DNA of 44,689 nt, from NCBI GenBank assembly GCA_008632985.1, contig QPGO01000342.1, forward strand, positions 1 through 44,689, written 5' to 3'. Source of the stretch: Psammoneis japonica. Lineage: Eukaryota. This document shows positions 1 through 44,689 of the stretch, in pieces (position 1 is the first letter of the stretch; each line of letters opens with the position of its first letter). The notes under the pieces are model-generated. The model worked only from the letters and a program-made list of their open reading frames with translations, did not search any database and was not told where the DNA came from. The position numbers and the translations under genes are program-made.

Positions 1-616
1 GCGCGGCACAATAATGCTAAATCTGTCAGCAACAACAATTGAGCCTCTATTCACTCACAATTTGCCTCTAAGGACCATTTCTTTTCTATTACCATGTATA
101 TTTCCTCAATATATTCGACTGATTCAAGTGTATCAATCGTTTATGCCTTTTAAACCGTGAAAAATGGTCCGAAGTCGACGCCATTGCGTGGGCTGAGCTA
201 CACTTCTTCTCACGTCGTCCTAAACTTATTAATCAACGTATGCTTTATTCGATCCGTTGAGTGTAACTCGTATTTGCGTATATAAACAAAATATTAATTA
301 TGCTATGTTAAAGACTTAATTTATATATATTAATTTTATTTTATATGTTTCTTGTTACATTGAGGCATATATAAATCGCTAATCGGAAAATTCGAGCTCT
401 CAACTTACGGTACAATTTAGCGACTAACAACCGAGTCCATCAACAGTTTCGAATACATGGGTACACGCACAAGACAATTCTGTATGTACCCATAACAACA
501 CATTTGTAAATTGTTATGTTTTACTATCGAAAATGGTGCCGCAAGTGTGGACCGCGCGTTTCATGCAAAAAGGGTCATTTTTTCGCGCGTGAGTGCACCC
601 AAGTCTGGAACAAGTC

Positions 617-789
617 ACGCACACAAGTCGGTGTGATCGGGCTACTGTCATCATTCTTGTGAGCCTTGTGGCTCGAAAGCAAACTACATCGCGCGTGAAC
701 GCGCGGAACTGAAGCACATGAAACTGTGCACGGCAAACCAAACAGCACGCGACACTTCGCGCGCACCTGAATCCTGTTCAAATCCTGTC
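617..789 (-). repeat. Partial third LTR copy directly abutting the 3' LTR
   Basis: caagtcggtg...gagccttgtggctcgaaagcaaac...aatcctgttcaaatcctgtc matches LTR positions ~900-1064. Left boundary approximate. Confidence 0.9.
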
Positions 790-1065
790 TGATGGAAAAT
801 GAAGGCAAATGGCAAGAATTCAAACAACAACTCCTTGCTGCTGTCCAAACAGCAGATGAGTCTCCGCTCAGAGACCGTTGCAGGAGCCGAAAGATGTGTG
901 AGTCGGTGCAATCGGGCTGCTGCTGTCATTCTTGTGAGCCTTGTGGCTCGAAAGCAAACTGCATCGCGCGTGAACGCGCGGAGCTGAAGCACACAAAACT
1001 GTGCGCGGCAAACTAAACAGCGCGCGATGCTTCGCGCGCATCCAAATCCTGCTCAAATCCTGTCA
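790..1065 (-). repeat. 3' LTR of the copia element
   Basis: Aligns without gaps to 7623-7898. On the minus strand it starts TGACAGG immediately after the PPT and ends ...CCATCA. Confidence 0.93.
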
Positions 1066-4000
1066 CTCCCCAGTTTGCTTGAGGAGCCACAGAAACAGAT
1101 TCGACTTCGGATGGAATGAAGTTCCAGAACATGAGGGGGCGGAGAAGGTCCCAGATTTGGGAGTGACCCCAATGCTTGCTGAGAATGTCAGCAGGGTTGC
1201 GGGAGCCTTCGATGAAGTGGAACTCAAGGCAACCAGAGGCAATTGCCTCACGCACACGGTGGAACGACAGTGCGGTGTGTCGCTTGTGTAACTTGGAGTG
1301 CGGGATGGTGGCACTGTCTGCAACCGACTTGTTGTCACCGAACATGCAACTGACATTGCGGATCGGGACGCCAAGGCAGCGCAGGGTGATGCGCAGGTCG
1401 ACAATCTGCTCAACACAATTCCTTGCGGCAACAAATTCAGATCCGCAGGTTGCAGTCTCCACGGTGGCTTGTTTCTTGGAGAACCAATCAGCCGGGAATT
1501 TGTTGAGGAAGTGGAGCATTCCCATGACAGAGCGTCCGGTGAGCATGCAATGGCACAAGTTTGCATCGACGCAGTGGGTGGCAGTGACGAACTTGCCAAG
1601 GGGCGGTGGAGCATCCTTCGGGATCATCTCTTCTGCTTCACCATGCACGGAATGCATCCATTCGTAGGCCGGAGCAGGGAGATCCGAATGGTCGGGCTCT
1701 TCCGTGCGAACGCGGAGAGCACCGTGTCGCATCTTGGAGAGGCACCCACAGACGCGTTTGGCACGATCCAAGTGGCCTTGACGGGGCGCAGCTCGGAAGC
1801 TAGAGAGTGACATGACGGCCGTGGCAATGTCAATTCGACCAAGGGACACTGCCCATTGGAGTGAACCAACAAGAGACTGGAACTTGTGAATGCCATCGGG
1901 TCCCAGCAGTTCGGAAGTGTCCAGTTCGGGGTGGTCACCCTTCTCTAGAGGTGACAGGGCGTTGGTGGCAGGTTTCTCCCCAAACAGTCGGGCGCAGCTG
2001 TCGACCATGCGCTCGATGCACTTGCGCAGAGACAGGCACAAGGTTCCGTCGGGGTCCCGGGAAAAGTCGCAACCCAGATGGAACTCAATGGGTCCCGCAC
2101 CCTTGAGCTTGAACTTGCACTTTTCCGTGAGAGTGTCGATGAAAGATTGAGGGTCCTTCATGGCAATGGCGAGGTCATCCACACAAACGGCAATGTGTTC
2201 ACAGTGGTCGCCGTTCCTGCGCATCCAAATGTCGGGTTTGGCGCGGCAGGGGAAGAAGCCTTCAGCTCGCAGGCAGTCGGCGAAGCGCTCGTGCCAGCGG
2301 AGACCGGAGCTGCGGAGTCCATGCAGTGCCTTGTGGATGACAAGGATGTGTCCTTCGAGTTTGCCAAATTCGGGTCCAGCTACAATGTAAAGCTTCTCCT
2401 TGGTGGTGGCTTCAAGGCAGGCATTGCCAATGTCGGTGGCCCATGTCTCCAGCTCGTTGAGTTCGGCCAGGAAAATCATCAGCCGAAGGCCACGAAGGGA
2501 GACTGCTCCGGAGCAGACACTGTCGACAGGTGCGTCCGTGAGGTGCCCGTCGGCTACGAGTCGTGCCTTGTGGCGACCGTCGTGTTTCACGTCGCACACC
2601 AGGTGGACTCGGATCTTCTTGTGTCCCGCAGGAGGAGTGGAAGACTTGAAGGGCCCGCAGTCATGGAAGACTTCGCATTCGTCGAGTTGGTCCATCTCGA
2701 GATTAGTTGCGTCTCCCCACTTGCAGTTGCCATTGCGTTCATCCAGTGACATGGCGTGTTTGCAGTTCCGGGGAACTTCGCATCTGCACTTGTAGCGAGG
2801 TGCAGTGCGGAAGGAGCGAAGCTTGGCTTGGTTGGCCATGCGAAACAGCTTCTTTTGGCGCCTCGCGATGGTGCGGAACCGCTTCCATCCATCCGTGTCG
2901 AGGAGTCCGTTCTCTCGTGCACAGATGGCACAGGTGACGGGGTCGTCCTTGGCGATGATGGCAAGAGGCTCGGACGTGATCTCCCCACTTTCCCATTCAA
3001 GCATGATGTTGTAGCTTGAGCCTTTCCAGGTTGGGTCGTGAGGCTTCAGAGGGCCTTCGTGTGACACGATGCGTCGAAATTTCCAAATGGTGGTGTCTTC
3101 GTCTTCTTGCTCAATGTGATTCATGATGTCATTGCAGGCAAGGACTTCCTCGCATTCGTCATTGTTGACAGAGCAGACGAACTCAGTGAGCTCGGGATTG
3201 CCGCTCACTTTCCATTCATGGTCTTCGACGGCCTTGACGACACGAGCTCTGTGGCGTTGTCCGTCCTCTTGTGGCTGCATGAGGAAGGTACGTCCAATGA
3301 TGTCTTGCGGATCGAAAACTGGCATCTTGGGTGTCCTGATCTCCCCATCAGGAGAATCGACGGGGTTGTCGTCATGGCAAGATTTGATGATGGGTTCAGG
3401 TGGCTCCCCATCAGGAGGATCAAGACGCAGGTTTCGAACGGCAGGATCGGGGGTGGCGGAGCGAACGTTGGACCGGTGGAGGATCTTCTGAGTCTCGTCA
3501 GATAGAATCTTGAAGGTCATCTGGTGGCCGACGTGCTCAGCAATGCCAACGAAGCGCCCATGCAACTCATGAGATTCGGACGGCCAATCGGAGTCATCGA
3601 GGTGGAAGCACACTGGTTCCCACCAGTGAAAGCGAAGCAATGGGCTGATGTCCGGGGTGGATCCAGTGAGAGTCTCGAGGGGCGTGCGCCAGTGGAGACG
3701 TGGGGACGCTGCATGGTTGAGTGTGAAGCACACGCACATGAGCGCCAGCAGCCATGTGTGGGCGGGCGAACCAAAACGGTCCATGACAGTGTTCGCCATG
3801 CACTTCACAGTCTGGTGTCGACGCTCGGCAAAGTTTTGGTGTTGCTGGTGAGGCTCACTTTGCCAGCTGGAGATGAAGAGGGCGCGTAGGATCCCGAGCA
3901 CTTTGTTGCTGATCTCAACTTGAGCACGGTCGCTAATGAGTTTGGATGGTGCACCACGTTCACGGATCTGATCCTCGAGTGTGTTGACAAACTCTTTGTC

Positions 4001-6682
4001 CGTCTCAGTGCCGCAGACGTCAGTGACGGTAGACTCGGTGCCAACAAACAGTTGGGCGCTGGTGCAACCAGAGTCGACGGCCGGGGTGTCGGCACAAACG
4101 GTGTCAGTGGCGACAGGCTCATTGCGACGGTGAACATTGAGGGCGGGGTTGGGTGATTTGAAGGCCTTGCGAAGGTGTGTGCCGGCGGGCATGCGGGCGC
4201 ACTGCGTGGTGCAGTCAAAAGTACGACGGACCGCATCGGCAGGTGGGAAGCCAAAGCAAGGCCGAAGAGACTCGAAGGGTGGGTCCTTGGGCTGTGCAGT
4301 GCGCTCCGGAGGTGGAACGTCATCGCCCTTGGGGTCAATCGCATGCAGATGACACTCGCAGAACACGTCGTCGTTCGGAATGAGGTGATCATCGAGGGCG
4401 GATGCGTGATCGGCAGACAAGGAAGCAGACAAGATGGTCTCGTTGACAACGACACGGTGACGGCAGTTGCCGCATTCGTCAAATGGGTTGGCAGTGGGAT
4501 CGTCCTGTGGGTCAGAGATCGCGTTGCACCACTGGTCATCGTCAGTGACAGAGTGATTGAGGACGGAAGGGTCCCATGTGTCATCACCGGTGAGGATGAC
4601 GTGGGGCAGGGTGTCCCATTCGGCGTCAGTGTGAGGTCGCATGGCAACATGAGGCAGGCCAGCCTTGATGTCAATGGGGATGACATGGCCATCAGGAGTG
4701 GCAATGCGTTGCAAGCCGTTGGGCACCTTGACAGAGCGATCGTTGACATCCTGTTTGTGCCATTCGAGCTGGCCGCAGGAATGGATGGTCTTGCCCTTTC
4801 CCGTGTGTGCGCACTGATGGAGGATGGCGATGACGGGACCACGCTGGGTCTCAATGATGGCACCAGCGGTGACAATGGGGATGTCCACCAATTGATGATC
4901 GTCAATGCCCTGAACGTCGACTTGGCGAGAGGTGCGTGCAATGACGCGGACGTCGTCGCCAGCAATGCCGCCGTTGGCCCCACGATCGACTAGAGCGCCA
5001 GTGCGTGTGGAGCGATGAGCAGAGGCAGAGCAAATGACATTGTGGTTGTTGACACGGCGGCAAGTGCGGCCGTCAAGTTCCATGTCATCTGCAGAAGCTG
5101 GCGGGGTAGAGGAAGCGGCGGATGGCCCCGGTCGACTGGCATTGGGGGCTTGGTTAGGAGACAACAGACGTTGCAGATCACCGGGTGGCAGTGGCTTGCG
5201 CTTGGTGAGGTGCGCCAGGATGGGATCATCCGAAATGGCGTCCACATGTGCAGCGGAGTCACCACAGTCAGCAGGAGTCGTGTTGGACAAGTTGACATCA
5301 CCGTCACTCCCAAGGTGTTGGTCGTGAAGGTTGGCCGTAACAGACTCATGGCAGTTGCTGGCTCGCGGGTTGCGGGGAGGCGGACGAGAGTGCTCAAGGA
5401 TGATCGCCTTGGAGGAATCGGGCAACGAATCCCAGAGCCGTTGGTGGTCGGGAGGGAGACGTCTCCATTGGACACCAGCAATGCTGGGACCGCGGGTGCA
5501 GGCAGCATTGGCGTGAAGGACGTCAACGTCGCTGTCAATGTCGCAGAACACATCGTCGGACGGTTCCTCGGAGCAGACGTCGTGTGCGTGTGTGGCGCAT
5601 CGGGGAGCTCGAGGTGTCGTCTTGGGTTGAAACGTGCTGTCGCACTGAGCTGCCGCGGAGAGGAGCAAGCCACAGCATTGATCGCATGTGAGGCTCTTGC
5701 CACTCTGCGTACGATGCTGATCAGCTTGGTTCTTGACAGCACGGAGTTCCTCGACAGGGTGCACGGCATTCTCGAGCATGACGCGCTTCTGTCCTTCAGA
5801 GAAGTGGTCGCTGGCGGGGATGAGTGCCTCGCACTTGCGCAACTGATCTTGCCAATGAAGGATGAACCCGTGGGTCGGACCTTTCCAAGTGCCATCACCA
5901 AGACGTGCGGTGGTGAGGTGCGTGAGCAGGGTGGAGGACTCGACAGATGCACGGGTGGAGGCAAGCGCGCATTCAGACAAGGAGCGGCAGACGGTCTGTG
6001 CATCAGAGGACCCCACATTTTCACGAATGAGAGCCTTGCCCTTGTCGGTGAGAAGGATGCGTTCGAAGACGGCGAACATGCACTTTTGCTGTTCAGCAAA
6101 GAGCAGTTTGTCTTCGGGGCTGGTCGGTTTGTACGACGAGTCTAGAATGCACTCGACGTCTTGGGCACGGGCTTGTGCCACAAGTGAGGTGTGCCAAGTG
6201 TGCCACTGCTTGTCGGATTTGAGAGCCGTGAAAGCGGTGGGATCACGCTTGATGCCTCGCTTGAAGTCTCGCACCGGGTCGCGTGCCTTGGTCGGGTTGG
6301 TGACATGTGGAGGTGCAAGGGGTGAGCTGCCGATGGACAGAGAGGACATGCAGTCCGGGCTGAGGCGGCAGGCAAGGAACTCGTCATGCGTGAACAAAGA
6401 GGAGTCGTCGGCAACGTCAAGACCTTTGTGTGCTTTGACAATGTACAGACTGACCAGTGCTGCCAACATGTTCTCACAACCACGGGGCAAAGGGATTGCA
6501 CCAGTGCCGTTGTCGCACTCAAGCGAGTCGATTTGGGGCGGCATGAACGTGAACAGTTCCTGATGTGAGTCCGTGCCGTCTTGGGCCAAAGCCAAACGAA
6601 GAGGACTCCCAGCACCTTGGGCAAGCACGGTTCCAACCACGTGCTCGAAACCATCGGTTTGTTGCTGACGAGTGAGAACCAT
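1013..6682 (-). CDS. Copia gag-pol polyprotein; ORF open but probably inactivated by Tyr->Cys/His changes
   Basis: Gag DFKRGIKRD; protease LVDRGANGG; integrase VATDT...ISDRAQVE...QNFAERR; RT KARLVADGH, DIGNACLEA, KALHGLRSSG, VCVDDL; RNase H CVDANL, TCGSEFVAA, GDNKSV, NPADILSK. First ATG at 6682 (MVLTRQQQ). Confidence 0.93.
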   Translation of the reverse strand: MVLTRQQQTDGFEHVVGTVLAQGAGSPLRLALAQDGTDSHQELFTFMPPQIDSLECDNGTGAIPLPRGCENMLAALVSLYIVKAHKGLDVADDSSLFTHDEFLACRLSPDCMSSLSIGSSPLAPPHVTNPTKARDPVRDFKRGIKRDPTAFTALKSDKQWHTWHTSLVAQARAQDVECILDSSYKPTSPEDKLLFAEQQKCMFAVFERILLTDKGKALIRENVGSSDAQTVCRSLSECALASTRASVESSTLLTHLTTARLGDGTWKGPTHGFILHWQDQLRKCEALIPASDHFSEGQKRVMLENAVHPVEELRAVKNQADQHRTQSGKSLTCDQCCGLLLSAAAQCDSTFQPKTTPRAPRCATHAHDVCSEEPSDDVFCDIDSDVDVLHANAACTRGPSIAGVQWRRLPPDHQRLWDSLPDSSKAIILEHSRPPPRNPRASNCHESVTANLHDQHLGSDGDVNLSNTTPADCGDSAAHVDAISDDPILAHLTKRKPLPPGDLQRLLSPNQAPNASRPGPSAASSTPPASADDMELDGRTCRRVNNHNVICSASAHRSTRTGALVDRGANGGIAGDDVRVIARTSRQVDVQGIDDHQLVDIPIVTAGAIIETQRGPVIAILHQCAHTGKGKTIHSCGQLEWHKQDVNDRSVKVPNGLQRIATPDGHVIPIDIKAGLPHVAMRPHTDAEWDTLPHVILTGDDTWDPSVLNHSVTDDDQWCNAISDPQDDPTANPFDECGNCRHRVVVNETILSASLSADHASALDDHLIPNDDVFCECHLHAIDPKGDDVPPPERTAQPKDPPFESLRPCFGFPPADAVRRTFDCTTQCARMPAGTHLRKAFKSPNPALNVHRRNEPVATDTVCADTPAVDSGCTSAQLFVGTESTVTDVCGTETDKEFVNTLEDQIRERGAPSKLISDRAQVEISNKVLGILRALFISSWQSEPHQQHQNFAERRHQTVKCMANTVMDRFGSPAHTWLLALMCVCFTLNHAASPRLHWRTPLETLTGSTPDISPLLRFHWWEPVCFHLDDSDWPSESHELHGRFVGIAEHVGHQMTFKILSDETQKILHRSNVRSATPDPAVRNLRLDPPDGEPPEPIIKSCHDDNPVDSPDGEIRTPKMPVFDPQDIIGRTFLMQPQEDGQRHRARVVKAVEDHEWKVSGNPELTEFVCSVNNDECEEVLACNDIMNHIEQEDEDTTIWKFRRIVSHEGPLKPHDPTWKGSSYNIMLEWESGEITSEPLAIIAKDDPVTCAICARENGLLDTDGWKRFRTIARRQKKLFRMANQAKLRSFRTAPRYKCRCEVPRNCKHAMSLDERNGNCKWGDATNLEMDQLDECEVFHDCGPFKSSTPPAGHKKIRVHLVCDVKHDGRHKARLVADGHLTDAPVDSVCSGAVSLRGLRLMIFLAELNELETWATDIGNACLEATTKEKLYIVAGPEFGKLEGHILVIHKALHGLRSSGLRWHERFADCLRAEGFFPCRAKPDIWMRRNGDHCEHIAVCVDDLAIAMKDPQSFIDTLTEKCKFKLKGAGPIEFHLGCDFSRDPDGTLCLSLRKCIERMVDSCARLFGEKPATNALSPLEKGDHPELDTSELLGPDGIHKFQSLVGSLQWAVSLGRIDIATAVMSLSSFRAAPRQGHLDRAKRVCGCLSKMRHGALRVRTEEPDHSDLPAPAYEWMHSVHGEAEEMIPKDAPPPLGKFVTATHCVDANLCHCMLTGRSVMGMLHFLNKFPADWFSKKQATVETATCGSEFVAARNCVEQIVDLRITLRCLGVPIRNVSCMFGDNKSVADSATIPHSKLHKRHTALSFHRVREAIASGCLEFHFIEGSRNPADILSKHWGHSQIWDLLRPLMFWNFIPSEVESVSVAPQANWGVTGFEQDLDAREASRAV
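1066..1072 (-). other. Polypurine tract
   Basis: Minus strand TGGGGAG immediately precedes the TG start of the 3' LTR. Confidence 0.8.
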
Positions 6683-7611
6683 GGCAGACAAAAATGGTGT
6701 CAGGACAATCAATTCTGGTTGGGAAGCGAAGGTAGACTTGAAACTTGGGTGAGAGTGGACTTGACTTGAAATGGACTTGACTTGAAATCTTGAACCATCT
6801 TAAAATCAGAAGTCGCCGGGCTTTGTCATCCCATTCGTTGTTGAGTGCTAAACTTCCCATCCGGTCCGTAGAGTTGTGCCGGCACGTCCGAACCCGCAGC
6901 CAGCGGCGCTTTGGGTTGCTTGCGAGTGGAGTGGCGGGTTGTAAACCCCTGCAGGCAAGCTGACCAGAGGTGGACAAGACCCCCGAACCGTTCTTATTTT
7001 ATGTCGGTTGGATTTCCCGATCAGGCTGGCCAGTTGACGCAGGCGTTGGGCGCTGTGGACGAACGAACAAACGCGGGAAAGCACCCTCGCCCCAACGCAG
7101 GCTGCAATCATGGCCACTTGCTCTCACAGTCGTCCTCGTGGACCTAGTAGAACTGTAGAGCACCAGTAGTCCGGGGTAGATCAGGTACAATGGACTCGGT
7201 GTGCTTGTAGAGTGGTGGCAAAACCGCAGTCCGAAGAGTGGGTACAGGTTCTTGGCCGTGAAGACATGTATATATATATATGTCTTCAGCGACGAAGATC
7301 CTTGAATATGCAGGGTTCTTGACCGTTAACCGATGAATAGGTATATAAAGGGATGAGGATCAAGGATAGACTTGGATATGACCGTTGAATGTATGTCTTC
7401 AGCGATCAAAGGTAGTATAATCAATCCAGATATCCAGCGGTAAGGAGACTTGACGGTGACGTTAACTTCCTGCCGATGCCCTGGTATTGAATGCGCGTAG
7501 ACTTGCCGATGTATGTAGAATATATACGGAGGTCCACGTAGAATTAAAAATAGCGTCGTTGGTAAATCAACGACGACGATGGCGGTTGCTCAATGGGTTG
7601 ACAATGAGCAA

Positions 7612-7622
7612 GACTGTTAATC
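7612..7622 (-). other. Candidate primer-binding site complementary to the tRNA-Asn(GTT) anticodon arm
   Basis: Minus strand GATTAACAGTC directly follows the 5' LTR. Its complement GACTGTTAATC matches a tRNA-Asn anticodon loop with flanking stem bases. Confidence 0.65.
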
Positions 7623-7898
7623 TGATAGAAAATGAAGGCAAATGGCAAGAATTCAAACAATGACTCCTTACTGCTGTCCAAACAGCAGATGAGTCTCCAC
7701 TCAGAGACCGTCACAGGAGCCGAAAGACGTGCAAGTCGGTGCAATCGGGCTGCTGTTGTCATTCTTGTGAGCCTTGTGGCTCGAAAGCAAACTGCATCAC
7801 GCGTGAACGCGCGGAACTAAAGCACACAAAACTGTGCGCGGTAAACTAAACAGCGCGCGATGCTTCGCGCGCATCCAAATCCTGTTCAAATCCTGCCA
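7623..7898 (-). repeat. 5' LTR of the copia element
   Basis: 276 bp, about 17 substitutions against 790-1065, all transitions, no indels. Confidence 0.93.
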
Positions 7899-8472
7899 CA
7901 ATTCTGTTTCCATGTCATCGGCATGCCTGTGAATGTGATGTTCTTGATTTGCTGCTCATTGAGCAAAGGTTCAGTTCCAGGCAGTTTGTCAGCGCATGAC
8001 GCGACATTTGAGTCATGCTGTCAGCATGCTCGCAAGGAGAACCACCAAAAGGTTTAGAAGAATTTTTCAAAAATTCAAACATCGTGTTGTGCGCTTGATG
8101 ATCGCAGTGTCACTGACAAAAGCGTGCGATTTCTGCGTCAAACCTGGCCATGGTCCGATCTGCTTCCGCGATGCCTGAAACCAAATTGCTCCACACGTCT
8201 TGAGCATTGTCTTCCAACACTTCTTCAAAATGGGTGAATTTTTCAGGTCCTTCATCACAATCCAAACACTTGGCACAGTTCTCAAAACGCTCTGCAGTGC
8301 AGAGCAAGCACTCGATGCCGCACTTGCAGGTGAATTGAGGGCACATTTTCTGTTTCTCAGTGCCATTGTCGCAGCTCTGTGCGAGTTTCACTTTGTCCAA
8401 ATCTCCGTGTTTGAAGGTTGGTTTGTGTGCAAAGCACGGTGCTCTCAGCGAGGCTCTCACCAAATGCGACAT
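7899..8472 (-). pseudogene. Truncated gag-like ORF of a second (probably Ty3/gypsy-type) retroelement, cut by the copia 5' LTR
   Basis: MSHLVRASL...GPEKFTHFEEVLEDNAQDVW...ADRTMARF, then after a frameshift DKLPGTEPLLNEQQIKNITFTGMPMTWKQN, ending exactly at the LTR. TA-depleted. Family assignment is from recalled similarity only. Confidence 0.55.
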
Positions 8473-8977
8473 TGCGTTTGAGGCAAAGAGCTCACAACAA
8501 AGAAAAGAGAAAGAGAGAACAAGACACAGTGTGATCACAGTGAACGGTCTTGATGAGTTGTCCACGAGTGCTTTCTAAAAATTGTGGGAAAAGCTGCGAT
8601 TGACTGCAGCCACAGTGCTCGGGTTTCTGTTGCAGAATTTCTTCGAGGTGTCAACAATCCCGGTCGAATCTCCCGAATCTTGCAGCTGCTGACGTAATTA
8701 TGATGTAGAAGTTTGCTTCACATGATGCGTGAAGCAATGCCGAAAGGTCATTTTGATGAAACAATTTCGTCAAGTTCTTCTGTGTGTCTGTCTGTGTGGG
8801 CGTGTCTGTTGGGTTATGAGTTTGTGTCAGACCACCGCACAAAGAAGTCTGGAAGTATGTACCGGCACATTATCCCGGGAATACAACCCATGTTGTATTC
8901 CGTAGTATTTCTCCGTTGAATTCTACACATTGCACTGACCGTTACCCCACTTCAGCGACCGTATCTTCCGTGTTCTT

Positions 8978-9064
8978 CAGAGGTGCATAAATCGTCTGTT
9001 GTCGTTCGCACACGCGCATTCGCACGTTGCACGCGGGCGACAACAGACGATTTATGCACCTCTG
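8978..9064. repeat. Perfect 27-bp inverted repeat with 33-bp spacer
   Basis: cagaggtgcataaatcgtctgttgtcg (8978-9004) / cgacaacagacgatttatgcacctctg (9038-9064). Confidence 0.9.
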
Positions 9065-10402
9065 GTGTTCTTGTGGAGGAAGCACGGGAATTTTTCCCGT
9101 ATCGAAACAACCGGGTTGTTGCATGGTACGTCGCGTTTTTGATAGATTTATGCAACAATACAACCGAGACCATGCCGTCTAAAAAGTATTACAAGCCAAC
9201 CTTGATAGCACTCACGTTATTTCTTGGCGGGGTGACTTGTCAATGTGAACAAGACTTCACCAACCAGAGGCCATTCAAACAACCCCCAACGATGTCGTGG
9301 TGGATGGGTCTAAAGGCGTATGGAACGCCCGAACCAGGCGACAACAGCTTGCCCATGCAAGCAAGGTCAAATTGGTTGGAACACTGGAGGAAGCCGATTT
9401 CCAGCTACATGTCAAACCGGTTGGTGCCGTGGAATGTTCTGTCAAATCAAGGCAACCCGACACGATCAACTGACGTAAAAAACCCCGTGCCATGTTTAAC
9501 ATTCATATTTAATATTCTTGTTACATGTAGTGCGTGTCTAGGGCTTCATTCTTCCTTGTTCAATCCACAACATCGCTGGAGCGCCCCTTCCAATTGAAGC
9601 ATCATTTCTGTGCGCACGGCATCCAATAAATCCATCTGCACAGAATGGAATTTTGCACAACAAAACCAAGCCTCTTGGATTCCTTGTACAATTTCCATTA
9701 ATAATGAAACAAGAATCGCGAAAATCGGCCCAAGGGATGTTGAGATATCACCGCCGCCAACTCTTTACCATAAATTCCAGTGGCAGCTCAATTTTGATTA
9801 TTCAACGATAAGTTCCGAAGAGAAAGTCAGCACCATAAAAACCCAAGCCCCGTGGACACCTTATAGCACATACGTCAAAATAATGACAAGAAGTGAGAAA
9901 CAACACCAAAGATACAATAGTATATCACAAAAATCCGTCATGTTGATGCTGCATTCTCACAATTTCTGCACTGCACCTTCAGCGACAAATCCGCCTCGAC
10001 GGATTGAACTCAACGCCAGCACCACTAGCCCATCATATTACTTGTATAAAAGCTCCGAATGCTGCGAAAAGAAACGGGAAAGTACGGCAAAAATAGATAT
10101 AGATATCAGCGACGCAAGGGAGGCCATTGTCGCGATCGTTTTCTTTTTTGGTTGTCTTCGCAGCTGCGCGTCTTGGAGGGTGCTGCGGGTTGATGTAGCG
10201 GAAGTCGGTGTCTGTGCTTTCCTGGTGACCCTGTAGAAGAAGTACTAGACCCTACGCAGTTGTACCCAGGGTTGTATTCTTTCCGTCTACCTCCACAGTA
10301 AGTCGCGGTCTCACAGCGACAGCTTTTGTTCTTTCACAACTTTTGGACAACAGCAACAAGAACGACGAACGACAACAACAGAGGGAAAAAACGTGGAAAA
10401 CA

Positions 10403-11662
10403 ATGTCTATCGATGACAGTAGTACTATAGACGACAGTTGTTTTCAAGGCGTGCAGTTGGGATTTGCAGAGCCAATTCAGGACAATGACAGAGTTTCACA
10501 CGAGAGTCCCAATTGGATGGACCATTGGGACGGCGGTCACGTCGGAGGCAAACCGTCGTGGTTGAATCCACGGGACCTTCCAAGCGTCAATTGGGCAACT
10601 TGTCCTACGTGCGACGGTCCTTTGAAATTTCTTTGTCAATTGTACGCTCCGGCTCTTCATGCCTTTCATCGGACCCTGTACGTCTTTGGGTGTCATGCGA
10701 CGATTCGAGTGTTGCGAACACAACTGCCACGAGAAAATGAGTTCTATCCCTACAGCCAGGACGACTTGTTATCGAGCGATGATTGGAAAAAGCACACGCC
10801 GTCCTACTGGAACGTTTCGCTTTGTCAAGTATGTGGACAACGCGGCAAGGGAAAATGTCCCCTGCAAGGAGTTTCGTTTTGTGGACGCAAACATCAAGTC
10901 GAACACAAGAAACACGTGTTTCAATCAACTGCAGATAATGTATTTTTGCCGTCCGTCTTTGCCAAGCACGAATTGGTTGTGGAAGAGGAACCACCGCCGT
11001 TTGAAAATGAAAAGGAACGCAAAACTCTATTTAATAATGATGATTTAGAGGATGATTTGAATCAAGAGGATTTAAACCAAATGACGGGAAGCACCGGCGT
11101 TGGAACCAAGGATCCCGTCACGTTGGAATTTTATACTCGAATCGGACGTCCCAACAATGCTCAGGAACAGTGTTTGCGGTATTGTCAGTGGCCGAATGAA
11201 AACAATAACGACGACGACGACAGCAATAATAGCAATATCGGTCCTCTTTGGATTGCGTCCCACGGTCAACCAACCACCATTCCACCCTGTCCCTATTGTG
11301 GAGCGCGTCGTAAATTTGAATTTCAACTCCAACCTCAAATGCTCTATCACTTGTTAAAGAACCACCGCAACACCAAGACAAAAGCAAACGAGGACGAGCA
11401 AAAGAAAAAGCAAGCGCTCCTGGCCACGTCTGCCATTCTCGAAAAAGCATCAGCAAACGACAACAAGAATACCTCACACTCGCAACAGGTCGCAGAGTTT
11501 CAAGAGGAATTGTTTAAAAAGCAAGAGGGAGAAATGGATTGGGGTGTCGTGGCGGTATACACTTGTACAAACAGTTGTAGTATTGTTGACTTGAAGGAGG
11601 AATTGGGTGCCTACCGTGAAGAGTATGCTTGGAGACAAGCGCCGCTGGAAGAAATGCCATAG
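10403..11662 (+). CDS. PDCD2: Programmed cell death protein 2 family (MYND-type zinc finger plus PDCD2_C; uS5 chaperone family)
   Basis: GGKPSWLNP, CPTC...QLYAP, FHRTLYVFGC, RVLRTQLP, CQVCG...FCGRKHQ, EQCLRY, IPPCPYCG...FEFQLQPQML, DWGVVAVYTC. Intact, with normal Tyr and TA content. First ATG at 10403. Confidence 0.9.
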   Translation: MSIDDSSTIDDSCFQGVQLGFAEPIQDNDRVSHESPNWMDHWDGGHVGGKPSWLNPRDLPSVNWATCPTCDGPLKFLCQLYAPALHAFHRTLYVFGCHATIRVLRTQLPRENEFYPYSQDDLLSSDDWKKHTPSYWNVSLCQVCGQRGKGKCPLQGVSFCGRKHQVEHKKHVFQSTADNVFLPSVFAKHELVVEEEPPPFENEKERKTLFNNDDLEDDLNQEDLNQMTGSTGVGTKDPVTLEFYTRIGRPNNAQEQCLRYCQWPNENNNDDDDSNNSNIGPLWIASHGQPTTIPPCPYCGARRKFEFQLQPQMLYHLLKNHRNTKTKANEDEQKKKQALLATSAILEKASANDNKNTSHSQQVAEFQEELFKKQEGEMDWGVVAVYTCTNSCSIVDLKEELGAYREEYAWRQAPLEEMP

Positions 11663-11928
11663 ACTAGCTAAGCTGTGAGGTTTTGAATAGTGTTGGCATT
11701 CCTCACCTTAGTATGTATTATATGCAGTCGTTTCACCTTGTTGTTGTTGTAGTACACCCCTCGCACAGTTAGCTTACGGCTCATGTGCTACCTAGACGGT
11801 GATAAAGACACACCATGAACAAAACTAGCTAGAGTTAGAGTCAATCTTCCTTACCCGTAAAAGCGTTCCAAGGTGTTTCAAGGTCTATCCTTTTGTTTCA
11901 TTCCCAGCGAGTAGTGTCGGTCTTCTGG

Positions 11929-12170
11929 TCACTGCGACATCGGTGAGGATACCGTAAGCAAAACGCACTACCGGAAAAGGCTTTTCCTCCATTTCCTATC
12001 TTTAAAATCGGCGTCGGTATCAACAGACGCCAGTCTCCCGTCGTTTGTAAATACACTCGTGAAATCCAGACTCGTACCTATAAAACTATAAAATGATACG
12101 TATTGACTTGGCAAACAGTAGAACGTAGACGATATTTTAGAAACTTCTAGAATATTGTCAATTATTATAC
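11929..12170 (-). repeat. Dispersed low-copy repeat, inverted relative to 33945-34190 and a more diverged copy at ~33325-33605
   Basis: Reverse complement aligns with attgacaatattctagaag...ctcaccgatgtcgcagtgac. ORF-track peptides 11968-12177 and 34003-34287 are near-identical. Confidence 0.88.
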
Positions 12171-12177
12171 GAGGCAA

Positions 12178-12330
12178 TCTATCTACTCCGTATCTACTCT
12201 CTAGAGAGTAGAGTCTACTATCTATCAGCGAGCGCTAGCGAGGCTACTCTCTCTACTCTACCGTAGTAGTAGAGACCACAGGCCTACTCCTACTCTAGTA
12301 GAGTATAGCTAGAGCTCTCTAGTAGTAGCA
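12178..12330. repeat. Low-complexity CTA/TAG/AGAG/CTCT tract
   Basis: ctactctctagagagtagagtctac...ctagagctctctagtagtag. Very TA-rich. Confidence 0.8.
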
Positions 12331-12340
12331 CATTATTTCT

Positions 12341-13963
12341 TCACCTTGTTGTTGTAGAACACCCCTCGCACAGTTTTTCTTGTAGTTTCTGCTTTAGCTT
12401 GTTTCGTACCTTTTGAACCCTCGCTTTCCCCACTGCAAACGCTTTTGCAATTCTCAATTGCTTCTTGATGACAACGTGACAAGTAGTAGTACTCCTTGCT
12501 CTCAACAAGTGTGGCGGTGATTCTTCTCGGGTTGTAATAAAGAGCGCATGATCGATTGCAGGAAGCACGCGTGTCGACAGAAAGGATTGAAACTTGACGA
12601 CTTGTCGAGAAGCGTCGTTTGCCACCTTTCGACCTTGTATTGAAACGTTTTCGGCTGTATCATTCATCATGGGTCCCACCTTGGCAAGCAGAATTCTAGT
12701 CTTCTTTCCCACCTTGGTTGCTTTTTGGACAATCGCCACGACCGTATGATTCAGCCCGGGTCCCACCTTGCGAGCTTTTGTACCGACAAGAACAGCGGTG
12801 TGATTGAGCAATGGTGCAACCTTGAATACTTGAGTTTTCGTTACATTTCCAACCTTGTGAGCTTGTGTGCCAATTGCCGCGGCCGTTTGATTGAGTATAG
12901 GCCCCAGCTTGTTGGTTGTGTTTTTGAAAATAAGTGGGTTTCCAACCCTGCCAAGTTTTCCAACCTCTCGTTTCATTTCGACAAACGTTTCAGCCGGTCG
13001 TGACGACCCTCGGAGCAAAGAATATGATATGCCGTTGCGTTGTGGAGTCATCGTAGGACGTGGAGGAGTCGTCGAGGGTACAACTTTTCTCGGTTTGGTA
13101 GCTTTTGGTTCGCCCGACTTGCTGCTGCGTTTCGGCTTGGTATTCCTGACTAGTACCTTGCCAACCTTGTTTTGAAGGACGTCTAGGGCCTGTCGAGTGT
13201 TGTTGACAAGCGTCTCCACGGCTTTGCGACGAATCAATAGCTTGAGCGGCTGTATTATTTTGCGTTTAGGAATCACGGGTACAGCGTGTTTGTGATTGCG
13301 TGGCACTGGCTTTTTCCTACTACACCGACTTGTTCTCGAAACCGGTCTAGTAGGGCTAGGAGGCTTGAGTTTGAACTTTTTCTTTTGAATGGACGATGAC
13401 AGAGGCTTGGCTCTGCTCTTGATTACTTTTGCGGTAGATGGTGGTGGTGTAGACGGTTTCTGCGAGTTTTTCTTGTTTTCTGGTGCAGCAGACGGCGGCA
13501 GCTTCTTCCCCGCATTCTTCTTTACTACAACGGGACTCGTTGTTGTTGTTATTGACGACGGCGGCATTACTTTGCTACTCGTCACCTTGATGAGCTTGCT
13601 CGTGGTTTCATCGTCCTTTGCTGTTTCTTGGTTTGTGCAGTTGCACCTGCCTCGAAGCCTCTTGTAGGTTTGTAGCCCAGGAACGCTTTGCTCTAGCTCA
13701 TACTTGTCACTGTGAACTTTATCTCGTAGCGAAATGTACGTCTGAAGTCCCGGTATCTTGAGAATTGGAGCAATTACTTTTGCACGTGTTGTTGTTTGTA
13801 TAACAGTCGGCTGCTGTCGCCGTGATGAGCGATAATGCGCATGGTAGGCGAGCAATGCTACCACCACCAACAAGCAATAAAGGACCGCAAAGCCTCGCAC
13901 CAAAATCTCCTTTTTGTTTTTTCGTAACTGATTCAACTTGACAACAATGACTCCCTCCATCAT
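12341..13963 (-). CDS. Hypothetical Lys/Pro-rich protein with an N-terminal transmembrane helix and internal repeats
   Basis: 540-aa uninterrupted ORF with hydrophobic FAVLYCLLVVVALLAY, PGLQTY twice, and four similar P-x-L/M-N-x-T...KVG/A units. Confidence 0.65.
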   Translation of the reverse strand: MMEGVIVVKLNQLRKNKKEILVRGFAVLYCLLVVVALLAYHAHYRSSRRQQPTVIQTTTRAKVIAPILKIPGLQTYISLRDKVHSDKYELEQSVPGLQTYKRLRGRCNCTNQETAKDDETTSKLIKVTSSKVMPPSSITTTTSPVVVKKNAGKKLPPSAAPENKKNSQKPSTPPPSTAKVIKSRAKPLSSSIQKKKFKLKPPSPTRPVSRTSRCSRKKPVPRNHKHAVPVIPKRKIIQPLKLLIRRKAVETLVNNTRQALDVLQNKVGKVLVRNTKPKRSSKSGEPKATKPRKVVPSTTPPRPTMTPQRNGISYSLLRGSSRPAETFVEMKREVGKLGRVGNPLIFKNTTNKLGPILNQTAAAIGTQAHKVGNVTKTQVFKVAPLLNHTAVLVGTKARKVGPGLNHTVVAIVQKATKVGKKTRILLAKVGPMMNDTAENVSIQGRKVANDASRQVVKFQSFLSTRVLPAIDHALFITTREESPPHLLRARSTTTCHVVIKKQLRIAKAFAVGKARVQKVRNKLKQKLQEKLCEGCSTTTR

Positions 13964-14298
13964 GATGCTGCTCTTAATCTAGTCTCTTGCGCATAACATA
14001 CTTCTAATAAGGTGCTTCTTTCTTTGCCAGTGTAAGATGTGTACGGTAGTACAGTATGTGTGATGAAACACGAAAGCGATGAGAAGGAATTCTTTATCGC
14101 AGAATATTCCGGCGAACATTCGTCAATAAATAAAATGAATAAGTTAATAAAACATATGTGTTAAAAGCTGAAGGTATCATATCAATTTTGAAAAAGCGAA
14201 GGTGCCTCCAACCGACAACCGACACCTGCTAGACTCTAGCCCCACCTACCTCTACCCTGATTGTCATAGAAAATCTGTACGAAAATCAAGATCTGTGC

Positions 14299-16302
14299 CA
14301 CCCCTGTGGTACGGCAGGGGAGAATGTGGTGATGTCATGGTTACGTGGCAGTTTATATCTCACTCATTGCATTTTTGCACAAATGTTCTTGCACTCACTC
14401 ATGCACCTGCACACAAACGCCAATGGCAGCAGGAAAAATCCTGAACCATGTTCTCCCCTAAAACTCCAACCACCAAAAACCGAGGGTGCGGAAGCGCACT
14501 TTAGCAGCACTCTTTTCTTCGCACAAAAAACACACGTTTTGATGACTCGACCATGATGGTGCCTCGTGGTTCTTCCCCGTCGCCTTCCCAGGACGCCGAC
14601 CCTGCTGACGCCGTTGCCAATGACACTGACACAACAGGCGATGTCATCATTCTGGTTCTCATGGGTGTGATGCGCACAAAACAAGATGCTGCAAACTCAC
14701 ACTGTTGTTTGCGCGCTCCGCCGCCTCCCACAGATGCTGTCACGAATTCCAAGGCCGTGCCTGCGTTTCGCCCCCCCCCTGGCATGCCCGATGCTGTCAC
14801 TCCTGCCCTTGCTGCCGCAGGTGCTGTTGATGCTGTTGTTGTCTTTTGCCAATGACATCCACAACAAAATGCTTGCAACTCACACTTCTTTCATTCTCGC
14901 CCCGCCGCCTCCCACAGACACCATCACGAACTCCAACGCCGCACCTGCGTTTCGCCCCCCTGGCATGCCCAACACTGTCAATCCTGCCATCACTGCTGCA
15001 GCCACTGTTGATGCTGTCGTTGTTTTTGCTTTGGAAGGAGCACAATGGATGGCGGATGACGGCGGACCAGGAAACCCACGCAACCACGGCCTGCTGATGG
15101 ACGACACATCAATGGACATGAGTGGCGCCTCTTGGTTGGCTCTTGAGTGCAGTCTGATCTTTGGAATGCACAGGCACATTGTGCAGCTCTCTGCAAATTA
15201 GAAACCTCCCCAACAATTGGATGGCAGGCATGCTTTCACAGTTTTTTGGTTTCAAGTTGGAGAGGTCAGCGAGCTGGCATTTTTTTGCAGGCGACTTGGC
15301 AAGGTTTCAAATGGTGCGTGTGACTTGGACACTGCTCCATTTTCCAGGACTGGGTCATCATGTGCAATTCCATGAGAGGCCACTCTCGCCATTTGAGCTC
15401 CACATGTGATGCACAACATGCTGTTTTTGCAAGTTGCTGAAATGGAGGCAGGTGGCAACGTGCTTTTGGCAAACACTCACTGTGTTCACCACTGTTTGGA
15501 CCTTCAAAACCAGTGCCTTGTCGACAGCCATGCTGCTGCTTTGCATGCCGGCACCTTCTCTGCCCATGCTCCATTGGCTGCGCCCTCCTTCACATGTTGC
15601 TGCGGCTCATCTTGACACTTGTTGTTGGCTCCGATTGGCTCCGCTGGGCTCTGGGTGAGCCTCAATCACCTCCAGACAGAGGAGGTTGTGCTTGGGAACA
15701 ATCATCCTGAGAAAGGCCATCACCACACCTCCTGTCATGGATGCTCCTCTGCCATGCCCGCTGAACCTTGACGTCGGTTTGTTGCTTTTGTTTTTTACCT
15801 GGTTTTGGAGCTGCCCCCCAGACCGTTTGAGAGACAGCTCATCAGTGCCTTCCATGGCACGACGATGTGAACGAGAGCCCAGTTTTTCCGGGGACACAAT
15901 GACAGGAGCAGACCAGCCCCAGCACTGTGCTTGTGTTTCAGGCACAGGATCCGGCAAACAGAAGCCCAAATCCTCCGGATGGCACCGGCCAATGCAGGAG
16001 GAACTGCCATGTCAGACATGGCAGGCGGGGACACGTCAGGTGGTGTGGGCGACGAAGAACAGGAGGTCGTCATGGTCGAGTCGACGAAACGCGTGATGTT
16101 TTGGTGTGTGCGCAGTCTTCCAAAAAGTGCGCTTCCGCACCCTCGGTTTTTGGTGGTTGGAGTTTTGGGGGAGCTGTGGAATGGGAATTTTTGCTTGTGG
16201 AACACACACACACATGTGGATGTTAAGATTGAAACTCAACGCACGGCCAAGCCGTGCGCGCGCAACCACGAACACACACACAGCTCCCCTGCCACAGGGG
16301 TG
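14299..16302. mobile_element. Degenerate terminal-inverted-repeat (TIR) DNA transposon, TA-depleted
   Basis: Terminal IRs cacccctgtgg(tacg)gcaggggag / ctcccctgccacaggggtg. Subterminal IR of ~100 bp (aaaactccaaccaccaaaaaccgagggtgcggaagcgcactt at ~14460 vs its reverse complement at ~16126-16167). Internal duplication ~14715-14850 / ~14900-15030. Superfamily not resolved. Confidence 0.7.
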
Positions 16303-17881
16303 CCGACCGCCCTGATGGGCAGCTATGAGACCCAGGCCTTAAGTAACTTGAAACTGGCATGGCAGGCGCGATCCGGATGAGCGTACAGACCATCACCGCT
16401 GTGACAACACGGAGAAATTGTCAAAAACCCGCCGGAGCCGACGATGACATTGACGCGGTAGATAAGGTGTCTAAACATTCGTCGTTTCTTGGACCATTAC
16501 AACAGAAGCTCTATTAGACCCTCATCGATATACCGTTGTAATCATCCATTCGGAGACACACAGTTTGGCGAGAAATATTGAAACATACCGTTTCGCTTTG
16601 TCGTGGCGCCATGTTGCATGCAGACGACGCATCAACTCACCATTTGCAAGATTTTCGGCACCCACTGAGTTAAAGTCCGAGTTAATTAAAAGGTAAGTAA
16701 GTTGAAAATCAAAATGGTGTTATCAATGTATCCGAGGCTCACCACTTGTTGTCTCACTCAACTTTCTTGCCGCCGCAGCCAATTCTCACTGTCTTTCCTA
16801 GCATGAGCACACATCGACGAATCCAACATCGTCGTCACATCGTCAAGCCCATTTGATCAATGGTATTGACCAGACAAATATTTTTGAAGAATTTGATAAT
16901 GCAACTGTAATGCATTCAGCCAAGTATTCTTGAATGGGAGAGAGTCGGGCGGATGAGAGTGAAAATGAAGAATGAAGTTGGCGTACGGTTCAAGAAAAAA
17001 GCATTCAAACATGGTTGACAAAATATTCTGATGCTGTTATTCTATAGAATGATAAATAATAGTGAATAGAGCTTCTCCCTGGCTTGTATATACTCTAGAT
17101 TGATCGCAAAGACACAAATGTCAAATATGAAAATAGAAAAGTGCGGCTTGTAAATGAGTATTCGTGGATTGCTTCACCCATTTATAGCATGAAAGAGGTC
17201 AGATATAGTTGTCACGAGGTCAAAGACAAACTAGAAAGTAGAACATTGCCATAAAATCGGTTTGTGATGAAGTTATCATCTAATCTCGGTGTCGAGAACG
17301 AGTCAATTTCACCTCATCGTACAGCGAGTCACGTGTTTTCAATCCCGTATGACCCATTCGACTCAAATTTTGGTAGAATTAGCTAGACTTTGACCCCAGC
17401 TAGAGCCACAAATTACACAAGATATGAGCATTATCAGTCTCAGACTCTTTAAACAGATGCCTTGCGAGAATGTAATAGGTATGTATTGTTCGTGGTATCT
17501 GGTATTTCAAAATAGAACTAAACTTTTCGTGGAGCACCTTCATTGCACGGGCAAGTGCGAGAGTCAACATTCAGTGATTGGTTAGTAACTAACGTTCACC
17601 CCCATTCTAGGCCCCCAAAAGTGTGCTGAACTACGTCTCTGGATACTGTTAGTCGATCGAGGTGGGTATTTGGTTAAAAACGGGGGGTTAATTTTTACAC
17701 GTGGCATCACGAAGCTACCGTAGGGCGGAAAGCAGCTGCCGCCAATCTGTCGCGCGAAGAATCGATCGCGCGATCTTCAATGACGTCATCCACTTCACAC
17801 GAGCTCTTTGACTCATACGATCAAAAGTGCGAGCTCGTGGCGCGCCATTTTTTTCTGATTTTTTGTGCACGATCGATGGAT

Positions 17882-18295
17882 GTCGACCCAAGGATTTATA
17901 AGTCTATCAGGATGTACCGTAGGGCCTACAAGCTCCAGTACAAATCCACGCGAGAGCCTGTTGCCATGCGTGCTGCGAACACCGTTAAACTTTGTACTGG
18001 ATTTTACGGAGGCCTACGTCGGGCTTCTGACGGGACGAACTTAACATTAAAAATTATTCTATTATTAATAAAATTTATTTCCAGAAATGTTCAAAAGTTC
18101 TGGCGGAAGAATGACAGACGCCATTTTTCCAGAACTTTTGCTTTTTTATACATATTAATAATTCATAATACATTTATGTGCAATAACGTCGGAGTTCGCA
18201 CCGTCAAGATTACTGTGGGACTCGTCGCCGAGCATGGCAACACACGTTCTACGTAGCTTGTACATCCTGATAGACTTATAAATCCTTGTGTCGAC
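17882..18295. mobile_element. MITE-like element of ~414 bp upstream of the FHA/Tudor gene
   Basis: 36-bp terminal IR with one mismatch (gtcgacccaaggatttataagtctatcaggatgtac / gtacatcctgatagacttataaatccttgtgtcgac), imperfect inward extension and an AT-rich core. No clear TSD. Confidence 0.65.
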
Positions 18296-18447
18296 CGACT
18301 CGCTCGCTCCACGCTCCAACCAGTACCGTAGCAACACAAACCAAAAACAGCAAGCGCAATAACAAAACAGAGCGTTGGTCCCTCCTTATTCTTAGAGGCA
18401 CCAACGCATCGATAAGGCTCTTGTGCGCACAATACAAAAGGCTGCAT

Positions 18448-21400
18448 ATGTCTCGCACCATGGCCGGTTTCAAGAAAAACAAACAAAACCGTAATTCTAC
18501 CCTCGATCGTTTCTTTCCGTCCAAAAGCACGCAGAGAAGTTCGCTTTCCGATAAGGAAAATTCGTCTAATTCTAATGGCGTTGTGACGATGCAATCTGAC
18601 AAGAAGAAACCCAAAGTCAAGGACAACGTGTCGCAGTCTCTGGAAAGCAGGACAAGTACCACGGCGGCGGCTGTACCGGCCAGCACCGCCGGTGACGACG
18701 TGCTGCCCAAGAAACGAGTATTGGGACTTTTACGAGTTTCCAGCAAAAACCCGACTCGTGAAAATCTTGTGAATAACGATGCAATTATACTCCGAGAAGG
18801 TTCCATTCTTGGTCGTGGTGACAAAGCTGCCAAGAGCAAAAAGTTGAATCTGGGAACACCCCTGGATTTTGTCGGAGTCTCCCGCAATCACTCAAAAGTC
18901 AAGGCAGTGACGCATGATTCGGTTGCATTTTCACAAGACAAGGCCGTAAATGGTGTCCGCGTTTGTCATTTTCCAAAGGAAAGAATCGTCCATGGCAAGA
19001 AAGAGATCGCAAAGGCGAAACTCAGCAAGCCAAACGGGACCATCATGGTGCATGTCGGAGAAGTGTTGGAAGTGGATGCCTGCAAAAGCACCAACCCTGA
19101 AAAACTCGGATCACCCAACCAGCTTTTCAGAACTGTCATCATGGATGACAATGGCAGCTCTGCCGTGCGTGCACCCGATGCAGCGCCCTTTTCTTCTTTG
19201 CCAGAACTGATGGAATCATCTCTGAAGTCTCAACCAGACGAGAAGCCGTCAGCTCGAGCTACCAAGCAGTCGACAGAATCTCTGTTTTCTCCAAAAGAGC
19301 AACACAAAAAGGCTCCAGAGAAGAAGAACCAAGACAAGCTCACTGGTGAGCCTACATCCGAATCAACCAAGCCAACGGCAGAGCCACCGAAACGGTCTAT
19401 GGGATCCAGAGCCCAAGAAACCAAGGATTACGGTAAGCCTACATCCGGATCGACCAAGGCGGATCGTAAGAAAACAAGATGTGGGGAGCGACAGCGATTT
19501 CGATAAAGATTCAAGTTCTCCGGAAGCAACGAAGCAAGCTCCTCGTACAAAAGTAGCAGAAGAACAAGCGTCTCCCGCAAAACAGCCAACGGCGTGCAAA
19601 CAAGAGACACTGGCTTCTCCGACGGACCTAGACTTGACGCAGTCCCTTCCGTCTCCTCCAGCTGAGGAAGCAACAGGATCACCGGTGCGAGCCACAAGCC
19701 TTTCGATGCAGTCCTTTCCCTCTCCAGAAAAGCAGGTCTCCGAAAACAAGACTATCGGTAAGGTCAAGAAGGAGCAAAAACCCTCCAAGCTGGCGGAGGA
19801 ACCTCCAAGACGGTCCAAGAGATCGCGAGACGCGAAAATCAAGGCCTTAGAGGCTCGTAAGAAACACGCCGAAGACGATAGCGACAGTGATTCCGAACCA
19901 CTCAGTTCATGGAAATCAAAGAAACGCGCTCCTCCAGATGCGAGAATCAAGGCTTTAGAGACTCGTAAGAACCAAGCTGAAGACGAGAGCGACAGTGATG
20001 CGGAACCACTCAGACCACCCAGTTATTGGAAATCGAAGAAACGCGCTCCTCAAGATGAAGATGAGAGCGACAGTGATGCCGAACCACTCAGTTTCTTGGG
20101 TATCAAAGAAACTTGCTCTTCGTAAAGAAATACCCAAAAGACGAAGTGCCGCCCACAAAAAAACCGGCGACGATGAAGCAAGAAGCCAAGAAACCAGCGG
20201 CGAAGAAACCAGCAGCCAAGGTACCCTTTCGCCCACCCCTCATTGGTGATCGTTTCCGTGTTCTTTATGAAGATATTACCGATTTGTTCGGAGTCAAGCG
20301 AAGCGACTGGTAAGAAATGCTCTGTCTTGTGTGGCTTTTTGAATTCTTGTTCTCACGTTCGCGAACACTGTGATGTCCTTGTCACTCTAGGTACTTTGGT
20401 ACAGCGCGAGAGGTGGTTTGCAAAAAGAAGAACGCAAGCTACATTATTGTCATGAAGTTCGATGACAATTTCGTATCTGAAGTAGCTTTTCCCAGCGACG
20501 ATGTGCAACGAATCCAACGGGATCCCAGCTCGGGTCTCTTTTTTGCGGACGACAAGGTGGCCTACGACGCCAATCCTACCAATTTGGAGTGCGGAGATGT
20601 TGTGGAGTGTCTGTATCAGAATGGATCCGAGGATGGAGCGCGCTTTCGAGGACGTATTGCGGCAGTTAGTGACAATGATCAGAAGCGTCTATGTGATGTT
20701 GCATATGACGATGGCGATGTGAGTTGTGTTATTGCTGATTTCTCTACTAATAGTGTATATCTTGTGACTGTATCTAACTCTACTATCTTTGCCTGCAGTA
20801 TGAACGAGACATTCCGATGGATCAAGGATACATTTATCTTGTTCGGCGTGGAGTCGACGACTTAACGTGGCTTCATAATCAACGATTCAATGAAGCATTC
20901 CGAGACCGAAAGTCGGCTGGTCGAGAGGGCAAAGTTGTCAAGTTGAGTGACGTGGACTCTCAGAAAATCCAAATCGGTTTCCCCGACGGGAAGCGAGAAG
21001 AGTGGGCGTACTCAGACGTTGCTGCTGCTATCTTTGCAGCGCATCGATACAAATGCAAAGAGGACAAAAGGGTCAAGGCGTGGCCTGCTGCGAAGAAGAA
21101 ACGCGGTTTGCCAAACGATGGACCATATGACGAGGAGCAATCGACGAAAAGGAAGCGTGTCGACAAGAACTACGCAAAGGAGATGCTAGCCCAGTTTGAG
21201 GATAAGCCAATGCAAGAATCTCAGGAACAGCAAGAGAAGGAAGAGGTGGATGCCTCTGAGGAGATTCCTATCATTCTGGGCAAGACGTTATGGAGTGCCT
21301 TGGACTCACCGGCGTTATCAAGCGCGTTGGACTCACCGGAACGCGGTTTGCCAACGATGGACCATATGACGAGGAGCAATCGACGAAAAGGAAGCGTGTC

Positions 21401-23001
21401 GACAAGAACTACGCAAAGGAGATGCTAGCCCAGTTTGAGGATAAGCCAATGCAAGAATTCAGGAACAGCAAGAGAAGGAAGAGGTGGATGCCTCTGAGGA
21501 GATTCCTATCATTCTGGGCAAGACGTTATGGAGTGCCTTGGACTCACCGGCGTTATCAAGCGCGTTGGACTCACCGGAACGCGGTTTGCCAAACGATGGA
21601 CCATATGACGAGGAGCAATCGACGAAAAGGAAGCGTGTCGACAAGAACTACGCAAAGGAGATGCTAGCCCAGTTTGAGGATAAGCCAATGCAAGAATCTC
21701 AGGAACAGCAAGAGAAGGAAGAGGTGGATGCCTCTGAGGAGATTCCTATCATTCTGGGCAAGACGTTATGGAGAGCCTTGGACTCACCGGCGTTATCGAG
21801 AGCCTTGGACTCACCGGCGTTACGGAGAGCCTTGGACTCACCGGAACCACAACGCGGTTTGCCAAACGATGGACCATATGACGAGGAGCAATCGACGAAA
21901 AGGAAGCGTGTCGACAAGAACTACGCAAAGGAGATGCTAGCCCAGTTTGAGGATAAGCCAATGCAAGAATCTCAGGAACAGCAAGAGAAGGAAGAGCTGG
22001 ATGCCTCTGAGGAGATTCCTATCATTCTGGGCAAGACGTTGTGGAGAGCCTTGGACTCACCGGAACCACATATTGGATTTGATTTATTGAAGATTCTTGT
22101 ACTACAAGGCAACGCTCCAAACGATTTGCTCGGTCGCGACTTGAAGACCATTATGATACATGGCCCAACAAGCGACGGCACTCCCTTTCCTGACCCAAAT
22201 CGGATGGAAGTGGCAGCAAACTTTGTCATCGCTGTGCTCAAGAACACGACGACATGTTTGCCACCTTCAATGTGCCCAGAATCTTGGGAAGAGATTGTCA
22301 CGTGCATTTCTCAATCATCCAAGGGAATTTATTGTGCACCGGGTGACTACTTGAAACCGGAATCTGTCAAGGCATTTCAAAGAATCGGCCCATCTCTCCA
22401 AGTCGCCAAGTACGCGGCTCAACTTCTTGAGATTCAATTGAAACGGCAACTCGATCAGTTTGTCAAGGACGAGGCTGCCACAGAAAGCAAGGCATACAGC
22501 TCACAGCCGATTGTCGAGGCGGTCTTAACATGTTCTGGAGGCATTCGCGACGCCCTCAAGACGGTCGTCCGATTGATCATAAAAGCTTGGATCCAGAATG
22601 GCCACTTTGCTCTGGCGCTTGTGAAGAATACAGGCGAATCTAGCGTTGCTCTGCAGCACTGCAACATGGAAGCCAAACGTTGCATGGATTCTCTTGGCGT
22701 CATTGCTACTTACATGACCTGGCTCTACTGTGCAGAAGAGGGAATCAGCGTCAGCTCCAAGTCGTGTGCCTTGCTCATCAAGGATGTAGTACTTTCGGAG
22801 CTACAGAACAATCCCTTTGATCCAGTACCCTTTCTTCACACTCTACGTGCGAAGCAGGGTGGTAGCCTCCTTGACACGTATCAGAAGAAGCTGAAGTTGT
22901 GGTTTGTTATGAAATTCGAACGTGATATTGCTCAACAGTTGCAGGCGAACTTGGCCAGTCACCTTGGGATCGAGCGAGAGTGGTCAATCTTGTCGCCCTG
23001 A
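18448..23001 (+). CDS. Large multi-exon protein with FHA-like N-terminus, low-complexity linker, Tudor-like domains and tandem repeats; frameshifted as assembled
   Basis: FHA-like ILGRG...GVSRNH...VNG. Tudor-like GDRFRVLY...WYFGT...KFDD and GDVVECLY...FRGRI...DVAYDDGDYE. GT-AG introns 20310-20390 and 20719-20798 restore the frame. Single-base frameshifts near 19472, 20093, 21353 and 21458. Confidence 0.7.
21101..22068 (+). repeat. Four near-identical ~240-bp coding tandem repeats with nested 27-bp ALDSPAL sub-repeats
   Basis: Units start acgcggtttgcc at 21101, 21341, 21579 and 21852 and encode RGLPNDGPYDEEQSTKRKRVDKNYAKE...LW(S/R)ALDSP. Confidence 0.95.
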
Positions 23002-23055
23002 GAACTTCTAACGCCTGAAAAGCATAAATCTATTCGGTAATTCTATGTAAGCCCT

Positions 23056-24180
23056 TTACGCGGTTTTCACTTTCTTCCTCTTCCTTCGTCCAAAGTAGCC
23101 TTTGGCGACACGATGATTTGGTTCTTCAGCAGCAATTTTAAAGACGAGCTTTTGTCCGCCTCGTGACTTCAAGACATCCCAGACCACCCGCCGCTTACGA
23201 AATCCAGTTAGCAGTGCAGAATCCTCCAACAGCTGCTTTACCTTATTCCGGTCAACTCGACCAGTCGTTGGCGAGCGGATAAGGTCTTGCAGCGTAGTTT
23301 CCACCACTGGCGACATGCTAGGATTCTGAAATAGCCGATTCAACGCATATGGATAAAGCACCTGCAACACATTGAAGCTTGGATCAAGGCTTATTGCAAT
23401 TCCTTCCAAAGTACTGAGTGCCCGTGCGTTGCAGTCGAAACTTGAACCTAGGCACAAGTCTTGCAAGCGCTAGTCAATCCGTACAAAAAGCAAGCATGAG
23501 ATTTCGTTACCGAGGAATGTGCTACTGACAAAAATCTTCGCGAACGTACCATCAAGAAGCTTGTCGAAACGAAGCTTTGGAATTCTCGTGCCGTCTGGAT
23601 CATTCTCATCTGGCTCAGGGTATTGTAACGACTCAGCCATGGTCTGTTCTAGAGCTTCTGCCAGCGCTGCTCGTTCTTCCTCATCTTCCAAAATCTCTCC
23701 CGGCATCAACTCAAGTTCACCAAACAATTTTGCAATCGCATCAATGTCCTTTGCAAATACAAGGTACGCCACGCTGCAAACCAACGCATCTCGTACCGTC
23801 TCTGGAATTGTTGACAGCAATCCAAAATCAAGGTATCCCAAAGTAACCTCATTATCGTCTGTACCGACTTTGAGAAGATTACCGGCTTGTGGATCTGCCT
23901 TCAGTACTCCAGTCACCAGCAGCTGGCTCAAGGTGGCTTGGATTACAATTTCGACAAGAGCAAGATTCTCGGCAACAGCCTCTGTTTCGTTTACTTGCAC
24001 AGACGTCAACTTGGTCCCGTCAATCCACTCCATAACGAGAACATTTTCGGTACAGAGGTCGGAATATATTTCAGGCACAACAACACTCACGTCCCGCGAA
24101 GTTCCCTTTTTCGACCCATAAAGACTTGAGAATTTTGCTGCGTTTTAAGCTTCCTTTTCGTAATCCAATTCTTCAAAGAC
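23056..24180 (-). pseudogene. ABC1/UbiB atypical kinase, C-terminal portion, degraded
   Basis: VFEELDYEKEA* upstream, then VVVPEIY...VLVMEWIDGTKL, GVLKADPQAGNLL (canonical HADPHxGN altered), YLDFGL and RALSTLEGIAISLDPSF. N-terminus missing. Confidence 0.8.
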
Positions 24181-25147
24181 ACGTGACATGAATTCCTCGG
24201 CGGCGTCGAGAACGTCTGTATTCACAAGTCTCTTGACCTTGCCTTGCTGCTTGTTGTTTGGAAGCGCCGTACTGTATATATTCGCTTCGCATAATTGCCG
24301 CTCGGCATGCTACGGGTTGGCCCCGACGCGAAGCTTCACATGGAGCTAGTAGGTCTTCACGCCGGACCAGGATGGCATTTCGAATGATCTCCTTTCCTTG
24401 TATTGTCGACTCTGCCCGCGGTGTTCTAAACGACAAAAATCTTATTCGCCTCACCGCAGAAGCGTGGCTGCATCATCTTGCATTGTGCGCAGAGATTGGT
24501 GCTCCTTGGACGCTTCCAGAAGTTCTATCATGCGGGGGTACTCTAATATTTTGAAGTCAAGAGCGCACCGCACCGGACCGCTTTGCCGAGAGGACGTTGT
24601 AACTGCAGGTTTCATCAAAATTGGACTCTTGAGCTATTCGCAGTGGTGGGCGGATGAACGAGGATACGGTAGGTACCGGTACCAACCAGAGGCCATCAGT
24701 CGAGCTTCCTACCGTACTGTTCTACTGAAAAACATGGCTGAGGTGCTGAGTGCTGACCAAGTGGGATACCTATGTAGACTAAGCCACCCCACAGTCATTG
24801 ATCAACGTGGTGAAAGCTTGCTCTTTGATGGATGTGGTGAAACCCTTTACGAGTACCGTCACCGAAGCGTGTTGACCTATTCCGAAACAATGTCTCGACC
24901 ACTGACGTTTCTAGTACCCTTTATTGGTAAAGAAACAGCGCTGAACCCACTCTGGTTGCTTGTGACCAAGACGCAAAAAAGAACAAGCGAGGCCGAGGAA
25001 TGTTAGCAATGGCATGACATTGCACAAGCTTGGGTACGCCGTTTTGCCAAATTTAGAATCTTACGATCTCCGAACTCCAAGATTTCCTTCCCTCCGACAC
25101 AACCACGCTTCACTAACAGGGCCTACGACGCTTCACATGCATGCCAC

Positions 25148-26270
25148 ATGATGCCGCCACATGCAACATCATGCTCAATAGCAACAACAACAGGAACAAA
25201 CAACGCAGCAATGATGTCGTCGCTTCCAAGAGCAGAAGAAGCAACACGGTGTGTTCGTACCACAAGCGAACGCCACTATACAAATAAAGAGATAACTCGA
25301 GTGCTGATGCTACAGACTGTATTCAGAAGTGGCAGCATTGTCGACGAAGCCACCCTCGTTGACCTGAAGTCTCGATTGGACTTGACTCCGCTTGCTCTCG
25401 TGGTGGCTGTGACATCCTTTGGTGGACCCAGATGCAAGTCTCTCCTTAACGATTTGCCTTTGCTCAAAAAGACTACGCAAGTGGTTCTGCTTGCTGTGGT
25501 TCTGCCCCGTCAAACCCCAAATTTTGATTTTACATACTGATCAAATTGGGCTTGAACGAGATGCCGTGTCTGGGTTGAGCATTCGCACCAATCTTCAAGA
25601 GATCAGCAGCACTAATGGAGGGGGCTGCTTTCCATCTATTACCCGTACTTTTAGCACCAACAATGCCAAGAATCCTTCCGTGTGCTGTCCTGACGGTTCA
25701 TTGGATCCCAATTCCTGTCCCACCAACCCCTTGGATGTGCTACGAATGGTGCAACAATGGGCTACACGCTAGAACAAATCACCAAGGCGGGAACGGATTC
25801 CAATTTGGGTCTCGGTTGCGGCAATCCCACGAGCTTTGCCAGCCTACTTGAGAATGAGACAATTCTCTATTTGTGAAGTGGCGCTGGAGTCGATTGCTTT
25901 TTGGCTGCCGACGTTGTGGGACCGTCCTGCACTTTCATTACCGTGTCGACATGAAACCCTACATGATTTACAAGGCACGAACTCACGCCAACAAGAAGCA
26001 TATGACGACCAATGTCGAATTATATTCCGTTTGGGAGCGATGGAACACCTTCCCGTAGCCGACGGCCCGGTAGCAATTGCGTCATTGATCTCAATCCTGA
26101 CAAGCCGCAGGTGTCTCGAGAAATACACCGCAATCTCAAACGGGGTTGTCGCATTGCCGTGTCGGACGTCGTGATTCGCCCTGAAAAGATCATACCCGAT
26201 ACCCCATTGCTTCAAGACGGCCGAGGCGATGACATTGTGGATACATTCGCCCCGCAACTTGTACCGACGA
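25148..26270 (+). pseudogene. Arsenite S-adenosylmethionine methyltransferase (ArsM/AS3MT) pseudogene
   Basis: Across frames: NLGLGCGNPTSFA, L*SGAGVDCFLAADVVGP, DMKPYMIYKAR, FRLGAMEHLPVAD, SNCVIDLNPDKPQV...IAVSDVV. Contains stops and frameshifts. 5' boundary uncertain. Confidence 0.85.
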
Positions 26271-28613
26271 AGCCTTTCGATCCATGTGGGCCGAGTTTGA
26301 ATGGGAAAACAAGGTGACCATTTCAACGTTGGTTCCCAACTTGTTGGATTTTCTCCATGACATTCTGTCGAGTCGACCAACATGCGTTGCCTCACTCTGC
26401 ACGACACGTCGGAAACGGGAAGCTTCCTTACCGCCAATCTCTACGCACAACAGTGTTTGTTCTCGATGCGTGCTTGCCGAATGTTTCCCGGTTTCGTGTT
26501 GGATACTGCGTGACACGCTTTTTCATGAGTAGTGTGTGTTAAAACCGGGAGAAACGCGAAACTGTCGGCACCGGCAAGGTGCCTTGCGACGCATTCAGCA
26601 CTATATTGGAAGCACGAGAGCCTGCCAGTGTGGGATCAGTCCATACGCGTACCTTTAGCGCAATTGCGTATCATGTCAAGTTGCTGATACAACTCGAGTT
26701 TCGTAGTCTTTGAACCGACGACTAACACAAGCGTGCTTTTGTTGTTGTTGTTTTTTTTTTAGCGAAGACGTCCTTGTCCACGACAACGATGGCAAGTTGG
26801 CTGGGTGCATACGGATTCGTTCCAAGGCGCAAGGTGTTGCTCGGAGTTGGGAAGATATCATCACCAGCGTCCAGAGATCCATGTCTGAAGCCAAGGAGTA
26901 AACAAAAAGGTTTGGGATAGAGAACACAAAAGTATGCTCTTAACTAAAAATAAAACTTCCTGGGCATGACACTGCATGAACTGGCGCTACCGGTATGTGT
27001 TTTCAGCCTACTCTCTAGAGGCTTGTTCACTACTATAGTGTTGATCGTTCCCATGAACCAATCGGGGACGGGCCGTATCAAAAAGAAAAGAACCGAGAGA
27101 CTGGGCAGCATGTGGATCAAAGCAAAATTCACTGGCGACTGCTAGTGTCGATTGCTTCCTTGATTCAAATAAGGACGCGCCATAAAAAAAAAACAGAGGC
27201 TGGGCAGTATGTGGATCAAGCATCTAGCAATACATGCCGTGTGGTTGGCGATAGCAATAAGATTGTATGGGACCCATTTGAACGAGATGATTGAAAAGCT
27301 ACTACATGAATGTAAACAAGTTCTATACTGTATTTTTTCTTGACGCCACGGAATGTTCTCCTTTGTTTATTACAATAGAGAGGAGCCGCAATCCTTCATG
27401 GCGAATATACAAAGCCATTCCGTGACGCCCATACTTACCTTAACATTTCCATTCTTCCAAGGTCCATTCTCCGCATCCGAAATAAGTAAGGGTTTTGGTT
27501 CGTTGACTACCGCGGGTCTTGAGCAAATACAGAGTCGTCGAGTCGTTGAAGCACCAATCATGCCTGGTACACATTTTGTTCCGGAAAACACTAAGCCGCG
27601 GGGCGGGACCCACTGTTACTTGAACCTTGGTACTTCAAAAAGTCTGACTGCCGCATCGTTTCAAGTCGGGTTGTCGAACCGGGGTATAGGGTGTATTTCT
27701 ATGTTGACAAAAAGAATATGAAAAGCAACGTCAGTAAACAAATCTCAAATGAAAAGAAAAATAGACACGAAATCGACTTACATTGGGGGTGCATTCGAAT
27801 GTACGTAACGTAACACAACGAACGCACCCCATGGTACTGGCTAGCAGTGCCTTCAGACATGTCCTTCAGCCGATCAAAAATGTCCTCGGCCGGTGACGGT
27901 CGGCTTCAGTCGTTACTCTCGCCAGTTATTTACAGTACAGTACAGTGACGACCGCTGCCAAACAGCTGTTAAGTAAACGTGGAACAACTGATAGTAAAAC
28001 GATCGGACGTTTCTTAGCCGAACTTCAAGTTCCCTTTCAGCCAATCCGATCCTCACAAGAAAACGGTCGAAACGATGAAGAGCGAATTGGATCTCTCGAT
28101 TTTTCCCGTGATACCTTCGGACATCATACGTGACCTCCTAAGAAGTCCCAAGATGTTCCCTTGCAGGATGTGCACTTAAAGAAGAACCCAGGAATGTTCC
28201 TACATGACAAGAACAGAATTTGTGTGGAAAAGAAAGAACCAAAAGAACATTCTGCGAAATCGCCGCTCCAGAAATTCACTTCATAATTTCACACTTTTAC
28301 AGTCTCACTTTTCATGAACGACTCTTAAATTTACCACAATCACCCACAATGGGCCTTGTGCCACATGACAGGTTCGTCGTTTTGGGGTCAGATGTCTCGG
28401 GCGAACGCGAGTGAGAAGCTCAGATTCGGTCTTGAAGGGTGCATCATCCCACACGAGGATCAGCTCACCAACAATGACTTTCTTCTTCACTTCTCTCAAA
28501 CACTCCAAAAGCATCAAATTTCCAAGGTTGCTGCACCCGTCATTGCAACATCATTGTTTTTCTCGATCATCGACACTCTTTCGTGTGCTGCAAGCATTGA
28601 GTTGTGCGCCCCT

Positions 28614-28725
28614 TGATGTCATGGTGATGTCATGTTCACGTGATGAATTTTTGTGTGATGTCACATCATCAAATTTTGCATTTGCACACAAATGCCAACA
28701 GCAACAGGAAAAATCCTGAACCACA
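28614..28725 (+). repeat. Segment shared with the left end of the TIR element (14327-14448)
   Basis: ggtgatgtcatg...tgcacacaaa(t/c)gccaa(ca/tg)gca(a/g)caggaaaaatcctgaacca occurs in both places. Confidence 0.75.
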
Positions 28726-29019
28726 TTTTACTTGGCGACACACACATGTTCGCAAGAATGTGGGTGTGCTCGACTCAACGCATGTGATGATGTCATCGCA
28801 CATCACCCACACCTGCTGTGCATCCCACAGGACCACTTGCAAAGGGGTGTGAGTTGTGACACCTGTCAGAGAGCTTTGTTGGTTTCCGGGAAAGCTCAGT
28901 TTTTGGTGACAGTGAAGTTTGATCTCAGCACAACTCAATCGGGCGGCGCGCTTTTCAAAAATCCAGCTCCCGCGCCAATCGACACAAAATTCAATTGGGT
29001 GCCCAAAGGGCCAGCCACT

Positions 29020-29725
29020 GCCAGGGACTCATTGGCGTGTCACACTGAATGGTGGAACTGGGGTGTTTTGACATCACAGTTGCAGTGTCCCTCATGTCCT
29101 TGCATCCAGCGGCACCAAGGGTTGGACACCTGGACAAGGTGCTCCACATCTTTGCTTGTTTGAAGGCGCATGGAAAGTCTGCCATGGTGTTCAACAACAC
29201 CCCCAACTGACTCTCAACCAACCACACTTTCAAGAGTGTGGCTGGATGGAACACCATCCTGGGGCAGCTGAAGCTGTCCTGAGCAGGGACCTCCCCAAGG
29301 CACTGGGCAACAGCATTGCCACCACTTGTTTCGTCGACACGGGCCATGCTGGTTGCCGTGTGACATGACGATCCCACACTGGGATCATCATCTTTTTGCA
29401 ATGGGCCCCAATTTTGTGGTGCTCCAAGCGGCAGAATGCTGCACTGTCCTCAACCTTTTGGCTTGAATTCATTGCAATGAAAACTGCAGCAGAGAGCAGA
29501 TCCAAGCTTTGCACTGCAAGCTGTGAATGCTCGGTGTCCCCATCAAGGGACCAACCAATGTTTTCTGTGACAATGAGGCTGTGTTTGAGAACTCTGCATG
29601 GCTGGAGTCAACACTCGAGAAGAAGCACAATGCCATCGCCTGTCACCGGACACATGAGGTGCAGGCAGCTGGCATCATGCAGATTGCTTGGGAGGATGGA
29701 TGCACAAATCCAGTGGATGCATTGA
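29020..29725 (+). mobile_element. Copia RT C-terminus / RNase H remnant from a different lineage than 790-7898, heavily decayed
   Basis: QGLIGV...VELG, FVDTGHAGCRVT*RSHTGIIIFLQWAPILWCSKRQN, EFIAMKTA, KL*MLGVPIKGPTNVFCDNEAV, KKHNAIACHR, WEDGCTNPVD. Confidence 0.88.
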
Positions 29726-29729
29726 GGTG

Positions 29730-31440
29730 CTTTGGTGAATTGGCTGATCCAAAATGGACAGGCTGGGATTTTCCCCTCAAAATGGAAGGGGTTTTGCCCA
29801 TCCTGATGGAAGTGATGCAGCGAGATTTTGCCTGGACAGCAATGCAAAAGGCATGGGTTGTGTTTTGAACTGACCCAGCTGGGGCCAGTGTCAGCTCCAG
29901 GGGACTGAGCAACTCCAGCCATGCTGTCACCAGACAAGCGTTAGAACCGTTTGGCAAAGACCACCACTGTGGGTGGCTCAGAGCGACCCTCACAATTTAC
30001 AGAATCCTGTTGATTGCTGCAACAACACTTTTCTGTCAGATCTCATCCAATTCTTGGCAAGTGCAGCATGCTTGCCATTGTTCCAAGTTGCCTTTGCTCT
30101 GTCCAAGACTTTTTGGCTCAAGTTTGGTGTTGCATGGGTTTGGAGAACTCTGTGCCAAGAGCCTCTGGTTTGGATGAAGTCTCTCCAGCAGATTTTCTTG
30201 AAAAAGAGTGAGAGAGTTAGGAGCTTCTTGTGTTGCAGTCACTGCAGCCACTGCCATTTAAATGCCAAGCACCCTCCATTGGACATTGCACCCCCACAAA
30301 GTGGCACTGCACAACTGGGCATGAGCCAACGAGCAATGGCATCTGTTGGGTGGGTGAGTTTGGCATCTCTTGCTCCTCAAGCCAAGAAAGTCTCATGAGA
30401 AGCTCTCATTTGCAAACACTGGAGGCTGTCTGCAAGGGACGCAGCACACAAATGACAAGCTCATGGCACACTGCCAGCATGGATCTTGTCAAGCTGAGCT
30501 GTCAAGTCTGGCCAGAGCTGGCAGCTGCTCCATTGCAGTGGTGTCAAATCATTGCCACTTTTGTTTTGTGGACATGAGCTTGTTGCGCCAGAGTGGCAAA
30601 AATTGCAGCACTGCCAGTTGGCACAGGTGGCATCTCATTTGAGGACATGCATTGCTTTCCACATGTGATCTCTTGTCTTCCTTGTCTAGATCTGTCTGAG
30701 ATGCTGTGTCCATCCATTGGCTGCATCTGATGGAGTTGACCCTGCTCTGCAATGATTGGCAAACCTGGACCAGCTGCACTTGGGAGCAAGCAGCCCAGGA
30801 GCTTTCCACTTGTGCCTTGGACTGGGCAATGCTCTTGTTTGGAATGGAGGCAATTCCCCTAGAGTGACACCATTTGGGCCAGTGCATGCAGCCTTGCCTG
30901 GCTGTGCCCTCTCTCAGGTGGTTGGCTCGAGTTTTGGCAGGGTGGGCTGTTTGAAAGAAGACCTCCATTGTCCAGCACCACATGAGGTGTTGGGTGACCT
31001 GTTTGGCCCAGGTGGCAATGACAGCACCTCTCCCACCTTTGTTGCTCTTGAGTGCAGATGAGGCAGTGCAGCAAGTTGGCTGTCTCTCCAGCCCAAGGCA
31101 TGAGCGAAAGAAATCTTCTTTGTGTGGCAGTTGATTGCTGGCACCCATGATTGCCCACAAGCCTGAGAGTGGCTCTCCAACAGTGGCATCACAGCCCCAC
31201 AAGTGCAAACCTGGCACTCAAATTAGAGGAAAGCACTTTGCAGGTGCCTTCACTGAGCATGTCTTGCACGAGACTCAGCGCAGCTTGCTCCAGGCTGGCA
31301 AGCTGTGGTGGTGAGCACCTGGTGCCACACAGTGCAGCCCGAGCCTCATTATTTGGAAGCACCTTCGCTTTTTCAAATTGATGTGAAGCCTTCAGCCATC
31401 AACACATAGCCTGGCGAGAGAGCTTGATCACCAGCCCATC
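29730..31440. mobile_element. Unclassified decayed repeat-like sequence depleted in both TA and CG
   Basis: Composition only (saturated with TG/CA) and contiguity with the copia remnant. No motif recognised. Confidence 0.4.
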
Positions 31441-31784
31441 CCATCAGCACGCACCCGTCGCCATGGTGACGGAACTTACGCGCGGGTTGCGCATGAGAAG
31501 CGCAGCGCGCACTTTTGTTTAGGTTTTTTGTCGAGATTGAACTAGAAACAAATAACTTCTTTGTTACTTTTCATTATAAAATTTGTCCGGCATTTCGAAA
31601 TTCAATACCCACGAAAGATCCGTTGCAATTTCTTGCGTTTTCTCAGACGAGCAAAACCCACAAACTGAAAACGAAAACAACAACAAGTAAGAACGGCGGC
31701 AACGACACAAAAGAAACTATATCAACAGGGCATTGTACTTGCTTACTTTCTTTCGATTGTAGCATGCATCGAATTGGATGCACG

Positions 31785-33277
31785 ATGAACACTCCAAATA
31801 AAGACAAAAACGCGACGCCGATCATGTCGAGAACTCGTAAATCCATCCCATCGTGAGTGTCGTGAATTTGAAAACAAAAGTCCACTCCTTTTCTTTCTGC
31901 ATCATCTCACTCGTTCATTCCTTTTATTTTCGCCTCTTTGCCATGCACAGACCGAATTCGAGGATCATGTCGAACAATCGTGCGTTCGTCCCATCGTGAG
32001 TCAACAAACAATGGTCCATCTCCACTCCTTTTTGTTTCGCATTATCCTCCTAACTCGTTGATTTATTGTGTTCTTACCTCTCTCCACAACACAGGCCGGA
32101 CGGAGACAGCTGCAACGAGCAGGGCCATTCTGAAGCCAAAAAACGTCCTGCATTGGGCAGTGACGATCGAGGTCATGAACCATCAAAGCGTGCGAATGAC
32201 AAGGCGTCGGATTCATCGCTGAATAGATCCCCCGAGCCGATGAAAGCAGTGCCTTTTCTTGTGTCGTCTCCTTCTCCTCCAAGCCAGAGTGAGGATGGAC
32301 GCCACAGTCCTGCCGATTCCGAGAATGGTGGTGGAAAGACGCTAGCCAAGGATTCCGATGAGACCAAAGGTAAGCCCATTGTCAATCCGTTTCCGATTGC
32401 TTGAGGATTGTTGTCTCTAACGGTTTGCTTTGGACTCTTAATCCAACACAAGGTCGTGGCAAAACGCCAGCCAAGGATGTTGATGACGAGTCGGTAGGAT
32501 CTACGCCGATCAAGTCGAGCAGTCGCAAATGCATCCCATCGTGAGTGTCGCAAATTTGAAAACAAAAGTACACTCCTTTTCTTTCTGTATCATCTCGCTC
32601 ACTCGCTCATTGCTTTTCTTCTTGCCTCTTTGTAATGCAGGTCGGGTCGAGACAGCCACAACGAGCGCAATAGTGCCGAAGCCAAACGTCCGGCTTTGGG
32701 TAACAACAGTCCGACTCCGTCAAAGCGTGCGAGGCTTTATGTGCAGTCGGAGCCATCGCCGAATGGCTCCATTGAGTCCGGCATGGAAACAGTGGCTTTT
32801 CCTTTTTCATCTACACCCTCATCCGAGTACATTTTCTCCAGTCCTGATGATTCTGAGAACGGTGGTGGCGAGACGCCAGCCAAAGATCCCGTGCTCTTGG
32901 AGATATCGTCGAATGGTACCCCCATGTCTTTGGACACAGTGACTTCTCTAATCTCCAGTCCTGCTGATTCCGAGAACGGTGGTGGCAAAACGCCAGCCAA
33001 GGATGTTGACGACGAGTCGGTAGGATCCAATGATCCGGATCAAGAAACCATGGAAGATGTCCCATTCGCCATGTACTTTTTTAAGTATTCTGGCGAAGCT
33101 TATGAAGGCTCTGTCAAATACAAGACGAAGAATGCAGCAACCGGATCACCCATGTACCATGTTGAGTTTAAAGACGGCGACGCCTGTGACATCAATCAAG
33201 AGGAATATGACAAGGGAACCAATCTTCATCGTTTGCTGGATAAAGGAAGTCAACCGTATGATGCTATTTCCGTTTGA
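31785..33277 (+). CDS. Multi-exon hypothetical protein with repeated SPADSENGGGKTPAKD modules and a C-terminal Tudor-like domain
   Basis: Repeated cccatc|gtgagt donors and cag acceptors. C-terminal YEGSVKY...MYHVEFKDGDACDI. Exon structure inferred by eye. Confidence 0.55.
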
Positions 33278-34689
33278 AGATTATCATCAAACTGTTCTGA
33301 AGAACTTATTTACATACACACACACGATACGAGTTGACGACTCTTTTGTCGCCTTCTCCTTAGAGTCGACTTTACGTCTGACTCATGTAATAATTGATAA
33401 TGTTCTAGAAATTCCAAAAATATTGTCTTTATTCTATTGTCTGTGAACCGATTGCAATGTGTCTGAATTTTGACAAGTCAACGCATAGGCATCATTGTTA
33501 TAGTAGGCTTTTAAGGCATGAGTCTGGTTTTCACGAGTATACAAACGACGGGAAATTGGCGTCTGTTGATACCGACGCTGATTTAAAAGATAGGAAATGG
33601 AGGTAAGACTGTTCCGAGCTTTTAGATTCCTTCGTTTGTCTCGGAGAGGCGTTGTCGGTACCGGTACATTCGACAACATTATGCAGTAGCTATTGAGCTC
33701 GACAGCACAGATATCTTGTACCATAAACCTTCTAGCTGCGCGGATCCCCGAATGTTTGTTATAGTGATGCACTGAAAACGCTCCACCAGGCGGTACTCCA
33801 GGAGGCACAATCACCATCCGTTTTGACAAGTCCCCGGATTCTGTACCTGTGTCATCATTACAGATGGCGGGTTGAGCGCAGGGAGGATACGAGTTGACGA
33901 CTCTTTTATCGCCTTCTCCTTAGAGTCGACCTTGCGTCTGACTCATATAATTGACAATATTCTAGAAGTCTCTACAATATCGTCTACATTCTACCGGTAC
34001 TGTTGCCAAGTCAATGCGTATCATTTTATATTTTTGTAGGTACGAGTCTGGATATAACGAGTGTATTTACAAACGACGGGAGACTGACGTCTGTTGATAC
34101 CAACGCCGATTTGAAAGATAGGATATGGAGGAAAAAATCTTTTCCGATAGTGCGTTTTGCTTACAGTATCCTCACCGATGTCGCAGTGACAGCCATGCAT
34201 GCCACAAAGAACGCCACCACAGCCATCGGCACCGGACAGAGGCTTTTCCGCCTACAGTACTGTCGTTTGCTTCGGCAAACTCTCTAGAGCAGCCTTGAGC
34301 ACTCATCATTCGCAAGCTTGTTGAGAACAACGTCCACAGTAAGCTCCTTGGTCTTTCTGTTTTGTCGCTTGTAGTTTGGCTTGGTCTCGTTTTGCTTTTG
34401 CTGGGTGGATTCGCTAACAACCTTGCTAACCCGCTCTATCGGATCCGGCCGAGTCTAGCGCATTCGTGAGAGACTTGAGGGTGTCGCACTCCAATATAAC
34501 TGAGGAGCTTATTGCGAACAAAACTCTAGAGCGTTTCGTAAAACTCAACAAAAGTCACCATGACACGATTGTCAATGTTGGACGGCAATCCACGTGAACG
34601 ACATCCATTCTGAGAGTGTTAAAAAAAGATCTCAGGGTGTCGGGAGTTTGTGTAAAATCGGGGTAAGACGGCCAAGGCGACATAAGACT

Positions 34690-35806
34690 AGCTATTCACA
34701 CTAGAACGAGCATTGTTTAGAAAGAGGGCAACGCGTTCAGTCCAAGCACATTGACGACAACAGAGCATACACGAACGAATGGCCACAAGCTTTACCTTGC
34801 ATGAGCCGCCGTCTTCAAGGGTATGACAATAGCACAATGCGGGGGCAGAGTGTAAGTTTGACTGGATGCGCCACCAAACGTTTCGTCGTCTAAAACCGCA
34901 CCACCTGCAGCATTCGAGATAATCTTTCGAGCAGCCACATTGGTGCTCTCTGCGTGGCTGACATCGTGGTCGTCGAACTGTTCGACAAGGGCGCACTGCG
35001 TTGACGTTACCAACACAGCGGCTCCACCATCGTACACACATGCCTGAAGCAACTCGGTGCCTCCACCCTTGTTCCCGGAAGGAAACAATGTAGAAAGGTG
35101 AATCACGCACCACCACGACAACGGTCATTCGGTCGGTAAAGCCAAGAGTCAACACATTGGACGCCAGCACACTCTTTTCCGACAGTTCGCTCGGAAGAAA
35201 TTCGACTTGTGCCTTATAACCGGCATTGGCATCAGTGTGTAGTTCAGCACAAGCCCATGGCACGCGTGGTGGTATCTGCACCTAGAAGCGGGATAGTCAT
35301 GGCACATGTCGGACCACCATGAGGACAACCAGCCACCTTGGTCGTAGTTGTAATGTTCAACGGAACGATGCACAAAGCTGACTGACAAAAGAGGGAGGAA
35401 AGGCAGCCAATCCGTTGTTGAGAGAGCCCATAATCCTATCGTCGTGCTCTTGTACTTCCTTATCATTCGCTTGCTCTCTGTTTTCGCGGTCGTTCCAGCT
35501 AATGTTGGAGCAAATAGGGACCCGGCGGTGCGGCAAATGTCCAGGTGCATGCTGCCACGAAGCCTCAACGGGAATGTCATCCTGCATTGTTTCACCCAGA
35601 TCCACCTCCTTGTCGTCATCTGGTACGTCGCAATCGTCTTTCCTTTCTCGGTAGTAATCGTCTCTGTCGGTCTCTAATGGATTTGTCGTTGCTGCTGCAA
35701 AGGGTTTGTTGTCAGACTGCATCATGGGCGTCGCAGATACATTAGGACTTGCCGCTGCTGGATCGTCATCGAACGAGTCCTCAAACGGGTTCGTTCCGCG
35801 AGGCAT
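34690..35806 (-). pseudogene. Vps16-like N-terminal fragment
   Basis: EASWQH..GHLPHRRVPICSNISW (cf. WQxLGDxxYRxxxxYxxxW), VAGCPHGGP, LTLGFTDRMTVVVVVRDS. Frameshifted and truncated. Confidence 0.6.
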
Positions 35807-35839
35807 AGGGCCTAGTCATCAAGGTCAATTATGTAATAT

Positions 35840-37300
35840 TCAATACAGAGGCAACGGCTTTTGTAATGGTAGCGAGACGTTCCACGATCGTCCTCTTTCG
35901 ATACGACAATGGAGCATCTTGATAGCAACACTGATACCAATGGAGTCACGTCCTTTTAGCTTGTCCTTCTCTGCTTTAGGTAGCAAATCGTTAATGTCAG
36001 AAATGGGTGCTGGATCTAGCTTATGAAAGACCTCCACTGCCGTAATCGAGTCTGGTAGCGATTGTGGCATTTCGAACATGTGCAAATAGGAATCCACAGT
36101 CACAATGGCCAATCCCATTTGCCATGCCTTGTTTAGCTTTCATTGCTCCACAACTTTCATGGAGAAAAATTAATTCGTTAGTGGCGACTCGAGCGCTTCA
36201 AGGTCCATTACTTCTGGTGGAATGAACGTTCGTCGAGATCGATTGAGGATGGAGGATTTGTGCTGCGCTTCCTTCATTGTACTCGCTGTGAATGCTTTTG
36301 AACTGTTTTCTTGAATATGTGTATCGACTTTCTTATCCATTTGTCGCTCCACCAACTCTTGCAATACGGGGGGATTCAAAGACTCGAAACCCGACAAAAG
36401 GTCTACCTGTTGAAGCAAATACTCCAAGAGCAAAATCTTGCAGTTTGCTTTGACGATCCACTTCATTCGCCGAGATTGAATTGTCAAGACGCAGCAATTC
36501 CGGTGACGCTTTGTTCCATACCTCGGACTGTAATAACGCATCCCTGCCAACCGCAGATCACGCGTATCTCGTTTGGCAAGATGACAGCGCCATCCCAAGA
36601 GACGCGTGGGGATCGCCAAGGAACGTGGGAGGTATTAATTTCCTTTCTGGAGTGCGAGCGGTTGAAGGCTAAATCAACGCCTCGCCGTAAACTCTATCAT
36701 AAAAGTCTATGGCAAAATTATTGTTTCATAAGAAGGTTGGTGACAAGGGCGAAAAAGACTTGTGAACCAACAATGCATCCATTGGACTTACCCCACGCAC
36801 TAGCCGCCTTCGATTCCGCCCCCCTCGAGCTCTGCAATGATGCCTTTACCCTTTGAGTCCATTTTTCGCAACCGAGACTTGAGTTCGTGCTGATGGTTCG
36901 TCAACGTGCTCGCTTGCCTTGTTGAGGTAGATTCTTTCTTCGCACTTTCTTCAACCTCCTGGAAAAACAGACTGAGCCTCAATGAGAGATGTGAGCATGC
37001 CTCTGTGAGCATGCCTCCACGTGTTTCTTCTGGTGTATCCAAACTATCTCGCCATGCTTCTTCATTCTGTACCATCACCACGGTGCTGTCCTTGTGACTG
37101 CGTTCTTCCGATAGACGAATTTGTCTCCAGTAGCCCACCATCGAATTCCAATACACGTCCTCGTATATTTGCTACAGTACATAGCCTCCCCGTACGCTTG
37201 GTTTGCATGAGCAACGCCGAGAACCAATCTTCACGCCTCACGCCCGCTTTTTTGCTTTCAGTCTTTTCCTGCAACGATTCCGTAACGGCAATCAACTTCT
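35840..37300 (-). pseudogene. Fragmented gene, possibly coiled-coil plus PH-like
   Basis: Series of short same-strand protein-like ORFs. WQMGLAIVTVDSYLHMFEM resembles a PH-domain strand pair. Confidence 0.35.
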
Positions 37301-39619
37301 ACGTCAATTCATTTGGTGAAAATTGGTGAAGTACAGAGTGCAACGGGATTCACTAAGCGGCGCTAACGCACGAAGTGGTTTGGTGATGGGAAAAATCCGC
37401 GAACGACGCCATGGCGCTCGCTTTCGCATTGACGAAACACACGGCTGATGCTCGCTCTGCGCTCTGCGCGCTCGCTATTCGGCGCGGCCGGATAAAAATT
37501 GGTCGCACTGTCCGTCCGTCACCAGGCATCGGAGGTAAAAATCTGCCGCGATGCTCTATTCGCACCGGTACGAAGAACCGCCGTCATTAAAAGAATAGAA
37601 AGAGACATGTAAGAGATCACATTCTATTACGTCTACTTTACTATTTAAAGCACTGGTTTAAACATAAAGTTGCACTGAAACCCCCAAGCAATCCACAAGT
37701 CAGCGGTCATTTCAAGATCCTGCCGCTGGTGGACACCACCGCTCATCATGCCACATGCCTTCATGCGTTTCACGGCTCGTTCATTCGCCGACCGATCACT
37801 GGCTGCAGCTGCTGAGACAAGAACCTCTTCGCCGGTGAATTTTTTGTCACTTTTGGCAAAAAAGGTTGGAGAAGCAGCTGCCCTCCGGCACGCCAAGCAG
37901 CCAAAATGCTCCTGTGCCCCTTGTCCAGAACATTCGTGAAGGGCAAATCGGGTGAAGCATCACGCTCCTGCCGATTTTTGCCTGTGTGTTTTTTCGGGTC
38001 AGTCGCCGACTCACAAAGCTTGTTGAGGTGTTGTCTGACGCCGTCGTCCATCATTTTGACACTGTTTGACGTCGCTCCCAATTCTTGGGCACGCAATTCT
38101 GGCACACGGCATCCAGTCAGGTTCCAGGCATCGGGATTGCATTCCTTGCGCAGTGCATCTGTAGACAAAATGTGACAGAGACGCCACGTGCTGATGTCAT
38201 CGCGGGTGCATGCATCATTCAACTCTGGGGACTTGCATCTGAAAATGGCAACAATTTCGAGAACGGTGGTTGCGCCCGCTCCAACAAAGATTTCCGCCAC
38301 ATCCAACACAGTGGCAGTGGTTCCCTTGGTGGCAGAAGCGGTTTTACTGGCGCATCCAGGTGTCCATCGTCTCCACGAAACTGTGCCTTAGCAGAAAACT
38401 CCAGCGTTGGAATCCATGGATCGACGACATCATTGAATCCTTTTGAGATTCGAGCACTGCACCAGCTTCAGAGCTACAGTAATCTCGTCACCCGTTATAC
38501 CGACGCCACAGGTCGATAGCAAGCCAGGAGGAATCGATAAAGGTGGCTTTTAGATTCTCCGCAGATGTTACATGGTAGTTACTGAGTATCTGATACTCGC
38601 GTGATGCAATAACATTTTCAAAATATCCTGCGGAGGTTTGTCATGCGCAAGCCACCACTGTGATTTGGAGGCTTGACGTTTTGTAGCAAATTCCTTGTTC
38701 GCACGTAGCCGCCCCTCTACTCAGCAGCCTCTGGGGTTCCTCTTGCGCGGCTATTCACACTGACTTGAGAGACAAAAATAGAGAGATCTTTTAGAGCTTG
38801 CGTCTGTCAGGAAACACATGAGGTGAACCAGAGGGGCGAGCAACAACAAATACCTCGACAGGTTGGCCAACAAAATGAGGAGAAAACCTCGGTTCAGTTG
38901 ATAATGCTCCTTGTATTTGAAGCCCTCTCGCCTGTTGGAGTTCGACCTCGTCCACCTCAAATAGCTCGATTGCGAAATCTATCAGATCGACAAGTTGTCG
39001 CATGGCACCACCGAGTGAGGAATGAGGAACAAGCATTGGCATCTACTCTACTTACTAACTCGCCGTTGTCCTTCCCGTGCCACAGAGAGGGATATAATGA
39101 ATAATGTCATCGCGAGGGACGTCCTCAACATGTGAGTAGACGCCATGGCGTTCAAGATTCTGCCAAGACTAGGTGCAACCGGGGCAATAGGATCTACAAC
39201 ACTTTGACCCATTGCACTGCTTGTCACACGATGACTTCTCTCCTTGGCATCACATACAGTAACCGGGACCCACGACATTGGATGAGAACGGTGCGCCAAT
39301 GTCAAGACCTTTCACAGCAACCATTTTTTCGACAACCAAGCACGCACTGCCTATCACGGGTAACTTTGGGCTCTCATCAATCATCAAAGCGCGCATGAGC
39401 TCAAAAGTCCATTGTCGAATCCGTACGTCAGGTCGTAATCGACTCCTTTATCATACAGAAGGACAAAGTCTCACTCACGCTCCCTTCAAGATCCAGTAAC
39501 GTTTTTCTTCAAAGATTACGCGCCCAAAATTCCTTATACGCACGTCCTTGCCGAATCTAGCGATTCCAACTCTTGCTCGTATCCCTCGTTGCATTGTTGG
39601 ATATTTGGAATGAGTTGGG

Positions 39620-40330
39620 TGATTATGTGTGAGAATGTACGAGTCGCAATCTTGCCCAAACGTTACAAAGCCCACAACAGCAATGGAAAAGTACAGGACG
39701 ACAGTCAAGCCGAACGAGTAGAAAACGACTTGGCCAAATCGAGGAAGGCTGGCGTCCTTGAGTTCGGCGTAAAAGCGTGGACTATTGTAGTGCATGTCAA
39801 AAGTTGTACACACCATACAAACAAAGGGCAAGACACTTGTCGAATACCAAGGCGATGTTCTTGTTCCAAAGGGTTCTCGTGAAATGCTGCTCTCGGCATA
39901 GTATTGACCACCCGGTTGATAAGAACCGTCCATGTATCGCACAAGCATGGCACCCAAGGCACAGAGGACCGCCGCCATGCCCATGGCGGAAAAGGGTGCC
40001 AGTGCATTTAAATTTTTAAAGAGGCACAGGGGTAAAATGCCCATCCACGTGACGACAAGGAGGCACACCACGACGGACCAATAGACATTGATTCCTTCCA
40101 GCAAGAGATGCAAGGATTGAGACAAGATGGATGCGTTGGCAAAGCAACCTGATGCAAATTAGGGAAAGGAGTAGCTAGTAAGAACAGTTTGTCAAGAGTC
40201 GTTTCAACAAGAATACGTACATCATACTCTTGTCTACAATGATCCTAAGCACATTTCGCTTCCAGGACTAGAGCACCTACGTAGCAACGGATCAAGAGTA
40301 CTGGCTATTCCCACAGTCAATCGTCCTTTA
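39620..40330 (-). pseudogene. Amino-acid transporter (AAAP/SLC38-like), central fragment
   Basis: ILPLCLFKNLNALAPFSAMG, VRYMDGSYQPGG, HYNSPRFYAELKDAS, VGFVTFGQDCDSYIL, followed by unrelated sequence. Confidence 0.8.
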
Positions 40331-40967
40331 TGCCCAAACGTTCGTTCCTCGTTCCCAGCACTCACGGTAGTTAGCCTAAATTAGATGAAATTCCAATTCT
40401 GTAGAGGAATGAAAAAATGCATGAGTATTGATGACGGCAGAAAATTTTGTTTTGTATAGCCTGCATCCACCAATTTGTGTAGCTCACAGTAAACAAAAAT
40501 ACCCAAAAATGGCTCCCAGCACGACAGTCCACCCTACATCGTTGAACACACATGGTGGGAACACAACATGACAACAAACGCTGACGCTGATTCCGTTGGC
40601 TGGTTCAATAACTGGGAATAAAATAGCATTGTAGTGTCGGTCGACAGGGTTGGCCTTTTCCGCTATCTCGGTCCCTTGTTTCCCCCGTTCAGCGGTCGCC
40701 CCACCATTTTCCACTTCAGCTTGCTTTTTCTCAAAGGGAATGCGTCTGCCCTCCATCAGTCTTCAGTTTTAATACAGTAAGGTGGACCAGGTCGGAGGGA
40801 GAATTTCTGATTTCGAAATTTGTATATTTTATTGTATGTCCCCGTATATCGTATATCCTGAAAGACCTCGTCAGTACTGGGCCAACTCGTACGCTTCTAC
40901 TGAACTGAAATCAAAATGAAATGGTAGAAAACGTACGAAGAGCTACACAGTCGAATTGCTGTACCTT

Positions 40968-41180
40968 CAGTAGCTAGCTAGAGTGCGAGCCTCTCTCTTA
41001 GAGGGCCCTACCGGTACTCTAGAGAGTCTAAGTAGCTAGCTCTAGCTACTAGAGAGAGAGAGAGAGCAGGGGTCTAGCAGGGGTCTAGTAGAGCTGGCCT
41101 CTCTCTCTCTAGAGTAGAGGGTAGAGGGCCCTCTCATCTCTACTCTAGCTAGAGTAGAGCAGAGAGCTTAGATTAGCTAG
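40968..41180. repeat. Second CTA/TAG/AGAG/CTCT low-complexity tract
   Basis: tagctagctagag...tagagggccctaccggtactctagagag...gcaggggtctagcaggggtctag. Confidence 0.8.
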
Positions 41181-42198
41181 ACAAATCTCGTGCAGACAGC
41201 ACCTTCAACTTTTCAGCATCCACCATGAAACCAGTCTCCAGTCCAAAGTCCAAACATCTCTTGAGAGGAGAGAGGAGTTGAGGAGCTGGAGATGGTGAAG
41301 CGAATAAGAGGTCGCCAGTCGGTTAAATTTGATTTACGACGCCTTGCTCCAATCCTTTCATCCACACCGACACCAAAGAACACGAAGCAGCCTTTCAGCA
41401 GCAAATGTCCGGCGAGATGACGACTCGTTCCGTGTTGCCTCATATCTCTGCATTCAATTATTTTGTCTTTTCTGTACATCTTGTTTTGGTGAGCCATAAA
41501 ATTGGAAGTTGTGCTGAACAATTGCTTTTCTCCCAGTGACCATCCAAATACGTAATTTCCATACCGCAACCAACCCCCTGAGGTCGATTGGAAGACCCAT
41601 TTCCAATCATTTCGGAGACTTGTCTAGCTACAGGTATCTAGGAGAACCAAATTAAGCTCCATGCGCTTTACAGTTGGTTCCTACCATGCCTCAGGCACAA
41701 GAACTAAAACTTTATAATGACAAGCTCGGCACCAACAGAGCCATCTTTATAGTGTGGTTGCAATGCAGCATTTCACAACATGCTCGGTTATGAACATCAA
41801 ACTTCGTCGCACCGACCGCCTTCACTGCTCTAGAGAGCATTGGTGCAGAAAAGCCGAGATCCGTATTTTTCCAACTTTCTTGTTCCCAATCGGGCGTTAA
41901 AGCAGTCTCACATACTCCATCGTTGCTGGTTGCAAGTATTAATTGGTTTTACGACGAGTGGGGACCAGAGCTCTGTGAAAGCATCCACGAAGCGCATTGT
42001 CTGGCGCAGTTACAAGAAGAGTGCACAATAACGTTCGACTTTGCATGATGGATGGAATCCCTGCAGGCACGTCGTTCTCATTCTACAATGACGACTAGAG
42101 CCATAAGTGTCATTTCCTTTCATTTCGAGATTACAGCATGATGATGCTAATCATCAATGCGGGCTTTTTCCGGTCTGCCACTTGAGCCCAAAACCGCG

Positions 42199-42781
42199 TC
42201 ACGCCCCACATACGAGCGATGACCAAACACCGATAATACCCAGCAGCACAAAAACAAGGGCAAGAATCATTGCAAAACAAATTTCTCCTTTCTTTTTCGT
42301 CAAAACAAGAGGGCTGTAATATTTCTGAATTCCTTCATGAAACAAAATGGCAGGAAAGGTAAAGCAAACCAATGTTACAGTCGTTCCTCCTCCAATAGAA
42401 TTGATGAGTCCCAAATCCGTCACAAAGCACGAAATGAGGGTCAACATGGAAAGCATCATGATAGTAAAGACATTGAGCTTGGCATCCGTATCAATCTGGT
42501 CCGTGATTCCCAAAATATCCAAACAATTGTCTCGCACACCAATAAAGTTGAGCGGATACGACACTAGACTGCAAAGCCCAATAGCGATACGACTCGCTGT
42601 GGCCAAGGAATCCTTGGGCGAGTAATTGTTGAGAATGTACGAGTCGCAATTTTGCCCAAACGCTAAAAAGCCCACAACAGCAATGGAAAAGTACATGACG
42701 GCAGTCAAGCCGATCGAGCATAAAACGACTTGGCCAAATCGAGAATGGCTTGCGTCCTTGAGTTCGGAGTAAAAGCGTGGA
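42199..42781 (-). pseudogene. Amino-acid transporter C-terminal fragment, paralog of 39620-40330
   Basis: PRFYSELKDAS...GFLAFGQNCDSYILNNYSPKD...SYPLNFIGVRD...DLGLINSIGG. About 150 bp overlaps the other copy. Confidence 0.82.
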
Positions 42782-42889
42782 CATACTTCTTGTCTTTCCC
42801 TCCAAGGCTGTGTGATGTCGAAACAGATAGCGCAGCCATTGTCAGCAAACGAACAAAGCATACAACTACAAAGAACCCAACAGTTGCAT

Positions 42890-43320
42890 GCCGAGTCCCA
42901 CCCAGGCCACCGCCCAACCTCCGGGGAAGCCTTCCATCTTCATAGCGCCTGCCGCACGATGCGCACGCTTCATATCCTCCTCTTGCACAAACTCTACAAA
43001 GGCACAACCTCGAGACTTCGACAGTATTCTTGATGAGTTTGAGATCTTTGACCGGACCAAACGCTTCAAACTCGCGCAGTAGCTTGCACTCTGTCACTTC
43101 ATATGCAAGGCGTCCCACAAAGAGCGTGTTGCAGCCATTCATTCCCTGGTCCTCTCCTCCATCTTCTTGCTGTTTCTGACGACAGCTCTCTAACTTTGAT
43201 GTCATTTCTTCCTCGTGTCGCTTCTTTTTCTGCTCTCTCTCTTGACTTCTTGATGGCTTGAGTGGCGTGCGTTCGACCTGAACCATGAATTGCGCCAATC
43301 CTGTCCAAGTAGTTTTCCAA
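42890..43320 (-). pseudogene. SNRNP70: U1 snRNP 70 kDa protein fragment (RRM), frameshifted and internally deleted
   Basis: NTLFVGRLAYEVTE.KLLREFEAFGPVK, KSRGCAFVEF..EEDMKRAH, LPRRLGGGLGGTR. Confidence 0.82.
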
Positions 43321-43717
43321 TTATTTTATAAAGGTGGCACGCACGTGCGGAGGCATCATAGCCCTTGGCTGGACACATTTCTCGATGACCCCTTCTGATT
43401 CGCTGCACAACTTTGAATCGTTCGTCCTTTGCAAAAACAAAGCATCGAGTCAAGAGCTATCGCATGCTGTATATGATGCAGTAGGGCATGTGCTCTTCTT
43501 GGCGATCTCTTGCTGTGGCTGTGAGTGCTTGCTCATGGTTCATCATCATGAGTCATCAGAGGATCAAGAGCACCGGTGTTGACTACAATACGGTATTGCC
43601 CCTTTGTGCCCACCTCACTCACTGGAGAATGTGATCGAACGACAACAGACGATTTACGCGCGCTACACGCACGCACTCGAGCTGTCATTCTGGCCGTCAT
43701 TCGACGCCAGTGCCCCG

Positions 43718-44591
43718 TTCGAAATTTTCAAAACCCACGCGCGAAGCGAGCGAAGGAGCCGTTGCTGTCGCGTTTTCTCAGACGAGCAAAACCCACAAAC
43801 TGAAAACGACAAACAACAACAAGTAAGAACGGCGGCAACGACACAAAAGAAACTATATCAACAGGGCATTGTACTTGCTTACTTTCTTTCGATTGTAGCA
43901 TGCATCGAATTGGATGCACGATGAACACTCCAAATAAAGACAAAAACGCGACGCCGATCATGTCGAGAACTCGTAAATCCATCCCATCGTGAGTGTCGTG
44001 AATTTGAAAACAAAAGTCCACTCCTTTTCTTTCTGCATCATCTCACTCGTTCATTCCTTTTATTTTCGCCTCTTTGCCATGCACAGACCGAATTCGAAGA
44101 TCATGTCGAACAATCGTGCGTTCGTCCCATCGTGAGTCAACAAACAATGGTCCATCTCCACTCCTTTTTGTTTCGCATTATCCTCCTAACTCGTTCATTG
44201 ATTACATTCTTACCTCTCTCCACAACACAGGCCGGACGGAGACAGCTGCAACGAGCAGGGCCATTCTGAAGCCAAAAAACGTCCTGCATTGGGCAGTGAC
44301 GATCGAGGTCATGAACCATCAAAGCGTGCGAATGACAAGGCGTCGGATTCATCGCTGAATGGATCCCCCGAGCCGATGAAAGCAGTGCCTTTTCTTGTGT
44401 CGTCTCCTTCTCCTCCAAGCCAGAGTGAGGATGGACGCCACAGTCCTGCCGATTCCGAGAATGGTGGTGGAAAGACGCTAGCCAAGGATTCCGATGAGAC
44501 CAAAGGTAAGCTCATTGTCAATCCGTTTCCGATTGCTTGAGGATTGTTGTCTCTAACGGTTTGCTTTGGACTCTTAATCCAACACAAGGTC
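43718..44591 (+). repeat. Near-identical direct duplication of 31594-32456 (5' part of the Tudor-like gene, introns included)
   Basis: Long exact matches from cgttttctcagacgagcaaaaccc to aatccaacacaaggtc. The sequences diverge afterwards. Confidence 0.93.
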
Positions 44592-44689
44592 ATGACCCGG
44601 ATCAGAAACCCGACAGCACCGAGGCCAAACGTCCGCCGTGCGGCTCCCCTGAGTCCATGGACGCAGAGGATTTTCCTTTCGAACGTCAC

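Follow-up and report, generated by a model that had tools for sequence, protein, structure and literature searches.

Based on the near-absence of the TA dinucleotide from a retrotransposon and several other repeats, and on its replacement there by TG or CA, we propose that the genome of the pennate diatom Psammoneis japonica probably mutates TpA to TpG or CpA, on either strand, in transposons and repeats while sparing neighboring host genes. In the stretch that we analyzed (GCA_008632985.1 QPGO01000342.1:1-44689, a 44.7-kb region hereafter called the window), TA is the ancestral state; the change is specific to TpA, falls on both strands, has hit individual copies independently, both before and after insertion, and stops at sharp edges. 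The evidence supports mutation, as opposed to composition or selection, with TA to TG and TA to CA together representing A:T to G:C at TpA on both strands.

Five zones of the window are depleted of TA, with observed/expected (o/e) ratios of 0.04-0.10 and an excess of TG and CA (1.4-1.9), whereas the remainder has a TA o/e of about 0.6. These zones and the parts of the retrotransposon are as follows:

527..6800, no strand assigned: main TA-depleted zone, taking in a tandem pair of LTR copies, the ORF of the polyprotein and some 100 nt upstream of that ORF; 28 TA, o/e 0.10, TG 1.37, CA 1.53, CG 0.90
600..789, minus strand: extra LTR copy (LTR-a) adjoining the 3' LTR; aligns well only over its last ~164 nt
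788..1066, minus strand: 3' LTR (LTR-b), 279 nt, gapless alignment to 7621-7899; 1 TA remaining
1013..6712, minus strand: Ty1/copia-type polyprotein ORF (P0001), 1899 aa, Pfam RVT_2; frame open, with Cys or His in place of Tyr at most conserved tyrosines, including that of YVDD (codon 2183-2185)
6997..7620, minus strand: leader separating the 5' LTR from the ORF, not TA-depleted; 42 TA, o/e 1.02; summed depth ~100,000, as in the rest of the element
7621..7899, minus strand: 5' LTR (LTR-R), partly depleted; 5 TA, o/e 0.31
7861..8690, no strand assigned: TA-depleted repeat of another, lower-copy family; 2 TA, o/e 0.04; no Pfam match
14358..16223, no strand assigned: unclassified TA-depleted repeat with internal tandem repeats; 4 TA, o/e 0.04, TG 1.70, CA 1.67
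28340..31399, no strand assigned: unclassified repeat depleted of both TA and CpG; 9 TA, o/e 0.05, CG 0.26, TG 1.73, CA 1.88
37670..38468, no strand assigned: short unclassified TA-depleted patch; 3 TA, o/e 0.07, CA 1.64, TG 1.40

At least three of these places (14358-16223, 28340-31399 and 37670-38468) lie beyond those listed in an earlier note on this DNA. The last of them and 18791-19254 are two short depleted patches that are unclassified.

Base composition predicts 290 TAs for the main zone, which has 28, and the usual window ratio of 0.6 predicts 174 (Poisson p 6e-43). Every 500 nt over 501-7000 holds 1-6 TAs and 8001-8500 holds 1, with 52 in 1-500 and 31 in 7001-7500, and the left edge is abrupt, TA occurring at 507, 515, 522 and 525 and next only at 643. 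The earlier note had described TA as nearly absent from about 545-6700 and 7900-8640 and plentiful in 1-530 and in PDCD2, and our counts agree: o/e is 0.10 and 0.04 in the former pair, 1.01 in the left flank (1-526), and 0.45 in the PDCD2/TSR4 ORF at 10343-11662 (41 TA). Other dinucleotides in 545-6700 show CA at 1.55, TG at 1.36, CG at 0.91 and AA, AT and TT at 0.97-1.09. TA beside A or T was lost first, while C/G-flanked TA persists: ATA or TAT contexts account for 2 of 46 surviving TAs versus 636 of 1348 TAs in normal DNA, and TAs followed by G are found among the survivors. The PDCD2/TSR4 ORF, the left flank and the rest of the window keep their usual TA and the depleted zones are the copia element and repeats, which upholds the view that depletion centers on transposable elements (TEs), sharp-edged and sparing host genes, as seen in this one 44.7-kb window.

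The principal target shows the Ty1/copia arrangement of an RVT_2 reverse transcriptase (PF07727, E 9e-22, residues 1361-1571 in a Pfam search) in a single polyprotein between direct LTRs; no Pfam integrase was detected at E<=0.01 in P0001 or among its relatives' precomputed domains. P0001 is 58-70% identical to many ~1900-aa polyproteins from marine and sediment metagenomes, and Cylindrotheca closterium is the named source of one shorter relative. The element may be akin to the CoDi-type Ty1/copia elements of diatoms.

Only 6 of its 1899 residues are Tyr (0.32%), as the earlier note had estimated (about six in ~1890), with Cys at 3.79% and His at 4.84%; 120 relatives have 2.9-4.5% Tyr and 0.5-1.5% Cys. 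At the 59 columns with a Tyr majority among 60 relatives, P0001 has Cys at 34, His at 13 and Tyr at 5, i.e. Cys or His at 47, and at the 38 columns with >=80% Tyr the corresponding counts are 25, 8 and 2. In contrast, P0001 retains the conserved residue at 655 of the 716 other conserved columns (Fisher p 4e-33). Seven motifs had previously been singled out as Tyr to Cys/His replacements, six of which do fall at Tyr-majority columns (residues 1432, 1464, 1510 at codon 2183-2185, 1714, 1756 and 1779); the column of the seventh, VCDVKHDG, is not Tyr-majority. The presence of both Cys and His outcomes, along with TG/CA doublets between copies, confirms the claim of A to G at TpA on both strands, with a sense-strand excess of TA to TG over TA to CA (34 versus 13, p 0.003). 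TA density in the ORF is 4.4/kb versus a mean of 49.1/kb in 67 relatives, and GC is 0.576 versus a mean of 0.468; the 25 surviving TAs are evenly scattered, without gradient. The frame stays open despite the lost catalytic tyrosines because, given the genetic code, TA to TG or CA removes TAA and TAG and never creates a stop codon. Among 69 metagenomic relatives, contig L026 is practically TA-free (3 TA in 2766 nt), with Cys or His at 20 of 27 conserved tyrosines, and L042 carries a 702-nt depleted patch; among 118 shorter database proteins, two have 33-44% of conserved tyrosines as Cys or His.

We then compared repeat copies with each other. TA-depleted pairs differ by 20 TG/CA doublets, 13 TA versus TG/CA changes and 4 transversions among 65 events, while TA-normal pairs show 1 doublet, 12 such changes and 40 transversions among 88 events, the three LTR comparisons within these counts being mutually non-independent. 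LTR-b and LTR-R differ at 17 of 279 bases, all of them transitions and none transversions, including 3 doublets and 4 sites where LTR-R has TA and the 3' LTR has TG or CA. Some TpA changes thus postdate the separation of the LTRs of one insertion. LTR-a, which over 626-789 is 88% identical to both 901-1064 and 7734-7897, differs from each of the other two by 5 doublets; against it, LTR-b and LTR-R agree with each other at 5 doublet sites and at 2 sites changed from TA to TG. As this third LTR abuts the 3' LTR, a target-site duplication of the copia element is not definable.

Other copies of the family were read from four public sequencing runs of one sample, possibly the assembly's own source, whose contigs contain 61% of the element's sampled 31-mers. 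Over 20 kb compared, these copies differ from the window at 828 transition and 188 transversion places, and the leader is spanned by read contigs in run X2 (6997-7617, 13 differences) and run X3 (6997-7561, 17 differences). We inspected the best 40 of more than 1000 differences. Among the best 24 of these (668-8004), the window has TG or CA at six sites where TA makes up 48-98% of family depth, and TG/CA doublets occur at four; one of the six is the YVDD tyrosine codon, where TA makes up 83% of family depth. LTRs and family copies thus differ both by TG/CA doublets and by TA versus TG or CA, which shows that TA was ancestral and that different copies took separate hits on either strand, some of them preceding this insertion and some following it.

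The remaining repeats carry comparable marks. The repeat at 7861-8690 has a summed depth of ~1,400 versus ~100,000 for the copia family. The one at 14358-16223 is marked by 50-nt inverted repeats (14453-14502 and 16124-16173), whose arms differ at one site, TA versus CA, and its tandem copies differ by 6 TG/CA doublets in 130 nt; we looked for a target-site duplication and saw none, and it has no Pfam match. The ends of 28340-31399, which likewise has no Pfam match, resemble 14402-14448 and 14167-14211. By a rough measure, summed depth is also raised in 8695-10672 and 16224-18009, where TA is normal. Together with the 42 TAs of the leader, these stretches indicate that repeat status alone does not predict depletion.

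In light of these observations, we posit a process that would convert TpA on either strand of mobile DNA and spare nearby host genes. We lean toward its acting mainly on resident nuclear DNA, which would be edited patch by patch, in sub-kb to kb patches, over successive generations. As to chemistry, a candidate ADAT/TadA-type deaminase might turn adenine into hypoxanthine at TpA, a suggestion that we would place slightly short of an even chance; the tRNA position that these enzymes naturally target, A34 following U33, likewise forms a UA step. The outcome would be permanent inactivation of mobile DNA, functionally analogous to fungal RIP and opposite in direction.

Alternatively, the copies might have been damaged at birth, by a single-strand-specific adenine deaminase acting on retrotransposon RNA (sense TA to TG) and on minus-strand cDNA (sense TA to CA) before integration, which would be the logic of APOBEC3G with adenine as the target. 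The sense bias of 34 Cys to 13 His and the sharp edges, without leakage into the left flank, would suit such a route, as would 7 of 10 LTR-specific changes, read by eye, that run in the predicted direction. The spared leader adjoins the primer-binding side, where the shortest single-stranded time is expected; in retroviral APOBEC3 gradients the region near that side is single-stranded most briefly. Moreover, the copia element is the only classified depleted element and none has been shown to be a DNA transposon, so all of them could be retroelements edited as RNA or cDNA. However, we regard this as unlikely: the surviving ORF TAs show no gradient, the tally of 7 in 10 lacks statistical significance, doublets separate the two LTRs of a single insertion and a third adjoining LTR shows still other outcomes, and several unrelated repeats of the window are all depleted. 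Furthermore, cultured Bigelowiella natans acquired the signature in single-copy viral DNA that was already resident, without reverse transcription, according to a preprint (bioRxiv 10.64898/2026.01.13.699255).

The signature could also arise by a chemistry other than adenine deamination, since A to G on one strand and T to C on the other are indistinguishable from sequence alone. Thymine at TpA might be oxidized or modified (TET/JBP-type 5-hydroxymethyl- or 5-formyluracil, mispairing with G), or Pol eta-like error-prone repair might act at WA in silenced chromatin. Dinoflagellate 5-hydroxymethyluracil is reported to favor TpA and TpC, and Pol eta errors favor WA; however, neither TC in the copia element (o/e 1.26) nor AA (1.09-1.38) is depleted, and we consider both routes improbable. 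The absence of any mutator, with TA poverty stemming from ancestry, selection (codon usage, avoidance of TA/UA-cutting nucleases), GC-biased gene conversion, or artefacts of assembling or base-calling modified DNA, might draw on the under-representation of TA throughout the window, on a read platform that is not on record and on runs that may be the assembly's own source, but it is largely refuted and very improbable: catalytic tyrosines that are conserved elsewhere have been replaced in a protein that retains its other conserved residues, non-coding LTRs are affected too and copies differ by doublets, TA prevails in family depth at the six sites noted among the best 24 differences, and GC-biased conversion does not fit because other W-containing dinucleotides are normal. 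A base-calling artefact in particular is unlikely, as public 31-mer contigs of depth ~60 match 3.4 kb of unique DNA perfectly (10907-14282, 0 differences in 3376 nt), unlike noisy long reads, and the independent metagenome contig L026 bears the same pattern.

Among known systems, RIP of ascomycete fungi is similar in being permanent, restricted to transitions, dinucleotide-specific and fairly sharp-edged, and in that it mutates repeated or mobile DNA one copy at a time, on both strands. RIP acts on duplicated DNA, where it changes C to T mainly at CpA; it raises TpA, lowers GC and creates stop codons, and depends on duplication and a premeiotic stage. In contrast, the diatom window loses TpA and gains CpA and TpG, its GC rises, no stop codon can be created, and some stretches of raised depth are not depleted. 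With TpA destroyed and GC higher, fungal RIP is rejected. The earlier note's case against fungal RIP, decay of 5mC and ADAR editing limited to the sense strand is upheld, by the opposite direction and by the hits on both strands.

APOBEC3, working on retroviral or retrotransposon cDNA, and ADAR, working on double-stranded RNA, follow a similar deaminase logic: clustered transitions, biased by the neighboring base, disable mobile elements. ADAR also resembles the present case in preferring a 5' U, as cited in the B. natans preprint (bioRxiv 10.64898/2026.01.13.699255). APOBEC3 deaminates C, giving sense-strand G to A only, whereas ADAR also edits after A, favors a 3' G and confines its changes to the RNA strand destined for copying. 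The window differs from both in being hit on both strands, with AA untouched and G-followed TAs among the survivors. ADAR-type RNA hyperediting is rejected, since 13 of 47 Tyr changes are sense T to C, AA is not depleted and doublets distinguish the LTRs of a single insertion. With other diatom Ty1/copia LTR retrotransposons this copy shares the ~1900-aa polyprotein, the RVT_2 domain and flanking LTRs, here 279 nt long; it differs in being dead yet open-framed, with Cys or His at most Tyr-majority positions.

The closest parallel comes from the chlorarachniophyte B. natans, for which Mettrop et al. (bioRxiv 10.64898/2026.01.13.699255, dated 2026-04-14) describe de novo TpA to TpG/CpA hypermutation in mutation-accumulation lines, with integrated DNA of NCLDVs and virophages as its target. 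In its viral regions 230 of 231 de novo mutations are A to G or T to C, all of those at TpA; the rate is ~1e-7 to 1e-6 per site per generation, and the activity is limited to certain lines. Low-TpA coding sequences are enriched in reverse-transcriptase and DDE Pfams, and that preprint proposes an ADAT2-like adenine deaminase as a candidate. The earlier note's description of the system as undescribed therefore no longer holds: the pattern is rare and matches a targeted mutational process whose first report, from an unrelated alga, dates from 2026. Our literature search for TpA hypermutation in diatoms found no report, and the preprint makes no mention of diatoms, stramenopiles, retrotransposons or LTRs.

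Tentatively, and at rather less than an even chance, TpA hypermutation may be no oddity of a single chlorarachniophyte but an old or repeatedly evolved genome defense of SAR algae including diatoms, in which a natural DNA adenine deaminase would be guided to mobile DNA, act on sub-kb patches of resident DNA and recur through transposition cycles. If so, elements would be disabled without any stop codon, in a mirror image of fungal RIP, and the adenine base editors of the laboratory would have their first counterpart in nature. The diatom and B. natans cases have in common almost exclusively A to G and T to C changes, solely at TpA and yielding TpG or CpA by strand, the targeting of foreign or selfish DNA against a normal host spectrum or composition, and long-term TpA-poor clusters rich in CpA and TpG. 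They differ in host (a stramenopile here, a rhizarian there), in target (an LTR retrotransposon of very high copy number, along with other repeats, versus single-copy viral insertions), in extent (near saturation, at o/e 0.04-0.10, versus 0.45 for the NCLDV region) and in the kind of record, a footprint here versus de novo events, rates and line-limited activity there. We read the diatom pattern as TpA hypermutation of the kind described in B. natans, operating in a new lineage and there saturating transposons.

Over the first part of the window TA dinucleotides number only 1-6 per 500 nt across 501-7000 and 1 in 8001-8500, versus 52 in 1-500 and 31 in 7001-7500. The near-absence of TA described in the earlier note is thus real, with observed/expected (o/e) ratios of 0.10 in 545-6700 and 0.04 in 7900-8640, and the pattern is stronger than that note had it. 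In these two intervals CA (o/e 1.55-1.71) and TG (o/e 1.36-1.53) are raised, while AA, AT and TT remain near 1 in the depleted zones and CpG stands at 0.91 in the main element. Base composition predicts 290 TA between 527 and 6800, and the window's usual ratio of 0.6 would still give 174, but 28 are present (Poisson p 6e-43). The left boundary is abrupt, with TA at 507, 515, 522 and 525 and the next only at 643. Two-state segmentation of the window called the following segments:

527-6800: TA-depleted
7861-8690: TA-depleted
14358-16223: TA-depleted
28340-31399: TA-depleted
37670-38468: TA-depleted
18791-19254: TA-depleted, short
43978-44686: TA-depleted, weak

Outside the depleted segments the TA ratio is 0.55-0.79, with 0.99 in the left flank.

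The main depleted zone is occupied by a Ty1/copia element, next to which lies a host gene:

~600-789: third, partial LTR copy, adjoining the 3' LTR
788-1066: 3' LTR
1013-6712, minus strand: ORF of P0001, the 1899-aa polyprotein
6997-7620: leader between the 5' LTR and the ORF
7621-7899: 5' LTR
10343-11662: PDCD2/TSR4 host gene

P0001 matches Pfam RVT_2 (E 9e-22) and is 58-70% identical to many metagenome polyproteins of ~1900 aa, and the two 279-nt LTRs align without gaps, with 17 mismatched bases. The best named relatives of the PDCD2/TSR4 protein are from pennate diatoms (Cylindrotheca, Nitzschia, Pseudo-nitzschia and Fistulifera; 39-47% identity), identifying the host as a pennate diatom.

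The protein records what was lost. P0001 contains 0.32% Tyr, 3.79% Cys and 4.84% His, versus 2.9-4.5%, 0.5-1.5% and 2.6-4.6%, respectively, in 120 relatives, and at columns where relatives conserve Tyr it mostly reads Cys or His.

Residues of P0001 at columns conserved among 60 relatives
Tyr in at least 80% of relatives (38 columns): Cys 25, His 8, Phe 2, Trp 1, Tyr 2
Tyr in at least 50% of relatives (59 columns): Cys 34, His 13, Phe 6, Tyr 5, Trp 1
Any other residue in at least 80% of relatives (716 columns): retained in 655

Six of the seven motifs in which the earlier note had read Tyr as Cys or His hold up, including YVDD to CVDD at codon 2183-2185; the seventh, VCDVKHDG, does not lie at a Tyr-majority column. 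The P0001 ORF has 4.4 TA per kb, whereas its 67 metagenomic relatives average 49.1 and none falls below 28.4; from this we estimate that ~250 TA sites have gone. Its GC content is 0.576 versus a mean of 0.468 in the same set. On the sense strand TA to TG exceeds TA to CA (34 versus 13, p 0.003). No strand-coordinated clustering was found along the ORF, the order of Cys and His giving 18 runs versus 19.8 expected, and nothing at ~100-nt resolution points to extended one-strand tracts. By the logic of the genetic code, conversion of TA to TG or CA never makes a stop codon and eliminates TAA and TAG, which explains both the intact 1899-codon frame and the many long overlapping ORFs in the window. 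Dead hypermutated elements would accordingly retain long open frames and be overcounted by gene callers and in estimates of transposon activity.

Other copies of the family provide a direct comparison. The element is present in four public runs, all from one sample, with a 0.61 share of the sampled 31-mers in the run X1, and contigs from the four runs were compared against window 1-20000. Summed read depth, which is no copy number, is ~66,000-152,000 over 668-8004 versus ~60-130 over unique DNA (10673-14007), and the three small runs cover the copia family only; the family is therefore of very high copy. One contig is identical to the window over the 3376 nt of unique DNA at 10907-14282. Across 1-20000, differences between the window and other copies comprise transitions at 828 places versus transversions at 188, and those classed by context are the 24 in 668-8004 among the best 40 of more than 1000.

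Classes of the 24 differences between the window and other family copies
TG or CA in the window, TA in 48-98% of family depth: 6 (846, 1358, 2019, 2184, 2532, 7741)
Doublets, TG in one copy and CA in the other: 8, at 4 sites (1028/9, 1377/8, 1644/5, 1689/90)
TA in the window, CA in others: 1 (1665)
CpG-type: 5 (1664, 2239, 2725, 2732, 2741)
Other: 4 (1030, 2495, 4127, 6501)

At 2184, in the YVDD codon, TA makes up 83% of family depth. These classes indicate that TA is ancestral and that copies were struck independently with either outcome, ordinary CpG decay also being ongoing. A search of shorter-length database proteins for copies from the same species gave no match above 73% identity; its two top-scoring matches, P0242 and P0243, were set aside as hypermutated copies, being internally duplicated and not hypermutated.

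TA-depleted repeat pairs within the window bear the same imprint. These pairs comprise three LTR comparisons, inverted arms, an internal tandem repeat and one short match.

Differences within repeat pairs
TA-depleted pairs: TG/CA doublets 20 (not all independent, as the three LTR comparisons overlap); TA versus TG/CA 13; CpG-type 12; other transitions 16; transversions 4
TA-normal pairs (8): TG/CA doublets 1; TA versus TG/CA 12; CpG-type 11; other transitions 24; transversions 40

In a three-way alignment the element's two LTRs agree with each other at 5 doublet and 2 TA-to-TG sites relative to the third LTR; 3 doublets and 4 TA sites set the two apart. Since the outcomes are partly common and partly different, strikes occurred both before this copy arose and after its LTRs had separated, and partly mutated elements continued to be copied. 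The few TA that survive are biased in context: ATA/TAT contexts account for 2 of the 46 left in the five main depleted segments versus 636 of 1348 in normal DNA, and of the 28 in the copia zone one has A on its 5' side and none has T on its 3' side.

Taken together, the Tyr columns, the other copies and the repeat-pair doublets support the proposal of the earlier note that an A:T to G:C mutator acts at TpA on transposable elements. We consider it probable that the process acts on resident DNA; editing during retrotransposition is an unlikely source. The process may work through chromatin. Avoidance of TA through selection is rejected by the loss of catalytic Tyr, GC-biased gene conversion by the normal levels of other A/T dinucleotides, and 5-methylcytosine decay by the CpG o/e of 0.9 in the copia element. 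Furthermore, as CpG is normal in that element (0.90) and only 0.26 in the depleted segment 28340-31399, loss of TpA and decay of CpG are separable processes, and the two elements must differ in methylation history or age. The repeat at 28340-31399 is strongly CpG-poor, with 2 CG per 500 nt in 30001-31000.

The leader equals the remainder of the element in abundance and retains 42 TA (o/e 1.02); 5 TA are kept in the 5' LTR and 1 in the 3' LTR. Longer LTRs were discounted as the cause, blastn of 6801-7620 and 1-545 against the window finding no partner. In the leader, a palindrome of 28 nt is built around a TATATA core (~7261-7288), the motif ATGTCTTCAGCGA occurs twice (~7281 and ~7393) and GGTATATAAAGGG (~7341-7353) resembles a TATA box; the region may serve as a promoter or in packaging. 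It could have been spared by chance, if the process acts patchwise as in the environmental locus L042, where a 702-nt patch is depleted in an otherwise normal ORF, or as a protected promoter-like region, given its TATA-like motif and palindrome. Alternatively, its TA might have been restored through gene conversion from an unmutated copy, or kept by selection on cis-acting signals in a lineage mobilised in trans; if editing occurs in reverse transcription, brief single-strand exposure could also have spared it.

Other parts of the window were also inspected. The 464-nt segment 18791-19254 has a single TA (o/e 0.03) with TG and CA raised, and sits within a 410-codon open frame (18274-19506) of near single-copy depth; its depletion may be due to chance or may represent a strike on non-repeated DNA. 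Pfam matches for 37 ORFs from 7845-8578, 14364-16380 and 28329-31222 reached E 0.039 at best. Segment 14358-16223 was not called a DNA transposon, because no target-site duplication is visible at its 50-nt inverted repeats (14453/16173) and depletion extends beyond them. Stretches at 8695-10672 and 16224-18009 have normal TA content and summed depths of ~1,800-3,900 versus ~60-130 for unique DNA; one contig of single-copy depth links 10158 straight to 16322, which may reflect a structural variant or else a repeat interrupted here by the 6-kb block with PDCD2/TSR4. A perfect 300-nt direct repeat (31675-31974 and 43811-44110, spacing 12.1 kb), with further matching pieces pairing 31635-32611 with 43770-44489, is a recent segmental duplication of normal TA content. 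Inverted repeats at 11928-12165 and 33947-34190 (~240 nt, 93% complementary, 21.8 kb apart), with an additional partial copy at 33540-33606, differ mainly by transversions and ordinary transitions. At 21100-22090 a 240-nt unit occurs four times in tandem with nested 27-nt sub-repeats, across ORFs 20817-21428 and 21484-23001, which look like a repeat-bearing host protein without a Pfam match.

We surveyed 69 metagenomic loci encoding copia relatives (339 kb). Locus L026, like L042 an independent contig, is struck throughout (3 TA in 2766 nt), with conserved Tyr replaced by Cys or His at 20 of 27 positions; its lost tyrosines became His 12 times and Cys 8 times, the reverse of the window's element. 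L042 is partly struck (8 of 24), its TA-poor patch lying at 956-1657, and the remaining 67 have TA o/e of 0.47-1.07. Among 118 shorter database proteins, Cys or His replaces 33-44% of conserved Tyr in P0268 and P0262 and at most 10% in the others. Other environmental copia elements of this type therefore carry the footprint too, though rarely.

The earlier note had taken the process to be undescribed, which the literature contradicts: TpA hypermutation in Bigelowiella natans was reported by Mettrop et al. in a preprint dated 2026-04-14 (bioRxiv 10.64898/2026.01.13.699255). According to these authors, 231 of 302 nuclear point mutations in mutation-accumulation lines fell in integrated giant-virus and virophage regions, and 230 of these 231 were A to G or T to C, each of the 230 at TpA; the rate was ~6e-7 per site per generation, and hypermutation was limited to 11 of the 15 lines. 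In the B. natans genome 124 clusters are poor in TpA and rich in CpA and TpG, and low-TpA coding sequences are enriched for RT and DDE Pfams. An ADAT2-like adenine deaminase was put forward as the candidate enzyme. The words diatom, stramenopile, retrotransposon and LTR are absent from the preprint's text, and our full-text literature search, which returned this one relevant paper, found no description of TpA hypermutation in diatoms. Before 2026, TpA-directed A:T to G:C hypermutation of selfish DNA was not on record, and the sole report is this preprint. The present data add constraints on mechanism, namely action at TpA only, with ATA/TAT contexts first, on both strands, in patches with sharp edges, recurring before and after insertion, and independently of CpG decay. 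They also open a comparative route to the enzyme, through genes common to B. natans and affected diatoms and missing from unaffected ones, some diatoms being genetically tractable. The process is of the kind first reported in 2026, now found in diatoms and on LTR retrotransposons; in B. natans, a rhizarian alga, it strikes viral insertions, whereas here it has saturated a very high-copy retrotransposon family in a diatom, and it is therefore confined neither to a single lineage nor to viral DNA.

Follow-up and report, generated by a model that had tools for sequence, protein, structure and literature searches.

The minus strand of the window, by which we mean the whole 44,689-nucleotide stretch of DNA analyzed here, carries a Ty1/copia element that we interpret as the target of DNA-level, region-limited hypermutation of TpA to TpG or CpA (A:T>G:C, on either strand), a reading to which we assign a probability of about 0.8. 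The process is the mirror image of fungal RIP: nearly every TA in the element has become TG or CA, its genes are killed without stop codons, and its apparent age is inflated.

The copia element and its reading frame

The element contains an open, hypermutated gag-pol frame on the minus strand (positions 1013..6799), which encodes 1928 amino acids without a stop and matches RVT_2 (E=9.5e-22). The presence of RVT_2 in a single gag-pol frame, the directly repeated LTRs ending in TG..CA, and the purine tract (ctggggag/TGACAGG, with the slash marking the junction) identify it as Ty1/copia. Based on dinucleotide odds within the frame, TA is strongly depleted (0.10), CA/TG is enriched (1.43), and CG is close to expectation (0.87). 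The GC content of the frame is 0.57 vs 0.48 for the remainder of the window from position 7899 on, and hypermutation of this kind raises local GC content. Scanning the window for tRNAs and for Rfam families gave 0 hits and hence neither a primer tRNA nor a structured RNA.

The 1928-codon frame is still open because A>G and T>C changes cannot make TAA, TAG, or TGA from a sense codon. The protein would instead be destroyed through replacement of Tyr by Cys or His, including a change of YVDD to CVDD. Long open frames survive on several strands and frames, so hypermutated elements would be annotated as intact genes.

Direction of the mutations

A search for relatives of the element protein found 863, with 47-60% identity to the query among the best 120 matches. 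In every one of these 120 of 863, Tyr makes up at least 2.86% of residues and Cys at most 1.28%; in the element, Tyr makes up 0.31% and Cys 3.73%. We identified 41 Tyr columns conserved across 59 relatives. At these columns, the element has Cys 28 times, His 8 times, Phe 3 times, and Tyr twice, and the reverse transcriptase motif YVDD reads CVDD. Other conserved residues are retained (e.g., F 29/30, H 27/27, L 70/73). The codons at the converted columns are TGC (24), TGT (4), CAC (4), and CAT (4). With Tyr changed to Cys or His at 36 of the 41 columns, the direction must be AT>GC, and the occurrence of both TGY (28) and CAY (8) codons indicates that both strands were affected.

The initial annotation had proposed TA, as opposed to CG, as the ancestral state of the doublets at which one LTR reads CA and the other TG. 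This is upheld by the conversion of conserved Tyr codons to TGY or CAY and by the odds of TA (0.10) vs CG (0.87). Decay of methylated CpG, with an ancestral CG now read as TG in one LTR and as CA in its partner, or a RIP-like C>T process is a very improbable source of the pattern. The CA/TG doublets are formally consistent with ancestral CG, true CG vs TG/CA differences occur at three LTR positions and in 6 of the 40 rows listed for the family comparison, and a TA-depleted block at 28333-31476 has CG odds of only 0.28. However, the element retains CG odds of 0.87-0.91 while its TA odds are 0.10, and the Tyr conversions run from AT to GC. Moreover, at the four doublet sites listed for further copies in the genome, the residual third state (0-26% of depth) fits TA, and a CG state is at no point required. 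CpG decay as the main process is refuted by these odds and by the direction of the Tyr changes; gBGC as the main process was also rejected. At all four listed sites (4/4), the depth of the first-base change was never above that of the second-base change.

Sequence context and likely chemistry

In three elements, TAC-type Tyr codons gave TGC and CAC at a ratio of 44:12, whereas TAT-type codons gave TGT and CAT at a ratio of 7:19 (Fisher p=1.6e-5). In L027, a half-mutated relative, the A was hit in 14 of 21 TAC codons vs 1 of 18 TAT codons (p=1.6e-4). The preferred site is 5'-TAC-3', followed by TA with other bases, with NAC forming a weak second tier represented by four LTR sites. A motif of TA first and then AC had been proposed initially, and it is borne out by the 3' C preference in codons together with LTR sites polarized in AAC or GAC context. 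The Cys:His ratio at conserved Tyr columns, a possible gauge of transcription-coupled strand bias, is 28:8 in the element but 4:4 for TAT-type codons, a skew that the 3' C preference explains; coding confounds the raw counts of CA and TG. An apparent resistance of TACG (10 of the 34 surviving TA in the block containing the frame) was dropped as a candidate, since 10 of the 24 TGC products precede G.

Most likely, adenine would be deaminated to hypoxanthine and then read as G, with a TadA/ADAT-like enzyme or another adenine deaminase acting on polynucleotides as the candidate agent. By analogy, the preference for TA and then AC resembles the UAC substrate of TadA. We consider it improbable that the same footprint was left by thymine chemistry, in which the T in (G)TA would be enzymatically modified or oxidized, pair with G, and yield T>C. 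On the opposite strand, TAC>TGC is GTA>GCA, and the attacked base is therefore indistinguishable by sequence; however, the T-A-C context matches the U33-A34-C35 loop read by TadA. Adenine deamination is also the chemistry preferred by the authors who described a similar process in Bigelowiella natans and who, in the text of their preprint, propose an adenine deaminase (bioRxiv 10.64898/2026.01.13.699255).

Differences among the three LTR copies

Three LTR copies are present, all on the minus strand. LTR C (7615..7898) is the 5' LTR; its homology to LTR B starts at 7621-7623, and it retains TA at 7618, 7626, 7669, 7818, 7842, and 7847. LTR B (790..1065), which in the orientation of the element is the 3' LTR, begins with TGACAGG after the purine tract ctggggag, contains one TA, and lacks approximately 7 nt at its outer end. 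LTR A (512..789) is a variant third copy lying directly against LTR B; of its length, only positions 626-789 can be aligned to LTRs B and C (88%), and the remainder is a different sequence.

In an ungapped comparison of 788-1066 with 7621-7899, LTRs B and C have 17 differences in 279 bp, all transitions and with 0 gaps, in agreement with the initial estimate of about 17 differences, transitions only and no indels. TA sites account for 10 of the 17. Three CA/TG doublets and four sites with TA in one LTR and TG or CA in the other had been noted, and both sets were located: the doublets at 828-829/7661-7662, 879-880/7712-7713, and 899-900/7732-7733, and the TA sites at 794/7627, 837/7670, 986/7819, and 1009/7842, at all four of which LTR C is the TA-retaining copy. 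Most of the remaining differences had been described as A/G followed by C on one of the strands, and six of seven fit this description: cAc/cGc at 866 and 966, aAc/aGc at 983 and, on the complement, at 923 and 1052, and gAc/gGc on the complement at 1063. The exception is position 895. Positions 866, 895, and 966 are CG vs TG/CA (3/17) and may reflect ordinary CpG decay.

Within 626-789, LTR A differs from LTR B at 19 of 164 positions and from LTR C at 20 of 164, all by transitions, and the alignment of all three LTRs, a check suggested at the outset, has transitions at 33 of 33 variable columns. With LTR A as the outgroup, the four differences that are neither TA nor CpG polarize as A>G or T>C in AAC/GAC context. 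Other repeat pairs within the window differ by 127 transitions vs 98 transversions, plus indels. Under this background, the chance of LTRs differing only by transitions is ~6e-5 for 17/17 and ~6e-9 for 33/33; if transitions are generously taken to make up a fraction of 0.875, these values become 0.10 and 0.012. The 6% divergence between LTRs B and C includes zero differences beyond the hypermutation and CpG classes, which upholds the warning that LTR dating is inflated and would overestimate the age of the element.

The two LTRs would have been struck separately at the same TA sites, leaving CA in one copy but TG in its partner. The occurrence of CA vs TG at the same TA site implies that at least those hits fell on already separate LTR copies, i.e., on integrated DNA. 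The initial annotation had extended action on integrated DNA to the mutations as a whole, and for the rest of the load this is less certain: at doubly hit TA sites, LTRs B and C match each other in 7 of 7 cases (p ~0.03 if hits are independent, by arithmetic from the observed direction frequencies), whereas LTR A is discordant at 5 of 7. This concordance means that a post-insertion origin is shown for part of the load only, and the mutation load of LTRs B and C may in part be inherited, predating the present copy. As had been noted, the element lacks a TSD: no direct repeat of at least 5 bp (no shared k-mer) was found between the flanks for either LTR pairing. With the TSD absent and LTR B truncated and adjoining a third LTR, an origin of LTRs B and C from one integration cannot be shown.

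These features also bear on an alternative in which genomic RNA or cDNA was edited during retrotransposition, mutated copies were mobilized in trans, and the LTR differences arose by recombination between edited copies. The missing TSD, the three-LTR structure, and the agreement of LTRs B and C but not A at doubly hit TA sites are all compatible with it, as are the very high summed depth of the family and the mutation states that vary by copy. However, a single cDNA would yield identical LTRs, and the TGY and CAY codons place changes on both strands. Changes in B. natans, as described in the preprint text, arise in situ (bioRxiv 10.64898/2026.01.13.699255). Together with the distribution of TA depletion, described below, this evidence leads us to regard editing of RNA or cDNA as unlikely.

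Distribution of TA depletion across the window

We delimited TA-depleted blocks by Viterbi segmentation. The blocks have TA odds of 0.05-0.11 and CA and TG odds of 1.36-1.87, the flanking normal DNA has TA odds of 0.55-1.03, and the borders are sharp. Block 1 (526..7144) contains 34 TA in 6619 bp (TA odds 0.11, CG odds 0.91). Block 2 (7670..8694; TA odds 0.07) begins within LTR C and continues into a distinct sequence that is moderately repeated (7899-8694). Block 3 (14357..16323; TA odds 0.05) contains a repeat bounded by 50-bp inverted repeats at 14453-14502 and 16124-16173, the single mismatch between which is TA vs CA. Block 4 (28333..31476) has TA odds of 0.05 and is CpG-poor (CG odds 0.28), and block 5 (37666..38474) has TA odds of 0.07. 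Block calls at 18789-19352 and from 44212 to the end are uncertain. The affected sequences recognized as mobile or repeated are the copia element, the TIR-bounded repeat, and the non-copia repeat at 7899-8694. A Pfam search of ORFs in the other TA-poor blocks and their neighbors returned nothing significant, with one weak match to DUF4634 (E=0.1).

Between blocks 1 and 2 lies a TA-normal island within the element (7145..7669, minus strand; 525 bp, 42 TA, odds 1.03), which spans the leader and primer-binding region together with the final ~54 bp of the 5' LTR. On the sense strand, the island ends read ca/GTAAGg and ctacTAG/, with slashes marking the boundaries. Many of its 42 TA are in TAC context, and no simple model accounts for its sparing. 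The sequences at 1-525, 8695-10206, and 16324-17000 are likewise repeated yet TA-normal, as is the leader at 7145-7669, based on raised summed depth, which is a rough proxy for copy number. A later insertion of 6900-7602, suggested by one contig joint, was rejected because relatives also have long leaders and other contigs span 6997-7617 at 97-98% identity. In related elements, ORF matches begin 255-1768 bp into full contigs.

An unmutated leader, with its cis-acting signals, could be expected if RNA or cDNA had been edited and functional copies selected. Yet the leader is within the genomic RNA and is spared nonetheless, selection alone would have to keep ~42 separate TA sites, and the TIR-bounded repeat and the non-copia neighbor are depleted to an equal degree. 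Hypermutation at the DNA level remains our preferred reading of the blocks.

Other genomic copies and metagenome relatives

Contigs derived from the short reads of one sequencing run (X1) are identical to the unique flank over 3376 bp (0 differences), and 61% of sampled window words are present in the Logan contigs of this run, with the same TG/CA alternatives; X1 may be the window's own assembly source and hence does not constitute independent support. Over 17 kb, the X1 contigs have 185 A>G, 175 T>C, 162 C>T, and 169 G>A differences, and each transversion type occurs 9-23 times. Copies of the family in X1 have TG/CA doublets and residual TA at the same sites. Summed depth for the copia family is very high, with copies in differing mutation states.

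Two of 79 related metagenome loci (L023 and L027) have the same signature. L023 has TA odds of 0.02 and, at 37 conserved Tyr, has His 14 times, Cys 8 times, and Tyr once; L027 is half converted. We find it hard to credit a sequencing or assembly artifact, such as systematic miscalls at modified bases. The sequence is present in one sample or study only, perhaps the assembly source, and no RNA data set is listed as containing it; however, the X1 contigs carry the same alternatives, the independent metagenome contigs share the Tyr>Cys/His pattern, and the block borders are sharp and related to the elements.

Significance

If the main reading is true, a "reverse RIP" of one rhizarian alga extends to diatoms, which are major and genetically tractable phytoplankton, and to uncultured relatives; it would point to a widespread eukaryotic genome defense via A:T>G:C DNA editing, and the enzyme behind the signature would be a naturally occurring, motif-specific editor of adenine in DNA. 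A broader proposal, possible but doubtful at present, is that diatoms, and by extension a broad range of SAR including environmental relatives, have a natural DNA adenine base-editing defense with a 5'-TAC-3' motif that is targeted via transcripts (R-loop or mature-RNA guidance) and not via copy number. Transcript-guided targeting would explain the sparing of the intron-like leader island (GTAAG...TAG) and of some repeated non-coding DNA.

Comparison with known systems

The machinery of RIP comprises RID and DIM-2 and is tied to the sexual cycle. As in fungal RIP, blocks of mobile DNA are full of transitions of one dinucleotide class and are inactivated in place. RIP converts CpA to TpA, increases AT content, and makes stop codons; the direction here is the opposite, with 0 stops in 1928 codons and a GC content of 0.57. 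Also unlike in RIP, not every repeat was hit, given the TA-normal sequences described above.

Context-dependent, APOBEC-type hypermutation of retroelements has reportedly been found fossilized in genomes (PMC4866542). The present pattern is similarly deaminase-like, context-dependent, and found in a retroelement. However, APOBEC editing is C>U on minus-strand cDNA, resulting in strand-specific G>A changes before integration, whereas the changes here are A:T>G:C, affect both strands, and extend to sequences that are not retroelements.

The proposed A>I(G) change and the 5' U/T preference are shared with ADAR, TadA, ADAT2-3, and TadA-derived adenine base editors. ADARs are known from metazoans and act on dsRNA, natural TadA and ADAT enzymes act on tRNA, and the natural TadA site is U-A-C in the anticodon loop. 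In contrast to ADAR hyperediting, which affects the sense strand only, we observed both TGY (28) and CAY (8) codons, an affected TIR-bounded repeat, and LTRs that differ. Amphioxus ADAT2, the sole ADAT2 with measured DNA activity as presented in PMC10354150, prefers GAA and TCG, not TAC.

The closest counterpart is B. natans, in which mutation-accumulation lines acquired de novo TpA>TpG/CpA changes in integrated viral DNA (Mettrop et al., bioRxiv 10.64898/2026.01.13.699255). According to the same text, the targets are integrated giant-virus and virophage DNA, and genes poor in TpA are enriched for RT and DDE domains. The main text of the preprint contains no mention of LTR, retrotransposon, tyrosine, or trinucleotide. 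Our literature search, diatom TE papers included, found no diatom report of the TpA>TpG/CpA signature. Based on the preprint text, both systems have near-exclusive A>G/T>C changes at TpA, with clusters that are TpA-poor and rich in CpA and TpG, and in both the changes are confined to discrete regions of mobile or foreign origin, exemplified here by the copia element, the TIR-bounded repeat, and the non-copia repeat adjoining LTR C (7899-8694). B. natans belongs to the rhizarians, whereas a host gene in the window has diatoms as its nearest named relatives (43-48% identity), which suggests that the genome is that of a diatom. Here, a high-copy LTR retrotransposon is the target and is near saturation, and the process was read from sequence as opposed to an experimental time course. 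The 3' C preference, the weak NAC class, the Tyr>Cys/His read-out, and the spared leader go beyond what that text describes for B. natans; the mutation spectrum itself was already known from B. natans, and its occurrence in a probable diatom would be the new part.

Structure of the element and differences among its LTRs

A Ty1/copia LTR retrotransposon lies on the minus strand within 790-7898, recognized by its ORF, its RVT_2 domain, and its LTRs. One uninterrupted frame, 1928 codons long, spans 6799 to 1013 on this strand (RVT_2 at E=9.5e-22); we found 863 relatives, with 47-60% identity to the query among the 120 matches listed. LTR C (about 7615/7623-7898, minus strand) is the 5' LTR; LTR B (790-1065, minus strand), preceded by the purine tract ctggggag, is the 3' LTR. 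A third, variant copy, LTR A (512-789), directly adjoins LTR B and is alignable only over 626-789 (88%). At 512-1065, LTRs A and B are arranged head to tail and their joint lacks 1 nt and about 7 nt, an arrangement that resembles a 2-LTR junction or an insertion that is nested or recombined. The initial annotation had remarked on the lack of a target-site duplication (TSD); comparison of the flanks identified no direct repeat of at least 5 bp around either LTR pairing, including the A-B composite.

Aligning LTRs B and C over 279 positions gives 17 differences, all of them transitions and with no gaps, in agreement with what had been read from the sequence (about 17 differences, all transitions, no indels). 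Every difference between A and B (19/164) and between A and C (20/164) is also a transition, as are all 33 variable columns of the three-LTR alignment. The remaining repeat pairs of the window, used as a control, show 127 transitions versus 98 transversions, plus indels; therefore, the all-transition pattern is not the local norm. Under this background, P is ~6e-5 for 17/17 and ~6e-9 for 33/33, whereas at a transition fraction of 0.875 the values are 0.10 and 0.012.

The three CA/TG doublets and the four sites with TA versus TG or CA described earlier between LTRs B and C are present. The described class of A/G differences before C is present as well; however, two of its members, the CAC/CGC sites at 866 and 966, may reflect ordinary CpG decay, as may site 895, these three being the B/C differences with CG versus TG or CA. 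With LTR A as the outgroup, G>A is favored at 966, and the four sites that are neither TA- nor CpG-type (923, 983, 1052, and 1063) are all A>G or T>C in AAC/GAC context.

Direction of change in the coding sequence

Within the ORF, dinucleotide odds are 0.10 for TA, 1.43 for CA/TG, and 0.87 for CG. Tyrosine makes up 0.31% of the predicted protein versus 2.86-4.52% across 59 relatives (mean 3.83%), and cysteine 3.73% versus 0.89%. Tyr is shared by at least 80% of these relatives at 41 alignment columns; in the element, these columns hold Cys (28), His (8), Phe (3), or Tyr (2), encoded by TGC (24), TGT (4), CAC (4), CAT (4), TTC (3), and TAC (2); for example, it reads HIAVCVDDLAIA where the family consensus is YIAVYVDDLAIA. 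Remaining conserved residues are retained (e.g., F 29/30, H 27/27, L 70/73), and none of the 120 relatives listed, of 863, is Tyr-poor. Based on TA odds, Tyr columns, and codons, the process as read from sequence is TA>TG or TA>CA, i.e., A:T>G:C. CpG decay is ruled out as the main process by TA odds of 0.10 versus CG odds of 0.87 and by the Tyr-to-Cys/His replacements, and RIP by the A:T>G:C direction in the coding sequence.

Under the genetic code, A>G and T>C changes never convert a sense codon to TAA, TAG, or TGA, which explains why a 1928-codon frame stays open in a functionally dead element and why several further frames on both strands hold ORFs of 100-390 codons. Across 1013-6800, the loss of TA removes TAA and TAG in every frame, leaving many overlapping ORFs on both strands (e.g., 4990-6141 minus and 4994-6145 plus) that would count as false gene calls.

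Contigs from sequencing run X1 matched the unique flank exactly over 3376 bp (0 differences, depth 62), although X1 is possibly the sample behind the window and hence not independent confirmation. On the element, their summed depth of 67,000-152,000, which does not equal copy number, indicates a very abundant family. Over 17 kb, not the element alone, transitions predominated among the differing places (A>G 185, T>C 175, G>A 169, and C>T 162), versus 9-23 for each type of transversion. Among the 40 places listed of 818 differing, four are TG/CA doublets (1028/9, 1644/5, 1689/90, and 3454/5); at all four, the second-base change is at least as deep as the first-base change, which makes a CG state unnecessary. 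Residual TA at these doublets could amount to ~0.4%, 26%, 0%, and 21% of depth, phase not being given. The 40 places also include seven sites with family TA (shares 0.38-0.98) versus CA/TG in the window copy and two with TA in the window copy versus CA in other copies. Six rows have family CG (shares 0.86-0.99) versus TG/CA in the window copy; thus, ordinary CpG decay is present too.

Sequence motif

In the window copy, TGC:CAC (TAC-type) counts are 24:4 and TGT:CAT (TAT-type) counts 4:4. Two related metagenome elements gave 14:3 and 1:6 (L027) and 6:5 and 2:9 (L023); pooled, the three give 44:12 and 7:19 (Fisher p=1.6e-5). Conversion in TAC-type Tyr codons, unlike TAT-type, is therefore mainly at the A adjoining C. 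In half-mutated L027, A was struck in 14 of 21 TAC codons versus 1 of 18 TAT codons (p=1.6e-4). The proposed order of TA first, then AC, is supported by the Tyr codons, L027, and the four AAC/GAC sites, but the CAC/CGC sites and 895 may instead be CpG decay.

Hypermutated blocks and a spared leader

Two-state segmentation of the window identified TA-depleted blocks amid adjoining DNA with TA odds of 0.55-1.03. Block 526-7144 (TA odds 0.11) covers the element body with LTRs A and B, and block 7670-8694 (0.07) extends out of LTR C into another repeat, whose summed depth is 900-2400. Block 14357-16323 (0.05) contains a repeat whose 50-bp terminal inverted repeats have TA versus CA as their sole mismatch. 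Block 28333-31476 (0.05), with CG odds of 0.28, CA and TG odds of 1.7-1.9, and no Pfam domain found, may be an older target with both TA and CpG decay. Block 37666-38474 has TA odds of 0.07; 44212-end (0.16) and 18789-19352 (0.06, 2 TA) are weaker calls. The last patch lies inside a long Lys/Ser-rich ORF (18274-19506) without a Pfam match, and may reflect either a hit host gene or natural composition. TA is normal at 1-525, 8695-10206, and 16324-17000 despite summed depths of about 2300-4300 versus about 60 in unique DNA, so repetition alone does not attract hypermutation.

Elsewhere in the window, a tandem array at 21100-22063, with a period of about 240 bp and copies that are 91-99% similar and differ by indels as well, spans ORFs 20778-21428 and 21445-23001. 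An 848-bp direct repeat (31612-32458 and 43751-44594; 97.9% identity, 9 transitions, 4 transversions) lies near two Aa_trans (amino-acid-transporter) gene fragments (39475-40158 and 42199-42939), which suggests local segmental duplication.

Within the otherwise saturated element, 7145-7669, comprising the 5' LTR end, primer-binding region, and leader, retains 42 TA (odds 1.03), many of them in TAC; 6801-7000 also retains 6 TA. Since LTR B carries mutations at its corresponding end, this protection depends on position rather than on sequence. The island is bordered on the sense strand by ca/GTAAGg and ctacTAG/ (slashes mark the borders), and from these sequences it could be a 528-nt leader intron, which would indicate transcript-dependent targeting. 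Alternatively, the island may be a later conversion tract templated by an unmutated copy, or bound factors may have protected the site.

Timing of the changes

Of the 17 B/C differences, ten represent independent outcomes at TA sites and another four belong to the NAC type (A>G before C outside TA); these changes struck LTR sequences that were already separate. This upholds part of the earlier claim that the mutations are post-insertion. However, in the 164 bp common to all three LTRs, all 7 TA sites that are doubly hit have the same outcome in B and C (A is discordant at 5 of 7), for which we estimated p of about 0.03 under independent hits, with direction frequencies from the Tyr codon counts; inheritance or homogenisation probably accounts for some of the load. 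Since LTR B is truncated and fused to LTR A and no TSD was found, a single integration of B and C is not verifiable. The warning against LTR dating holds, as removal of TA-, NAC-, and CpG-type differences leaves 0. Together, the TA-depleted blocks and LTR differences argue for chromosomal DNA as the target, not retrotransposition intermediates alone. The initial observation on the LTRs is thus confirmed and its interpretation supported, with caveats concerning the TSD, the CpG-type sites, and B-C concordance.

Comparison with known systems

The motif resembles the UAC substrate of TadA, which we take to be an analogy. The one ADAT2 assayed on DNA prefers GAA and TCG (PMC10354150). The signature occurs in 2 of 79 related metagenome loci: L023 (whole, 2766 bp; TA odds 0.02) is saturated, with His 14, Cys 8, and Tyr 1 at 37 Tyr columns, and L027 (whole, 2759 bp; TA odds 0.31) about half so, with Cys 15, His 9, and Tyr 15 at 43. 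Controls L002 and L028 each kept 37 Tyr.

In a 2026 preprint, mutation-accumulation lines of Bigelowiella natans acquired 231 mutations in two viral regions integrated in the genome, 230 of them A>G/T>C and all of these at TpA; the genome holds 124 clusters poor in TpA, together with a candidate ADAT2 (bioRxiv 10.64898/2026.01.13.699255). LTRs, retrotransposons, tyrosine, and trinucleotide context do not come up in a term search of the preprint. The element in the window has the same mutation spectrum. Unlike B. natans, the host here is very likely a diatom, as diatoms provide the best named relatives of the PDCD2/TSR4 gene adjoining the element (10229-11662): Cylindrotheca, Nitzschia, Pseudo-nitzschia, and Fistulifera share 43-48% identity, and centric diatoms come lower. 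Our literature search found no report of the TA>TG/CA signature in diatoms. What is new here is a diatom and LTR retrotransposon case of this very recently described genome-level hypermutation, which extends the B. natans description by a defined TAC motif, by a read-out at the protein level, and by a spared leader.
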